64,000 nt of DNA. Source: a virus. This document shows, piece by piece, positions 1 through 64,000 of the stretch (its first letter is position 1; each line of letters opens with the position of its first letter). A model generated the notes under the pieces. The model was not told where the DNA came from and searched no databases. It saw only the letters and a list, made by a program, of their open reading frames with translations. A program made the position numbers and the translations under genes. The DNA lies in IMG/VR virus record IMGVR_UViG_3300037089_000505, positions 64,001 to 128,000 of that record; one strand, 5' to 3'.

Positions 1-20
1 ACTCCACTCCGGCAAATCCA

Positions 21-440
21 GTGCTCGCCTGTGCCACTGTGGAGTGGGAGTCACGGTTCAGTTGGGATGCTATTCACCGCAACCCTGATGGTTCCCACGA
101 CTGGAGATATTGGCAAATCTGCGATAAGTGGCACAATCCATATGCCTATGATGTTAAGAAACACATCAAGGCGGGTGGACAAATCATGATGGACGACTTG
201 ACAAGAGCTCACGGTAATATACTAACAGCATTGCATTATTGGAACGCTGGCAAGAATTATCCTGCTCACGTTCTCGCTATTTACTATAAGCTGAAGACGG
301 CGTTAGTAGCTCTTGAAATGTCTCCGCCGCTTGAGGCCCAAACGAGATTGGCATTTTTTGAAAAAGACAACAGCTCATTGCTTGAGCAAATTTTGCTTTT
401 TGACAACCGAAAAAAGATGAAGGAGATTAAAATAACATGA
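21..440 (+). CDS. Lytic transglycosylase (SLT/lysozyme-like) domain protein, probably 5'-partial
   Basis: ESRF..A..N.DGS.D...QI motif followed by AL..WNAG, resembling SLT motifs I-III. The frame appears open to the window edge. Confidence 0.6.
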   Translation: MLACATVEWESRFSWDAIHRNPDGSHDWRYWQICDKWHNPYAYDVKKHIKAGGQIMMDDLTRAHGNILTALHYWNAGKNYPAHVLAIYYKLKTALVALEMSPPLEAQTRLAFFEKDNSSLLEQILLFDNRKKMKEIKIT

Positions 441-484
441 GAGCTAATGAATAGCTTTGGAGCGCAATTATTCTATTAATTGTT

Positions 485-871
485 ATGGCTATAATTGGCG
501 GCTTCATTCTACTAGTCGTAAACATACCGCAACCAAAAGAATTTAAATTCACTGTCAATCTACTCTCTATGAAGAACGTTCGGTCTTTGCGGGGAGATGC
601 GGCTGGATTTTTACTTTGGAGCGGCAAGATCGGGGAAGAAGAATTCCTTTACGCTTGGGCAAAGAAGCCTAACTCAAATGAAATTTTTCGCATGGTCATC
701 CCCATAAGATGTGCAAGAATTCTAATGGATGACGATGAAAATCCGCACATGGATGGTACATATTCTTTCTATCGTGAAGTTCATCCTAGCGAGATTAGGG
801 AGTCTTGGACTCAAGCAATTCTCCACGTTCCTCACAACACTATCGTTTCAATCTATAATTTGGAGAACTAA
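485..871 (+). CDS. Membrane-anchored hypothetical protein (family ending in L-x-[ILV]-P)
   Basis: N-terminal hydrophobic helix; C-terminal AILHVP resembles the ORFs at 2137, 6567 and 30416. Confidence 0.5.
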   Translation: MAIIGGFILLVVNIPQPKEFKFTVNLLSMKNVRSLRGDAAGFLLWSGKIGEEEFLYAWAKKPNSNEIFRMVIPIRCARILMDDDENPHMDGTYSFYREVHPSEIRESWTQAILHVPHNTIVSIYNLEN

Positions 872-1500
872 CAATGTGGTGGTTTTGGCTTGTCCTTCTA
901 ATATGGGGAGCTGCAGGAGCTTCAGGGTTTATTGTCCTCCTTATGGAAGCTAGCGATAATGGCGATGACATTAGCAGTCTTGGTCTATTTGCGTTTCTGT
1001 TCTTTGCCGTCATAGGTCCTTTTGTTTGGTTGATAGTATGGCGGTATGACTCTATTAAAAAGAGAGAGGCAAGGCATAAATAAAAATGAACATGAAAAGC
1101 GACAAAGAATTACTTCATGAAACTTATGAGCTTCTAACTAAAATGCGAGACGCTCATGACAGAGCTCTCAAGGGTTGGCAAGATGCTATTGCTTTAGCGC
1201 AAAAATATGCATTAGAAGTGGGTAGACTAGAAAAAGAAGTAGAGATCTTAAAGACCGGAAGTAAAAATTAGCAAAAATGGATAAGCGAGAAGTTATTGAT
1301 TTGCTGAAAGGTTGTGTAATGAAAGTAAGAGTTTTAAGTTCTACGAGTCCAGAGGACTTAGAAGACACAATCAACGATTTTCTTGCTAATTGTCACGAGA
1401 CGACAATAGTTGACATAAAATTCAGCACATTTCCAAGCGAGGGACAGCACCTCAGAGAAGCTGAATACTCTGCATTGATAATTTATAAGGAGATTCAAAA

Positions 1501-1782
1501 ATGAAAGGTGTTCACAAAACGCACTATACATTAGACGGCGAAATTGTAGAGCGCGACATTATGTTAGACGATTATGATCGTAGGTTTGTTATGCACAATG
1601 CATCTAGCGTCACTATTGACGTTGCAAATGATGTGCCCAAATTCTATGACTATAAATCAGGCCGGACAATATCTTTGGCGAGAGCCATTCTTGAGAACCG
1701 CCGAAAGCTTATTCGGAAACCGAGGGTCACAACAAAAAATGGCGACCCATACGATTTGAGAATCGAAAATCTAAACTTTTAG
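1501..1782 (+). CDS. Degenerate HNH-like (HNH_3-type) protein
   Basis: LARAIL...VTTKNGDPYDLRIENL parallels the LHR.I...VDHINGD..DNR..NL pattern, but the His residues are missing. Confidence 0.45.
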   Translation: MKGVHKTHYTLDGEIVERDIMLDDYDRRFVMHNASSVTIDVANDVPKFYDYKSGRTISLARAILENRRKLIRKPRVTTKNGDPYDLRIENLNF

Positions 1783-1790
1783 GAGGAGCC

Positions 1791-2063
1791 ATGAAGTTAG
1801 TCAAAACAAGTATTGCTGTTGCAGTAATGCTACTGTTGGCGACAGCTGTCTTTGCACAGAGCACTGTCGTTCTCAGAATCAACAACAATACAGTATTCAG
1901 TGTCAATATTTATATTGACGATATTTTTGTGGGAGTTATAAGCCCATACAGTTATTCTTTTGCCAGAGTTCCGTATGGAAGCCACGTAGTATACGCTACG
2001 GCACCTGGAACCAGTATTACTTGGGGTCCGTCAGTAATCTATGATCAGGGAATATACACCTGA
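1791..2063 (+). CDS. Secreted beta-sandwich (PEGA-like) 'WGP' family protein
   Basis: Signal peptide (AVFA/Q); N.T...V.IYID....G.I.P...G.H.....WGP pattern; strong SD (AGGAGG). Confidence 0.6.
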   Translation: MKLVKTSIAVAVMLLLATAVFAQSTVVLRINNNTVFSVNIYIDDIFVGVISPYSYSFARVPYGSHVVYATAPGTSITWGPSVIYDQGIYT

Positions 2064-2136
2064 CCTTGAACTTGAATCCATAACATAGTAACGCTAGCAG
2101 CGTTACTATTCACTTTAACGTTAGAAAGGACTTGGA

Positions 2137-2601
2137 ATGATCTTATTCTATCTTGGTGGGCTGTGGGTAATCGCAATGGTAGGCTGCCTCGTTGTAGACC
2201 TAAAGAAGGAAGAGCTGGTGAAGACCAAGAATTCACCTACGTTTTGGGTCGGTCTATGTGGTGGAGCAGGCGTGATTCTAATTGGAATCTTAGTTTGTGC
2301 TCATAGCGTAGCGATACCTGAAAGCAAATACTTACTAAGCGAAGACTCGAAAATGACTTTGCAAAACTCACAGCTCCAAGTCCTCCCTCAGACTAGCGAT
2401 ACAAACGTATTTCATTTAGCGGTTCAAACTCCGAACGGATTTGAATATTTAAATCAAACAATAAATAGTGTTTCATTTGAGGGAGACACTATAATCCTCG
2501 AAAAAATAGTAAAGCGAGTGGACTGGAAATTCTTTAATTTGGGTTTCAGCAAAGTTACTTACAACTTAATTCTTCCTATCCGAACTGTAAGAGCATGGTG
2601 A
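2137..2601 (+). CDS. Two-TM membrane protein (family ending in Y/W-x-L-x-L-P)
   Basis: Two hydrophobic helices; C-terminal FFNLGFSKVTYNLILP. Confidence 0.5.
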   Translation: MILFYLGGLWVIAMVGCLVVDLKKEELVKTKNSPTFWVGLCGGAGVILIGILVCAHSVAIPESKYLLSEDSKMTLQNSQLQVLPQTSDTNVFHLAVQTPNGFEYLNQTINSVSFEGDTIILEKIVKRVDWKFFNLGFSKVTYNLILPIRTVRAW

Positions 2602-2751
2602 CAACATGGGAAAGAAGACACAGATGGCCGAACTACAAGAACGCATAGCGCAGGAATTGCGAGAAACTTTTCCAGAGCATTTCGGCGGACATGGGGCATG
2701 TGCAATTCGGATCTTATCTATGATAAAACAAAGCTACGTGAAAGGATCTGA

Positions 2752-3543
2752 ATGAAATATACAATCGTCCTATTTTTCTTTTTTTGTGCGTCAATAGTTT
2801 TTGCTCAAGATGGCCCACTACCAACAGCCTTACCAGCTGATAGAGAAATAATTCCTATTTTAATCTATCACGCAATCCGTCCAGTAAGACCCACTGACAC
2901 GCCCTTTGTATTGAATTACGTTTGCACACCTGAAACCCTAGAAAAAGAATTGTCCTTCTTAAAAGCGGCCGGATACACTTCAATAAGTTTTGCCGATTTA
3001 GTAGCACACTTTAAAAGCGACAAGCCTTTACCAAAAAGCCCAATCATCATTTCTTTTGATGACTCATGGGAAGATCAATATACATACGGCGTTCCTCTTC
3101 TAATAAAGTATGGATTCAAGGCCACTTTCTTTATTATTGCCGGCGCTATGGGCGCTCCATATTACATGACTTGGGATGAAGTAAAAATGCTAAGTTCTAT
3201 GGGAATGGAAATTGGCGGTCATACTTGGTCTCATCCTTACCTCGTACAAATTCGCAGACTTCCAGTTTTAGATAAAGAACTTGTATATTCGAAGAAAGTT
3301 CTTGAGGACCAGATTGGAAAACCAATTACTGCTTTTGCTTATCCGTATGGACTTTACAACGATGTGCTAATAAATCTACTCAAGAAAGCCGGATACACAA
3401 GCGCTCGAACTACTTATCCAGGCATTGCTCATTCTGAAAAGGATCTGTTCAATCTCACTGGTCTTATCAGGACTGAGAATATGGCATACTTCACTAATGA
3501 CTTGAATGAGTATTTTAGTGAATACGAGGACATCGCGAAATAG
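2752..3543 (+). CDS. Secreted polysaccharide deacetylase (CE4/NodB family)
   Basis: Signal peptide; PILIYH, ISFDD, EIGGHTWSHP and FAYPYG motifs. Confidence 0.92.
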   Translation: MKYTIVLFFFFCASIVFAQDGPLPTALPADREIIPILIYHAIRPVRPTDTPFVLNYVCTPETLEKELSFLKAAGYTSISFADLVAHFKSDKPLPKSPIIISFDDSWEDQYTYGVPLLIKYGFKATFFIIAGAMGAPYYMTWDEVKMLSSMGMEIGGHTWSHPYLVQIRRLPVLDKELVYSKKVLEDQIGKPITAFAYPYGLYNDVLINLLKKAGYTSARTTYPGIAHSEKDLFNLTGLIRTENMAYFTNDLNEYFSEYEDIAK

Positions 3544-4005
3544 GAGGGTAAGGGTATGTTTTTCACCGCAGCTCTTTGGATGTTGATCTTGGGCAAGATT
3601 GGCGGGATTTTTCTCGCAGCGGCAATCTTGTCTTCTGCCACCGCTATTATCGCCGGAATTTTCTGGGCCGTCAATGCCTATGAATCAGAAGACGATAACC
3701 AAAAAGAAGGCGATACAAACTTTGATTGGAAAGTCAAGTCTAAAAAGATTTGCACTTCCTGGCTTGTCGTAGCAATCATCAGCATTTTCATTACGACATT
3801 TACCCCCTCTACAAAGGAATTGATCCTTTTAGCCACCTTCAAAGGCGTCGATCAGTATAACACAACTCATCCCAATTCCTTGATTTCTGTCAATGGAATT
3901 GTGGGAACAGCCGATGACGTCATGAAGGTTTTCCAGGATTCACTCACTAAGGTGGAGCAGATGATCAATCCGCCGCCAGCTCCTGCAAAATAATTCGGAG
4001 GCAAC

Positions 4006-4539
4006 ATGAAACGATTTGCTATTCTCATAAGTGTTCTTATGCTCGGCATTATATTGCCGCTCGCTGCCCAAAGCAATGTAGGACAGCTATGGGTAAGAAA
4101 CCATTCCTCTTACGTAATCAACTTCTACCTTGATGGCAACTTCATTGGCAGTCTAGTGCCTCTAACAGAATCAAAACTTCCAGTTAGCGTAGGCACTCAT
4201 ACTATTTCTGGAGTCGCCGCTAACAACTCAAACTCTACTTGGGGTCCTAGTCAATTCGTTATGACTGAAAACGGTTATGTTGAAAACTACTGGGACAGCA
4301 ATGTAGCAGTGCCACAAATGACTTGGTTTAAGATCATTAACAAAACTAATCATACGCTGAACATTGATCTTGACGGTCGAACACTTCCTGGCACTGCTGC
4401 TCCCAACTCAGAAACGGTAATCAATCTTTCAGTGGGCAGTCACACAATAACTGCTACTGCTGACGGCTTGAGGTGGGGTCCATTCACTTTCTATGACACT
4501 AGTAGCGGATGGGATTGGACGCTTACACAAACAAACTAA
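4006..4539 (+). CDS. Secreted protein with two 'WGP' PEGA-like repeats
   Basis: Signal peptide; two internal copies of N......LDG...G...P....SVG.HTI....WGP. Confidence 0.65.
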   Translation: MKRFAILISVLMLGIILPLAAQSNVGQLWVRNHSSYVINFYLDGNFIGSLVPLTESKLPVSVGTHTISGVAANNSNSTWGPSQFVMTENGYVENYWDSNVAVPQMTWFKIINKTNHTLNIDLDGRTLPGTAAPNSETVINLSVGSHTITATADGLRWGPFTFYDTSSGWDWTLTQTN

Positions 4540-4548
4540 GGAGATGAA

Positions 4549-4893
4549 ATGAGACTTATACCTAAACTTATACCTATTCTTCTATTGGTGCTTCTGCCGG
4601 TGTTTGCCTTTACGCAGACAAACAGCATGCCGGCACCTGCAGTAATTCCTCCAGTAGCAATGCCAATAATCACGACGGCGCCTTCAGCAACGACTGTTAA
4701 TGTGATTAACCGCACGACATTTGAATTGACTATTCTCGTGGACCATGTTTCAGTAGGAACATTGGCCCCACAGAGACAGGCAAATGTTATTGTATCTGAA
4801 GACGTTCATGTGTGGACGGCTACCAACGATAAGGGCCAGACCTGGGGTCCTATCACGATGGAAGGTCCTCACGTTTGGAATCTTGTACCATAA
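4549..4893 (+). CDS. Secreted 'WGP' family protein with a Pro/Ala linker
   Basis: Signal peptide; VINRT...VD...GTLAP...H.W.A....TWGP. Confidence 0.6.
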   Translation: MRLIPKLIPILLLVLLPVFAFTQTNSMPAPAVIPPVAMPIITTAPSATTVNVINRTTFELTILVDHVSVGTLAPQRQANVIVSEDVHVWTATNDKGQTWGPITMEGPHVWNLVP

Positions 4894-4937
4894 TCGGCGG
4901 TGCCGATTTCTCTAATTCTTTTTTGGAGGTCTCTATA

Positions 4938-5723
4938 ATGAAGAGATTTTTGATTATCGCTCTTGTCGTCTTGAGCATTGTATTGCCCACGGCGACATTC
5001 GCACAGCAGATGGCACCAGCAACGCCGATTGCCCCCGAGACGCCGCAGGCACCTCCTGCAACTATCGGACCTTCACAGCCGATTGCACCAGCACCAGCAC
5101 CAGCGCCAGTCGTTATCATTCCGTCTTGGACCAACAAGGACTTCTGGGTAGGCACATCATTTGACTTGGGCTTGCCATATACTGGCTTCGTAGTAACGGC
5201 AAATCAGAACCTTAGTAATACTCCGATCCTTGGTTGCAGCGTCTCGCCATTTACCTTTGATGGTATTTTGAATCTTGACCTTGGATACACTCCTATCAAG
5301 CTTGATACCTTTCATCTTGGTGGAATGATTCGACTGTCTGGAGCTCTTTCTTTTACATACATTGGATCTCGATCTGGTTGGGATGGCTATTATTACGGTA
5401 ATGATACTGTAAGTGAATACGCACTTACAAGCTGGTTTGCAATTTCACCTATGATTGCTGGCCGTATTCAACTTGCCGGAAATTCTACGCTTGTTCTAGC
5501 TTTTGGAGCTTCATATTATTCATATGGCGATTATGAGGTAATATTTTCTGATACTGCTGGTGATCCAGCTTTTAACCAGAGCGCATCAGCTCCTACAACT
5601 GGGGCGATAGGCGCCAGTGGATGGAAACCTGCTGCATTACTTCAGTTAGTTGAAGGAAGCTTTACTACTGAGCTTGGTCTTACCGGACCAGACTTCTACG
5701 TCGGCTGCGGATACGCTTTTTAA
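4938..5723 (+). CDS. Putative outer-membrane beta-barrel protein
   Basis: SD GGAGG before ATG 4938; signal peptide, Pro-rich linker, alternating beta-strand pattern and C-terminal YVGCGYAF (aromatic beta-signal-like). Confidence 0.55.
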   Translation: MKRFLIIALVVLSIVLPTATFAQQMAPATPIAPETPQAPPATIGPSQPIAPAPAPAPVVIIPSWTNKDFWVGTSFDLGLPYTGFVVTANQNLSNTPILGCSVSPFTFDGILNLDLGYTPIKLDTFHLGGMIRLSGALSFTYIGSRSGWDGYYYGNDTVSEYALTSWFAISPMIAGRIQLAGNSTLVLAFGASYYSYGDYEVIFSDTAGDPAFNQSASAPTTGAIGASGWKPAALLQLVEGSFTTELGLTGPDFYVGCGYAF

Positions 5724-5740
5724 GTTCTTTCGATTTTCTT

Positions 5741-5766
5741 AGGCAGGGCCAAAAACCCTGCCTTTG
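5741..5766 (+). terminator. Intrinsic terminator-like hairpin
   Basis: AGGCAGGG-ccaaaaa-CCCTGCCT followed by a short T run. Confidence 0.5.
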
Positions 5767-5789
5767 TTGCGTGAAAAGAGGATCTCTAA

Positions 5790-6563
5790 ATGTTAGGATT
5801 ATTCTTGGCCCTTAATCTAACCTTAATGCCACCAAACGTAAATCTCTTTGATTATAACAGTCCTTTAGTAAGTGGAGATTATGCCAGTAGCTTAGTAGAA
5901 GATATCAATCTTGAAGCACAAATCAGATTGTTCAACTTTCTTTACGTAGGAGGAAGTGTAGGGACTATTACACACGACGAATCTCTTAGTGCATTTAATT
6001 TTGTCCCTACGTATGAGAAATATACTTTCGATGCTGGAATTGATTATGTAAATCCGACTGATAAGAAAGCTGGATTTAAGTTCGGTTGGATTCATGAATG
6101 TATTCATCCTACAAACATCTATAAAACTGGTGGCGGCACATATGAGGGTTCATATGATTTACTTTTCACAAACATCTATGACCATAAAGGACCATTTGAT
6201 CTTGGCTTTGAAGAAGGCCTGTATCTGAATTACGGCTTTGAAGATTACTCATATTCTACTGTAATAGATCCTCGTCCACTTATGTTTACTGGCTCCTATC
6301 AAAAAATTCATCTTGATCCTTTCTATTTAGCCTTTGACGAAAAGGTTTATCTGCATGAAGTAGCAGCTCATGAGGATGTTTGGAAAAGTCTTTATTCTAC
6401 CTTTCAGGCTGAAGCCGGCATAGATCTTAATGATATGGTATTTGGGGTTAGATGGAACAACGTAGATCCATTAGCTCCTTTACTTTGGGCTGAAGGTGTC
6501 CAGATTACCACAAAAGGATACTTCAGTGTCTTTATGACCTTCAAACTTGAAACAGAGAGGTGA
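5790..6563 (+). CDS. Putative outer-membrane beta-barrel-like protein
   Basis: Aromatic-rich amphipathic strands; HECIHP motif; ends in YFSVFMTFKL. Confidence 0.4.
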   Translation: MLGLFLALNLTLMPPNVNLFDYNSPLVSGDYASSLVEDINLEAQIRLFNFLYVGGSVGTITHDESLSAFNFVPTYEKYTFDAGIDYVNPTDKKAGFKFGWIHECIHPTNIYKTGGGTYEGSYDLLFTNIYDHKGPFDLGFEEGLYLNYGFEDYSYSTVIDPRPLMFTGSYQKIHLDPFYLAFDEKVYLHEVAAHEDVWKSLYSTFQAEAGIDLNDMVFGVRWNNVDPLAPLLWAEGVQITTKGYFSVFMTFKLETER

Positions 6564-6566
6564 AAC

Positions 6567-7037
6567 ATGTGGTTTCTGATTGCTTGGCTGATAGCTTGGT
6601 TTTTCATTGCCATTGCTGTTGGTTGGACTGATGAAGCATTTAGTGGCGTCGCTACTTTCTTTCTCGGCGGCGTAGTTCTGGGACTTTTTGTCGTCCTTGG
6701 AGTTCTTATAGGCACTGAGTCCATCAGCACTAGTAAATATACACTCGTTTCTAACGAGAAGGTCTATTACAGTCGCGATAGCGGTCAGAACGACCAAAGA
6801 ATAAAGATTGTAAAAGGCTCAGACGGGAAAGCTCAACTAATGATAGTGGGAGCTGGAGAACATGAAACCTATCTGGTGTCAAACTGCGGACTACACAGTA
6901 TTACCGTCAGCACAGACAATGAATTCTACCTACAGAAAATTACTCGCCACCTTGAAAGAGGATGGTTCAATTTCGGAAACACAACTGAGGAATGGAATCT
7001 AGTGCTTCCTAAAACATTGGGCCTCGAGATAAACTAA
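6567..7037 (+). CDS. Two-TM membrane protein (family ending in W-x-L-x-L-P)
   Basis: Two TM helices; C-terminal WFNFGNTTEEWNLVLP, similar to the ORF at 2137. Confidence 0.5.
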   Translation: MWFLIAWLIAWFFIAIAVGWTDEAFSGVATFFLGGVVLGLFVVLGVLIGTESISTSKYTLVSNEKVYYSRDSGQNDQRIKIVKGSDGKAQLMIVGAGEHETYLVSNCGLHSITVSTDNEFYLQKITRHLERGWFNFGNTTEEWNLVLPKTLGLEIN

Positions 7038-8261
7038 AAATGAAGTGTCCTGACTGTAAAGGCGAATGTGGAGAATATGAGGCTGTCTTGTATAAAGGAG
7101 CTGGAGGCGGCCCGTGGAACATGTGCGACTTCTGTGAAGGCAATGGGACAGTATCATTCTTTCAATGGCTGTCATGGAAGTGCTCTGTTCTTTTCGAAAA
7201 TATAAGAAAAAGATGAAAACATTTTTAGTCATAACCATCTTTTTGATTTGTGCTATTATGACAAGTTTTGGACAAGTGAAAGATTTGGTAATGGCCTCTG
7301 AAAAACTTTGGGGACAACCAAAGGAAACTATAATCCAGAACTTACACCATCTTGCTGAAGAAAGAACACAGCTCGTAAATAACACATTGCTTGATGTGGT
7401 AACTTACTTATCAGGTGATCATAAGTCCACTGATTTGTATTTCAAGGACAACGTGTTGGTTATGATCCAACGTTTCTTTTATGGTCCTAATGACAAATTA
7501 GACCGCTGGATAGAAATTGCGACTAAAGAAATGGGTCCATCAACGAATGATAGTGAAGTTAGCCCGCAATGGATTACAGCTAATTCAATTGTGACTTTAC
7601 GAGAAGCACGAGGTAGTTATGTTCTTTTGGAGATCAAAGGAAAAAATCTATGAAGCCAAAAAATAAAACATACCTGATGATTTACTTGGCTCACGAAGAT
7701 GACGGTTATCAAATCAAGCGAGTGACTGGCGAACAAATTCGCCAAGAAGTAAAGAAGGGTAATCAAGAATTCACTTTGATTGATGGCATCATTTTGAAAT
7801 CAGAGCATAACAAAATAGACGTCACAAATCTATGAAACTACGAGTAGGGTATGACGGAACAAGATACACGGTACAGTATAAGTCTTTCTTGTTCTGGCAC
7901 ATATTGAGAGAAGGTTGGAGAAACTGGCACGACTATTCGTTCTACAAAGATTTTTGTTGGAACGACAAAATGACTTTTGAGACTTTTGAACATGCGTATA
8001 ATGAGGCCGAAACTTTTAAATTCAAGTTTGCTCGTTCTTCTAAAAAGACGGCCTATCATGTATTAGACAAAAACAAAATAGATTGGAGACTACATGGCTG
8101 AATTTCCCCAAGAAACTAAGAAGAGTGATAATTGCAACAACTGCTATCACAGAGACAAAATCGGCGCGGGACCTTTTTGTAAATATCACGCTATGATGGA
8201 AATTAGATTGAATTGGGTTTGCGACCATTGGAAAGAAAGCATTCATAAATAAAGGAGTTTT

Positions 8262-8657
8262 ATGAAAACGTTTTTAATCGCTATTGTAGCGATGTGTGTA
8301 GTGTTGGGTTGTGCAACAGTGAAAAAAGAAGCAGTCCTAATTGATGGCATTCCGTATATTCTACCAGTGCCGCCAGCTGCGCCTGACAATCCGCATCATA
8401 GTGGGCCTGCTGCTACCAATCCTACCAATTCTGATCCTGCGCCAACGCTAACTGTCCCGACAACTGGAGGCGATAATAATGGAGCTGGTGGCAATAGCAA
8501 TACTGGATCAAGCGGCAATAACAATAACAACAACAATGGATCAGGCAGTAACAAAGACCATCCAGATAAAAGCAAAAATCACGACAACGGCCATCACAGC
8601 AAAGATAAGGATCACGACAGTCATCGCGGCGAATCCAAACGTGGTCGCCACAGATAA
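8262..8657 (+). CDS. Lipoprotein with Pro-, Gly/Asn- and His/Lys/Asp-rich low-complexity tail
   Basis: Lipobox VLGC; poly-Asn run; HHSKDKDHDSHR. Confidence 0.6.
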   Translation: MKTFLIAIVAMCVVLGCATVKKEAVLIDGIPYILPVPPAAPDNPHHSGPAATNPTNSDPAPTLTVPTTGGDNNGAGGNSNTGSSGNNNNNNNGSGSNKDHPDKSKNHDNGHHSKDKDHDSHRGESKRGRHR

Positions 8658-8678
8658 GATAATTGCTGGAGGCAAAAT

Positions 8679-9113
8679 ATGAAAAAACTAGCCCTCGTTT
8701 TAATAGCATCTCTTTTTGTATTACTCGCAGGATGTCTTCTACCTAATTTTCCATATGCATTTTACGTAACTGATCAAACAGTAATAACTCCTGCACCTGT
8801 ACCCACAGCAGCTCCCGCGGGAGATAATTGGGTTTATGCTCCTGATTATGGTTGGGTATATTGGGACAACTCTTGGGTATATTTGAATGACAGTTGGGTT
8901 TATTGGCCAGCTTTTGATTTCAATGTCTATCAATATTACAGAGTTCATCCCTTTCTTCAGTACCATCATTACTATGGTGGACATCAAATAAATAGAAGCT
9001 ATATACCCGAACAGGATAGCCGCGGCACATCGAGACGGTGTGGGGCGTGGCGAAGACAACACCCAGGATTTAAGCCACACAATTGGTCGCCAAGACCTCA
9101 TCAGGGACGCTAA
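8679..9113 (+). CDS. Lipoprotein with WVY repeats
   Basis: Lipobox LAGC; four W-V-Y units. Confidence 0.55.
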   Translation: MKKLALVLIASLFVLLAGCLLPNFPYAFYVTDQTVITPAPVPTAAPAGDNWVYAPDYGWVYWDNSWVYLNDSWVYWPAFDFNVYQYYRVHPFLQYHHYYGGHQINRSYIPEQDSRGTSRRCGAWRRQHPGFKPHNWSPRPHQGR

Positions 9114-9346
9114 AGGAGTATAATATGAGTTGGGGAATTGCAATTGTTCTTTGGTTTGTGTTTGGTTTTATAGGCTACCTTATCGGTAACCCAAAAAATC
9201 GACCAGTTCTTGGTTTTGTGCTAGGGTTTCTTTTGGGCATAATCGGAATTATCATCATGATATGCCTTAAGCCGAAGGTATTGACTGTCGATCAGCCACC
9301 CACGGCAGATCAGCCGCCTACTACTGGCGCATAACAGGAGTCATAT

Positions 9347-9643
9347 ATGAAATTGAAATTAGGTCTTTTGATTGGGCTGATGGCGATGTTGTTTCTAGCA
9401 AGCTGTGCGACTGTTCCGGTTCACGCTCCAGTCATTCTTCAAGTCAACAACTTCACTCTATTTGCCGTCAGTATTTACGTCGATGACGTTTATCTTGGAA
9501 CGATGCAGCCTTTCACTAAAGACGCTGTCCATATTTCCTACGGCTATCATAAGCTTTTTGGTAAGGCAATCGGAACAAGTCTCGTTTGGGGACCAACTTA
9601 TATTACCGATACTGAAAGCTACAAATGGAATCTTACAGAATAG
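9347..9643 (+). CDS. Lipoprotein of the 'WGP' PEGA-like family
   Basis: Lipobox LASC; NNFT...IYVDDVYLG...YGYH...WGP; clear paralog of the ORF at 1791. Confidence 0.65.
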   Translation: MKLKLGLLIGLMAMLFLASCATVPVHAPVILQVNNFTLFAVSIYVDDVYLGTMQPFTKDAVHISYGYHKLFGKAIGTSLVWGPTYITDTESYKWNLTE

Positions 9644-9651
9644 GAGATAAT

Positions 9652-10296
9652 ATGAAGAAAATTCTTTTCTTAGCAATAGTGCTAGTTGCGCTTATTCTGC
9701 CAGCTACAGTATTTGCTGCCGATCAATTCATTGATATGTTCATTGGCGGTGGAACTACGGGACTTACTGGAACATATGATGGTTATTATCCTAATGATTT
9801 TGTCAATCACGGACATACAATAAATATTTCTAACTCCACATTTGATTTTGTGTTTGGAGTAGATTATTATTGGGTGCTAAATAAAGAGCACACTTTCTGG
9901 ATGGGAATCGGAAGTACATTATCTATGGCTTATCCAGCCTTAAATAGCGTTTCGCCAGAAACTATATCAATAGATGTTCCGTTTGAATATCTTTTTTCAC
10001 CACACTTCTCAATAGTAGTGAAACCATCTTTACTTGGTATGTGGATGCCAGCGTCGCTAAATAAATTTTCAAGTGCAGACCTAACTGGAATTGGTTTTAG
10101 TATTGCTGCAGGGCCAGCTTATTACTTTGACGAACATGAAAATATAGGCGTCTGCCTATTAGCGGGATATAAATATTTACCCGCAAGTTGTACTGATGAA
10201 ACTGGCAAATATAAGACAACGTTTACTGGTGGCGGACCTTTCGTATCATTATATCTCTCGTTTGAGCTATGGTCAGACGATCAGGTTGAGGAATAA
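9652..10296 (+). CDS. Putative outer-membrane beta-barrel protein
   Basis: SD AGGAG; signal peptide; amphipathic strands such as GFSIAAGPAYYF and LLAGYKY. Confidence 0.45.
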   Translation: MKKILFLAIVLVALILPATVFAADQFIDMFIGGGTTGLTGTYDGYYPNDFVNHGHTINISNSTFDFVFGVDYYWVLNKEHTFWMGIGSTLSMAYPALNSVSPETISIDVPFEYLFSPHFSIVVKPSLLGMWMPASLNKFSSADLTGIGFSIAAGPAYYFDEHENIGVCLLAGYKYLPASCTDETGKYKTTFTGGGPFVSLYLSFELWSDDQVEE

Positions 10297-10742
10297 AATA
10301 TGAAGAAGCTTTTCTTTTTGGTCCTTGTAATAATAGGGCTCGTTCTACCGTTGTCCGCCTTTGCAGCAGATGTGGGCACTCTGTTTTATTGGGGCAACAG
10401 CGTTAGCTTTGTCGAGACAACTATGGCCGCTAATTCAAAGGCTGAATTTTTGCAGAAGTTTGATATTGGCAAAACATGGTATCTAACTTACAGTGTAGAC
10501 TTCTATGGTGAAAAAGCCCAACTGAGTTATTTATTTGACGACTCTGGACTTTATCAAGTCGTTTGGTATCCGTTGAGTTACGACCAGGCTCAAGCAGTGA
10601 AGTCAGATTTTACTAAAAACATGGGACGACCGCCAACTGTAAGAAGCGACTATGTTTATTGGATAAAAGAACACCGAACGGAAATTAAAATTTACAAGGT
10701 TAATGATGAACTTAGACTTATAATGTTCAGGTGGGAGGAACC

Positions 10743-11111
10743 ATGAAAAAGATTTTTCTTTCTTTCATTCTATTAATTGCCGTTGCTTTTATGGCAAGTG
10801 CAGCAACAGCTTTTGTGATAGGAACTGATTTAATTAGCTGGAATGCCGACTTCAAGGTTTTTATTACTGGGGGAACAGACTACAGTTCGGTCACTGTCTT
10901 TCGTTTTATGGAATATGTCTGTGGAGTGGTCGACGCTAACTTTGATTTGGGTGGCAGCAAAGGACCGACGTGGTTTAAACTACCTATCGGAACAACCGTC
11001 AGAGATGTTTCAGTTGTAGTCAGTAATTATCTAGACAACCATCCAGAAAAAACCAACGAGAGCGGAGCTTTTATTGTGGTAGAAGCTTTGTCTAACGCTT
11101 TTCCACATTAA
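10743..11111 (+). CDS. Rap1a/Tai-family immunity-like periplasmic protein
   Basis: Signal peptide; YVCGVVDA...LP.G.T...V..VV.NYL..HPE.....GA..V..AL..AFP pattern. Confidence 0.7.
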   Translation: MKKIFLSFILLIAVAFMASAATAFVIGTDLISWNADFKVFITGGTDYSSVTVFRFMEYVCGVVDANFDLGGSKGPTWFKLPIGTTVRDVSVVVSNYLDNHPEKTNESGAFIVVEALSNAFPH

Positions 11112-11193
11112 GTTTCGAAAATAGCATATATTGATTTATAAGTTCCTGACCTCATGAATATAGAGGCAGGCCCAAGAATAGGGAGGAATTTTC

Positions 11194-11727
11194 ATGAATG
11201 CACAGCCTTTGAATCCAGCCGATGTCGAACAGGTCTTCACAGAGCTCCTGGCAAAGAACGGCCAGGTCACTTCGTTGGAAGTGAAGGAGGAGCTGAGGAC
11301 CCGGGGCTTCTGGGCCACACAGGCCATCGTTGGACCTCTCGTCCAGGACGTCGCCAATCAGCTTGGCGTTCCTTTCACAAACAACGGACGGTTCAACACC
11401 TACACGCCCCTCGTGACTACGGTGACCGACGACGAAGACGAGGATGATAGCGACGGAAGCATTTCGAGCCCGAGCCTCACGGCAACCGGCTCCACTCAGC
11501 TTCCCTCCACTCCTGTCAAGGTTCGGACACCTCCGGCTGACCCGGCCGACCGCGAACCGATAACCAATCCGGCTTCCGGCGACTGGACGGTCTATGACAT
11601 CCACAACGGACCTTCGGCTTCCCTGGCCTTCCAGGCAAAGCTGACTGAGAACCAGGCCAAATACGCCTACATTCTCAAGGTCTCTCCGGTTCTCTATACG
11701 GATGTCAGGGCCAAACGGTTGGCTTAA
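11194..11727 (+). CDS. Hypothetical protein (possible N-terminal winged-helix-like domain), GC3-rich
   Basis: SD GGAGG; C-ending codons; own promoter-like motif upstream and terminator downstream. Confidence 0.6.
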   Translation: MNAQPLNPADVEQVFTELLAKNGQVTSLEVKEELRTRGFWATQAIVGPLVQDVANQLGVPFTNNGRFNTYTPLVTTVTDDEDEDDSDGSISSPSLTATGSTQLPSTPVKVRTPPADPADREPITNPASGDWTVYDIHNGPSASLAFQAKLTENQAKYAYILKVSPVLYTDVRAKRLA

Positions 11728-11768
11728 TCGCCAGCCTCGCCTTCCCAAATCGGCGGAGGGCCTCGTAC

Positions 11769-11800
11769 GGAGGGGAGGAATTCGGTCCTCCCCTCTCTTT
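11769..11800 (+). terminator. Intrinsic terminator-like hairpin
   Basis: GAGGGGAGGA-attcgg-TCCTCCCCTC followed by TCTTT. Confidence 0.6.
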
Positions 11801-13643
11801 GCATGTAAGGAGTCATAATGACGCAAACTTTTCGCATTGAAAAGGGCACTTATCACTGCACAGAATGCGGCAAAGAAATCAAGATCACCAAAGTGCCTAC
11901 AGTCTGGAATCCTACAACTGAGCTCATAGTCAGAGAAGATAGGAACAATGAAATCTGGCATCCGAACCAAGATGCGAAAGGCCAATACTATGAGTGTGGC
12001 CCGATGAGGAGAATATAATGGACGGCGATGGCTTAGTTGCGGTAGACTCTAAGGAAGATCTACCAACCGATGTCCTAAAATTTTTTGAATCACAAGCTGA
12101 TCTTGGCGAGAGGTATTTTCCAAGGCCATCAGCTTTAGGAATTCATTATGGCGGCCGTTGCTTCAAAATGCAGGCTTCATCTTTCTGTGAAATCAACATG
12201 GACGGTGGGGCATTACTTTTCTTTTCAACTAACCACTGGGTCTATGTCCTTTTCCTCGGCGCATTCACCTGGTCCAATCCGGTAAACTTATGAAAAAGAG
12301 TTGCTACATTGGCAAAGAACGCTACTGTCTCGCCTTAGAAGCATGGCGTTCATATCCCAAATGTAGCCTCGGTTTTTCAATCGCTTGTGACTACGACAAA
12401 CAATCTTGTATTTATCGAAATCCTCGTCCTTTGGAAAAGTGTCCCAAACCTAAAACATACGCTCAGCTCATTGCCGTTAGAGATAAAAGACACAATGAGC
12501 CCAAGGAGATATCATGACAGATGAAGAAGAGAAAGGCGCTCTAGCTGCTCATTTGATTCTCATGCGAAGTGCTTATGAGAATCCTGTGGCAATGGATGCT
12601 CCTCTTACGCAAGCTGAGATTGAAGAACTGGGTAGTTTTTTGGCTGCAATAAGAACGCCAGTGCCGACTGACGCCGTTCATTTTACTTGCGCAAAATGTG
12701 GCGGCAAGAGATGGCAAACAAAAGAAGAATATACCCTTATGGTAGCCGAAGCTACTCTTCAATATACCGAAGAACAGATTGCCGAGAACGGTGGCATGGA
12801 AAACATGCCGAGACTTTGTTCTACCTGCTACAAACAGGTTCACTTGAAACCTCTAGAGAACTGACATGGTATTTCCAACTATAGAAAAAGGCGACTGCGT
12901 CTACCACATGCAAAATGATTGTGGTATGGGCGTAGTTATTTCCGCCGACAAGTTTGACGAGATTGCATATGTAGAATGGCCTTGGGGTCATAGTTGGGAA
13001 TACTTTGGAGATTTGATGTTGATAAACTAAGGGGAAGAAATATGAGACAGCTGCTTATCATTACAGGCGATACCAACGACGACGATTTGGTAACCAAACA
13101 GTGCTATATCAAGGACGAAAAAGAATTGGAAATGGTCAAGAGAGTTCTTGCCGTCATCAAGACGAAAACTCTTTCAATGGCAGGCGGAAGTCGCCACAAT
13201 TGGCCGAGCAGTGATTACTGTTCTGAAAGCGTTCAGGATCTTTACAAGGGACTCCTGAGTGAAGATGATATAGAGTGGTTTAACGAATACGTGCCTTACG
13301 GCGAATTCGGGATCCATACTATTCGTAGAGCAGTCTTGTATGAAATTCAAGAAGAAGAAAAACTTTTTGAATATTACGATTTAGTAAAATTGAGGACATA
13401 AAACAATGAGAAAATTATTTCAGACCTTGGGGCCCAGATGGAGCAGGAAGACACTTCCTGCTGGAGCTGGCATAGACGTTCTAGGAAAATGGGCACTTTC
13501 TGATGAGCCAGGTGATTGCCACTTAGCCGTTGGCCACTATGTTTGCATAGGTGGTGATGGTGCTTTTGACGGCTGGTATGATGACTTGGGCTTTTTCATA
13601 AGCCAAGATCCGCCAGTAAGATGGGCACCCATTCCAAGCTACT

Positions 13644-13931
13644 ATGAATAAATACCTTCAATTAATGAAGGAGCTGAAAGAAAAAGGCACGGGCAAAATG
13701 ACCGTGTTCGGCAATTCAATGTTGCCAATCATAAAGAGCGGATCTACTCTTACCTTCAAATCTCAAACTACATATGAAATTGGAGATATTGTTTTCTGCA
13801 AAATGCGTGGGCGTTATATCGATGCTCATCTAATCACTAAGAAAAATGCTAAACGTGGCTACATGATTTCAAACAATCACGGATGGGATAACGGCTGGAC
13901 ACGCACAATCTATGGTAAAGTGATTCTTTAA
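13644..13931 (+). CDS. Peptidase S24/S26-like protein
   Basis: GNSMLPII.SG...YEIGDIV; the catalytic-Lys position appears as His (AHLI). Confidence 0.65.
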   Translation: MNKYLQLMKELKEKGTGKMTVFGNSMLPIIKSGSTLTFKSQTTYEIGDIVFCKMRGRYIDAHLITKKNAKRGYMISNNHGWDNGWTRTIYGKVIL

Positions 13932-14021
13932 CGTGCCCGAAAATATGCCGGCTGCCTACCCGAAAATATGCCGGCTGCCTACCCGAAAACGTGCCGCGAC
14001 GTGCCCGAAAATATGCCGGCT
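13931..14021. repeat. Four ~23-bp direct repeats (CCCGAAAATATGCCGGCT core) followed by an A/C/T-rich tract
   Basis: Units start at 13936, 13959, 13982 (variant) and 14004; intergenic. Confidence 0.9.
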
Positions 14022-14951
14022 ATAAATAACATAACAACTAACATATTACAATATAGACAACATATTTACAGGTAATGGAGCCAGAATATGAATAAGCCCA
14101 TTATAGGGAAATTAATCGAATGGTTTGAGGAACAACCCGCCAACAAGAAGTGGACTAAGGATCAAATAGTGGGGCGCATTCTTAGTGGCCTTGCTTGCGA
14201 AGTCCTGACTAGAAATGAAGAGAAGTGGCTTAAATCTTGGGCACAAAAACAGATCTTTGACATTCCAGAGGATATGCAAAAGTCTTTTGTTCATGAAAGG
14301 CCAATGCCTACCACACTGCCTCCGACTGAACGTGTCGTTTCTAAGAGTGAACAAAAGAGACGCACAATCCAAGAAGGCGCCAGAAAGAAGGGTGGAATAA
14401 ATCCACCACCAACTTCGCCGAAACCCAATGTCAAACCGAGCCCTCAAAAACCAATGCGACCGGCTCTTCGCCACATAACAGAGGGGAAGAATCCAACTGA
14501 ACTTTATCCTGCAATCAGAGTTGATTGGACCGAATCCGAAAGAGGTTGGGGACAAAGGCCTGATGGTTATTCTCTGCACCTCACCAGGGAAGATTCTGAG
14601 GCCTACATTAAAGAATATTGGGACAAGATGCCTGCTCAAGTGCCTGATGAATATTCCCGACCAGAGGATCCGAAGGTCATAGACGTAAATGCCAAGATAC
14701 TTCGTGAAATCAAGAAGTCTAAGAATGGAATAAGACGCTATGATCGATAAAGAGGTAATGGATCTAGGTGGCGGAGCCTATACTCCTATTAGAGAAAGAG
14801 AGAAGAAGATGGCTAAGAAAGAAAAAATGGTTAGTGTAGACATTGAGTTGGACAATACAAGTTTCCTTCTCCTGGCAAAGCGCGCCCATGAGTTGGACAT
14901 CACTTTCAATCAACTTATCATCGACATTTTGAGAAAGCAGATAGGCGACAA

Positions 14952-15713
14952 ATGAGTGAAGAAATCAAAAAAGTCTATGAGCGGATAAACGCTTTTGCAG
15001 CTTCATACAACATACAAAACCTTGGAGATGCATGCGGCTATCCATTACTCTATCTAACTCCCCAAAAAATATCTGGTGCACCAAACTTGCTAATTGCTGG
15101 AGGCTTTCACGGCGGTGAAGAGCCAGCTGGCACTTTGGGCCTATTGAAATTTTTGGAAACATATTCCTTTAAAGATAGAGTCAATCTTTCATTCTTACCT
15201 CTTGTCAACCCTTCGGGATTTGCTTTGGGCCAACGACTCAATGCCAACGGCGGGAATCCTAATCATGGATTTTGTTCTAGAATCCGAACAGACGAGGTTT
15301 TATCTGAAGAAGGGGAGATTCTAGTCAAGAATATAGCAGAACTTTTTGAAGCCGCTTCGGATGGATTTTTGACATTGCATGAAGATTGCGATCAATCCAG
15401 GTTTTATCTTTTCACATTTGAACAGACCGAAAAACCTGGACCGTTTACAAGTCGACTGTTTCAAACAGAGTGCAAATTCTTCGAGCCCATTACCGAGTCC
15501 ATTCTAATTGATGAAAAATATGGAACTCGCGCATTTGATGGTGCCGTCTGCTTTAATGATTGTGATGGGACTTTTGAAGATCTCTTATTTCATATGGGTG
15601 TTCCTTATATAGCCTGCACAGAAACTCCAGGTCTTCAACCCATAGATGAAAGAGTCGATGCAAACGTAGCTCTCATACAATCTTTCATAGATTGGCAAAA
15701 GGAAAGACGATGA
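14952..15713 (+). CDS. M14-like zinc carboxypeptidase / succinylglutamate desuccinylase family protein
   Basis: GGFHGGEEPAG, PLVNPSGF, LTLHED and TETP motifs. Confidence 0.85.
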   Translation: MSEEIKKVYERINAFAASYNIQNLGDACGYPLLYLTPQKISGAPNLLIAGGFHGGEEPAGTLGLLKFLETYSFKDRVNLSFLPLVNPSGFALGQRLNANGGNPNHGFCSRIRTDEVLSEEGEILVKNIAELFEAASDGFLTLHEDCDQSRFYLFTFEQTEKPGPFTSRLFQTECKFFEPITESILIDEKYGTRAFDGAVCFNDCDGTFEDLLFHMGVPYIACTETPGLQPIDERVDANVALIQSFIDWQKERR

Positions 15714-16463
15714 AACACACAATTCTTCGAGTGAGCGGATATTGGGGAGATAGTTATTGGCACATACCTATCCTCTCTGAAGAAGAAAAAATAACTCTAG
15801 ACAAAATAATAGAAGCGATACCAGAGTGTTATCGCTTTCAAACACATAGAGTATATAAGGATGTAAGAAACTTTTGTAAACAACACGGCCAAAAAATCAC
15901 GATCGAAAAAGTTAATGAGCTATTGGCTGAAAATGATGAGGTTGAGAAAAGCGACAATCCTTTAGTAAATTTGCTACGCGAATGGGAATATGAAATGGCC
16001 AGCTTAGAACAACACGACTATGACGCTATGTGTAAAAAGACTGACCAAGTTCTTGCGGAGTATAAGCAATGTCCAAAATGAAAGAACCCGAATTCCCCAA
16101 ATGCAAAGTCACCATAGGTGTAGAATTCTTGGGTGACTATTTTGAAACTTGGGATGAAGAAATAGATTGGAATGACTTTTGTGATCAAGTCTATGACCTT
16201 TCGGCTGATGTAGAAGTTGAAGTAAGAGAGGCAGCTCAAAAGAGAATAGCCTTGAAAGATGCCCTAAAGAAAAAAGATGGCGACTAAAGAAGAAGTTTTA
16301 AAGCTACTCAAAGCAAAATCCAAAGTGATTATTGCCTGTCCAGAATGCGGTTCAGATAAGATCAATCAATATCGTATGCCGACTGGACCAATCTGGTGCG
16401 AAGCGTGTGGACTAAGAGTTGAACAAAAAGAAAAGAACAATCCATTTATTACAAGGATATAAA

Positions 16464-16928
16464 ATGGTGTTAAAGTTTAGAATGTGGAATCCAACCACTA
16501 AAACAATGATTGATCTTAAAGCAATCACCCCCTTAGCCCTCGATTCTAACTTGAAAGTAGATGGGATCTTTATTCCTTTCAACGGAATGCCCATCATGCA
16601 ATATACGGGCATGACTGACAAGAACGGTAGAGAAATATATGACGGTGACATTCTAAGGAAAAGCGATCCTGAATATTGGGATCCAAAAGCTTGGGAAGGT
16701 TCAGATCTCTTCAGCCCACCAGACGAACATGATAAAAAACTATTTGGTGGTGGAACTGGCTATGTAGAATCTTGTGCTTTTGGTTGGACAGTAATCGATA
16801 TCAATTGTGGCGAGTGGGCCTTTAACGGTCCTGAGGGACCAGGGTGGAATGGTTGGGATGTAGAGGTCATTGGCAACAGATACGAAAATCCTGAATTGAT
16901 GGTGAAAAAAGATGGCCAGAAGATATAA
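16464..16928 (+). CDS. YopX family protein
   Basis: KFRMW...MQYTGMTDKNGREIYDGDIL...EVIGNRYENPEL. Confidence 0.9.
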   Translation: MVLKFRMWNPTTKTMIDLKAITPLALDSNLKVDGIFIPFNGMPIMQYTGMTDKNGREIYDGDILRKSDPEYWDPKAWEGSDLFSPPDEHDKKLFGGGTGYVESCAFGWTVIDINCGEWAFNGPEGPGWNGWDVEVIGNRYENPELMVKKDGQKI

Positions 16929-17645
16929 GAGTTCAGAAGAGTGGAAAAAATTTGGCTTTGAGCCGACTGTTACTGGTTGGACGGATAGTCCTGAAGGGGC
17001 AATGCGATCTGATCCTAATGGAAAGTGGTTTCCAATTCACGTCCTTCAGGATTTTGCCGCCGCTGAATCTGATAGAGACGATATGGAAAAAATGTTATAC
17101 TTACTAGTCAAGAGTCTTGAATCATGGTGGAGGCTTCCAAACGATATGAGAAAGCTTGCCGACATAGAGCCTTTAATAATAACGGCATTGGATATAAAAG
17201 ATGAGATGGATAAAAACTCTGTTTAGTTCAGTTGATGGTTCCTTAGCTAAAAAGCCAGAAGTAAAGATTGATCCTTCAAAGATTAAACTTTCTTCTACTG
17301 GCCAACTACGGTTTCCGTCATTGTCTGAACAGCTTAAAAAAGAAATAGAAAAGCTATCTGACAAGGATAAGAAATTATTCATTGATGTTGCCATACCAAT
17401 TATAGCCAAACTCAGACGATTTAGCTACGAGAAAGCCTGTGTAGAAACAGTCTGGGGTGAAAGCCTCTGGTTCAGTTTACATTTTGTTCCCGACATTACT
17501 GTTCATTTGCAAGTATACGTAAGGCCGCCTAAAAAAGTTTTGCGAACTTTCTTTACTTTTTGGAAAGGCAAAATCATGTGGACAAATGGTTATGGTAAGA
17601 TTGATGACTGTTTGGCCGATATTCAAGCGAACTTAAAGGAATAAA

Positions 17646-18014
17646 ATGCTCCACGTAAAAACAGCTCTCAAAGAAAGCTCCATCCACGGCCTTGGATTGT
17701 TTGCGGCCGAGCCAATAAAGAAAGACACTTTAATATGGGAATTCAATCCGTTGTTTGATAAAAGGATATATAACGGAATCCTAAACATGTTGCCCGCAGT
17801 GACTCAAGAATTTATCAAGCTATATGGTTTTTTGGATCTAGGTGGATATTGGATTTTATGTAGCGACAATGCTCGCTATATGAATCACTCAAATAATCCT
17901 ACATGCGAAGATCGAAATCAAAAAGACTATGCCGCAAAAGATATTGAGATAGGCGAAGAGCTCACTTGCAACTATTACGTTTTTGATCGTTCGGTGAGTC
18001 ATAGAAAAATATAA
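17646..18014 (+). CDS. SET-domain protein-lysine methyltransferase
   Basis: SSIHGLGLFA, YMNHSNNP and DIEIGEELTCNY motifs. Confidence 0.9.
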   Translation: MLHVKTALKESSIHGLGLFAAEPIKKDTLIWEFNPLFDKRIYNGILNMLPAVTQEFIKLYGFLDLGGYWILCSDNARYMNHSNNPTCEDRNQKDYAAKDIEIGEELTCNYYVFDRSVSHRKI

Positions 18015-18748
18015 GGAGTTAAAATGAAAAATTCAAAGAATCATTGGACTGATGACGAAGGTTGGATGCATGATGATTTGACAAAGAGGCCGGGTAGTGT
18101 GGGTTATGCTATTGAAAAATACATGCGACAGATTACTTCAATAGATGACGTAGATGAACTTAGAAAACTCTTTTTTGATGTAGTCATGGATCCAATAGAG
18201 ATTCAGGGCACGAGCGAAGAGAAGAAGCAAGTCTATATGGAAAAGGCTAATAAGATTGACGATGTAGATGATTTGAGAGAGTTCATATTTGCTATTCATG
18301 GCCGAGCAAAAGATTACAAAAGAAAGCTGGCAAGAAAGTGACATTAGACGCACAAGGTTTTAATCGGGAGCCGGGCTGGAGAACTTACACTCTAGTTGGA
18401 CTTGACATCTTTTTAGGAGCAATCTTTATACTCCTAAAATGGTGTGGAATAATTAATTGGAGTTGGTTTATTGTGTTGCTACCCTTCTATTGGCTTCCGG
18501 CCATCTGCTTATTACTTCTTGCGATGGCCATGACAGCCATTCGGTTCGCCGACGCATATAGAGAAATAGAAAAGGTGGTGGCAAATGGAAAGACTAACGG
18601 CGGGACAACTAAAGAAAATTCTAGAAAGAGTCCCTGATAACGCAGATGTGGTCATTCGTGAAAGGGGTAAGGATCTTTTTATCAAATTGGCCTTCGCTTG
18701 GCAATATGAAAATAAGTGCGAAGCTTTGGTGTTAGTAGAGACAGAAAC

Positions 18749-19309
18749 ATGCCCGTCTATACCAGATGTTTGAAATGTCCCTTGGGACAATACCGCGAAG
18801 TAAATGGCTATAAAATCGTTTGGGGTGATGGTAATCTTTCGGCCCCTATACTTATTATTGGGGAAGCACCCGGAGAATCGGAAGCAAAGCTTGGACGTCC
18901 CTTTGTTGGTAGATCGGGACAGTTCTTACGACACCGATTAGAGCCATATATTGAGTTTCCAAAAGGGTGCTTCATCTCTAACACTTGCCTATGTCGGCCT
19001 CCAGACAATCGTAAACCAACCATAGAAGAACAAACTTCTTGTTCTTCACATATACACACCATGTTATTCACAATGCGACCAAAATTGATCATTACAGCGG
19101 TCAAAGTTGCATCAGATTATTTGAGCATACTTCTAGGTAGGTCATACACAATCTACTTGGCCGAAGCCGCTGAGCTAGAAGACTTAGTTTTTGTATGGTT
19201 GCCTATTTATCACCCGTCTTATGTAATGAGAGCCAAAGAGACGACGGCTACGTTTGAAAATACATTAAGATCATACGCAAAGCTATTCAAGAGTATAGGA
19301 GATTTCTAA
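18749..19309 (+). CDS. Uracil-DNA glycosylase, family 4-like
   Basis: CLKCPL, IGEAPG, GRPFVGRSG, CRPPDNRKP and YHPSY motifs. Confidence 0.9.
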   Translation: MPVYTRCLKCPLGQYREVNGYKIVWGDGNLSAPILIIGEAPGESEAKLGRPFVGRSGQFLRHRLEPYIEFPKGCFISNTCLCRPPDNRKPTIEEQTSCSSHIHTMLFTMRPKLIITAVKVASDYLSILLGRSYTIYLAEAAELEDLVFVWLPIYHPSYVMRAKETTATFENTLRSYAKLFKSIGDF

Positions 19310-20547
19310 TGAAGATAAGGATCTATAAGGTTGGAGAGCTATACGGTCTTCAAGTGAAAGATGGTTGGTTTGATTCTTGGCATTGCGGTTCTTGGATGAT
19401 TCCACTAGCTGCAAGAACTGAAGAAGAAAAACAAGCTGGAAAGCATCCGACTGGTTTCAAGTCACCTGAAGAGGCTCAAGAGTGGGCTGAAGAACACCTT
19501 GGAATTAAGGTTGTAAAAGAGCTTAAAGTCAAGAGGGTGGAGCATGGCCACTAGAGGAGAGGGCCCTCTTAAAGAAGAATGGTATTCAATTTGCTCAATG
19601 CATCATGAGCGTGATGAAAATTGCGACATGTGCAATTGTGGGAAGTGGATAAACGTAGAAGAGCAGAAAAAAGAACACGAACTATTTGAGAGAAATCCAG
19701 AAGAGTGGAGAAGAATTCACGCCCGAGACAGATTAGAATTCTTCGATTTTAAAACTGGTGAGAAGTTGAATCCCTTTCCGAATTTGAGGTGAAAGATGAT
19801 AGTTGAGAAGTGGCTCGAAAAAGATTGTGTTTGTATTGTCCATCAGCACGACCAAATACCCAGCCTTGTTTGCGGCTATGTGGGTGTTGATGAAGAACAT
19901 CCTCTTTACGGTGTTCGCTACGATGAAGAGTCGCTTATTCTTGAAAAAATGCTCAGACAATCTAAAGCATTTCGTAAAAAGCACGACGTGAAGGAAATGC
20001 TCAAGGATCGTAGCACAGACAACTGGGCTTATCCTATGGAAGATTTCTCTGCTACACCAGAAGGTTATTTTATTAAACATAGTATAAGCTTTGCTGATAA
20101 AGGTGATGTAGCTAACTTACGTGAATTCAATTGTCCCGCTATTTGGTTCTTTGGTTTTGATAGTGGCCACCCCGGCTATGAGTGGGAGAACGTAACCAAG
20201 CTAGATCTCCAAGCAAAAATCCATCGGCTTTGTTTTGAATTAGCCTATGAGCTTGATCAAATCAAGTGGAACATATTACTTCCGAGTCAGGAATACAAAC
20301 TACTATGAGAGCTATATATGAAATCGTTGAAGACATACCTGAAAAACCTTTAGTGATTCGAGATATTGGTTGGCGAGACCATATGTCTGTGACTAACGAT
20401 GCTGAAGCTGTAGTAGAAGATTTATGGAATAAGGGAAAACTATCTGACAGACGCTTGTTCTATTATGATAGCGCAGGCGATTTAGATGAGCTTGTTCACA
20501 TAGATGGTTCTTTTATAAGATTTCGACCAGGTTGAAAGGAGTTCTGA

Positions 20548-20889
20548 ATGAGGACGGTGTGTTTGGATTTTGATGGCGTCGTTCATAGCTACAAGAGCGG
20601 ATGGAAAGGTTATTCGGTAATTCCTGATCCTCCAGTTCCCGGCGTCAAAGAAGCTATTGATGAGCTCCGTAAAACTTACATGGTCAAGATTTTTTCTACG
20701 CGTTGCAAGAAGGCTGAGGGCATCGCCGCCATTGAGAAGTATCTTGAGAAGTATGACATCAAGGTCAGTGCTATTTGCGAGAGCAAACCTTCAGCCTTCA
20801 TTTACGTTGACGATCGCGGTTTTACATTCAACGGCGATTGGCCCGCAGCAGTCGCAGCAATCAAGGGCTTCAAGAGCTGGCTGGAATAG
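20548..20889 (+). CDS. HAD-superfamily phosphatase-like protein
   Basis: LDFDGV (motif I), FSTR and KP....YVDDR. Confidence 0.75.
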   Translation: MRTVCLDFDGVVHSYKSGWKGYSVIPDPPVPGVKEAIDELRKTYMVKIFSTRCKKAEGIAAIEKYLEKYDIKVSAICESKPSAFIYVDDRGFTFNGDWPAAVAAIKGFKSWLE

Positions 20890-20915
20890 GTTCGAGGAAG
20901 TCATAAGTTCTTTTT

Positions 20916-21773
20916 ATGTTTGCTCTCAAAGTAAATGACAGAAACTCCAAGGAGTCACAAGCTCTCGCCTATTACAACATGATGGATGGGGTGGGACTCC
21001 AATATTTTCGTAAAGCTGAAGAAGTCCCACCTGATGCTGTTCCTGCTGGTTCGGTAGAGTGGTTTCTTGAAGTCACAAGATGGAAAGTTATACCTGATTA
21101 TTATCCAGAATTTCTCAGACCATATCTCGGCCGTAAAATATGGTGGACAGACCAATGGCCGATGCATGGTGGGATCTTCGTCAAGCCAGCTGACAAGTAT
21201 AAACGCTTCACAGGCAAAATAACTACTGGTGGATATCATGGCAAGAAGAAGGGCCCATACTGGTGCTCTGAGGTTGTAAGCTTCACCAATGAGTGGCGCT
21301 TCTATGTAGCGAATGGAAAGGTTCTATATATTGGTTGGTATTGTGGTCTTAACGACGATGCAATGCCACCCGATCTTAAAGTCGATTGGCCCCAAGACTA
21401 TTGTGGTGCTGTAGATTTTGGGACCACACCTGAAGGCAAGCTACTTCTCATTGAAGCTAATGAACCATTTTCCTGCGGATGGTATGGTCACATTTCAGAG
21501 GGCCGCATTTATGGGAAGTGGTTAGAAATAGGCTACGAGTATATGAAGGAGAAAATGAAAAAGGGAACTGACGGCACTGCTGGTGCTTGGGCTTTAGAAA
21601 AAGGTGAAGACGGAAGAGTCTATATTAGCGCAGACGATCTTGGATTTTGGATCGAAGAAGCATTAAACTACACAGATGGTGCCGGAGCAAGTCTATCAGA
21701 CGATGCTAAATCCAAATTACTCAAACATCTTTATGAGCGGATCAAAGAGATAGCAGAGAAGGCTGTTCTGTGA
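20916..21773 (+). CDS. ATP-grasp domain protein (DUF4343/R2K-like)
   Basis: FVKP...KRFTG, SEVV.F..EWRFYV, AVDFG...LLIEANE..SCGWYG. Confidence 0.75.
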   Translation: MFALKVNDRNSKESQALAYYNMMDGVGLQYFRKAEEVPPDAVPAGSVEWFLEVTRWKVIPDYYPEFLRPYLGRKIWWTDQWPMHGGIFVKPADKYKRFTGKITTGGYHGKKKGPYWCSEVVSFTNEWRFYVANGKVLYIGWYCGLNDDAMPPDLKVDWPQDYCGAVDFGTTPEGKLLLIEANEPFSCGWYGHISEGRIYGKWLEIGYEYMKEKMKKGTDGTAGAWALEKGEDGRVYISADDLGFWIEEALNYTDGAGASLSDDAKSKLLKHLYERIKEIAEKAVL

Positions 21774-22102
21774 AAATAAACTCTTACAAAGAACACCTCA
21801 CATATACATTTATAGATAGCCCAGTAGGGCGTTTGCTACTCGCAGGAGACGATCGTGGTTTATGGCAATTAAGTTTCATGAGCACTAAACCAGATATTGG
21901 CGATGCGTGGTCTTTTTCAAAAAATGTTTTTCAGGGCACTCGATCACAACTCAATGCATATTTTGCAGGAGACTTACATCAATTCGAAGAAATTCCTTTA
22001 CATCTTGTAGGCACTGATTTCCAACTTGCTGTTTGGAATATTCTACTTTCTATTCCTTATGGGACGACATGGTCGTACAGCGATGTTGCCCGCGCGCTAT
22101 AG
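21770..22102 (+). pseudogene. ogt: Truncated O6-methylguanine-DNA methyltransferase (Ogt)
   Basis: DSPVG.LLL, QLNAYFAG and GTDFQ.AVW..L.SIPYG.T.SYSDVARA are present. Frameshift at cgcgcgcta; no PCHR active site follows. Confidence 0.8.
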
Positions 22103-22239
22103 GCAAAGACATCTATCCGGCCTTCAAGGCTTATCAAAAAGACGGAACTACATTTCTCTATGATCACAAGTGGCAAAATCCAACAATCTATCAGGAACGA
22201 CTCCCAGGGAGAAGTTTCGAAGGTATGGTAATATAAACT

Positions 22240-23580
22240 ATGGACGAACTTAAACAACTGAACAAACTGGTCACCGAACTCAACACCACGAACTCCACCA
22301 CAGACAAAACTGAGATCCTGGCCAAGTATCCGGAATGCAAAAAACTCCTGAGCTGGACCTATGATCCCTTCATCCAGTTCTACGTCAGCTCGGACAACAT
22401 TCTCAAGATGGAAAGCCAGATCAAACCCAACGGAGTTCATACCGACATCTTCGGCCTCATGGCTGAACTCAACTCCAGAAAGTATACTGGCCACGATGCC
22501 ATCGCCTACATCCTTCAGTTCATTTCCGAAAACAAGATTTACCGGGATCTCATCCTCCGCATACTCGATCGGAACCTCAAGACTCGGGCCGATGCCAAAC
22601 TCATCAACAAAGTTTGGCCGGGAACAGTCCCTTCTTTCGAAGTGGCTCTGGCCCACAAATACAACGACTTCAAACAGAAGGTGGATTTCACCAAAGACAC
22701 TTGGTTCGCTTCCAGAAAACTGGACGGAGTCCGGGTCATCACGGTCATCTCCTCAAACGGCGATATCAAATTTCTTTCCCGCAAAGGAAAAGAATTCACC
22801 ACTCTGGACAATGTCCGCAAAGAGCTCCAGAAGAAACTCGAACCATATCGCAATGACTTCGATTTCTTCAAGGGCGGCTTGGTTCTCGACGGAGAAATGT
22901 GCATCGTCAACCAGAACGGCGATGAAAACTTCACGGACATGATCAAGCTCATCCGCCGGAAGGACTACACGGTCGAACATCCCAAGTATAAGATCTTCGA
23001 TATGATGCCTTTGGTAATCTTCGAAGAGAAAGAACCACCCAAAGGAATTCGCAATATCAGGCTGACTCATCGAATCAATCTCATCAACCTCTTCAAAGAT
23101 CAGGGCATCTTCAATGGGGGCATCTTGGACCCGGTGGAGCAGAGGAAGATCGGAACCGAGAAAGACCTCACTGACTTCATGGCTGAAGCCAATTCCAAGA
23201 ATTGGGAAGGACTCATCCTCCGGAAGGATGTCCCCTACAAGGCCGGCCGCTCTTCGGATATGCTCAAGGTCAAGGAAATGCAGGACGATGAATTCGTGGT
23301 CCAGGACGTGGAGATGGGGCCCATCCGGATCATCAAGGGCGGCAAGGAAGTCACCGAGACAATGCTCTCCGCCATCAAGATCCCTTACAAAGGTAACGTG
23401 GTCTCGGTCGGATCTGGCTTCTCCATCCAGCAGAGACAGGAATTCTACAAGGATCCTTCTAAGATCCTGGGCAAAACGGTCACCATCAAATACTTCGAGG
23501 AAACTATCAATGAGCAGGGGCTCTACTCCCTCCGGTTTCCGGTCCTCAAGACCATCTACGATGGAGACCGGGATGTTTAA
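22240..23580 (+). CDS. ATP-dependent DNA ligase
   Basis: Motif I KLDGVR, LDGEM, IFD, EGLILR, KVK, VGSGFS and SLRFPV. Confidence 0.95.
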   Translation: MDELKQLNKLVTELNTTNSTTDKTEILAKYPECKKLLSWTYDPFIQFYVSSDNILKMESQIKPNGVHTDIFGLMAELNSRKYTGHDAIAYILQFISENKIYRDLILRILDRNLKTRADAKLINKVWPGTVPSFEVALAHKYNDFKQKVDFTKDTWFASRKLDGVRVITVISSNGDIKFLSRKGKEFTTLDNVRKELQKKLEPYRNDFDFFKGGLVLDGEMCIVNQNGDENFTDMIKLIRRKDYTVEHPKYKIFDMMPLVIFEEKEPPKGIRNIRLTHRINLINLFKDQGIFNGGILDPVEQRKIGTEKDLTDFMAEANSKNWEGLILRKDVPYKAGRSSDMLKVKEMQDDEFVVQDVEMGPIRIIKGGKEVTETMLSAIKIPYKGNVVSVGSGFSIQQRQEFYKDPSKILGKTVTIKYFEETINEQGLYSLRFPVLKTIYDGDRDV

Positions 23581-25999
23581 AGAAACTCTAAAAACAGTCC
23601 TTGCTATTTTTGCCATCGTAATAATGGCGGCGCTTCTCCTCTTTCTTCTTTGGACTGTTTTTCATCCAATCGACCGTTTTGTCGGGACAAAAATACAGGC
23701 AGTAGAAAATGTCTAAGGCAAAGCGATCTGAGCTCATCAAACTGATTGAGCGGGCAGTAATAGTTCAGGGCGTCACAAAGACTTGGCTTGAGGATGCGGT
23801 CCTCGTCTTAAAGAAGGAATCGAAATGAAGATGAGAAATGGAATGGAAATCAAGGATCATATCAGTATCACTATGGACAAGGAAGAATATGAACAGGCAG
23901 CCGGGGTCGAGCTGACTGATCGGCAGTGGCAGTCGGTGGTCCGTAGGATTCGGGATCCCAATCGGTCCGAGCTTTATAGCATCCTGAATCATATCACTGG
24001 CGTCATCAACGAAATGAGGAGGAAGTAATGGGGACTAGAACCAAGATGCTTCGGCTCCAGAGAATGGGGCTGATGGAGGAAAGACGCCAGGATCGGCTCA
24101 GAGCATACTGGCTCGCCGAACGAGACCGCACTGAGAGAGAGCAGGGCTACGCAATGCACAAATTCTATGAAGATCAAGCGCAGAAGCGGCTCGCAGAGGA
24201 AAAGGCAAAGAGGTTGTCTACCCGCATTCGGAAGTGGTGGAATGGGCTCTTCTTCAAAGACGCCTCTATTCCTTGCGGCATCGGAATCGATCACAAAGAG
24301 GATATGCCTCCGGAGGGGAAATGACACTTTCAGACAAGATCTTCAGATTCATAGCCGTCCTCATTGTCGTCGCTCTTTCTTTCGGCGGCGTCTTTTTTAT
24401 CGACGGTCTCCTCACTGGAGATTGGCCGACCAAACACGATCCCAGTATCACCTTCAACCTCATCGGCAGCCAGGTCTACACTTACCATTCGGTAGGTACT
24501 ATTGTTATCAATCCTCATTTTACCGTAGAAGGAAGTGATAAGCCGGGAGTTCCTGCTATTCAATATAGCGACAAATATTGGTCAACCGATAAAGAACATC
24601 CCGAAAATGACAGTACGACTCTTCTCGTTTCTGACTCTGAAAAGGTATTTATTCCTCGGCGTAATTACGTCTTGACTGACTCTAAGGGCAAAAGCTTTTA
24701 TTCAAACGGACCTTTGGTTATCACGCCCAATGACGTCATAAATGGTCGAACAGCTCCGACCATTCGTTTTCAAGAGAAAGGCAAAAATCCGAACTACGCA
24801 GCCGTCTTTATTCTCAGAGGCAAAGCTTTTGTGGAGGTGGCAAAATGATGTTCTTAAAAATTCTTTGGGGCGTTGTAAAGATCGCCCTCATAGCACTACT
24901 CATAGCGCTAGCCGCAGTAGTATTCGTTGCCATCTTTGGCAGCCTATCCTTTGTATGGTTTGCTGTTTTGGCGATCATCTACATCATACTGCTGATCACT
25001 GGCATAATTTTTCTTGTTCGGTGGTTGGCTGAAAAGGGCTGGTTCGATGAGTTTCTTTTTTAAGAAAGGAAGGGACATGAAAGCTTTTTACTCGAATCAC
25101 GAGAGCCGCATTTTGCACATTGCGGGGCTTGTAGCGATTGCTGTTATATTCATCGGTATCTTGGGACTCGTAATATGAAAAGGCGCTACAGGATCTTTCT
25201 CGTAATTGTTATTTTGCTCACCTTGGGCAATATCTTCATGTTGGTCATAAGCAATAATTGGCCAGGAAGAGTTTCCAGTATCATAGGATGCGCCGGCGGA
25301 ACTGTAGCGGCAATAGCTTGTATTCGATTAATGAAGAGCGCAGTTGACTGATTTCTTTTTCAGAGAAAATCAATTAACGCTCCACAAATATTATCGCTTT
25401 CAGATTTCTAGATGGGAAGCTGATTGTAGAAAGTTAGCTGCATTTCGCATATGGAACTATAAGAAGACTGATCTTGCTGGATTTGGGTTTGTCCTTGAGT
25501 TACTTGGTTTGAACATCGTCCTTGAATTTTACGACAACAGGTATTGGGATCGCGAACACGACCGCTGGAAGAGGAATAAACATGAATCCGAATATTAAAC
25601 CAGTCCTTGACGACGCAGCAAAACTGATCGACGCAGACTCTGGCGGAATGAAGCTCATGGAGCTCTTGCCAGCTATTCTCGTGATTCATAGAAACATCGA
25701 TCCTGATGACTTGATCGACGGGCTCAAATGCGATTCTCGTTTCAAGGTCTTTGAATACTATTGGCGGCTTGACGACAATACTTTGCGTCTCAAATATTTC
25801 GTGACCTTGACTTACAAATAGGAGAAACTATGTCAAACTTGTTTTTTCAGCTTTTTTCCTTTTTCCTTTTTCTCTTCATTGTTGCTGTTGTCCTTTACTT
25901 GACGATAATGCTTTCAGCGATCTTTGCCGTAATTGTTCTTTGTGTTCTAGTTGTCATGTGCATTATTTATCCGATCTATCTTTGGTTTAAGAGGTAAAA

Positions 26000-26419
26000 A
26001 TGGAGCAGCATCCAAGAAATCCATACGTAGCAGTAGACGCCATCATCCGGGTGAAAGGTGGCGCTAAAATCATTTGTATCAAGCGCAAGAACCCTCCATA
26101 TGGTTTGGCTCTTCCTGGGGGTTTTGTCAATTACGGCGAAAGCGCCGAAGATGCAATCAAACGAGAAGTGATGGAAGAAGTCGGCGTCCGGTTAGATCTC
26201 CTGGCCCAGTTCCATACTTACTCGGCACCTGACAGGGATCCTCGTCATCACACACTCAGCGTAGTATTCATCGCTTGGTCAGAGGATGAACCGAAAGCGG
26301 GAGACGACGCCGCTGAAGTCCTTCTTGTCAATACGCTTGATATTCCAAAGCTTGAGTTCGCTTTTGATCACGCAAAAATCCTAGAGGACTGGAGAGGACT
26401 CGGACAGTATCGACACTGA
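26000..26419 (+). CDS. NUDIX hydrolase (ADP-ribose pyrophosphatase-like)
   Basis: ALPGGFVNYGESAEDAIKREVMEEVG Nudix box; RDPR; AGDDA; AFDH. Confidence 0.92.
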   Translation: MEQHPRNPYVAVDAIIRVKGGAKIICIKRKNPPYGLALPGGFVNYGESAEDAIKREVMEEVGVRLDLLAQFHTYSAPDRDPRHHTLSVVFIAWSEDEPKAGDDAAEVLLVNTLDIPKLEFAFDHAKILEDWRGLGQYRH

Positions 26420-26966
26420 TTTATTATAAAGGTAACGGAGGAAGCAATGGTCAAAGATTTTTTCTGGAACCTGTTTTGGAAGCCGGTAAAGTCAAATCTG
26501 ATACTGGCAGCTCTTTTCCTTGTAGAGATTTTCTGGTTTCTTGTCCTGGAATGGGAGCGATGGATCCACATCGCATTTCTCATCGGAACTGGCATTCTTT
26601 CAATCTACCTCAACGATGGCCGTTACTTCGTGGCGGCTGCCGGTGGGGCCACAGTCTACAGTCTCCTTTGGTTCAAGCTGGCCGTCTCGAAACGGTGGTA
26701 AACTAGAGGCGGCAGAGATCTGGGCCGGTGGAAACACCGGCCTTCTTTTTACGAAAGGAAGCAGAGATGGCTACCTTCTTACGTTTCATGGTTTTTATTG
26801 TCATGGGCGCTGGGGGTCTTTTCCTGGGCATCTTTTTAGTATATCTTGCCTGGACGTTTCTACCCTTGATACTTTCTATTTTCGCAACAGTCATAGCATT
26901 TGTGCTTTGGTGCTGGGGAGTAGTTGAAGTCGGGGCATGGGTCATAATTTCGGCATAGGAGAGACA

Positions 26967-27737
26967 ATGACTGATTCACTTGGCGATAGGATGAAAGGCA
27001 ATTACGAAAACCGTTCTCGGTTTTACCTGACTCGAAGAACGCCTGTCATCATTCGTGTAGATGGCCGAGCCTTTCACACTCTGACTCGCAACTGCGAAAA
27101 GCCCTTTGATGAGAGTTTGAGCAAATGCATGATCGAGACTACGATCGGACTCTGTGAAGAGATTCAAGGCGCAAAATGTGCCTACGTCCAAAGCGACGAG
27201 ATCTCAATTCTGATTACCGATTATGATCGTCTTAGCTCTGGCGCCTGGTTCGACTACAACCTCCAGAAGATGGCTTCGGTCTCAGCTTCCATCGCCACTC
27301 TAGCTTTCGGTCTTTCTATAAGAAAAATCGCTGGCGATTGGAACGATTGGAAAAGTCAAGCCAAAGCTACATTCGACTCTCGCGTTTTCAATATTCCGAG
27401 AGAAGAGGTGACCAACTATTTCGTTTGGAGACAGCAAGACTGGACTCGCAACAGCCTTGAAATGCTGGCTCGAGCCCACTATTCACACAAACAGCTGGAC
27501 AAAAAGAATGGTGCAGCAATGCACGAGATGCTCCACGAGAGGGGCGTCAATTGGGCGGATCTCCCTGACAAGTGGAAGAATGGAAGTCTCATTGTCAAAG
27601 AGTCTATTCTCATAGACCTGAATCAGGACATGGTAGCTTCAAACATGCGGTCTGAGTGGAAGCCGAAAGATCCATGTCCCATTTTCAAGAACGACCGAGA
27701 CGCTATCGAGAAGCTTCTCATACCTGAGGAGGTATAA
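26967..27737 (+). CDS. thg1: tRNA(His) guanylyltransferase Thg1-like protein
   Basis: RVDGRAFH, YVQSDEISIL, FDSRVF and WRQQD..RNS motifs. Confidence 0.93.
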   Translation: MTDSLGDRMKGNYENRSRFYLTRRTPVIIRVDGRAFHTLTRNCEKPFDESLSKCMIETTIGLCEEIQGAKCAYVQSDEISILITDYDRLSSGAWFDYNLQKMASVSASIATLAFGLSIRKIAGDWNDWKSQAKATFDSRVFNIPREEVTNYFVWRQQDWTRNSLEMLARAHYSHKQLDKKNGAAMHEMLHERGVNWADLPDKWKNGSLIVKESILIDLNQDMVASNMRSEWKPKDPCPIFKNDRDAIEKLLIPEEV

Positions 27738-29224
27738 CATGTCAAAGAAAGAACTTGAACCGGTCGAGCTCATCGACATCACGATCAAGGCTTTCGCTCA
27801 CGGAGCCCTCATTTTCGAGAAGAGCTACCGCAACATCCAATACACTCTCGACTATGATGATCAGCTCACTGAAATCCAGATCACTGATAGTCTCGGCAAG
27901 ACAAAGACCCAGTCATTTTTCAACGTCGCCGTCATCGTCACAGAAGACTGAAATGACTTTTGATTGGGTTAAAGGCGAGCCGCCGAAAGAATCAAATAAG
28001 AAATGGCTGATTGAAATTCGGCCAGAATTTTTCGGTGGTTCACAGAAGGATTCTGAATACATAGTCATTTCATGGAATCCCATAACACTTTACTATTTGG
28101 ACTGGCTGGGACATGTAGTTGAGCCTTTCTATATCGCAAGACATGTAGAGTTGGAGGTCTAAAATGAAATGGCTTATGTATCGCGATCGCCATAGCTCTG
28201 GCGTCTCGCACTGGATTTATCGGCCACTCTACGTAGATAAGATCACAGACGATCTCAAAAAAGACTGTGAAGAAAGCATGCAGGAAAAGTCCAATGAATG
28301 GAATTGGTCTGATCACTTCCGAGGCATAGAGTGGAAAATCGTTGACACTCGGCATGTCTCAATGAAAGCTATTGCAGCTACTTTGATCGGCATGAAACGA
28401 TCGGTAAACTATCACAAGATTGCTATCAAAGACCTCAACGGTCAAATCCCTCAGATCTTATCTCTACTGGATAACGGCAAGGGTCGCAAAACTGACCCTG
28501 ATGATATCGAGCAGGCACGTCGAGACAAGCAGCGAGCCAAGAGCATGAGGGACTTTCAAAAGCGACAGGCGAAAGGAAAATAACATGGCAATATTCGGAT
28601 GGATCCTTATAGCCCTTATCATTTTCTTTTTAGCCCTTTGGTTACCGAAGAACTTAGCCACTTATTTGGCAAAATCATGGTTTGAAAATAACTACCCAGA
28701 TTGGGCTAATCTTCTCCCGTCCTATAATCGCATGTTCTGGAACCCTCGCCGATGGACAGTAATGTCGTGGTTGAGTTGGCTTCAGAAAAAATTGACCAAA
28801 CAGCTTGCTGAAGTTGAAAAACAAATCAATCTTGCTGAAGTCATAAGCAAAGATCCCGAGTTTGCTTCACGACTTGTCAGCTCGGGTGTGTATGATCAAA
28901 TCCAGCAATGGATCAAGTCTCCTGCAGGTCAAGAATTCAAGAAAGTCGTAGACGAAATCAACAAAAAGGGAAAAAATGACTAAGATCATAAACTGGCTCT
29001 CTAAAAGAATTGATGAAATGAGCCAACAGGGCTATTGGTATTTTGTTCTCATAACTGCCTGGTGCATCGGCTGGATCATTGCCGATATTGCAACCGGTGG
29101 ATGGCCTTGGGCTATTGGACTCGCAATCATCTATATACCCTTCGTGATTGCTTTTTATAGAAAAATTCGCAAGAAGAAATCCTGAGCTTCGACAAAACGA
29201 TAGTATCAATCAAAGGAGAGCTAA

Positions 29225-30412
29225 ATGCCAATAACGCAGTCTCTGCTTAATACCGACCTTTATAAGCTGTCAATGGCTCAAGCGGCTCTTCATCAATTTC
29301 CTGGAGCAGAGGTTGAATATGCTTTTAAGTGTCGTAATAAAGCGCATTGGACTCCAGAAATTGTAGCTGCTATCAACAAAGAAATAGACGATCTTTGCTC
29401 CCTACGATTTACACAAGAGGAGCTTGAATTTCTTTCCCGTATTCGGTATCTCAAAAGAGACTTCCTTGATTTTTTGAGTCTCACACAATTGAATCGAAAG
29501 CATATCAAAGCATGGCTCGATGAAAATCAAGAACTTCAAATTCGTATTAAAGGTAATTGGTTTTTGACTATCTTATTTGAAGTCCCCGTCCTTGCTATCG
29601 TCAATGAAATCTACAATCAATTCACCTATCCCAACGTTGGCCCATTTGTAGGTGGACGTGGTCGCCTTGAAGAAAAAGCAAAGCTGCTCAAAGCCTATCT
29701 TTCAAATGGAAATCTACTCTACTTTAGTGACTTTGGAACACGGCGACGATACTCCTTCCATTGGCAAAAGGAAGTAGTCAAATTCTTGAAAGACGAATTT
29801 GGGCCGTCTGGAGTTTTCACTGGAACTTCAAACGTTCTTCTGGCAAAGACTTTCGGTCTCCGGCCTATTGGCACCATGGCCCACGAATGGATCCAGTGCG
29901 GTCAGGCAACTGGAGTCAGACTCATTGACTCGCAAAAAAGAATGCTTCAGGCCTGGGTAGACGAATACCGTGGCGACTTGGGCTATGCACTTTCAGATAC
30001 ACTCGGCACTGATGCTTTCGTCAAAGACTTCGACCAGTACTTTGCCAAGCTCTACGACGGAGTGAGACAAGACTCTGGTGATCCAATCGCTTGGGGGCAC
30101 AGGATCATTCAGCACTACAAAAAATTGGGCGTTGACCCCAAGACAAAGTCGCTCATCTTTTCAGATTCATTGGATTTTCCAAAGGCCATCAATATCAATG
30201 AGACTTTCAAGAATCAAGCCAAAGTTTCATTCGGTATCGGCACTTATCTGACCAATGATATTGAAGGAATTGAGCCACTCAACGTAGTAATCAAAGTGGT
30301 CAGGTGCAATGGCCAGCCGGTTGCAAAACTTTCTGACTCACCGGGCAAAGGCATGTGTGAGGATCAGGATCACGTCACATACCTCAAGAAGGTTTTTGGC
30401 ATCAAGGAGTAA
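29225..30412 (+). CDS. pncB: Nicotinate phosphoribosyltransferase
   Basis: TDLYKLSM, DFGTRRR, GTSNV, GTMAHEW, GVRQDSGDP, FSDSL, FGIGT and KLSDSPGK motifs. Confidence 0.95.
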   Translation: MPITQSLLNTDLYKLSMAQAALHQFPGAEVEYAFKCRNKAHWTPEIVAAINKEIDDLCSLRFTQEELEFLSRIRYLKRDFLDFLSLTQLNRKHIKAWLDENQELQIRIKGNWFLTILFEVPVLAIVNEIYNQFTYPNVGPFVGGRGRLEEKAKLLKAYLSNGNLLYFSDFGTRRRYSFHWQKEVVKFLKDEFGPSGVFTGTSNVLLAKTFGLRPIGTMAHEWIQCGQATGVRLIDSQKRMLQAWVDEYRGDLGYALSDTLGTDAFVKDFDQYFAKLYDGVRQDSGDPIAWGHRIIQHYKKLGVDPKTKSLIFSDSLDFPKAININETFKNQAKVSFGIGTYLTNDIEGIEPLNVVIKVVRCNGQPVAKLSDSPGKGMCEDQDHVTYLKKVFGIKE

Positions 30413-30415
30413 CAC

Positions 30416-30826
30416 ATGGTTATGCTTATTGGTCTCGGTCTTTTGTTTGCCGGCGGCTTTGTTTGGCTCTCCGTGACAAATGATAGGGCAAGTTTCGGGG
30501 AGATCGGCGTCCTGGTCATAATGGCAATAGCTATTGCCGGCTTTATCACTATGGAAGTCTCGAAAGCAGTAAAGAGCCAGATCGTATCTGAGAAGATAAG
30601 TGTGACCATCCTCGATGACGACAAGGCTATCTTCCATGATAATGGCAAAGATATGGATATCAATACTACGAAGTTTGAAAGTATTGTGTTCACAGGCGAC
30701 AAGCTCTTTGTCCAAAAGACTTCAAGAATGTATCCCAAAAATATTTGGCTTCTCGACATGACTTCGTCCAACTACGTTTTGATAATTCCAGAGGTGGCAA
30801 CAAAATATGCTCCCAAAGGAGAATAG
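30416..30826 (+). CDS. Two-TM membrane protein (family ending in Y-x-L-x-I-P)
   Basis: Two TM helices; C-terminal SSNYVLIIP. Confidence 0.45.
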   Translation: MVMLIGLGLLFAGGFVWLSVTNDRASFGEIGVLVIMAIAIAGFITMEVSKAVKSQIVSEKISVTILDDDKAIFHDNGKDMDINTTKFESIVFTGDKLFVQKTSRMYPKNIWLLDMTSSNYVLIIPEVATKYAPKGE

Positions 30827-31794
30827 AGATATGAGAGTCGGCGACATGGTCAGAAACAGCAAAGAACAAAGACTTTATTGCGGATGTGGAATGTATCCAT
30901 ACGCTATAGTCATGTCCCTCGATCCCTTCATCTTGGTATCAGAGGAGACTGATATGAGATGGGACCATGTTCTCAGAGAAGAGATGGACGAAATAGTTGG
31001 ACGGGCAAAGACTTCCACTATTCTGCGATGTCTTTGCCGCCTTTCTCTAAAAGAAAAGATAAAATTTTTAAATTGGTCTAAATGAATAAGCGTAAGGTCA
31101 TTCATCTTTTGAAAGGAGTACGCTACGCGAAGATAAGAGCTGATTTATCGTTTTTGAATGGCGGTGAAATTCCTTACAAAAATCATTGGGGTAATTGGGT
31201 TTGGCGCGATCCTTCTGTACCAGAGGACAAAAATTGGGGCGGGCTAAAGCCTCCCAATAGTACTTGCATCCCAGTTCTCTATAATGGAATTTGGCACTGG
31301 AAACATTTTCTTTAAAGGAAACTCTATGATAATTGCATTGAGCCTTTTTGCAGCTGTAGTAATAGTTGCACTTATTAGCTATGGGATCACATGGCTTAGT
31401 GATCTGTGGTGGAAACATGCAGTAAGTCGAATGCTTCACAAATTAGCCAAAAAATATTCAACAAAAGATCCTCACGTGCATGATGTCTTAGAAAAATTTG
31501 CCAAGGACTGGGATAAAGATCATTTGTTTGGTAAAGGAATAAAATGAAGCTTGAACAAATGTGTTCCTATAATAGCATGACTGGTATGTATCCAGATCAT
31601 GTTTGGGGTGGGGAACCCCGATATGAAAAGGCACGGCGGGTACGATGCCCAACATGTGGGCGATCAATGATGGCCGCAGTACGTTATTGTCATGATGGCT
31701 GTTGCGCTTTTCAATGTATTCCGCCTCATAAGAAAAAGGGCTGGTGGAAAAAACCAAAACCCAAACCAGTTGAGCACAGACATCCGAGGAGAGT

Positions 31795-32112
31795 ATGAAA
31801 AAATACGGCACAACTCCAGAGAAGACGCGAGAGATATGGCGTTCTATCAATATCCGCAAAGTTCTCAAGAAACATATTGCTTGTCAAAGATGTGGTCTTT
31901 GTTGCAAAGCTGGAGTTTGTGGAGTTGGAAAAGAAGATAAAAATGGTCGATGTATTTTTCTTGTAAAACTAGAGGACAAATATTCTTGTAAACTCTACGC
32001 TCAAGGAAAAGTTGAAGGCGGCCGAATAGGCATAGGAAACGGTTGTGTTGTTCGAGCTTTGCCACGCGAGTTCTTCAGTTTTTATAGCGACAATTATGGG
32101 CCATTGCCATGA
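31795..32112 (+). CDS. CxxCxxCC (YkgJ-like) cysteine-cluster protein
   Basis: CQRCGLCC...C.FL....C.LY pattern. Confidence 0.6.
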   Translation: MKKYGTTPEKTREIWRSINIRKVLKKHIACQRCGLCCKAGVCGVGKEDKNGRCIFLVKLEDKYSCKLYAQGKVEGGRIGIGNGCVVRALPREFFSFYSDNYGPLP

Positions 32113-32984
32113 TTAGTGAATTTCTTAAATTTTATGCGTCTCGGTTTCATCTCATAGATCTTCCGAATACAAGAAAACCTGGAGAAGAAGTTTATAAAGT
32201 AGACGATTGGTCTAAAGTAACGCCAGTTGATATTAAAGGAGATTACTTGGCAGTCTTTGCGGGCTTTGCCTATCCAAACGATACTGACTCTAGCCAGACA
32301 AATTTAATTCATATTAAAGAAGCATATGACCTTGTGGGGAATGGCGAGTGCGTTCGTATCATTTTGGATCCTGGTAAGATGAATAATTTTGCGACACTCG
32401 TAGAGGGTAGGGAAAAGACTTTGACTCTACTTAAACTTAAAAGCTGATGGGCTTCGAAGTAAATCTATAATCAATCATGGCCAAATTCCGGGTCAGACTC
32501 AGAGCGAAAGTTCAACTTTCAACTGGGAAGAAATACTTAGACTTAGAGGATCTACTCGTTTTCTTCAAGTTAAGCAAAGAAGTCTGTTATGGTTTAACGG
32601 CTGATCAAGTTTACGATTACCTCATCAAAATTATGGAACGTTGGAAGGAAGAATCTCTATGACAGAGCAAGAAGCAAATCAACTCGTTCGAGACTTATTT
32701 TCTGGTCTCACCTGCTATATTCGCAATATAGAAGTAGAAGCTATTTATGGCGATTACGTTTTGGTACATCACAAAAGCCATCCCGAATGGTGTGGTCGAA
32801 TGACGGGTCTGCAAACGAAGCATACCACGCTCTTGTTCACAAAGATATGAAACGGGGTAGATCAATTAGCGCAGAACGCGAAGCAGTTCTTTACATTTCC
32901 GGACGGCTTAACAAAGAGAAACGAGCTCTAATTACCGAGAGAGTAAAGCAGCCTTTTGTTTCGAAGTAGCTATATAATTACTCT

Positions 32985-33563
32985 ATGGAACTCTTGAAAT
33001 TCATCGACACCAATTCTGATTGGAAAGAAAAAATCCAAGCCGAACCTTTTTGTGTCAAGGTTGAGGAAGACGAACACTACGTCCTTCTGAAATACGATCA
33101 GATTCATTCTGACTTCAATATTCCCATGGTTCGGGAATGTCGGGGTATCATCCTTACCAAAGACACTCATGAAGTGGTTTGCCATCCCTTCGACAAATTC
33201 GGCAACTATGGTGAGGGATACTGCCCAGAGATAGACTGGGCTACTGCTCGAGTTCAGTCCAAAATCGATGGCTGCTGTGATGCCGATGTTAAACTCATTA
33301 CCAAAACCGGTGAAAAGGCTATAAAAGAAATCGTTGAGGGCGAAGAAGTCCTCACTTTCAATTTCGAAAAAGACCAACCAGAATTTAATGTTGTAAAGGC
33401 AACTTCCAAAAAATTCAACAACAACGATTGGTATGAAATAGAACTAGAAAATGACCAGAAAATAAAACTGACTGGTAATCATCGTGTTTGGGTAGAAAAT
33501 CTGAAATGTTATCGCCAAGTAAAAGATCTGAAAGGCGATGAGGAGGAGGTTAAATTTATATGA
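32985..33563 (+). CDS. Rnl1-type RNA ligase N-extein (aa 1-96, ends KIDG) fused to split intein N-half (aa 97-192)
   Basis: ECRGIIL...PFDKFGNYGE...SKIDG, then CCDADVKLITKTGEKAIKEIV (block A) and KLTGNHRVW (block B TxxH), then a stop. Confidence 0.9.
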   Translation: MELLKFIDTNSDWKEKIQAEPFCVKVEEDEHYVLLKYDQIHSDFNIPMVRECRGIILTKDTHEVVCHPFDKFGNYGEGYCPEIDWATARVQSKIDGCCDADVKLITKTGEKAIKEIVEGEEVLTFNFEKDQPEFNVVKATSKKFNNNDWYEIELENDQKIKLTGNHRVWVENLKCYRQVKDLKGDEEEVKFI

Positions 33564-33943
33564 TTTTAAAAATAATTCTAACAGTAGTAATGTTAGTAGT
33601 TGCATTAGTAGTTGGATTTTTACTACCCAATAATATAAGCTTTTTAGGCTCGCTTATTTTATTGGTAGTATTCTATGTAGTCTATTTTGTTTTTATTAAG
33701 CCAGTTATAAAAATGATCGACAAAGAGCTTCATTCATTCGAGCGTATAAGCAAAAAAATTATTGCAAAATATGGTACCCCAGATGAGCGAGGAATTTCTA
33801 TTTTTCCAGAAGAAAAAATGAGAGACGTGGGAGTATTAGAAGAGATTACGTGGACATGGCATAAAAAAGAGGGCGACTGGAAAGTCGTTTTTTATAGAGA
33901 TAAAGATGGATGGGCAGATTATGATGATGCTGCAGAAAGTTAA
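33560..33943 (+). CDS. Two-TM membrane protein between the split-intein halves
   Basis: ATGA overlap with the upstream stop; two hydrophobic helices; KYGTPD...TWTW C-terminal domain. Confidence 0.6.
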   Translation: MILKIILTVVMLVVALVVGFLLPNNISFLGSLILLVVFYVVYFVFIKPVIKMIDKELHSFERISKKIIAKYGTPDERGISIFPEEKMRDVGVLEEITWTWHKKEGDWKVVFYRDKDGWADYDDAAES

Positions 33944-33984
33944 GCGTCCCATCAACTTTTCATTGAATTTGACAAGATAACTCA

Positions 33985-35007
33985 ATGAGAAATATAAAAG
34001 AAAGTGTTTGTGTTTGCGGACAAAAAATTACAAACATATCAGCGATAAATCATAAAAGACATTGCCCGGTCTTTTTAAAATACCGTGATAAGTGTCTCAC
34101 TAAAGAATTTATTCAAAAAGAATATATTGAAAAGGGTCGGTCTTTAGAAGAAATACACAGAGAGCTTTCGATCCCAAGAAAATATATTGAAAGCAAAGTT
34201 TTAGAGTTTGGTTTCCAATTAAGAAACATAAAACAATCTAAAGCAACTCAATACACAAAGAACAAAACGATAGCGACTACTATTGATAGATACAGCGATG
34301 TAAATGTTTTGGGCAAGAATTCGCCAATTTACAATGAAAGAAATAAGACAGTAAAGCAAAGGTATGGCGTAAATAACGTATTTCAGCTGGCTGCCGTGAA
34401 AGAACAAATCACCAATAGTCATCTTGAAAAATACGGCAAGAAAAGAATTACTAATGGACAAAAAATATCAACAACGAGAAAAGAAAAATTTAAAGCAGGC
34501 GAATATAAATATTTCAGTAGAGCAATGTCAGAGACAGCCAAAAGCACTTATAATAAATTAAGCGAAAAAGAAAAAGTAGACAAAATGGTTCATATGAGAA
34601 AGTTTATAGACGTGAATTCTTTTATGTCAAGACCAGAAGAGAAAGTGGCGTTGATATTAACAGAGCTTAAGATTGAATTTCAACATACACTTTTCATAGG
34701 TCCATTTTCTTACGATTTTCATATCAAACATACGCCCGTAGTAATTGAAGTTCAAGGAGATTATTGGCACGCTTCCCCAGACAGATATGAAGCTAAAGAT
34801 TTACTTAGCAGACCGGGTAATAAGCTTGTTGAAGCTCAAGAGATATGGGTCAAAGATGCGGCTAAGAGGGCATACATCGAAAAATATGGATACAAAGTTT
34901 TTTACATTTGGGAACACGAACTCAAAGATTTGAAGAGTATCGAAGGTAGGTTAATATCTCTGTATGAAGAGCATAAAAATAAAAAGCATCAAGAAGATTA
35001 CAAATAA
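33985..35007 (+). CDS. Vsr/DUF559-like free-standing homing endonuclease
   Basis: SRPE, YDF, IEVQGDYWH, KD..K and GYKVFYIWEHE motifs; N-terminal RYGVNN/KYG repeats. Confidence 0.85.
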   Translation: MRNIKESVCVCGQKITNISAINHKRHCPVFLKYRDKCLTKEFIQKEYIEKGRSLEEIHRELSIPRKYIESKVLEFGFQLRNIKQSKATQYTKNKTIATTIDRYSDVNVLGKNSPIYNERNKTVKQRYGVNNVFQLAAVKEQITNSHLEKYGKKRITNGQKISTTRKEKFKAGEYKYFSRAMSETAKSTYNKLSEKEKVDKMVHMRKFIDVNSFMSRPEEKVALILTELKIEFQHTLFIGPFSYDFHIKHTPVVIEVQGDYWHASPDRYEAKDLLSRPGNKLVEAQEIWVKDAAKRAYIEKYGYKVFYIWEHELKDLKSIEGRLISLYEEHKNKKHQEDYK

Positions 35008-35857
35008 CTCGAAGAGATATGATGTCCAAACTGACAACGGCAATTTCTTCGCGAATAATATCCTCGTCCACAACTCTCTCATCAAGGTTTGGTACCATAA
35101 CTTCTGGCACGTCTCTTCCAACGGTATGATCGACGCTGGGTCTTGCGATCTCTCTCTTCCGTTCGGAAGCTACAAGACGCTCGGCGATCTTTTCAGCCAG
35201 GCCTTTTTCTTCAAACACAAGAAGAGCTTGAATGATCTCAACAAGAACTACACCTATATGTTCGAGCTCATCAGCCCCTACAATCGGGTAGTCATTCCTT
35301 ACACCGAGATTGACATTTACCATATCGGCACCAGGGAAACGAAGACTGGAATAGAGCTTATCATTGATATCGGAATTCAGAGACCGAAAGAATTCAATCT
35401 TCATACTCTGGATGATGTAATCGCCGCGGCAAAAGTCCTCCCCTTCAATGATGAAGGCTACGTGGTGGTTGACGGAAAATGGAATAGAGCGAAGATCAAG
35501 TCGCCAGCTTATGTCGCCGTCCATCATCTCAGGGGCGAAGGCAATCTTTCCTACAAGCGAGTCCTGGTCTTGATCATGTCCAATGAACATACTGAGTTTC
35601 TGAACTACTTCCCTGAGTATGTTGAAGTATTCGGTCAGGTAGAAAAGAAGTATAAAGACTACGTCGAGAAACTCCTTCAGTCTGCAACTGACGCAATTCA
35701 GTATAAGAGCTTGCCTCGAAAAGAATATGCCATGTGGGCAACCAAACAGGTTGAGCCGGCCTTTCTTTTCCAACTCCTTGATGGAAGGATCAAGACGGCT
35801 GAGGAATACTTGGAACAGGTCGGGCCCGAAAAGGTTGCCAAGAAGTTGGGATACTAA
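34964..35857 (+). CDS. Split intein C-half (37 aa) fused to RNA ligase C-extein
   Basis: Basic IKSIKKI, YDVQT..NFFANNILVHN/S, then SLIKVWY, YMFELISPYNRVV, EGYVV and RAKIKSPAY (Rnl1 motifs). Confidence 0.9.
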   Translation: MKSIKIKSIKKITNNSKRYDVQTDNGNFFANNILVHNSLIKVWYHNFWHVSSNGMIDAGSCDLSLPFGSYKTLGDLFSQAFFFKHKKSLNDLNKNYTYMFELISPYNRVVIPYTEIDIYHIGTRETKTGIELIIDIGIQRPKEFNLHTLDDVIAAAKVLPFNDEGYVVVDGKWNRAKIKSPAYVAVHHLRGEGNLSYKRVLVLIMSNEHTEFLNYFPEYVEVFGQVEKKYKDYVEKLLQSATDAIQYKSLPRKEYAMWATKQVEPAFLFQLLDGRIKTAEEYLEQVGPEKVAKKLGY

Positions 35858-36924
35858 TGCTGAGCAAATTTCATACATTCATCTTGAAGCACTTTTTTAA
35901 AATATTAGTGCTGATGATGTCTATCTTTGGTATTGCAATTGGTCTTGGGTTGAACTACTTTTTCGGCCTCTCGCTTTTCGTATGTATTTGTTCAGGTGTA
36001 GTTCTCGGACCACACTTGACTTTCGTGATTTTATTTGCTATCTTTCTTTTGCCATATACTCAGGGTAAACTTAAACCTAACGCATAATTGAAGGAGAGGT
36101 AAACAAATGATTCCTGGTATCCCCCTTCATCATATTTTCGATTGGTTCTTTCAACCTGTCAAAGAGTCGCCTGAAGACGACGATATGCTCTACTACATGC
36201 ACATTTCAAATCCCAAATATAAGACGCCCACCAATCTGGCCAAGCTTTGGGACGACCTCTGGAATGTAGTTTGGCATCGCAATTTCGGAACATATGGACG
36301 GTTCACTCACGATCTTTATTGGGGGACTCGTTATCTCCTTCAAAGAATTTTCAGAGCTGATCACACTCCTGACATTGAGCTTTTTGATATGATCTATCCT
36401 ATGACCAAGAGGATTCTACCCAAGCTCAAGGCCTTCAGAAGGTATGCTGGCGAACACGGTCATGGTTACCCTACATACTTTTGCGATTGGGCGCCCACCA
36501 AGCACGACCCCAAGTACGGCGGAATAGGCATGACCAAAGCTCAATATGACAAAGCTAAGAAAGAAGGAAAGTTCGCCGGCGGAGGACCTAAAGCTTGGCT
36601 CAAGACCATTGATGAAATGATTTTCGGTTTTGAACGGATTCTCTGCTACGACAACATCAAAACCAAAGAAGCTGAGGTTTTCCTCAAGAAATATCATCTC
36701 CCTAACATTTGGGCTAAGACCGCCAAAAATCGCCACATGTCCTATTACTATAGGAGCAAGAGTGGCAACTTCATGAGCTCTGGTGCTCCCATCAAGAAGA
36801 GCGAAGAGAAGAAATACACTTTCTTGGGCAAACATACCTATTATCATAACTACGACGCAGAGAATAAAATCTACGAAAGGGCACAGAAGGGTTTGGATCT
36901 TTTTGCTAAGCACTTCTTGTCGCT

Positions 36925-37583
36925 ATGGGATTGACCGAGTCAGCAAAGAAATTTACTCTTCATCTCCTCAAGGGTCATATTTGTTCTAACTGCAAATATG
37001 GTATAATTCATAACAGCTACCAAATGCGGGAAGGCAGACGTGTTCCGGGGTGGACGTGGTGTGTAACCAATAATATGGATGTAGATCCAAGCGATAGTTG
37101 TAAACGATATGACAGGAAAGAAAGAGATACTCCGCCTCCTTAAAGGTTGTAGTTGCGAAAATTGTCGCTTTTCTTTTGGACAAGAAAAGACAACTGTAAA
37201 AATTCCCTATGAACACGATCGTTCAATAGGCGGTAGAAAGAATGTTACATCTTGGATTTGGTATTGCAATAATAAATTTCAACATCGAGATCTTGACAAA
37301 GTAGTTTGCATAGAACCTACTGAATATTGTGAAAGATATGACAGAAAAGAAAGAAACACTCCGTCTTCTTAAAGATCATTCTTGTCTCACCTGTAAATTT
37401 AGTTGGAAGTCTAAAGGAGTTCTTGTTCCTTTTTATGGTGACACTGGAATACCAATGCCTACTCCACGAATTTGTGATTACGATAACATAGTGATTCACC
37501 GTCCTCAAGGTAGAGAATATGCAATGACTAAAGAAGTAAACGATTTATACTACTGTCCTTTATATGAAAAGCTTCGTGGCTAA
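36925..37583 (+). CDS. Three tandem overlapping small Cys-rich paralogs (LLKG..CxxC...C...C)
   Basis: ORFs at ~36931, 37109 and 37338 share K[KE]..LxLLK..C..C.F; 40-bp DNA repeats at 37106 and 37335. Confidence 0.65.
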
Positions 37584-38324
37584 CATATATTAAACACATG
37601 GCTATTACATTAGGCATCATTGCTATACTCTATTTAGCAGGTGGCATCACTTTCGGTATGATCTTTGATCGTGAAGCCGAAAACTTTTGCGACCTCTTCG
37701 AAGGCACTGCTGGTCGTTTCATGAATTGGATTTTCTGGGCTCATAACGGTGGCACCTATTTGGTCTTCATCGGACTTGCTACTATGATATGGCCCATCTC
37801 GGCTATACTCACAGCTATTTGTTATTTCAGAGCATAGGAGAAAACAATGATTGCTATCGTTATTTTGGCTACAATCATCTATCTCTTTATCGGCTTTGTT
37901 GGAGTCATCTACTTGAACGAGGAAGAAATTCTTGACGGTGTCATCGACGATGAAGACAGCGTCTTTTCTTGGATTTTGAGCTGGCTCATCTATACGACTC
38001 CGATCATCAAGTGGGCTTTCTATTTTTTACTTGCTTTGATCTGGCCTATCGGAGCTGTGGTGGCGGCAATCATTTATCTGTCATACATCGTCTAAGGAGA
38101 TCAAATGGACGACCTAATCAAAGCTCTTCAAATCATGCGGAAGTATTGTAAAAACGAATACGCTCCGTGTTCTTGTGAACACGATATTCTCTACGTCAAT
38201 TGCGTGGATCCCGCTAACGTTTCTGAGGAAGACATAAAGGCACTCGATGAATTGGGGTTCAGTCCGAATTCTTCTTGGCCAGCATTCTATTCTTTCAGAT
38301 TCGGATCCTGCTAAGGAAAAACAT

Positions 38325-39629
38325 ATGGAACTTAAAGGAAAATACGCTAACGCAATCGTCTACAACGACTTAGTCGAGGCTACCTGTATCTCGCAGATTC
38401 TTGGCCTGTTAAACCATCCTCTGTCTGAAAACTCCAACCCTCGCTTCATGCCAGATTTGCACGCGGGAAAAGGCTGTGTCATCGGCTATACTGCTATTCT
38501 TCCGCCTGATGGAAAGGTAGTTCCTAACCTCATCGGTGTAGATAAGGGATGTGGCGTCTATACCATTTGCCTTGGATTCTTGGCCGATATCGGCGAAAAG
38601 TTTGACAAGCTTGACAGGTTCATTCGCAACGAAATTCCTTCCGGGTTCAAGAGCAACGAACGAACCAATCAGGATCTGGAGGAAATTTTCCGAAAGGGAC
38701 TTGCGAGCAATGGTCTTTATGCAAACATCCGTGATTTCGATGTCGCCCTTAAGGAAGTGTGCAAGCGTCAGGATCAGAGCTATGATGCGGTAATGAGACA
38801 GATTGGAACTCTCGGCGGTGGAAATCACTTCATTGAAGTTGGACTCGACGAAGAGAATCGTCTTTGGCTGACGATCCACTCTGGCTCGAGACACTTCGGA
38901 AACATCAGCTGTCTCTTCCATCAGAAAAAGGCACAGAACAAATACCTCGGTCTCGATGATGAAACCTTCCGAGCAAAGGTGGAGGAAATCAAACGGACCA
39001 AGCACGGTAAAGGTATTGAAGCAGCAATTCAGAGACTCCGTTCAGAAGCCCGGAAGGGTGGCAAGAAACCCAACGGTCTTGAGTGGTTAGAGGGCAAAGA
39101 TCGCGAAACTTACATTCACGACTTGAAAGTTGCTCAGTTGTATGCAAAACTCAATCGCCATACGATGGCCTACGCTATTGTGAACGGCTTCTACAAGCTG
39201 GACATTTTCAGCCTGAAGAGAATTGAGTCTGTCCACAACTACATCAACTTCGAAGATAACATCGTTCGAAAGGGCGCGATCTCTGCTCATATCGGAGAAG
39301 AGGTTGTCATTCCCTTCAACATGAGAGACGGTTTGATCATTGGAATTGGAAAAGGAAATCCTGACTGGAACTTTTCTGCACCGCACGGGTCTGGAAGGAA
39401 GATGTCTCGTTCGGCCGCAAAAGGCCTGGACCTTGCTCATTTCGAGAAAGTTATGAAGGATGCGGGTATCTGGTCTACTTCAATAGGTAAAGACACACTC
39501 GATGAATCGCCCATGGCCTACAAGAACACTGAAGACATTGTGGCTCTTTTAGGGCCGACTGTAGAAATTAAGCATCGCGTGAAGCCAATCTACAATTTCA
39601 AGTCTGGCAAAGAAGAGGAAAGAGAATAA
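38325..39629 (+). CDS. rtcB: RtcB RNA 2',3'-cyclic-phosphate/3'-phosphate ligase
   Basis: MPDLHAGKGCVIG, GVDKGCG, GTLGGGNHFIE, HSGSR, HNY, RKGA, SAPHGSGR and DESPMAYK motifs. Confidence 0.95.
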   Translation: MELKGKYANAIVYNDLVEATCISQILGLLNHPLSENSNPRFMPDLHAGKGCVIGYTAILPPDGKVVPNLIGVDKGCGVYTICLGFLADIGEKFDKLDRFIRNEIPSGFKSNERTNQDLEEIFRKGLASNGLYANIRDFDVALKEVCKRQDQSYDAVMRQIGTLGGGNHFIEVGLDEENRLWLTIHSGSRHFGNISCLFHQKKAQNKYLGLDDETFRAKVEEIKRTKHGKGIEAAIQRLRSEARKGGKKPNGLEWLEGKDRETYIHDLKVAQLYAKLNRHTMAYAIVNGFYKLDIFSLKRIESVHNYINFEDNIVRKGAISAHIGEEVVIPFNMRDGLIIGIGKGNPDWNFSAPHGSGRKMSRSAAKGLDLAHFEKVMKDAGIWSTSIGKDTLDESPMAYKNTEDIVALLGPTVEIKHRVKPIYNFKSGKEEERE

Positions 39630-39964
39630 TGGTAATTACTTTGAATTTTGCAAGCGCGAAAGATTTGATGAGCTGGCATCATCACAAGCAGAACGTCAAG
39701 TTGTTCAAGCGGACACGAAGTTTTCAGGTGACAGGTTCTGATGGCCTGTACTACGGTTATATCACAGGCGTTCTTGATGGAGTTAGAGCTGCCAATCGGG
39801 ATGTATATTTCAAGATCCCAGACGGAGCAAATATAAAAACTATTGGCAGTATAGTCGACGAGTTCATTACTAGGAACAAAGAAAACATCGACGAAAACGA
39901 ATCAGCAGCATCTGTCGTCATTGCAGCGTTACAGGAGAAGTGGCCACACGTAGGAGGGAAATAA
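39629..39964 (+). CDS. Rap1a/Tai-family-like protein (no evident signal peptide)
   Basis: GYITGVLDG...IPDG....I..IV..FI......E.AA.VV.AAL...WP pattern. Confidence 0.6.
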   Translation: MVITLNFASAKDLMSWHHHKQNVKLFKRTRSFQVTGSDGLYYGYITGVLDGVRAANRDVYFKIPDGANIKTIGSIVDEFITRNKENIDENESAASVVIAALQEKWPHVGGK

Positions 39965-40989
39965 TGAACTCTATGAGATTGGCTAATGGCGTAGAAATCA
40001 AATTTCTTGACGAGCCTGAGGGTAGGTTTATTTGCATTGCCGACCTGATTGTTGGTATCGAACGAGCTGAAAAAACTATGATGGAAAAACCATTCAACAC
40101 TTGGGTTCAGAAAACTACCAAAGGTTTTATCGACAATCTCAAGCTCATAAGAGATGTGAAATGACCAAAGAAATTCGCCATGCTCTTGAAGTATTCAAAG
40201 AAAGGCTGGTAAAGAATGGATGATAGAACACTTGAGAAGACAGTAAACCTCATGCTCACTCTTTACCATTGCTTAGACTGTGGCCTCAATGGTAACGATT
40301 GGGAAGAGTTCAAGAAGCTGAAGGCTGAATTTATGGGTCAAGCGGCTGATTCACTTTTTTTCAAATGCCCTAAGTGTGGTAACAAATGGGCTACAGTCAA
40401 TCTCAACATTCTTGACAAACAAAGAAAAGAAAAGGAAGCGGCAAAGGCAAAGGAATGAGTTGGCGAAAGATTGTAGTAGACGGAGAAGCTTATCGCTGGA
40501 AGTGCGGCGGTTCTAATGTTTCCATCCGTAACGAAAAAACTGGCAAAGGTGTCAATATTGCTATTACAGAGCTGAAGCCGATATCACCCGAAGACGTTGA
40601 AGAAATGCATTGGCACAACTTCAATGGTGGTATTACGCCTTCTGATGTTCATGCTTATATCAACGGCAATCTTCGTAGAGAGGAGCTTGGAATCGACACT
40701 ATCAAAATTCTACAGGATATTTACTACGAAAAAGTACCTGCGGCATACGCAGGTGGAACTTTGACAGTCAAAGATCACGACAAGCTTCTCATGTTTAATG
40801 TAGGAAAGGGTTCTTCAGACGAAGAAAATTGTTGGATTGCCCTCAATTACGTCAAGAACAAGAATTCTAATTGCGCTTTTTGGGATCAAGCTGTCAGCAC
40901 TTTACGACTGACGCCTGGCTTTAAGAAGATTGCCACAAAGGCAATGCTCAAGAGTTTCTAATACTGCATACTTTTTGAAAGGAGAGAAT

Positions 40990-41388
40990 ATGAAGCTGTT
41001 GAAGGTTTTCGCAATTCTTTTGGTGGTACTGGCTTTTGCTTCATGCGGTCAGGGGCAGAAGTTTGTCGACCACACAGTGGATGTCGATACGGCGTTTGGA
41101 AACTACGAGTGGTTCCACACTACCTATCAGGACATTCAAGCCATGTCCCCGAAAATCAAACTCGCTTATGATATGTATCAGGACAAAACGGTGTCTGGGG
41201 ACACTAAGACAAACTACCAGACGAATTACACCGGCTTGGTGAACATCCTGAACAACTACGTGGCTGAGTACAACGCCAAGTCCTCCATGTGGAACAGAAG
41301 TCTTTTCAAGGACAAGAAATTGCCCTACAAAATCAAGGTAACAGTCACCGGTGGTGATGTCAGATTCTCAGATCCAGACGAACAGTAA
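40990..41388 (+). CDS. Lipoprotein, first gene of gene pair A
   Basis: Lipobox FASC; YEWF...VAEYNAKS..NRSLFK..LP. Confidence 0.6.
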   Translation: MKLLKVFAILLVVLAFASCGQGQKFVDHTVDVDTAFGNYEWFHTTYQDIQAMSPKIKLAYDMYQDKTVSGDTKTNYQTNYTGLVNILNNYVAEYNAKSSMWNRSLFKDKKLPYKIKVTVTGGDVRFSDPDEQ

Positions 41389-41398
41389 AGGAGATCGT

Positions 41399-41968
41399 AT
41401 GAAGAAATTGCTTAGTGTCTTGGCATTCCTCGCGGTCGTAGCTGCATTTGGGGCGGCCGAAGGTACGCCCGAGTCTTCAATGGCAAAGGGCCAGGCGGCG
41501 AAAGAGACCACAATGAAGGCTCTGATTCGCGCTGTGCCAGTCCCCGAGCTGAAGAACGCTCAGGAGCGCATGATGATCGCCCGCCGAGCTCTCATGTTCG
41601 ACAAGCCCCACGTGGTCGGCTATGTTTACATTTTCATCGCCGGCACATCGACGCCCCTGGGATACTACGTAGTGGATGGAAAGGTTGCCTCGCTGAAGAG
41701 CTACCTTGTTCCACAGCAGCGCATTACCGACGAAGCCGTCATTAACGGTCAGCTGCAGCATGTCAGTGGTTACTACATTGTAGACGACGCTGATATCGAT
41801 GGAACTTACGGCGACAATATTGATGGAGTCTTTTTCTTCACCGATAATGGGGTCTATGTCGAGCTTCCCACTAACGGCCCAGTTGGATACACTTACTCCA
41901 CCCAGCCGCTTCCAATTCGCGTTCCGAAGCTTACTGTTCAGTACGCTGTTCCCGATAAGCCACAGTAA
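41399..41968 (+). CDS. Secreted protein, second gene of gene pair A
   Basis: Signal peptide; GYVY...GYYVVDGKVASL.SYL.P...DIDGTYG.N.DGVFFFT. Confidence 0.6.
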   Translation: MKKLLSVLAFLAVVAAFGAAEGTPESSMAKGQAAKETTMKALIRAVPVPELKNAQERMMIARRALMFDKPHVVGYVYIFIAGTSTPLGYYVVDGKVASLKSYLVPQQRITDEAVINGQLQHVSGYYIVDDADIDGTYGDNIDGVFFFTDNGVYVELPTNGPVGYTYSTQPLPIRVPKLTVQYAVPDKPQ

Positions 41969-41982
41969 GCCAAGAGTCCTCC

Positions 41983-42011
41983 AAGGGGCCCTGTGAATGG
42001 GCCCCTCTTTT
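41983..42011 (+). terminator. Intrinsic terminator
   Basis: AGGGGCCC-tgtgaat-GGGCCCCT followed by CTTTT. Confidence 0.7.
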
Positions 42012-42930
42012 GTTTCCTAAAGCATCGACATTGAGTTATTATGTATCTAAGGAGACAAAAGGCAATGGTGTTTTATGGCATAGCTTTTATCTTGAGCTTC
42101 TTCATCGATGCATCTATTGAGTTCAGTGGGCACTTCCCCATCATCATGGTTGCTATCTTCATTACTTTGATGATTTTGGGATTTCGCCGAGACTGGAGAA
42201 TCAACGAGGTCAAAGGTAGCTGGCAGGTTTATGCCTTATTCATCATACCGACTTTCCTTGTCATGATCATGGCTCCTTACCTTTGTACAGTCACTGCTTT
42301 TCTCATCGCTACAACAATGACCATTACTCACATCATCACTCAGCACACCGATCGGCTTCGGTTCGATCAGGCGGCGGAAAAGAGGAGCTAAGTGGAACTC
42401 CTATTTATTTACAAAGATACCTTTTGGAAGATCTGGCTCCGCCTGGGCTACCTTCTATATCTGGTAGACCGTCTGATAGAGAAACTCTTTGACCTGACGA
42501 CCAAGATAGGCTGGTTCAAAATTGCTGGTTTCATTCGGACCTATGGTACAGGCAGCATGGATCCATCAACTAGAGCGTCAGCCTGGGCTGATACTGTGAT
42601 TGATGTCCGAGACGAAGGGGAAAATTGGCTACTCTGGAGATGCTATTTTGGCTGGACGCTTTTCAAAGAGACCTTGATCTCTTATTTTCAAAGACGTCCT
42701 GCACTACCCCCAACAACTACTGTACTTACTGAAGAAGAAATTCGGCAACTCTTAAGCTAAATGCATATTTTATGAGAGGAGAGGTGGATGGCAAAGAACA
42801 AAGATAAGACGTGTGATAATTGTAGTTTCAAACACACGACTCACGAACACTGCCGCCATGGGGAGTTCATCAACCCAATTCCGGAAGCGCGGATTTGTGA
42901 CAGCTGGATCATCAAAGAGGAGGCGGCAAA

Positions 42931-43263
42931 ATGATGAAAATCATCGGTCTCACGCTTTTGGGCTTTATTGTGCTCTTGGGCTTTGTATGGATTGCTGAAG
43001 GCAACGACTTTTTCATGTACAAAGTCTTTGCTCCAGCCCAGGCCGCAGTAGAGCGTCAAACTTTCGAGCAAACCAAGTCTTACAATCAAGGCATGATCCA
43101 GACGCTGCGAAGCGAACAACTTCAGTATGAAAACGGCGATGATAAGACCAAAGATATGGTCGCGGCCTACGTCTGGGGCCAGTATGCCGACTATAATCAG
43201 GACATGCTTCCTGGAGATTTAAAGAACTTCATGAGTGAAGTTCATAGCCGTCTTAAGAAATAG
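42931..43263 (+). CDS. Membrane-anchored protein, first gene of gene pair B
   Basis: N-terminal TM helix; VERQTFEQTKSYNQGM. Confidence 0.6.
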   Translation: MMKIIGLTLLGFIVLLGFVWIAEGNDFFMYKVFAPAQAAVERQTFEQTKSYNQGMIQTLRSEQLQYENGDDKTKDMVAAYVWGQYADYNQDMLPGDLKNFMSEVHSRLKK

Positions 43264-43271
43264 GAGGACGT

Positions 43272-43835
43272 ATGAAGAGAGTTTTGTTTGTGCTTCTGAC
43301 TGCTTCCCTTGTCTTTTTCCTTTTCGCTTGTGCGGATGAGACACCCTCAGCCGACAAGACCCAACGGGTGAGACAGGAACAGATCCAGCAAGAAGGCGTA
43401 GCACAGGTCGGGATGCCGGCTATTACTTCGTTTTTCGAAGCGAAGCAACTGAAGCGCATCTACGAGATTCGTGATCACGGCTTTGACGGATCGGGGCCTA
43501 TGCACACCTATACCTACACGGAGAACATGATACCGACTATCGTTCACGGTCATACTGCGATGGGCGGCAAGTTTACTTTCATGTTCGACTCGGTTGGCTA
43601 TGGATTCCCGTACGCCACTCAATTCTCAAACCCTTCAAAGCTAGAAAGGGTTTACAATGCCAGCGCTTATTATTTTGTCATGCCTCAGGCAGAACCGAAT
43701 CTTTTGTTCACGCCGAGCGCAGCAGCTGGTACTTGGGTCCTCGTAGCAGACCCTACGGGCAAGTCTAAAGAGCTGATGCCTATCTACTGCGAGCCCAATG
43801 TCCTGGTTGTCCCTTTCAAGCTTCCGCTTGATTGA
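43272..43835 (+). CDS. Lipoprotein, second gene of gene pair B
   Basis: Lipobox LFAC; VGMPAI..F.E...IYE.RD, SVGYG.PYATQFSNP and PQAEPN motifs. Confidence 0.65.
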   Translation: MKRVLFVLLTASLVFFLFACADETPSADKTQRVRQEQIQQEGVAQVGMPAITSFFEAKQLKRIYEIRDHGFDGSGPMHTYTYTENMIPTIVHGHTAMGGKFTFMFDSVGYGFPYATQFSNPSKLERVYNASAYYFVMPQAEPNLLFTPSAAAGTWVLVADPTGKSKELMPIYCEPNVLVVPFKLPLD

Positions 43836-43846
43836 TCTAACTACAC

Positions 43847-43871
43847 GGGGCTCTCTAACCGAGAGCCCCTC
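43847..43871 (+). terminator. Hairpin (probable terminator)
   Basis: GGGGCTCTC-taacc-GAGAGCCCC; weak T-tail. Confidence 0.5.
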
Positions 43872-43892
43872 ATTGTTTTAATAGGAGTCTAC

Positions 43893-45032
43893 ATGGTAAC
43901 TACAAATCAATTACAGGATCTAGCCAAAGAACATGGTACACCTTTGTTTATCGTTGATCACGACGAAATTCGTGAAAACTTCAAAATGTTTAGGGGGTGT
44001 CTTCCGCGAGTAAGGCCATTCTTTGCCATCAAGGCCAACTCTGATCCTGGTATTGTGCATACTCTTTTTCAAGAAGGTGCTGACTTCGATGTAGCCTCGC
44101 TACCAGAATTCAAAATCGTCTACGAGAACATAAAAGATTTGTCATGCAAAGAGCGCCACGATTGGGTCCACGATAAGGTCATTTACAGCAACACAATCAA
44201 AACTCCCTCAACTCTTCAAAAACTTGACGGCTACAAGCCGTTGGTCACATTTGACAACAGCGATGAAATCCACAAAATCAAAGAGTACGCCCCGAACGCA
44301 AGGTTACTCTTGAGGCTTTGTGTTCCAAATCGTGGAGCTATGGTTGAGCTTTCTTCTAAGTTTGGGGCAAATCCAGACGAGGCAATTGATCTTATCTTCA
44401 AAGCCGTTAGTCTCGGTTTGGTAGTCGAAGGTATCAGCTTTCACGTTGGAAGTCAAACAAGCGACTTCAGCAACTATATAAACGCCCTGACACTAACTGA
44501 TCATGTCTTTCAAGAGGCCAAGAAATGGGGATACTCTGGAATGCACGTGGTAGATATAGGAGGGGGCTTCCCTGCTGCTTACGACGACACTGTCAAACCA
44601 CTTTGTGAATTATCGAGAACAATCAATACAGAATTGGCTTATCGCTTTGGCATGGACGTCCAGATCATTGCAGAACCTGGTAGGTTCATGGTCGCTTCAG
44701 CATGTTATGCTGTTTCAGAGGTCATCGGAGTTGCAACTCGTAACGGAAAGAAATGCTACTACGTCAATGACGGAGTCTATCATACTTATTCGGGGAAGAT
44801 CTTTGATCATTGTCATTATCACATGAAGGCTTTCAAAGAAGGTCCTTCACAAATCAGTACGGTTTACGGACCTTGCTGCGATGCCCTCGACATGATTTCA
44901 AATGGGGATAGTCTGCCAGAATTGTTCAGGGGAGATCTTCTGTATAGCGACATGGTTGGAGCTTATACGACCGCTTCAGCTACACACTTCAACGGATTTC
45001 CGCCAGCAAAGATTGTTCACATCAATCAGTAA
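43893..45032 (+). CDS. Type III PLP-dependent ornithine/lysine decarboxylase
   Basis: FAIKAN (PLP Lys), FDVAS, SKFGA, SFHVGSQ, DIGGGF, AEPGR, GPCCD and GAYT motifs. Confidence 0.93.
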   Translation: MVTTNQLQDLAKEHGTPLFIVDHDEIRENFKMFRGCLPRVRPFFAIKANSDPGIVHTLFQEGADFDVASLPEFKIVYENIKDLSCKERHDWVHDKVIYSNTIKTPSTLQKLDGYKPLVTFDNSDEIHKIKEYAPNARLLLRLCVPNRGAMVELSSKFGANPDEAIDLIFKAVSLGLVVEGISFHVGSQTSDFSNYINALTLTDHVFQEAKKWGYSGMHVVDIGGGFPAAYDDTVKPLCELSRTINTELAYRFGMDVQIIAEPGRFMVASACYAVSEVIGVATRNGKKCYYVNDGVYHTYSGKIFDHCHYHMKAFKEGPSQISTVYGPCCDALDMISNGDSLPELFRGDLLYSDMVGAYTTASATHFNGFPPAKIVHINQ

Positions 45033-45035
45033 AAG

Positions 45036-46594
45036 TTATCGATTAGGATTATCGTACCAATCAGCAACGGCAGAGTAAGCCTTGTCAATCTTTCGTAGTT
45101 GTTTTTTATCCCACTTAGTGATGCCTAATTTTTTAGCAGCTTTATACCAATCCATACTTACTAATCCATATTTTATGTTAATATAAAGATTGCTTTCGAG
45201 TTCCGTAAATTCTCCAGATAGAGTTGGATCCTTATATTCGTCTTCTATGTCGTAGGCATCACCATCAGCGCCATAACTGTATCGAAAATAATCTATATCA
45301 TCATCACCATGAATATGTTTCTCGTATAGATTTTCTGTCGACATCCCGTCTAAAATGTCTTCTAAGAAATCGCGGTGGGCCGATTCATCCCAATCACTAC
45401 CATTGCCAAAAATAGGAGTGTCTTTACCATTTAACATAGCGAGAAAAATTGTTGCACCATGTCTTCTGATAAAGCTCTTCATATTTGTAGGCATATCTGG
45501 CGCGCCCTTAACTTCAAAACTTGGTCTACCTTTAAACTTTAATTTTTCTTCGCCTAATATGACTCTGATAAAAAAATGTTTGGTGAGGCTGTTGGCGGGG
45601 TAAAACCAAGGCGCTAACGGTAAATCTTTTAATTGCATTATTTTTTCTTCTTTCTATTGTTTAAATAACGATTAAATATCTCTCGAGTTACTCTAGCCCA
45701 ATCGTCTTCTGGTAAGTCGAACAACTCTTGTTCTATGTCTTCAACAGTATCGTTATAGAAGAACTCACTGTGTTCGCGCACAGGGTCGACACCTATCATT
45801 TTTGCTATTTGCGTTAATTGTCCATTAGTTAAATTTCTCAACGCCTCTTTGACGGCATCTTCAAAATTCTCGAAGATGCCTTTTATCTCATAACGATCGT
45901 TGTTCATTTAGTCTTGGTTAGGAGCTCCAGACGGTTTTGCTTTATTGATTATAGGAGCCCGAGCAGGAGCAGGATTTCTAGCAATTCTTTTTGCTTCTAT
46001 TTCATGTTGCTGACCTTTAGCTTGTGCTTCTTTAGCAGCCAAATCTGCACCCTTTTCTTTCTGTTGAGTTGCAGCACCAACTTTTTGTTGATAGTTCGCG
46101 TCTACAACCTTAAATAATATTTCATCAGCTTTGTCTATTGGTATTTCTTGTTTTGCAAACTCAGCTTTTAGTTTATCTACGCCCTTATAACCTTCCATAT
46201 TTGCCAGCCATTGAGCAGCATATTGATTAGCAGCTGCTTGACCCTTAGCTTGAACTAATTTGGCATACTGAGCTTTGAAGCCAGCCCAATCTCTTACTAT
46301 CATGGGCAAGTTCCTTTCATTTAAAGGTTTTTCAATTGCATCATTTAATTTCATATTTCATCCTCGTTTATTTAAGTTGAATGCGGGCTTTTTTAGTTTA
46401 CTTACCCTATCATACCATTCTTTAAGTTCCTCTTCACCGACAGAATATTCATCTCCGCCTCGAGGAGTGACATGGTATAAATTACCAACTTTCTTTACTT
46501 TGTTACCCTCTTTCTCTAGTGCTTTTATAACATCCGCCATATTTACAGCCTCAAAGTTTTCAGTCAAAAAATTAGCCCATTCCTTTAAAGTCAT
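45036..46594 (-). CDS. Four-gene minus-strand operon of small hypothetical proteins (46358-46594, 45908-46354, 45638-45907, 45036-45638)
   Basis: Abutting ORFs; SD GAGGAG before 46594; the only clear minus-strand block in the window. Confidence 0.7.
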
Positions 46595-46641
46595 ACTCTT
46601 CTCCTCTTATACTTATCTTTCGTTTGGCATACTTAAATCAA

Positions 46642-47208
46642 ATGACCATTTTCATAGACCAAGACAACGTATTGAATAAATTCATTGATAATTGTGTGGT
46701 TTATATTAACAGACTATACAATTTTGATATAAAATTCACCGAGGAAGATTGTAAGAATTGGGATGTATTTAAACAGATATTCCCATTTGCCTCTGAAAAA
46801 TTCACAAATGAGATGGCCGAAAGAGTATTTAGTGCAACTGGCTTTTGGTCTACAATGAAAATCAAAGACAGCGCTGCTGAAGTCATGCAAAAACTAATAA
46901 ACGATGGGCATGAAGTTTTTATTGCTACTATGCCCTGGGAAACGGCAAGAAATTGTATATCTGAAAAAATATCTTGGGTTGAAGAAAACTTACCCTTCTT
47001 CAGAACAAAAAACATAATCACCTGTCCTAATAAAAAATTTCTCACTGGCGATGTCATTTTAGACGATGCCCCACATATTATAGAAAATACACCACATTGT
47101 AAATATAGAATTATTTATGATTATCCATACAATCAAAATGTAGAAGCTAGCTTTCGTATTAAAAGCTGGAATGAAGCTTACTCAGTCATAAGCAACTTAG
47201 AACGATAA
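46642..47208 (+). CDS. 5'(3')-deoxyribonucleotidase (NT5C/HAD)
   Basis: IFIDQDNVL, EK..WV...LPF, K....GDVILDD and PYNQ motifs. Confidence 0.85.
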   Translation: MTIFIDQDNVLNKFIDNCVVYINRLYNFDIKFTEEDCKNWDVFKQIFPFASEKFTNEMAERVFSATGFWSTMKIKDSAAEVMQKLINDGHEVFIATMPWETARNCISEKISWVEENLPFFRTKNIITCPNKKFLTGDVILDDAPHIIENTPHCKYRIIYDYPYNQNVEASFRIKSWNEAYSVISNLER

Positions 47209-48367
47209 GTTAACTTCAAGAGGTATTAATATTGAGGCTCAGTAGTAGTCGGGACAATATAGCTGTTGATATTCAAGCGAAAATTTTTAACAAACATAAT
47301 GTATGGTCACTCATCTTTAAGCCCACAGAAGGTCTGAAATTTATTACAAGTGATTCCTTTACAAGCGGTAAGGATCTATATCAGAACATGACGCGTAATG
47401 TTATAGATAAAATTCAACCTTTTGGTGCGACCCTGAAGGAAACTTTTGTCCTTATTGAAGATGAAAAAATAAAATTAGATAGAGACAATGCTGAAAAATA
47501 TATGAACAAAATTATCAAAGAAGATTTAACAATAGTTTTTCGAATCATGATAAATAATAAGAACTATGAGTATCAAGTTAATTCATAGAGGTGCTATATG
47601 AAGTTAAATAAATTGTTTGAAATGCACGACGAAGAGCTTGATGAGAAAACTCGAAAAAAGATAGCTAAGTTATTCCCAGCAGCATGGAAAAAGGCCCCAG
47701 CTAAATTTCATGCAGAAGTTAAAAAAGAATATGACGGAGCCGATTTATCAACTGATATAGATCCAGACGATATTGACAATGAAGATGGACCTATTGAAAT
47801 AATGACTTCACCGGCTAATCCTCCTGAAACGGTAAATGATGATGATACAGATGTAGCCGTTGAGGTCGAATTTGAGAATGGAGTGTTAACCGTAATTGGT
47901 TGGCGAATAATGAGTTGATTTATTATTTTACATCAAGCGACGAAAAATTAACTAAAGACACGTGGGACATTTGGTCATTTTTTATTTCGTTCAAAAAAGA
48001 GAGACCAGTTGTTGGATCAAAAGGAATAATCTTTCGGTACAACGATGACCTCTGTGAAGTAGAAGAATTAGTTTCTGGAGCTGAACTAATGCCGATACCT
48101 TTCTTGACTGAAGAAATGAAACACGCATTTATAGATGGATGCTTCAAAGCATTTAGAAGGGGATAATATGGAAGAAATGGAAGCTAGAGAATTAGCAAAA
48201 CAGCGCAATCTTAAACGTGCCGCTAAAAGATACGAACAAAACAAAATGGCAATAGAAAAAGCCAACGAAGATTTACAAAGACGCATATCTAAAAGAACAT
48301 TAGAGATATTAGATTCAAGTATGAAAAATTTTAAGAAAGGTAAAGTGAGTGATCCCATTGACATTTA

Positions 48368-48720
48368 GGGGACGTTAAGGTTTCGACTGGAATTGGTTCG
48401 GTCTTGGATCGCAAGTAGAGTGCTAAACTCTTAAATTAGCAAAAACACAACTGCCGAAAATTTTGACGCAGATTTTGCTCTGGCTGCTTAAACAGTCCTC
48501 GCACGGGTCTTCAGAGTCTAGTCTCCAACATCTGAATTAACCTGAAACAAATCGAGACTTACTTATAGATGATTTCGTTACATCTCTAAGAAAACTATAA
48601 CGAATTTGATAAAGAGCAGAAGTTGGCTCTTAACTCTTTATCGAGAAAACAATACCAACTAAACTTGTAGAAGTTCTTGATCAGCATTCCAACACGCGGG
48701 TCCGACTCCCGCCGTCTCCA
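48368..48720 (+). ncRNA. ssrA: tmRNA; tag peptide (A)AENFDADFALAA*
   Basis: 5' GGGGACG...GGTTTCGAC; 3' T-arm GCGGG-TCCGACT-CCCGC then CGTCTCC-A, giving G3:U70. Tag ORF at 48453-48491; CCA not encoded. Confidence 0.95.
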
Positions 48721-48796
48721 TAAAGAAGATAAAATATTATCTCTTCTTGAAATTAGAAAGTGTCTAAAGATAAAATACACGAGGTAAAAAATAAAC

Positions 48797-48976
48797 ATGC
48801 AAATAGGCGATGTAGTTTTATTAAAAAGCGACATGAGACACGCTATGACAATTGGTTTGAAGTCTAAAGATTATGAAGGATATTGGTGGTGCTACTTTTG
48901 GCCACTTGATGGCAGTACAGTAGCGCATATTCAATTACCTGAATCAGTACTAATACTAGTAAAACCGAATAAATAA
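48797..48976 (+). CDS. Small YodC/DUF2158-like protein
   Basis: MQIGDVVLLKS...MTI...C.FW...LPESVL; SD GAGG. Confidence 0.55.
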   Translation: MQIGDVVLLKSDMRHAMTIGLKSKDYEGYWWCYFWPLDGSTVAHIQLPESVLILVKPNK

Positions 48977-49020
48977 AAAAGCTTAATTAAAAATGTTGTA
49001 AATCAATAAGTCTTATAAGC

Positions 49021-49056
49021 GCAGGGACCCTGGCAACAGGGTCTTTGCCTTTGTTT
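49021..49056 (+). terminator. Intrinsic terminator-like hairpin upstream of nrdJ
   Basis: GCAGGGACCCTG-GCAA-CAGGGTCTTTGC followed by CTTTGTTT. Confidence 0.6.
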
Positions 49057-49123
49057 AAAGGAGGGTATTTATTGTCAATTGAATTTCTGTGTTAATTTAA
49101 ATTATGTAGGAGGAAAAATGTAA

Positions 49124-51466
49124 ATGCCCTGGATTTGGAATCAACCCATAAGCAAAGATGTATTTGATATTAAATATAAGTTTCACAGAGAATCTGTAGA
49201 ACAGGTTTTCGATGATATATCTACCGTTGTTTCAACGGTAGAAAAACCAGAAAAAAGAGAGGAGGTTAAAAAACTATTTTATGATACGATGATAGCTGGA
49301 CGATTTATTCCAGCTGGTAGAATTTTGGCAAATGCTTGGCCGAAAAGTAAAATCAAAAACTTTATGAATTGTTTTACAATCGGAATTCAAGACGACATGA
49401 ATGCCATATATGATTCCTTGAAAGAGGACGCTAAGATTAGTAAAGTAGGCGGGGGAGTTGGATTTGATATCTCACCGCTGAGACCGAAAGGAACTCCGCT
49501 TTCTGTAGGCGGAGAAGCTTCAGGCCCAATTTCATTTTTGAGAATTTTTGATGCTTCAGCAAAAATAATAATGACGGGTGGAGCTAGACGAGCCGCTCAT
49601 ATAGCCCTCTTAGCAGTAGACCATCCGGACGTTGAAGATTTTATTACCTGTAAACAAGGTGATAAGAATCGTGCCCTCACTCAGTTTAACATTTCTGTAA
49701 AGATTACCAATAAATTCATAGATGCTGTCGAGAAAGATTTAGATTGGGACTTAGTGTTTGATGGCAAAAAGTACAAGACGGTCAAAGCAAAATATTTATA
49801 TGACTTGATGGTCAAGAATGCTTATACTAATAACGAACCAGGCATGTTCAATGTTGATACAATCAACTTCTATAACAATGGCTGGTGGATTTTTGAGATT
49901 CACGAGTGCAATCCTTGTGGCGAGATTTCTATGGAAAAATATTCTTCTTGTAATCTTGCGTCACTAAATCTTACTACCTACATACTAGAAGCTTTTACAC
50001 CAAAGGCTTCATTTGATTTTGATCTGTTCAAAAAAGATGCTGCAATGGGAATCAGATTTTTGGATGACGTATTAGATGCCGCCGACTATCCGTTACCAAA
50101 AATAGCCGAACGCATGATGCAGACTCGGCGAATTGGTTTGGGGATTACTGGACTTGGGGATGCCTTCGCTATGATGGGCATGAAATATGGAAGCGAAGAA
50201 TCAAAGAAGCTGACAAAGAAAATTGCTACAGTCTTTAGGAATGCCTCATATGAAACTTCGGTAGGACTTGCTGCTGAAAAGGGTATGTTCACAGTTTGCG
50301 ATAAAGAAAAGATTCTCCAATCTAATTTTGTTAAGAAGTTACCTGAAGCTATTCAAGAAGGAATTAAGCAATACGGCCTCAGAAACATAGCTTGTAATGC
50401 TATTGCGCCGACAGGTACAATTTCTTTGACCTTTGGCCAAAACTGTTCGTCGGGTATTGAACCCATCTTTTCCTTTGAATATAATCGACGCGTTCGCACA
50501 AAGAATGATCCAGATGTATATACTGAACAAAAAGTTATGGACTATGCGTGGCGCCTATGGACCGAGCAGAATAGTCATAGCAAAGAAGCGATTATCAACG
50601 CTTTGAAAGAAGAACCAAAACCCAAAGATGTATCAGCTCAAGCTTGGGAACCTCGCCGAGATCTGACTGATGTCGTGAAACATCCAGAGTTCTTTGTAAC
50701 TACTAAAGACGTATCGGCCAAAGACTCAATAGATATACAAGCAATCTTCCAAGAGTATATTGATCAAAGTATTTCTAAGACTCTAAATCTTGCTCCAGGG
50801 ACTACGTTTGAAGAGTATAAGGATCTTTTCATGTACGCTTACAAGAAAGGCCTTAAAGGGTTCACTACGTTCAATCCAGAAGGTTCTATGAAAGGTATTC
50901 TAGAGTACAATGAACCAGTTGAAACTAAAGATTCTGATTATGTAGTAAGACGTAACGCTCCTAAGCGTCCTGACGAGCTTGAATGCGACATACACCAAGT
51001 AACAGTTAAAGGGCAAAAGATCGTAGTCTTAGTTGGAAAACATAAAGGCTCTTTATATGAGATTTTTGCCGACGATGATCAATCTAATAAAATTGACATC
51101 AAGTATGACAAAGGCATCATAAGAAAAATAAGTCGTGGACGTTATGATCTTATTGTCAAGAACGGCGAAGAGAAGCTCATAGTAGAAAATTTGAGTAAAA
51201 ACTTTGGTGGAACCTACGGCGTGTTGGCTAGACTTGTTTCTATGTCATTGAGGCATGGGACGCCGCTGCAATTCGTAGTAGACCAACTTGGAAAATCAAA
51301 CGAGTTCGTTGGATTTGAAAAATCAGTATCACGTGTTCTTAAGAAATATATTAAAGACGGCGAGAAGGTCATGACTGGTGAAGTTTGTCCTGAGTGTGGA
51401 AACGAACTACAATTCAAAGAAGGTTGCGTAAGCTGTCCTAATTGCTCTTGGAGTCGATGTTTATAA
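49124..51466 (+). CDS. nrdJ: Class II (AdoCbl-dependent) ribonucleotide reductase with C-terminal zinc ribbon
   Basis: PAGRIL, NCF, GGGVGFD, NPCGE, SCNL, RRIGLG, IAPTGTIS, ISKT and CPECG...GCVSC motifs; no ATP-cone and no beta subunit nearby. Confidence 0.9.
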   Translation: MPWIWNQPISKDVFDIKYKFHRESVEQVFDDISTVVSTVEKPEKREEVKKLFYDTMIAGRFIPAGRILANAWPKSKIKNFMNCFTIGIQDDMNAIYDSLKEDAKISKVGGGVGFDISPLRPKGTPLSVGGEASGPISFLRIFDASAKIIMTGGARRAAHIALLAVDHPDVEDFITCKQGDKNRALTQFNISVKITNKFIDAVEKDLDWDLVFDGKKYKTVKAKYLYDLMVKNAYTNNEPGMFNVDTINFYNNGWWIFEIHECNPCGEISMEKYSSCNLASLNLTTYILEAFTPKASFDFDLFKKDAAMGIRFLDDVLDAADYPLPKIAERMMQTRRIGLGITGLGDAFAMMGMKYGSEESKKLTKKIATVFRNASYETSVGLAAEKGMFTVCDKEKILQSNFVKKLPEAIQEGIKQYGLRNIACNAIAPTGTISLTFGQNCSSGIEPIFSFEYNRRVRTKNDPDVYTEQKVMDYAWRLWTEQNSHSKEAIINALKEEPKPKDVSAQAWEPRRDLTDVVKHPEFFVTTKDVSAKDSIDIQAIFQEYIDQSISKTLNLAPGTTFEEYKDLFMYAYKKGLKGFTTFNPEGSMKGILEYNEPVETKDSDYVVRRNAPKRPDELECDIHQVTVKGQKIVVLVGKHKGSLYEIFADDDQSNKIDIKYDKGIIRKISRGRYDLIVKNGEEKLIVENLSKNFGGTYGVLARLVSMSLRHGTPLQFVVDQLGKSNEFVGFEKSVSRVLKKYIKDGEKVMTGEVCPECGNELQFKEGCVSCPNCSWSRCL

Positions 51467-54373
51467 GCTCAAGATAATTACATGAAAGACACGAAGGCCA
51501 TGAAGCCTGTTCCTCTAATTGGCGATCATTGGCGATCAACTTATGGCCTATTGTTTGAATCTATTTTCGCTGGCGATCCAGACGCAGAATTCGAAAATAG
51601 TCGAGAGGATCTTAAGAAAGGCAAACTCCGCTTTGATTTAGTATTGACCACCGGAATATTGCGAGAGTTAAAGTCGGCAATCAAGAAAGTAGATTCCGAT
51701 TTCAAATGCATTAACAAAACTGGCGAGATTGCTTATACTACTATAGATCTTAAAAAGAACTTACTCTATACACAACTATTCACAGACAAGACTGCTTATG
51801 CTGATCCTGACGACTATAATTACGGCAACCAAGATTGGTACGCTGAAATTGGAATCAATCTTAGCTCAGGTTCTATAGTAGATTTCAATGTGAGTTATGA
51901 TACATGAACGTCTTGACTTTACAACAAAATGAGAGCTATTATTCAAAAAGCTTAAAGTGGTTCTTTACAGTAGTACGAAAAGAGCCGCTCGAAGTCCTAA
52001 CCTTTTACTTTGATGATTATCCAAGAAACAGCGGATGGGATATAAAACCCTTGAAAAAGTTACCAGGACTTCTAAGTGAAGTCATACGAAAATCTAATAA
52101 CACTTTTCTTAAAGCTGCTAATAAAGACTGTGAAAGAATAGTCAAACAGATATTTAGATCTAAGAATTTCACTTACGGCGAAGAATACTAAACTCAAGAT
52201 AACTACATGAACTTCCAACACTTACTCAAAGACTCAATATTTACGCGTCCAATAATTCGCTGGGTCTTTGAAAAAGATAAACTTAAGTGGGCTGCAACTA
52301 TTTCTAGTGTAGAAAAAGCATGCCCATTAATGTGGGCTGCTATAGATGAAGTGTTGCCACATGTAACACGTCGAGTAAAAGAAACATTAAAATCTACTAC
52401 CAATCTTTTTGCAAGTAGTGTTGGCGACAATTTATGGCTTAGTTTTTCAAAGCCCAAACAATCGGCATTCGATAGTAAAATAAGTTTTTCTTCTCCAGCT
52501 ATAACTTTCGTAATAGACAAAAACTTTGATGTGTCGGCGAGAATACCTTGATAGAATATAGACAAAAAGGTTTACCAACTTACAGATATTATTTTATCAA
52601 AGATGTTTTCGAAAAAGAAGAAGACATAGTTGAGCGCTGGGATAAAGATATAAAGCTTAAGCTTGATGGATATACAACTGAATGGATTTTGAAAATTAAT
52701 AGACACAAGACTAACTATTCTAAGTTGTCCATAACACTCGCTCGAACTTTCTACAACGAACATCAGATATATACTAATTTAGAAATAGGTCTTTACAGAG
52801 ATGGTTTTCATATAACACTTGTAGATCTTAACGATACAGAGTTACGAAAATACCTATTTGGAGATATAAACAGGTCTACTGCATGGACACAAGAAGTGGC
52901 TAAAGTTGCTCTGATAGCTAATGAAATAACAACTGAGATTAAGAAATTCATCGGCGAGAAAAATAAAGAATGAAAATTCATGACAGCCGAGACAATAACG
53001 ATTACATAGTCAGTCTCGATTTTGTAGGCAATGCAGCCACTCTAAAATGGGATTCGTTTGCAGCCAAGGAGACTGCTCCTACAGATCAAAAGTTTTTCCT
53101 ACATGATCTATTCTCTGAACTAAGAGCAGGTGAGACTACCATAATTTCAATTAATATTTTTGAACGCAGATTTTTGATTAAGAAGATTTGGGAAATGGAA
53201 TGAAGCTTAAAATTTGGCAATATCCAGACGACTTTGACCAAGAAAATTTACCTCGGAGCAAATGGAAGTATGATTACTTTATAACAGGCTTGGACAAAAT
53301 TATTTCCCGTAATGCCATGCCGCGTATGATGCCAGTACATCTTTGGTACAACTACCATGAAGAGAAATGGAATATTCAATTTTGTCAAAGAGCCTATAAA
53401 GTTGAACTAATAGTAAAACCAGAATTTAAATCAGAGATAAAACAATTGAAAGGTCTACCAGAAGAAGTTAGTTTCTTCTATAGGATTCTAATTTTGTTTG
53501 CTTTTGTCCATAACGATTATGAAGAAGTCCACAAAATTAGAGAGAAATACTTTGGCAACAATGATACTACACTTATGAAAAGCGACGAATGATATGTGGA
53601 TACAACGACGTGAGACTAATTATATCGCTGACGTCTATTTCAAACATTCTTGGAAAGACAAGGTTACAGTCATGTGGACCAGCACAGGAACTGATCCAAA
53701 AGAACATGTTTGGACAATGACGTTTGATGAATTTGTATTGAACTACTTAAAGCATGCTAAACTAATAACACACGACACTAGCGCTGAAGACTATTTTGTT
53801 ATAAAGAGCATCTTTCACAAAAGATAATCTAATGGGGATGATCTGGTATAAAAGAGCTGTTAGTTATAATGTACAAGTAGGAACTGGCGGTGCGGCTGTT
53901 CACTATTTATTGTATAAGGAAACTCCTCCAACATTAAAAACTATCAGATTTGAATCTGGTGCAGAAGAACGTTATGCAGGCCAGAAAACTGGACTAACGA
54001 CTTGGAAGGTTACTCCCGTCCTAGCTGGTAAATTAACACTAGCTGACGATCCGCCAAAAATAGACGAAGAAGATTGCAGAAAATTTTTTCGTTGGATTTG
54101 GTGGGCTGACTTATGAAGTTAAAACTATTAAAAGGAGCAACGGCCAAGTTTACTATAAACTTTAGTTCTGATGAAGTTGTTTTAAGGTGGTCAAGTGGCA
54201 GCGAGGGTTGGATTAACACTACGATAATGCTCAAACAGTACTTGACTCAAGATTTTAAAGTTTTAGAAGTAAGTGAAACAGAAGCTCGTTATTTAATTAA
54301 ATCAGCATTCTCGTTAATCAACTAAAGATAATTTCGACACACATATATACTATACACAAGGTGGTAACGTATC

Positions 54374-55000
54374 ATGGCTGACGTTTTAGCGCAGAGAGTC
54401 CTTGTGCTTAACAAGGGCTACAATCCAATCAGAATCATCAGCGTGCGCGAAGCGTTCATAAAACTCTACGCAGAAGTCGCTGAAGTAGTCACCGTCGAAG
54501 AAGGTAACTACTGCAACTATGATTTCAACTCTTGGGCAGAAGTCTCTGAGTTGAAAGAAAAGTTGGAAGATCTTGGAGAGCTCGATGATGTAGTCTACAC
54601 TGCTAGATTCATACTCATCGTGCCCAGGATCATCAGACTTCTGGCTTATGACAAGGTTCCAAAGAGGACGCTCAAGCTGACCCGAAAAAACATTTACGCA
54701 CGAGACTTGAGTACTTGTCAGTATTGCGGTAAGGAGTTACCAACTGAAGACTTGAATCTCGACCACGTCATGCCAAAGTCTCAAGGTGGTCAGGCGACTT
54801 GGACAAACCTTGTTTGTTCTTGTATCGTTTGTAACACTAAGAAAGCAGGCAGGAGTCCGAAGGAAGCTCACATGAAATTGATCAAGCTTCCGGTCGAGCC
54901 AAAGTATAATCCAATGCTCCAGGTCCACATCGAGAGCGAGAAGTATGGTGCCTGGAAGAGCTTCATCAGCGAAGCTTATTGGACCACTGAATTGCATTAG
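54374..55000 (+). CDS. HNH endonuclease
   Basis: VLVLN...RKNIYARD..TCQYCG...LDHVMPKSQGG..TWTNLVCSC..CN.KK. Confidence 0.92.
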   Translation: MADVLAQRVLVLNKGYNPIRIISVREAFIKLYAEVAEVVTVEEGNYCNYDFNSWAEVSELKEKLEDLGELDDVVYTARFILIVPRIIRLLAYDKVPKRTLKLTRKNIYARDLSTCQYCGKELPTEDLNLDHVMPKSQGGQATWTNLVCSCIVCNTKKAGRSPKEAHMKLIKLPVEPKYNPMLQVHIESEKYGAWKSFISEAYWTTELH

Positions 55001-55085
55001 GGAAGACAGCGGGAAGATAAAATCTCTTAAAGAGATAATGAAGCATCGGTTTGCTATTCAATCTTCCCGCTAATTCTCCATATAC

Positions 55086-55158
55086 GCCGGCTTAGCTTAT
55101 TTGGCAAAGCGCCTGATCCGTAATCAGGAGAGGCCCGGTTCGAGCCCGGGAGTCGGCT
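55086..55158 (+). tRNA. tRNA-Thr(CGT), with C33
   Basis: Acceptor GCCGGCT/AGTCGGC; anticodon arm CCTGA-TCCGTAA-TCAGG; T-loop TTCGAGC. Confidence 0.88.
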
Positions 55159-56461
55159 TTCTACACAAGATAATTAAATGATCTACTATTACAATAGGGG
55201 CGCATCGCACGGCACTGGCGTCGATAAAGGCAAACACTGGATAGAGTTTTTAGTGACGTTCGACGGGGGCATGGGTGGTACTGAACTTACTCAGCAAGAA
55301 TTAATCAAAGAAGTATTTAGTTACGCTCAGCGCGGATATATAATAGAACTAAACATATCAAAAAGTTTTTTGATACAACAGCAAGCTAAAAGTCAAGGCC
55401 TTAAGTATGTAGATCTTAAATTGGAAAAAATGTGTGACTTACTATAGAGAATTTTGGACAGAAGGCAATAAACATATAGCTGATTTTTATGCTACCTATG
55501 GAGAGGCGCCAAATATTTTTGCAGCTTTAAGCGAACAGAAATTCATACGGAGAATATTTAAATACGCTGCTGATGGTATGATCCTTCGACTTCATATTGA
55601 TGACAGGCTAAAATGAAAATGGTTAAATCATTTACTTGGTTCGGTAATAAACTTTTCAGGGTCTTTCTCTATAAACGCATATCTGCTACTACAAAAGCAA
55701 AAGCTATTTGGGCAGAAAGGAATTTTTTGGGTTGGGAAAAGGGTGAATTACTTCACACAAAGTATGGTTGGAGTTTAGAGTATCATTCTACGGGACAAGG
55801 ACCGGGCTCTATACATAAACATATTTCCTTAAACTCAGTAGAGCTACCAACAGAGACGCTTCCGAAGCTAAAAGAAATTTCTTGTCAAAACTTAATGAAG
55901 CAAATTTTTGAATGGGAGTGGCAATGAAATTCACAAGAATGGACCCACAATATTATAGTAAAAATATTTTTGCTTTTAACTATGGGGAGTATAAGACTGG
56001 ACAGGGCTTGGCCGCCTATTATGACTATGATCTTCCGAGCCGCAATAAATGGTCTTGGGGTATAATGATGTCCCATAATGAGTTAACTAAAAATAATTTA
56101 TTGCCGCCAATTAAATATGATGAAATACCCAGTCAAGCCCTTCATAGTTTGATAGTAGACTTATTTACTTTACCAAAAATAAAATTTAATCCGGCTCAAG
56201 ATCCTGTCCATAGTAAATTTGAATGGTCTTAGCGAAATTATGAAAGTGGCCTACGGAAAATATAGCAAATGGTATAAGCCCAGCGACCACATGGTTATTG
56301 GTTGCTCAACAAAAGAAAAGTCCATATTGATTCTTCCGAGTCTTTTAGATATAACTTGGTATATAGCTAGTATAAAAGAATATCAGATGTTAATAAAAAA
56401 TATATTTGAGGCCATAAAAATAGAGAACAAAACTTAGTTTCGATCACAAGATAAATTACCA

Positions 56462-56536
56462 ATGAAAGGCATAGATATGTATATGAATCAGTCGCTCGCA
56501 ACATTCCAACAGACCCAAACTACAGATACTGTTTGA
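56462..56536 (+). CDS. Attenuator leader peptide (MKGID)MYMNQSLATFQQTQTTDTV
   Basis: In-frame ATGs at 56462, 56477 and 56483 (AAGG before 56477); 9 of the last 11 codons are Thr/Gln/Asp. Confidence 0.7.
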   Translation: MKGIDMYMNQSLATFQQTQTTDTV

Positions 56537-56537
56537 A

Positions 56538-56587
56538 CTTTTGCGGGGAGTGCGTAATACAGACTTCCCAAAGTGGAAGTCTTTTTT
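56538..56587 (+). promoter_or_regulatory. Overlapping antiterminator / intrinsic terminator (attenuator)
   Basis: Terminator AGACTTCC(56561-68)/GGAAGTCT(56575-82) plus T5; competing helix GGGGAGT(56545-51)/ACTTCCC(56563-69). Confidence 0.75.
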
Positions 56588-56795
56588 GTTGAAGGTGGCA
56601 TATGAGGAGGAAAAAGAAAAGGATTCAGCGTTGGAGACAGAATTCTTGCGAAGGCAAGGTTGACTTCAAATCTATCGAGACGGCGGAGAAAGCAGCAGCC
56701 AGGTTGAATGAAAAGAAGAACAGACCTGGATATCATGAATTAGAAGCTTACCAATGTTCCTTCTGTAAAGGATGGCATATTGGTAAAAAGTATAC

Positions 56796-56867
56796 GCCGG
56801 CGTAGCTCAATGGCAGAGCGGTACCTTTGTAAGGTAAGGGTTGGGGGTTCAAGTCCCTCCGTCGGCT
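56796..56867 (+). tRNA. tRNA-Thr(TGT)
   Basis: Acceptor GCCGGCG/CGTCGGC; loop TT-TGT-AA; T-loop TTCAAGT. Confidence 0.92.
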
Positions 56868-56874
56868 TAAACAT

Positions 56875-56947
56875 AGAGCCGTAGTGTATCGGTTTAGCAC
56901 GCGAGACCGTCAATCTCGAAGGGCGGGTTCAACTCCCGTCGGTTCTG
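56875..56947 (+). tRNA. tRNA-Asp(GTC), with C33
   Basis: Acceptor AGAGCCG/CGGTTCT; G73; anticodon arm CGAGA-CCGTCAA-TCTCG. Confidence 0.9.
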
Positions 56948-56948
56948 T

Positions 56949-57557
56949 ATGAGAAAATTATTTCTTGTTTTGTTTTTATTCGTAGCTGCTCTTTCATTTG
57001 CTAATAAGAGCTGGTATGTAGATCAGAATGGAACTGGCATAGGAAACTGTGGACCGGCAACGGTAGCTATGATGATTTCTTATACAGAACACGTTCGCAT
57101 TCCAGTACAAGTAATTCGGGAAGAGATAGGATATACAAGAGATGATGGCAGTACAGATCTTGAAGAGTTATCAGGTGTTCTTGAGCGTCATAAAATTCGT
57201 TATTCTAAAACAGAAATAAAGACGAAGGTTGATTTGGATGAGCTTTTGGAAACTCATCACATAGTTTTAGTTGACGTAGATATGAGCTATATCCCTAATA
57301 AGAGCAACTATGATAAAGGTCACTACTTGATTCTGTCTAGCTATAGTGAAGGGACTTATGAGGCTCAAGATCCTCTTAATGGATCTGATGTTCATTACAA
57401 CGCTGATGCAATATGGTCAGCTATGAAAACGAGAGAAGTACTTGTAACTGGTAATGGAAGACTGCCACTAGTAGGTTTTGGATTTATTACCCAAATACTA
57501 TTAGTCATCGACATTAGTGCTATCGTAGTTCCGAAGAAAATTATTTTGCCGTGTTAG
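56949..57557 (+). CDS. Secreted C39-like cysteine peptidase
   Basis: Signal peptide; Q......NCGPATVAM, GHYLIL and QDP catalytic motifs. Confidence 0.8.
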   Translation: MRKLFLVLFLFVAALSFANKSWYVDQNGTGIGNCGPATVAMMISYTEHVRIPVQVIREEIGYTRDDGSTDLEELSGVLERHKIRYSKTEIKTKVDLDELLETHHIVLVDVDMSYIPNKSNYDKGHYLILSSYSEGTYEAQDPLNGSDVHYNADAIWSAMKTREVLVTGNGRLPLVGFGFITQILLVIDISAIVVPKKIILPC

Positions 57558-57649
57558 CTCAGTTGGTAGCAGCGTTTCCTTGGAGAATGCTTTTTTAAGA
57601 GAGCACTGTCCTAAGGAAAAGGTCCCCAGTTCAATTCTGGGACACGGCT
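57548..57649 (+). tRNA. tRNA with a 28-nt anticodon-loop insertion, best read as tRNA-Thr(GGT)
   Basis: Acceptor GCCGTGT/ACACGGC plus U73, as in the two other Thr tRNAs. The stem TTTCC/GGAAA encloses 35 nt; removing 57584-57611 gives TT-GGT-AA. Confidence 0.75.
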
Positions 57650-57650
57650 C

Positions 57651-57840
57651 TCGTCTCGACACATAGACGCATGGGTAAAACTCGAGTCAAGACCCAAGTA
57701 TTCTAAAGTCTAATAGAGCAGCTTTCTAGAAAGCTATCGAGTACTTAATTAGACATTAGCTGAACGATATCGCATTGCGATAGTAGGCGAAGTATTCAAT
57801 GGCAAAGCGGTAAAGGTGCGACAGCCGGGAGAGACCGGCT
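57651..57840 (+). ncRNA. Candidate structured ncRNA of unknown class
   Basis: At least five helices and a possible pseudoknot in an intergenic stretch with no credible ORF. Confidence 0.5.
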
Positions 57841-57893
57841 TTATTTGGAATCATTGCTCGTTGAGCAAAAGTAATATTTATAGAGGAGTTAAA

Positions 57894-59090
57894 ATGAAAA
57901 GATTCAAGAATCTGTTCTTGTTTTTGGCTGTTCTTGTATTAGCGTCAGCTAGTGCTTGGGCGATGCCAGCGGCAGGTAAGACTCTTACCATCGGATTGGT
58001 ACTGGTCGGACCTTACAATGATCTAGGATGGAGTCAGGCAAATTATGATGGCGTTCAATACGTCGTCAAGAATGTTCCTGGAGTTCAGTTCATTTATATT
58101 GACAAGGCTAATCCAGCAGACAGGCCGGGAACGACAGTGTCTCAACTAGCTGAAAGTTTGGTTGCAAAGGGCGCGAAGCTAATTATCTTCAGCTCAGATG
58201 ATATGGGTGATGAGGCAGTTAAGTTTGCTACAGCGCATCCTGATATTTTCGTTGTTATGACTTCTGGTAGCCAGGTATGGAATGCTGGAAAAACCTATCA
58301 GAACCTACCGAACATGATTAACATCATGGGTCGTATGGAATTTGGCAAGATGATCGCAGGAGTTGCCGCCGCCATGACGACAAAGACTGGTAAAATTGGT
58401 TACCTCGGACCACTTATCAATGATGAAACGAGGCGATTGTGTTCTTCAGTATATCTTGGAGCCAAGTACGCTTGGACAAATTACTTGAAGAAAGATGCTG
58501 CTAAGCTTCAATTCAAGGTAACTTGGATTGGATTCTGGTTTAACATTCCGGGTATCACTTCAGATCCCTCACAAGTGGCCGATGCATTTTTCAATGATGG
58601 TTACGACGTGGTAGTTTCTGGTATTGATACTAGCGAAGTTGTTACAGAGGCAGCAAAGTTTACGGCTCAAGGCAAGAAAGTTTTCGCAATTCCTTACGAT
58701 TACTCAAGCGCCTTCGCCGCTTCACCTGAGGTTAATTTGGGCGTTCCTTATTTTAATTGGGGTCCTGCTTATGTAGTAGCTGCAAAAGCTGCAATGGGTG
58801 GTTCTTGGGTTTCCCACTTTGAGTGGAACTCCCCCGACTGGAAGAATGTTAACAACCCTGATACATCAGCGGTTGGTTTCAACAAGGGCAAGGCACTTTC
58901 ACCTAAGGCTTCGGCTGCAGTTGATAAGTTTCTTTCCGAACTTGCATCAGGACTTAACCTATGGAAAGGTCCTATGAAGCTTCAAGATGGTAAGACCTAC
59001 TTGGTCGATGACCAGAAGGCAACAGATCAGCAGATCTGGTATTTGCCTCAACTCTTGGAAAATATGCAAGGACAGAGCGTTTCGAAGTAG
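57894..59090 (+). CDS. BMP/PnrA-family ABC transporter substrate-binding protein
   Basis: SD GAGGAG; signal peptide; GPYNDLGWSQANYDG, TKTGKIGYLG, WIGFWF and YFNWGPAY motifs. Confidence 0.9.
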   Translation: MKRFKNLFLFLAVLVLASASAWAMPAAGKTLTIGLVLVGPYNDLGWSQANYDGVQYVVKNVPGVQFIYIDKANPADRPGTTVSQLAESLVAKGAKLIIFSSDDMGDEAVKFATAHPDIFVVMTSGSQVWNAGKTYQNLPNMINIMGRMEFGKMIAGVAAAMTTKTGKIGYLGPLINDETRRLCSSVYLGAKYAWTNYLKKDAAKLQFKVTWIGFWFNIPGITSDPSQVADAFFNDGYDVVVSGIDTSEVVTEAAKFTAQGKKVFAIPYDYSSAFAASPEVNLGVPYFNWGPAYVVAAKAAMGGSWVSHFEWNSPDWKNVNNPDTSAVGFNKGKALSPKASAAVDKFLSELASGLNLWKGPMKLQDGKTYLVDDQKATDQQIWYLPQLLENMQGQSVSK

Positions 59091-59100
59091 TATTACAATT

Positions 59101-59127
59101 AGAGGGCAAGGCTTCTTGCCCTCTTTC
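59101..59127 (+). terminator. Hairpin immediately 5' of tRNA-Gln
   Basis: AGAGGGCAAG-gctt-CTTGCCCTCT followed by TTC; short T-tail. Confidence 0.45.
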
Positions 59128-59129
59128 AC

Positions 59130-59203
59130 TCGCCCTTGGCCAAGTGGATTAAGGCAGAAGACTTTGGATCTTCTATGCGCAGGTTCGAATCCTGCAGGGC
59201 GAA
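59130..59203 (+). tRNA. tRNA-Gln(TTG)
   Basis: Acceptor TCGCCCT/AGGGCGA; anticodon arm GAAGA-CTTTGGA-TCTTC. Confidence 0.92.
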
Positions 59204-59212
59204 TATTTACAC

Positions 59213-59287
59213 TGTCCCGTAGCTTAGCTGGCCGAAAGCGTCTGTCTCTGGAACAGAAGAGCCTCCGTTCAAATCGGAGCGGGACAA
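59213..59287 (+). tRNA. tRNA-Gln(CTG)
   Basis: Acceptor TGTCCCG/CGGGACA; anticodon arm TCTGT-CTCTGGA-ACAGA. Confidence 0.9.
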
Positions 59288-59301
59288 AAAGAAAGGGAAA
59301 C

Positions 59302-59718
59302 ATGGAACTAATAATTTCAATCGGTCTCCCCGGCTCTGGCAAATCTACTTACTATCGCACAGCGCTTGCGAAAAGTCACACACAAATCTCCAAGGATCTA
59401 ATGAGCGGCTCTCCAACTAGAAAAAATCAGATTCAGATTGACATGATTACTCAATCTCTAACTAAAGGATTGAATGCAGTAATCGACAATACTAGTGTCA
59501 CAGCTGAAGTTCGGAGGCCTTTAATTGAGCTCGGCCACAAACTTGGCGCAAAGGTAATTGCGTATTACTTTCCGACTTCAGTCAAAGATTGTATTGCTCG
59601 CAATGCTCAGCGAACGGGTAGGGCTAAAGTACCAAATGTGGCTATCTACACTATGGCAAAGAAGCTTCAAGGGCCAACAAAAGCTGAAGGCTTTGACGAC
59701 ATAATTACGATCAATTGA
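59302..59718 (+). CDS. P-loop kinase (AAA_33; polynucleotide-kinase-like)
   Basis: IGLPGSGKST, ISKD, VIDNT..R, C.ARN.QR and P...EGFD motifs. Confidence 0.85.
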   Translation: MELIISIGLPGSGKSTYYRTALAKSHTQISKDLMSGSPTRKNQIQIDMITQSLTKGLNAVIDNTSVTAEVRRPLIELGHKLGAKVIAYYFPTSVKDCIARNAQRTGRAKVPNVAIYTMAKKLQGPTKAEGFDDIITIN

Positions 59719-60882
59719 GGCATCTATGAATGAAACTGATCATCCTATTTTTCAAAGCTTGACTGATTTTAATTGGTATAAGTCTTCGCTAGACGTTGCC
59801 AGTCGTTACCATTTCCGCCACCGTGGAGAGCCTAAGAAATATCCTTGCAAGCTTCTTCACTCCGAATTTGATTCAGATTCTAACGGACCTGACGGTTATA
59901 ATCATTCTTTCATTTACTTACAGGAAGTCAAGTGTCCGATGTGTGAACACAAAGAGTTTGTGTGGCCACAAATTGAGGACGAAACATGAACCAAGAAAAT
60001 ACAAAAAAGCTTTTAGATCGATTCAATTTCTTTCAGCCCACTATGCATAATCCAAGAAGATTTTGGGGCTTTGAATGCGGAGACGGTTGGTTTGAGTTGA
60101 TTTGGAAGCTATGTGAAGATTTAGATGAAATGCGAAAGCATTTAATCATTATTCCAGAAGATCCATTTCAGGCTCTTCAAGTCAAAGAAAAATTCGGCGG
60201 ATTAAGATTTTACATCAATGGGTGTAGCAATGACATGTTCCAGCGAATTCTCAAAGCTGAACATGATTCTTTTTCAATTTGTGAAAATTGCGGAAAGGCA
60301 GGCGAGCTCAGACCGGGCGGATGGGTTAAAACTCTTTGTGATGAATGCTGCGAAGCTCGCTATGTAGAAGATTGTAGCATGTGTCATTTGTGCCATGATC
60401 CAAACGAAGAAACTATTCAAGCTATTCAAGAAGCTCGTGGAAGCGAAAATATTTCTCCCGAGCCATTAGAGCCTATTGAAAAACTACTTGAGGACTATGA
60501 TAAGAGGAATCCATGATCTTAGCGTTTAAACTAACAATGCCTGGTTCGCCAAGTTGGAATGGAAAATGGAGCGGCGAAGGTCGACTCTATGCACGAACTC
60601 GAACAGTCACAAAGAAAAAAGGCGAAGAGGTTTTGGGCGGATCTGACAAGAAATTCTTCGGCTATCGCTGGTCTGATGGTTGGTTTGCTAGTGTTGAAGT
60701 TGAACAAGTGAACAGCAACGAAAAAAGAAAACTCACAAAAGATTCAGTTGGATTTGCTAGCTATGATTGGATGATAGATTCAATTCTAACTCACGGCAAA
60801 ATCTTAGCCTCTTAGCTTTTTCAAAAACGTACCAAACATTGGCAGTAAAGACGCAAAGATAAAAGCGAAGGAGGGACCGCTA

Positions 60883-61095
60883 ATGAGTGATTTCAATGTT
60901 GAAGATGATCTAGTATATAAGGTGTCCGATGGCGACCCAGATACTGACGACAGCGATGATTTGGATCCATCCGATTTTCCTGATTTCGACATTCCAGATG
61001 ATTTTGATCCCGATGATGACGATGCTTTCGATGACGACAACGTCCTTGATGATTTTGAGGATGACGATATCGACATCGATATAGACGAGCAGTAA
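60883..61095 (+). CDS. Extremely acidic small protein (32 Asp + 3 Glu of 70 aa)
   Basis: SD AAGGAGG; own downstream terminator. Confidence 0.7.
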   Translation: MSDFNVEDDLVYKVSDGDPDTDDSDDLDPSDFPDFDIPDDFDPDDDDAFDDDNVLDDFEDDDIDIDIDEQ

Positions 61096-61109
61096 AAACA
61101 AAACAATTG

Positions 61110-61133
61110 GCCAGCTTTGTCGCTGGCTTTTTT
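61110..61133 (+). terminator. Intrinsic terminator
   Basis: GCCAGC-tttgtc-GCTGGC followed by T6. Confidence 0.7.
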
Positions 61134-62497
61134 GTGTGTAGTAAGAAAGATAATTCTATGGCAAGAGCAGTAAAGAGATTAGTCGTCGGTCAACAATATA
61201 TAGATAAATCGCCAAGTGTACCAAAGGCCTTTTTCTTAATAAAAGTTAAATATATTGATAAACGTACTCGCCGACCAGCTATAAGTCGATTAGCTAAAAT
61301 AACTCGTAAAGGTGTCACTTCAGACATATACCCTTTGAGTGGCGGCTATGAGTTTCAAGATGACGCTCATACCAAACGCACATACAACAAACATGAGTTC
61401 ATCAAATTCATTTACAAAAAAATAGATACGGAGTTTTAATATGAAGAAGCTATTATTAACCTTAGCCTTATTATTAGTAGCAGCAATAAGTTTTGCTACT
61501 TCAACTGTTACCGACTGGAGCAAATATTGGACTAATAGACTCACTACTGTCGGCGTAGTAGCTGGCGTAACTAAAGTCAATGCGTTATATTTAGTGAACT
61601 TTGTAGGAACACCAACAAATAACGAACTTAGAATAATAGTAACCTGTAGTGATCCTACTGTTGTGTTTACTAAGTATGATAATATAGCTATATCAGCCGC
61701 TATCATAAAGAATTTGAGTGCCATCAAAACATATAATGGATTGACAACAATATACATAGTCACTTTTCCTTACACGAGAGCTATGTTTGTCAAAGATTTA
61801 TTAGCACCACCGAAGAAACAAAATTTAATGAGTATAACGGTATTAAAAGATGAAACCCAAAAAAAGAAATAATACTCGAAAACCTCGAACGACACTACCA
61901 GCAGCACCAGTCATTGTTCAACTTCAACAACCGCCAGCTCTCATTGAAGAAAAAAAGTCTCCTCTTAGAAATTTATTTGAAAAGTGGATTGCTCCTCTTA
62001 TCTTAGCAATTATTGTGGCAGCTGTTAGCTACACATTTTTAGATCGACTAACTAAAGTTGAAAATATTCTGGCCGATTTACAAAAAACTGTAACTGAATT
62101 AGATACTAGTTATTCCAAAGACTCTGAAACTAAAGGGTCGATGGCTGCTGACGTTAAGCAATTAGATAGATGTTGGCATCTTGAAGGACGAAGATGATTT
62201 ATTACCACAAGAGCGATAAAGAATGGTATGAAACATGGGCGTGGCCGAAAGCTGACGTTCAAATTTATGTAGAAACACTAGGCCACGTGAGTGCTTCATT
62301 TAAGCGTTCTCTTATTATTGATGAATGGAATTATGAATATATAGTTTCTCACTTTGATTATGAAGAAGAACGTTTCGTTCAAGCCGCTGATCATCAATTA
62401 GAAACACTTGTTAAAATGATCTTCAATCCAAAATGGACTATCGAAGATCAAAGACCCGCAAAATAGCATATTTTATTTCATTAAGGAAGTAATATAA

Positions 62498-63406
62498 ATG
62501 TCGACTAATATACCTGTAATTAACGTCAAAGGAAAAACTTTACCTGAAGCTTATGAAAAAGCAATCATGGCTCTTTATGATAATGGTTGCCGTATGAAGA
62601 CTCAATATGATAATCCAGATTCGCCACCTTCAATAGATGCTACTGCCAACATCACAATTGAAGATCCCGAGGCTGAGCCCATGATTTATAAATTCTTTCC
62701 GGGCGGAATTGAAGACCTTCATGAATACGTGATTGAACTTCAGGGAGCTAAAAATCATTGGGTCAGGGCTATGGACGATCCAAATGACAAACGATGGGAA
62801 TATACTTACAATCAAAGGTTGACTAAGTGGGGCGAGTGGAAAGAAAAGTCGGGCCAGATGACGCCCACATATACTGCAAAAGCATTTGAACAAAATGGTC
62901 CAATTAATCAAATCAAGTTAGCTGTCAAGAAATTGATCGAAACGCCACATTCGCGAAGAGTTCAAGCAATCACTTGGATGCCTTTTATAGATAATGAAGT
63001 AAGTGATCCGCCATGTCTACAGTCGATGTGGTTTAGAATGCTCAAAGAAGATGATGTTTATTACCTTAACTCTAATATTCGATTTAGAAGTAATGACGCG
63101 TGGGGAGCTGCATTTCTAAACATGTTTGGTCTCACTATGTTCATTCGAAAGGAAGTAGCCAATCCAATTGCAGTTGGTCTAAACGCAACTGTAAAACTAG
63201 GAAGAATCAATTGGCAAGCTGATAGTTTTCACATATATGGAAAAGACATTAAAGGCGTAGAGCAAAAATTGCTTCCAAGACTCTCCCCCTATAGTTTTAA
63301 TGATAGAGTTTGGAACTTTAATGATCCTATAGTGCAAGATATCTGGAAAGACGCTAAAGATGAAGTTTTGAACAAAATAAAAGAATACGACAAAACTCAC
63401 CAATGA
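62498..63406 (+). CDS. thyA: Thymidylate synthase (ThyA family)
   Basis: YTYNQR, SRR, DPPCLQ, FRSNDAWGA..N and SFHIY motifs. Confidence 0.85.
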   Translation: MSTNIPVINVKGKTLPEAYEKAIMALYDNGCRMKTQYDNPDSPPSIDATANITIEDPEAEPMIYKFFPGGIEDLHEYVIELQGAKNHWVRAMDDPNDKRWEYTYNQRLTKWGEWKEKSGQMTPTYTAKAFEQNGPINQIKLAVKKLIETPHSRRVQAITWMPFIDNEVSDPPCLQSMWFRMLKEDDVYYLNSNIRFRSNDAWGAAFLNMFGLTMFIRKEVANPIAVGLNATVKLGRINWQADSFHIYGKDIKGVEQKLLPRLSPYSFNDRVWNFNDPIVQDIWKDAKDEVLNKIKEYDKTHQ

Positions 63407-64000
63407 CAGGAATTTATATACTAACAAACAAAATAAACAATAAAAAATACGTGGGACAAAGTGTAAATATAGACCTAAGAAATAAACGACACCATAAGGA
63501 CTCTATAATCGATCGGGCAGTCAGGAAGTATGGTCGCATTAATTTTTCAATAGAAAAATTTGCTTGCTCTGAAAATAACTTAGATTGGTTAGAAAAAGAG
63601 TGGATTAAATACTTAGATTGTTTAATACCAAAAGGCTATAATATTCTTGAGGGCGGCCAAAATAATAAACACCATCTTACAAAAAATCAGAAAGAAAATT
63701 TAAGCTTAAAATTAAAAGGCGTAAGAAAATCAGAAATTACTCGGCTGTCAATGAAAGAAAATCATGCCGATTTTTCGGGAGAGAAAAACCCTATGTTTGG
63801 TAAAAAACAATCTGAAAAAACAAAAAGTGAGATTAGAGAAAAGAACAAAGACAAAACTTTTTCTAATGAAGCTCTTTCAAAAATGAGCGTCTCTGCAAAA
63901 GTTCGGACCAAAAGATCTTCAAGAGATGAAAAAGGTAGATATTGCCAAAAGCCAATAGAAATTATAGCTAAAACACCAGGGGCCATTAGGAAGATTGAAT
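63403..64000 (+). CDS. GIY-YIG homing endonuclease with NUMOD3 repeats, 3'-partial
   Basis: MTGIYILTNKINNKKYVGQS...KYG..NF...E..WI...KGYN..EGG...GEKNPMFGKK; absent from the ORF track because it has no stop in the window. Confidence 0.9.
   Translation, partial: MTGIYILTNKINNKKYVGQSVNIDLRNKRHHKDSIIDRAVRKYGRINFSIEKFACSENNLDWLEKEWIKYLDCLIPKGYNILEGGQNNKHHLTKNQKENLSLKLKGVRKSEITRLSMKENHADFSGEKNPMFGKKQSEKTKSEIREKNKDKTFSNEALSKMSVSAKVRTKRSSRDEKGRYCQKPIEIIAKTPGAIRKIE

Follow-up and report, generated by a model that had tools for sequence, protein, structure and literature searches.

The DNA considered here belongs to a peat phage with a 144-kb genome, of which 64,000 nt of the record IMGVR_UViG_3300037089_000505 are referred to below as the window. 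Within the window a short leader, ending in an intrinsic terminator, precedes a small protein gene and a set of tRNA genes. The leader contains the following elements:

56438–56454, + strand: motif TTTCGAnCnnAAGATAA, conserved in the related locus L015 and possibly a promoter or initiation signal
56465–56469, + strand: Shine-Dalgarno-like AAAGG, read from the sequence, 7 nt upstream of the ATG at 56477
56477–56536, + strand: leader ORF MYMNQSLATFQQTQTTDTV followed by its stop, 19 codons, with homologous same-frame ORFs in L013, L015, L012 and L016
56489–56501, + strand: segment 1, which pairs with segment 2 in minimum-free-energy folds when the ribosome is absent
56504–56537, + strand: inner hairpin, with the invariant CAAACUACAGAUAC (56516–56529) in its loop and the stop codon in its 3' strand
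56538–56551, + strand: segment 2, which forms the 5' side of the antiterminator and begins 2 nt past the stop codon
56561–56588, + strand: intrinsic terminator with an 8-bp stem (AGACTTCC/GGAAGTCT), a 6-nt loop and a T6 tail

The ORF closes with TGA at 56534–56536 and has an alternative in-frame ATG at 56462, which would make it 24 codons long. Its last 11 sense codons are ACA TTC CAA CAG ACC CAA ACT ACA GAT ACT GTT, of which 9 encode Thr, Gln or Asp. The initial annotation had described this ORF, and both of its possible starts, the stop and the codon run are present in the sequence. The promoter-like motifs that it placed upstream fared less evenly, as a sigma-70 scan returned no match at them, but TTTCGAnCnnAAGATAAA from this region is conserved in L015 and AAGATAA is strand-biased throughout the genome (63 forward copies, 20 reverse). 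AAGATAA often directly precedes ORFs, with 12 copies lying exactly 4 nt ahead of an ATG.

The terminator and its T6 tail, which lie where they had been annotated, were detected by two independent scans and are among the few strong intrinsic terminators in the genome. The proposed pairing of segments 2 and 3 (ACUUU/AAAGU and GGGGAGU/ACUUCCC) is what minimum-free-energy folding gives for the region between the stop codon and the terminator loop. This antiterminator has a calculated energy of -11.4 kcal/mol, against -10.3 for the terminator, and sequesters six of the eight nucleotides of the terminator's 5' arm, which is matched by 1.6% of spacer shuffles. The competing 1:2 pairing (CGCUCGCAA with UUGCGGGG) also appears as predicted in the fold of the whole leader, the stability of which is not unusual in comparison with shuffles (z = -0.88). 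When ribosome masks are applied to the window, folding gives the classical three states, and a ribosome at the stop codon masks segment 2.

The region behind the terminator contains both protein-coding and tRNA genes:

56602–56805, + strand: 67-aa gene, the first past the terminator, whose product has a zinc-ribbon-like motif (CxxK...CxxCxGWH) and an N-terminus rich in arginine
56796–56867, + strand: tRNA-Thr(UGU) (ARAGORN, Rfam)
56874–56948, + strand: tRNA-Asp(GUC) (ARAGORN, Rfam)
56949–57557, + strand: peptidase C39-like gene, 202 aa, with a Pfam match below the family cut-off
57548–57650, + strand: interrupted tRNA, most likely Thr(GGU), whose anticodon loop carries a hairpin of 28 nt as an insert (Rfam, 48 bits)
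57823–57840, + strand: terminator-like hairpin inside the putative operon
57894–59090, + strand: Bmp/PnrA-like substrate-binding lipoprotein gene (Pfam PF02608)
59101–59124, + strand: perfect 10-bp GC-rich hairpin lacking a U-tract, read from the sequence, immediately ahead of the Gln tRNAs
59130–59287, + strand: tRNA-Gln(UUG) and tRNA-Gln(CUG) (ARAGORN, Rfam)
59302–59718, + strand: polynucleotide-kinase-like P-loop protein gene (AAA_33), from database matches
61109–61128, + strand: next strong terminator, with the next AAGATAA motif after it, a likely end of the unit

The 67-aa gene, situated between the terminator and the first tRNA, had been overlooked in the initial annotation. The protein matches PHROG 15216, a family whose function is not known, and its AlphaFold2 model (pLDDT 78) has no fold match in the PDB. 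Its distant homologs also adjoin tRNA genes, and in every relative the gene accompanies the leader. Between the T-tract and the ATG of the gene lie only 14 nt, which leaves no room for a promoter, and hence the gene must be reached by read-through.

ARAGORN and Rfam agree on the previously assigned Thr(UGU), Asp(GUC), Gln(UUG) and Gln(CUG) tRNAs. ARAGORN reads the interrupted tRNA as Ser(GGA) with an intron, but the long variable arm is absent, the sequence aligns with a relative's Thr(GGU), and the insert is positioned as in an interrupted Thr(UGU) ortholog, so that the original Thr(GGU) assignment is the better one. A homolog of the peptidase C39-like gene follows tRNA-Asp in L013, and relatives of the Bmp/PnrA-like gene are found in non-syntenic viral contigs without tRNAs. 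The Gln tRNAs had been counted as part of the same unit; they are present, but their membership is uncertain because they lie 2.5 kb downstream, beyond the hairpins at 57823–57840 and 59101–59124.

A leader of the attenuator type, as first described for the window, is conserved in related phages. In four further loci (L013, L015, L012 and L016) a short ORF with an SD ahead of it, an antiterminator and a terminator are all retained, with differing stem sequences; together with the window these make five loci in four lineages, the window and L013 forming one of the lineages. In every lineage the ORF is in frame with a conserved GAU-AC(U/A) and has an ATG preceded by an SD-like motif; AAGG or AGGA lies 5–9 nt ahead of the leader ATG in L015, L012 and L016, and the peptide is little conserved beyond QTTDT. 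The stop codon is 24–26 nt from the terminator, or 36 nt in L016. Between the stop codon and the terminator loop the five antiterminators have energies of -10.1 to -11.5 kcal/mol, with -9.9 to -13.7 for the terminators, and sequester 6–7 of the 7–8 nt of the terminator 5' arm. This was reached by 1.6, 4, 0.4, 2.2 and 0% of 500 spacer shuffles for the window, L013, L015, L012 and L016, respectively.

The sequences of the terminator and of segment 2 vary among the lineages; in L012 four stem pairs of the terminator have changed on both sides with the helix retained. RNAalifold, applied to the window, L015 and L012, recovers the inner hairpin with compensatory changes in five stem pairs. Within the loop of this covarying hairpin the 14-nt core CAAACUACAGAUAC is invariant by nucleotide, which would also suit a site bound by a protein or an RNA. 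The ribosome-dependent folding found in the window does not extend to all of the relatives, as the antiterminator forms without a ribosome in L015, L012 and L016. Moreover, a ribosome at the stop codon would miss segment 2 in L016 and only touch it in L012.

The codon content of the leader is unusual. Ten of 18 codons specify Thr, Gln or Asp (binomial P = 7e-5), a fraction reached by none of 1050 other short ORFs in the six frames of this genome, and the L015 leader has 12 of 19. The initial annotation had pointed to the absence of ACG from the leader, which is true but not significant, since ACG represents only 15% of the Thr codons in the genome. It had also proposed testing whether leader codons co-vary with the tRNAs behind them, and such co-variation is found, with a leader rich in Thr/Gln/Asp before Thr, Asp and Gln tRNAs and one rich in Glu/Asp before an Asp and three Glu tRNAs. 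The latter is the homologous leader MRCEREDEDT of L016, a 250-kb relative, where Asp and Glu account for five of nine codons (P = 2.5e-3), a proportion found in only one of 1977 short ORFs, which is presumably this same leader. The tRNAs behind it (Asp, Glu, Glu, Glu) are the sole Asp and Glu tRNAs among 64 tRNAs in the 180 kb examined. This leader is merely 10 codons long and a second ORF overlaps it. Most tRNA clusters of this relative have no attenuator-like unit, there being only one or two units per genome.

The phage itself has a second such unit, outlined here in genome coordinates:

130433–130636: AAGATAA motif, strong SD, 25-codon ORF, antiterminator and terminator, ahead of a Pro...Val tRNA array

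The stop codon of the ORF falls within the antiterminator (-17.9 kcal/mol, equalled by 2.2% of shuffles); the terminator has an energy of -20.6 kcal/mol. The unit recurs with 90–93% identity in another phage, in which the neighbouring gene has 49% identity at the protein level. The match of leader 2 to verified tRNAs is weak when taken alone (12/24, P = 0.056); a Fisher test of set-1 versus set-2 codons across leaders 1 and 2 gives p = 0.001.

The best explanation, which on the sequence evidence we would give about an even chance, is that the leader is a ribosome-mediated (leader-peptide) transcription attenuator that heads a phage operon and couples decoding speed to transcription of the tRNA genes. 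Of the attenuator originally proposed, the conserved leader design and a codon content that tracks the tRNA set both stand, but the strict 1:2/2:3/3:4 exclusion is confined to the window and L013. Also counting against this reading are the invariant 14-nt core, the scarcity of such units in each genome, the fact that the gene regularly found behind the leader is the 67-aa gene and not a tRNA, the shortness of the L016 leader with its overlapping ORF, the weak match of leader 2, the two hairpins ahead of the Gln tRNAs and the unremarkable stability of the whole-leader fold. Transcription would run into the leader of about 125 nt, probably from a start just past the conserved AAGATAA motif and otherwise from upstream, and the 19-codon ORF, with its weak SD and its many Thr, Gln and Asp codons, would be translated. 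A ribosome reaching the stop codon would cover segment 2, allowing the 8-bp/T6 terminator to form and transcription to end. A ribosome lingering on ACN, CAR or GAU codons would leave segment 2 free to pair with the 5' arm of the terminator, and RNA polymerase would then continue into the 67-aa zinc-ribbon gene, tRNA-Thr(UGU), tRNA-Asp(GUC) and the insert-bearing tRNA-Thr(GGU), possibly as far as the Gln tRNAs and the kinase. The tRNAs encoded past the switch decode the very codons that would be sensed, which would make the unit a homeostat of decoding capacity. We infer that the leader ORF is translated and that ribosome position sets read-through, and a cause of tRNA depletion is likewise presumed, anticodon nucleases or uncharged tRNA being the candidate triggers put forward in the initial annotation. 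The retention of the design in relatives suggests that slow reading of leader-type codons increases phage tRNA output through a feedback not yet described; no published description of a codon-matched attenuator before phage tRNA genes was found in the literature.

A rather unlikely alternative is that the leader works through factor-dependent antitermination or as a riboregulator, whereby a trans-acting factor (the arginine-rich 67-aa protein, another phage protein or an RNA) would bind the covarying CAAACUACAGAUAC-loop hairpin and set the balance between antiterminator and terminator, with the ORF incidental or secondary. The nucleotide-invariant loop on a covarying stem is consistent with this, as are the constant position of the 67-aa gene as first past the terminator and the antiterminators of L015, L012 and L016, which need no ribosome. 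The 67-aa protein also begins with MRRKKKRIQRWRQN, an arginine-rich stretch, and such stretches in lambda N-type proteins bind RNA hairpins. However, the conservation of SD, ATG and frame would be left unexplained, and so would the shift from Thr/Gln/Asp to Glu/Asp codons that matches the tRNA cargo. Moreover, L016 lacks the conserved loop except for GAUACU, leader 2 has a different hairpin and no 67-aa gene, in P0005 the arginine-rich N-terminus persists among tightly packed genes with no leader, and fold and family searches with the 67-aa protein give no RNA-binding match.

Two further readings are less likely still. The leader could be a self-contained small gene, yielding a micropeptide or small-RNA transcript of about 125 nt that has the conserved loop as seed and stops at a terminator of its own, the downstream genes being served by constitutive leak-through. 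The promoter-like motif, short ORF and terminator do all fall inside 150 nt, the single-stranded core is conserved, and terminated attenuator transcripts act as small RNAs in other systems (PMC7968998). What makes this improbable is that the antiterminators are conserved, statistically unusual and made of different sequences in each lineage, that the 67-aa gene has no room for its own promoter and that the peptide is little conserved outside QTTDT; sites complementary to the core elsewhere in the window do not exceed chance. More improbable still is an ordinary intergenic terminator closing the upstream gene block, to which the ORF, alternative pairing and codon match would be coincidental. 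Short ORFs are common, CA-rich sequence gives Thr and Gln codons in one frame, and the whole-leader fold is no stabler than shuffles, but coincidence does not account for a complete arrangement conserved in four lineages despite changed sequences, for leader codon contents that stand out among 1050 and 1977 short ORFs or for a second unit in the same genome. The terminator, moreover, is 125 nt past the upstream stop codon and 14 nt ahead of the next gene.

If the unit is a ribosome-mediated attenuator, then its closest class is that of the amino-acid operon attenuators, such as the E. coli multivalent leaders thrL and ilvL, trpL, hisL and pheL, and pheM of pheST. Common to both are a short SD-led ORF enriched in regulatory codons, a stop codon adjoining segment 2, competing antiterminator and terminator hairpins and a U-tract intrinsic terminator immediately ahead of the first gene under control. 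The phage leader is like thrL in its Thr-rich run and like ilvL in its mixed codon set. Whereas amino-acid attenuators sense the amino acid and control biosynthetic or synthetase genes, the phage unit would sense the product tRNA itself and control tRNA genes along with a small zinc-ribbon protein, and its 1:2 anti-antiterminator is not conserved as an exclusive pairing. T-box leaders likewise sense the state of a specific tRNA through an antiterminator/terminator choice. Unlike these, the leader of about 125 nt lacks the architecture of specifier loop, stem I and T-box sequence and matches nothing in Rfam, its sensing would be done by the ribosome and not by binding a tRNA directly, and its targets are tRNA genes. 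With lambda N/nut the locus shares a promoter-proximal RNA hairpin, a gene after it whose small protein product has an N-terminus rich in arginine, and terminators that transcription must pass. However, the leader has no similarity to boxA or boxB, its terminator precedes the protein gene, it contains a competing antiterminator hairpin, which N does not need, and there is no sequence or fold relation.

A further parallel is offered by the Caulobacter phage phiCbK, which is unrelated in lineage and sequence and, in contrast to the present locus, has no protein gene between terminator and tRNAs. Its annotated terminators lie immediately ahead of tRNA blocks and, as here, a small ORF composed of amino acids matching the tRNA block is found before the terminator. 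S, L, P and K make up 23 of the 44 residues of gp083, which precedes a terminator and Pro, Lys, Leu and Ser tRNAs; a 32-codon ORF containing QFVRQIQVV precedes a terminator and Phe, Val, Ile and Gln tRNAs.

All of the elements that the initial annotation had described ahead of the Thr, Asp and Gln tRNA genes were found in place when the sequence was re-read, including a short open reading frame in which nine of the final 11 codons specify Thr, Gln or Asp. The terminator that follows this ORF was detected by a consensus scan and by two further scans, and is among the few strong ones of the genome. It stands between the leader ORF and the downstream genes, and the next ATG lies only 14 nt further 3'. 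A 67-aa ORF in this position was absent from the initial account; as there is no promoter space before it, the gene must be reached by read-through. The leader ORF with its terminator is termed leader 1. Within its RNA, segment 2 may pair with segment 1 (1:2) or with the region of the terminator 5' arm (2:3, the antiterminator), the terminator itself being 3:4.

Features of leader 1 and the region behind it (window positions)
56462 and 56477, + strand: ATG start codons of the leader ORF, mutually in frame
7 nt 5' of ATG 56477, + strand: Shine-Dalgarno (SD)-like AAAGG
56534-56536, + strand: stop codon of the leader ORF
56561-56588, + strand: terminator, AGACTTCC-CAAAGT-GGAAGTCT followed by T6, with an 8-bp stem
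56602-56805, + strand: 67-aa ORF with a good SD, starting 14 nt past the T-tract and overlapping the start of tRNA-Thr(UGU)
57823-57840, + strand: moderate terminator-like hairpin between the leader and the Gln tRNAs
59101-59124, + strand: 10-bp hairpin without a U-tract, between the leader and the Gln tRNAs

Through homologues of the 67-aa protein, four further loci with DNA were located in related phages (L013, L015, L012 and L016, the last from a 250-kb phage). Their 5' leaders also hold an SD, a start codon and a short ORF, with AAGG or AGGA lying 5-9 nt 5' of the leader ATG. The L013 leader is nearly identical to that of the window (96% identity vs 80% in the flanking genes), the sole change being in the terminator loop. 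L015 encodes the leader peptide MNMNQTTVITQQTQTTDTFE and has the same terminator as the window with different segments 1 and 2; L012 encodes MEIHAINIQVAQTTDTA and has a terminator that differs in sequence; L016 encodes MRCEREDEDT and has a terminator of yet another sequence. GAU-AC(U/A) is conserved in the identical frame in all loci, and the distance from the leader stop to the terminator stem is 24-26 nt, or 36 nt in L016. A second ORF, MKILRDSKRRQDLLQ, overlaps the first in L016 and is the less likely leader because its GAGG directly abuts the ATG, so that the choice of leader in this locus carries a factor-of-two ambiguity. The L016-type subclade is based on one DNA sequence and two over-extended protein calls.

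In the window, RNA running from the stop codon to the terminator loop is predicted to form the antiterminator at -11.4 kcal/mol, compared with -10.3 kcal/mol for the terminator, and the full leader folds into the 1:2 hairpin plus the terminator with a stability no greater than that of shuffled sequences (z = -0.88). Across the five loci, antiterminators of -10.1 to -11.5 kcal/mol are formed by nascent RNA without the terminator 3' arm and sequester 6-7 of the 7-8 nt of the terminator 5' arm; they were equalled by 1.6, 4, 0.4, 2.2 and 0% of dinucleotide shuffles of the spacer (500 trials each). When leader 2, a second attenuator-like unit of the same genome, is included, an antiterminator of comparable stability that uses the terminator 5' arm is found in every case (-10 to -18 kcal/mol; shuffles 0-4%). 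Because the sequences vary from lineage to lineage, this is good evidence that a terminator/antiterminator switch is selected. RNAalifold reports compensatory changes in four pairs of the terminator, whose helix is kept in the relatives, and in five pairs of a hairpin with the invariant loop CAAACUACAGAUAC. Within the window, sites that complement or repeat the invariant 14-mer do not exceed chance.

The trp-like operation initially proposed is reproduced in the window by folding under a ribosome mask, where three classical states appear: 1:2 followed by the terminator when no ribosome is present, 2:3 when one sits in the ORF, and a masked segment 2 when it has reached the stop codon. This logic does not appear to be kept in all relatives. 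In an untranslated leader 1:2 excludes 2:3 in the window and L013, whereas in L015, L012 and L016 the antiterminator forms without a ribosome, alongside an upstream hairpin. Masking of segment 2 by a ribosome at the stop codon is seen in the window, L013 and leader 2, partly in L015, at the borderline in L012 and not in L016. As judged from these predicted folds, it is the switch that is conserved and not the exact trp-like logic.

The downstream tRNAs, which follow the Thr, Gln and Asp codons of leader 1 in the order Thr, Asp, Thr, Gln and Gln, were confirmed, and all of the Thr(UGU/GGU), Asp and Gln tRNAs of the phage sit downstream of this leader. The interrupted tRNA is called by ARAGORN as Ser(GGA) with an intron, but Thr(GGU), as initially assigned, is the better reading since the molecule lacks a long variable arm, can be aligned with the Thr(GGU) of a relative and shares its insert site with the interrupted Thr(UGU) of L013. 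Past its start codon leader 1 has 18 codons, of which Thr, Gln and Asp account for 10, compared with a proteome frequency of 0.147 (binomial P = 7e-5), a fraction unmatched in a six-frame set of 1050 further short ORFs. It had been suggested that leader codons should co-vary with tRNA cargo, and this is borne out in L016, where Asp and Glu occupy five of the nine leader codons (P = 2.5e-3; the fraction is matched by one of 1977 short ORFs, presumably itself) and the unit is followed by tRNAs for Asp, Glu, Glu and Glu, the sole Asp/Glu tRNAs among the 64 found in the 180 kb read. Leaders 1 and 2 are each specific to their own tRNA block (Fisher p = 0.001). The missing ACG codon was dropped as evidence, as its absence is not significant.

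In leader 2 (genome positions 130433-130636, beyond the window) a 25-codon ORF (MTKLSWPIRHPIYPVAAFNYEGEGV) with a strong SD accompanies an AAGATAA motif. The TAG stop of this ORF lies inside the antiterminator, which has -17.9 kcal/mol, sequesters 11 of 13 arm nucleotides and is equalled by 2.2% of shuffles; the terminator that follows has -20.6 kcal/mol and a T6 tail. Some 215 nt past it are tRNAs for Pro, Pro, Tyr, Phe, Pro, His, Asn, Gly, Asn, Val and Val, together with two irregular ones; the verified tRNAs match 12 of 24 leader codons, which is weak when taken alone (P = 0.056). The leader 2 block is 90-93% identical in locus L045, compared with merely 49% protein identity between the phages for the neighbouring gene. 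A non-coding block of ~210 nt extends from terminator 2 to tRNA-Pro(CGG) (L032:2637-2846, on the stretch of the same genome past the window, and L045:7041-7238); it is 85% identical between the two with far more diverged flanking genes, and may be a structured RNA. When both genomes were scanned for leader-plus-terminator units ahead of tRNA clusters, leader 1, leader 2 and the L016 unit were the only ones returned, with none at the other clusters, and blastn found no block resembling leader 1 or leader 2 in the 180 kb read of the 250-kb phage. At genome positions 137513-137623 (L032:9513-9623) a strong SD and the mini-ORF MPPPS are followed 57 nt later by a 12-bp terminator of -18.9 kcal/mol, ahead of a small ORF and a tRNA-His; the mini-ORF could be a polyproline stalling element.

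It is probable that leader 1 contains a switchable terminator of some kind. That the switch is a ribosome-mediated attenuator, by which transcription of the 67-aa gene and of the tRNAs behind it would depend on how fast Thr, Gln and Asp codons are read, has roughly even chances on the sequence evidence, and codon identity as the sensed variable is somewhat less likely than that. Any shortage of charged Thr, Gln or Asp tRNAs would suffice as a trigger; the anticodon nuclease initially put forward is pure inference.

A rival view is that an antitermination hairpin is bound by a factor, possibly the 67-aa protein itself. The arginine-rich N-terminus of this protein (MRRKKKRIQRWRQN) and the conserved hairpin are the only features of lambda N-type antitermination seen here, and no family or fold match relates the protein to lambda N. 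The leader might also be a free-standing gene for a small RNA or micropeptide, or the hairpin might be a plain terminator; the read-through needed to reach the 67-aa gene and the antiterminators kept in diverged sequences argue for the switch. A T-box riboswitch was rejected, as the leader is too short and Rfam gave no match at E <= 1 in 46000-64000 besides the tRNAs and tmRNA.

The 67-aa protein carries the motif CxxK...CxxCxGWH, and the only families it matches are PHROGs of unknown function. Foldseek found no PDB counterpart of its AlphaFold2 model (pLDDT 78), and no solved structure was matched by sequence. Distant homologues lie in packed gene arrays without a leader, or immediately 3' of tRNA genes, which suggests a family tied to tRNA arrays with the leader confined to the close clade. 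On unrelated contigs, one (L042:395-1180) directly follows Glu, Glu, His, Arg and Arg tRNAs, and another (L044:542-944) directly follows an Arg tRNA, with a release-factor/ArfB-like GGQ protein just upstream.

Of the promoter-like motifs reported at 56439-56457, no sigma-70 match was returned by a scan, and TTTCGAnCnnAAGATAAA is kept in L015; together with AAGATAA it is a candidate promoter or initiation signal. The AAGATAA heptamer is strongly strand-biased, with 63 copies on the + strand of the genome against 20 on the - strand (for example at 51471, 52196, 53821, 55167 and 61147), and 12 copies lie exactly 4 nt 5' of the ATG of an ORF, without a conserved -35 element. It may mark leaderless-mRNA promoters or SD-independent initiation. 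Across viral contigs, the pattern CAAACTACAGATAC-N2-3-TTGA gave chance matches only, inside unrelated genes. Beyond 56448, AAGATAA next recurs at 60856 and 61147, and the next strong terminator is that at 61109-61128. Because the hairpins at 57823-57840 and 59101-59124 intervene, it is no more than possible that leader 1 controls the Gln tRNAs and the polynucleotide-kinase-like gene (59302-59718).

Leader-peptide attenuation is textbook control of amino-acid operons. The proposed switch shares its mechanism class with thrL, ilvL, trpL and hisL, but those leaders govern amino-acid operons whereas the targets here would be phage tRNA genes, implying feedback on tRNA itself. A full-text literature search returned no description of leader-peptide attenuation of tRNA genes in phages or cells. 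In the Caulobacter phage phiCbK annotated terminators stand immediately ahead of tRNA blocks. One is preceded by gp083, in which S, L, P or K make up 23 of 44 residues, before Pro, Lys, Leu and Ser tRNAs; another has a 32-codon ORF with the stretch QFVRQIQVV ahead of it and Phe, Val, Ile, Ile, Val, Gln and Gln tRNAs behind it. A tentative generalisation is that phage tRNA operons with codon-matched leader-peptide attenuators act as decoding-capacity homeostats, in which the leader names the codons of the downstream tRNAs and is rewritten with its cargo (T/Q/D to E/D), and that these form a general control layer recurring in unrelated lineages. A shortage of those tRNAs in the cell or phage, for instance through host tRNA cleavage or turnover, would then be both sufficient and necessary for transcription of the tRNA genes. 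Since leader and tRNA cargo co-vary, the idea lends itself to direct testing. If true, it would represent a mode of tRNA-array regulation in large phages, a direct molecular readout of the host tRNAs that limit infection (through anticodon nucleases, host shut-off or codon mismatch) and a compact, reprogrammable, codon-specific sensor of decoding speed.

The virus record is a single sequence of 143,947 bp with 40.6% G+C, of which the window is bases 64001-128000, and nearly all genes are on the + strand. It derives from a peat metagenome, and identical DNA is present in peat metagenome runs. No RNA runs containing the phage were found among public runs, contigs from four runs with partial phage DNA held no informative variants within the leader, and blastn of 55900-59800 against the phage collection gave no match. 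The RNA genes comprise a tmRNA, 16 regular tRNAs and two tRNAs with 27-28-nt anticodon-loop inserts, the tRNA genes being dispersed between small ORFs from 119 kb to the contig end.

Hairpin inserts of 27-29 nt in the anticodon loop are seen at window 57548-57650, genome 143259-143361 (L032:15259-15361) and L013:350-450, the last in the orthologue of the window's intact tRNA-Thr(UGU). Alignment suggests that they follow anticodon position 35; they extend the anticodon stem into a rod and are too short for a group I intron. The kinase-like gene lies near an insert-bearing tRNA. A further tRNA-like gene at genome 137363-137488 (L032:9363-9488; 33.8 bits, Rfam) has an insertion of ~55 nt and no ARAGORN call. 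The gap between tRNA-Thr and tRNA-Asp is 6 nt in the window vs an insertion of ~200 nt in relatives (L013:455-634; L015:1015-1225), which in L013 includes a weak additional tRNA-Asp-like gene (32 bits).

Between the interrupted tRNA and a Bmp/PnrA-like lipoprotein gene (57894-59090), which lies within the tRNA region, is a 240-nt non-coding stretch (57651-57893) with a terminator-like hairpin at its end and no Rfam match. The lipoprotein gene looks like a mobile auxiliary gene, as its relatives (L001-L008; closest viral ones 47-54% identity) are non-syntenic and without tRNAs. The kinase and a 100-aa gene have no relatives in IMG/VR, and relatives of a 125-aa gene lie within the tRNA arrays of other phages, yet are not syntenic. 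The 250-kb relative (G006) has 64 tRNAs, mostly clustered by amino acid, including two with CUA anticodons (amber suppressors; 193217-193367), and both its leader ORF and its 67-aa gene end in TAG. The tmRNA of the window phage (48368-48720; 128 bits, Rfam) encodes the tag peptide AENFDADFALAA.
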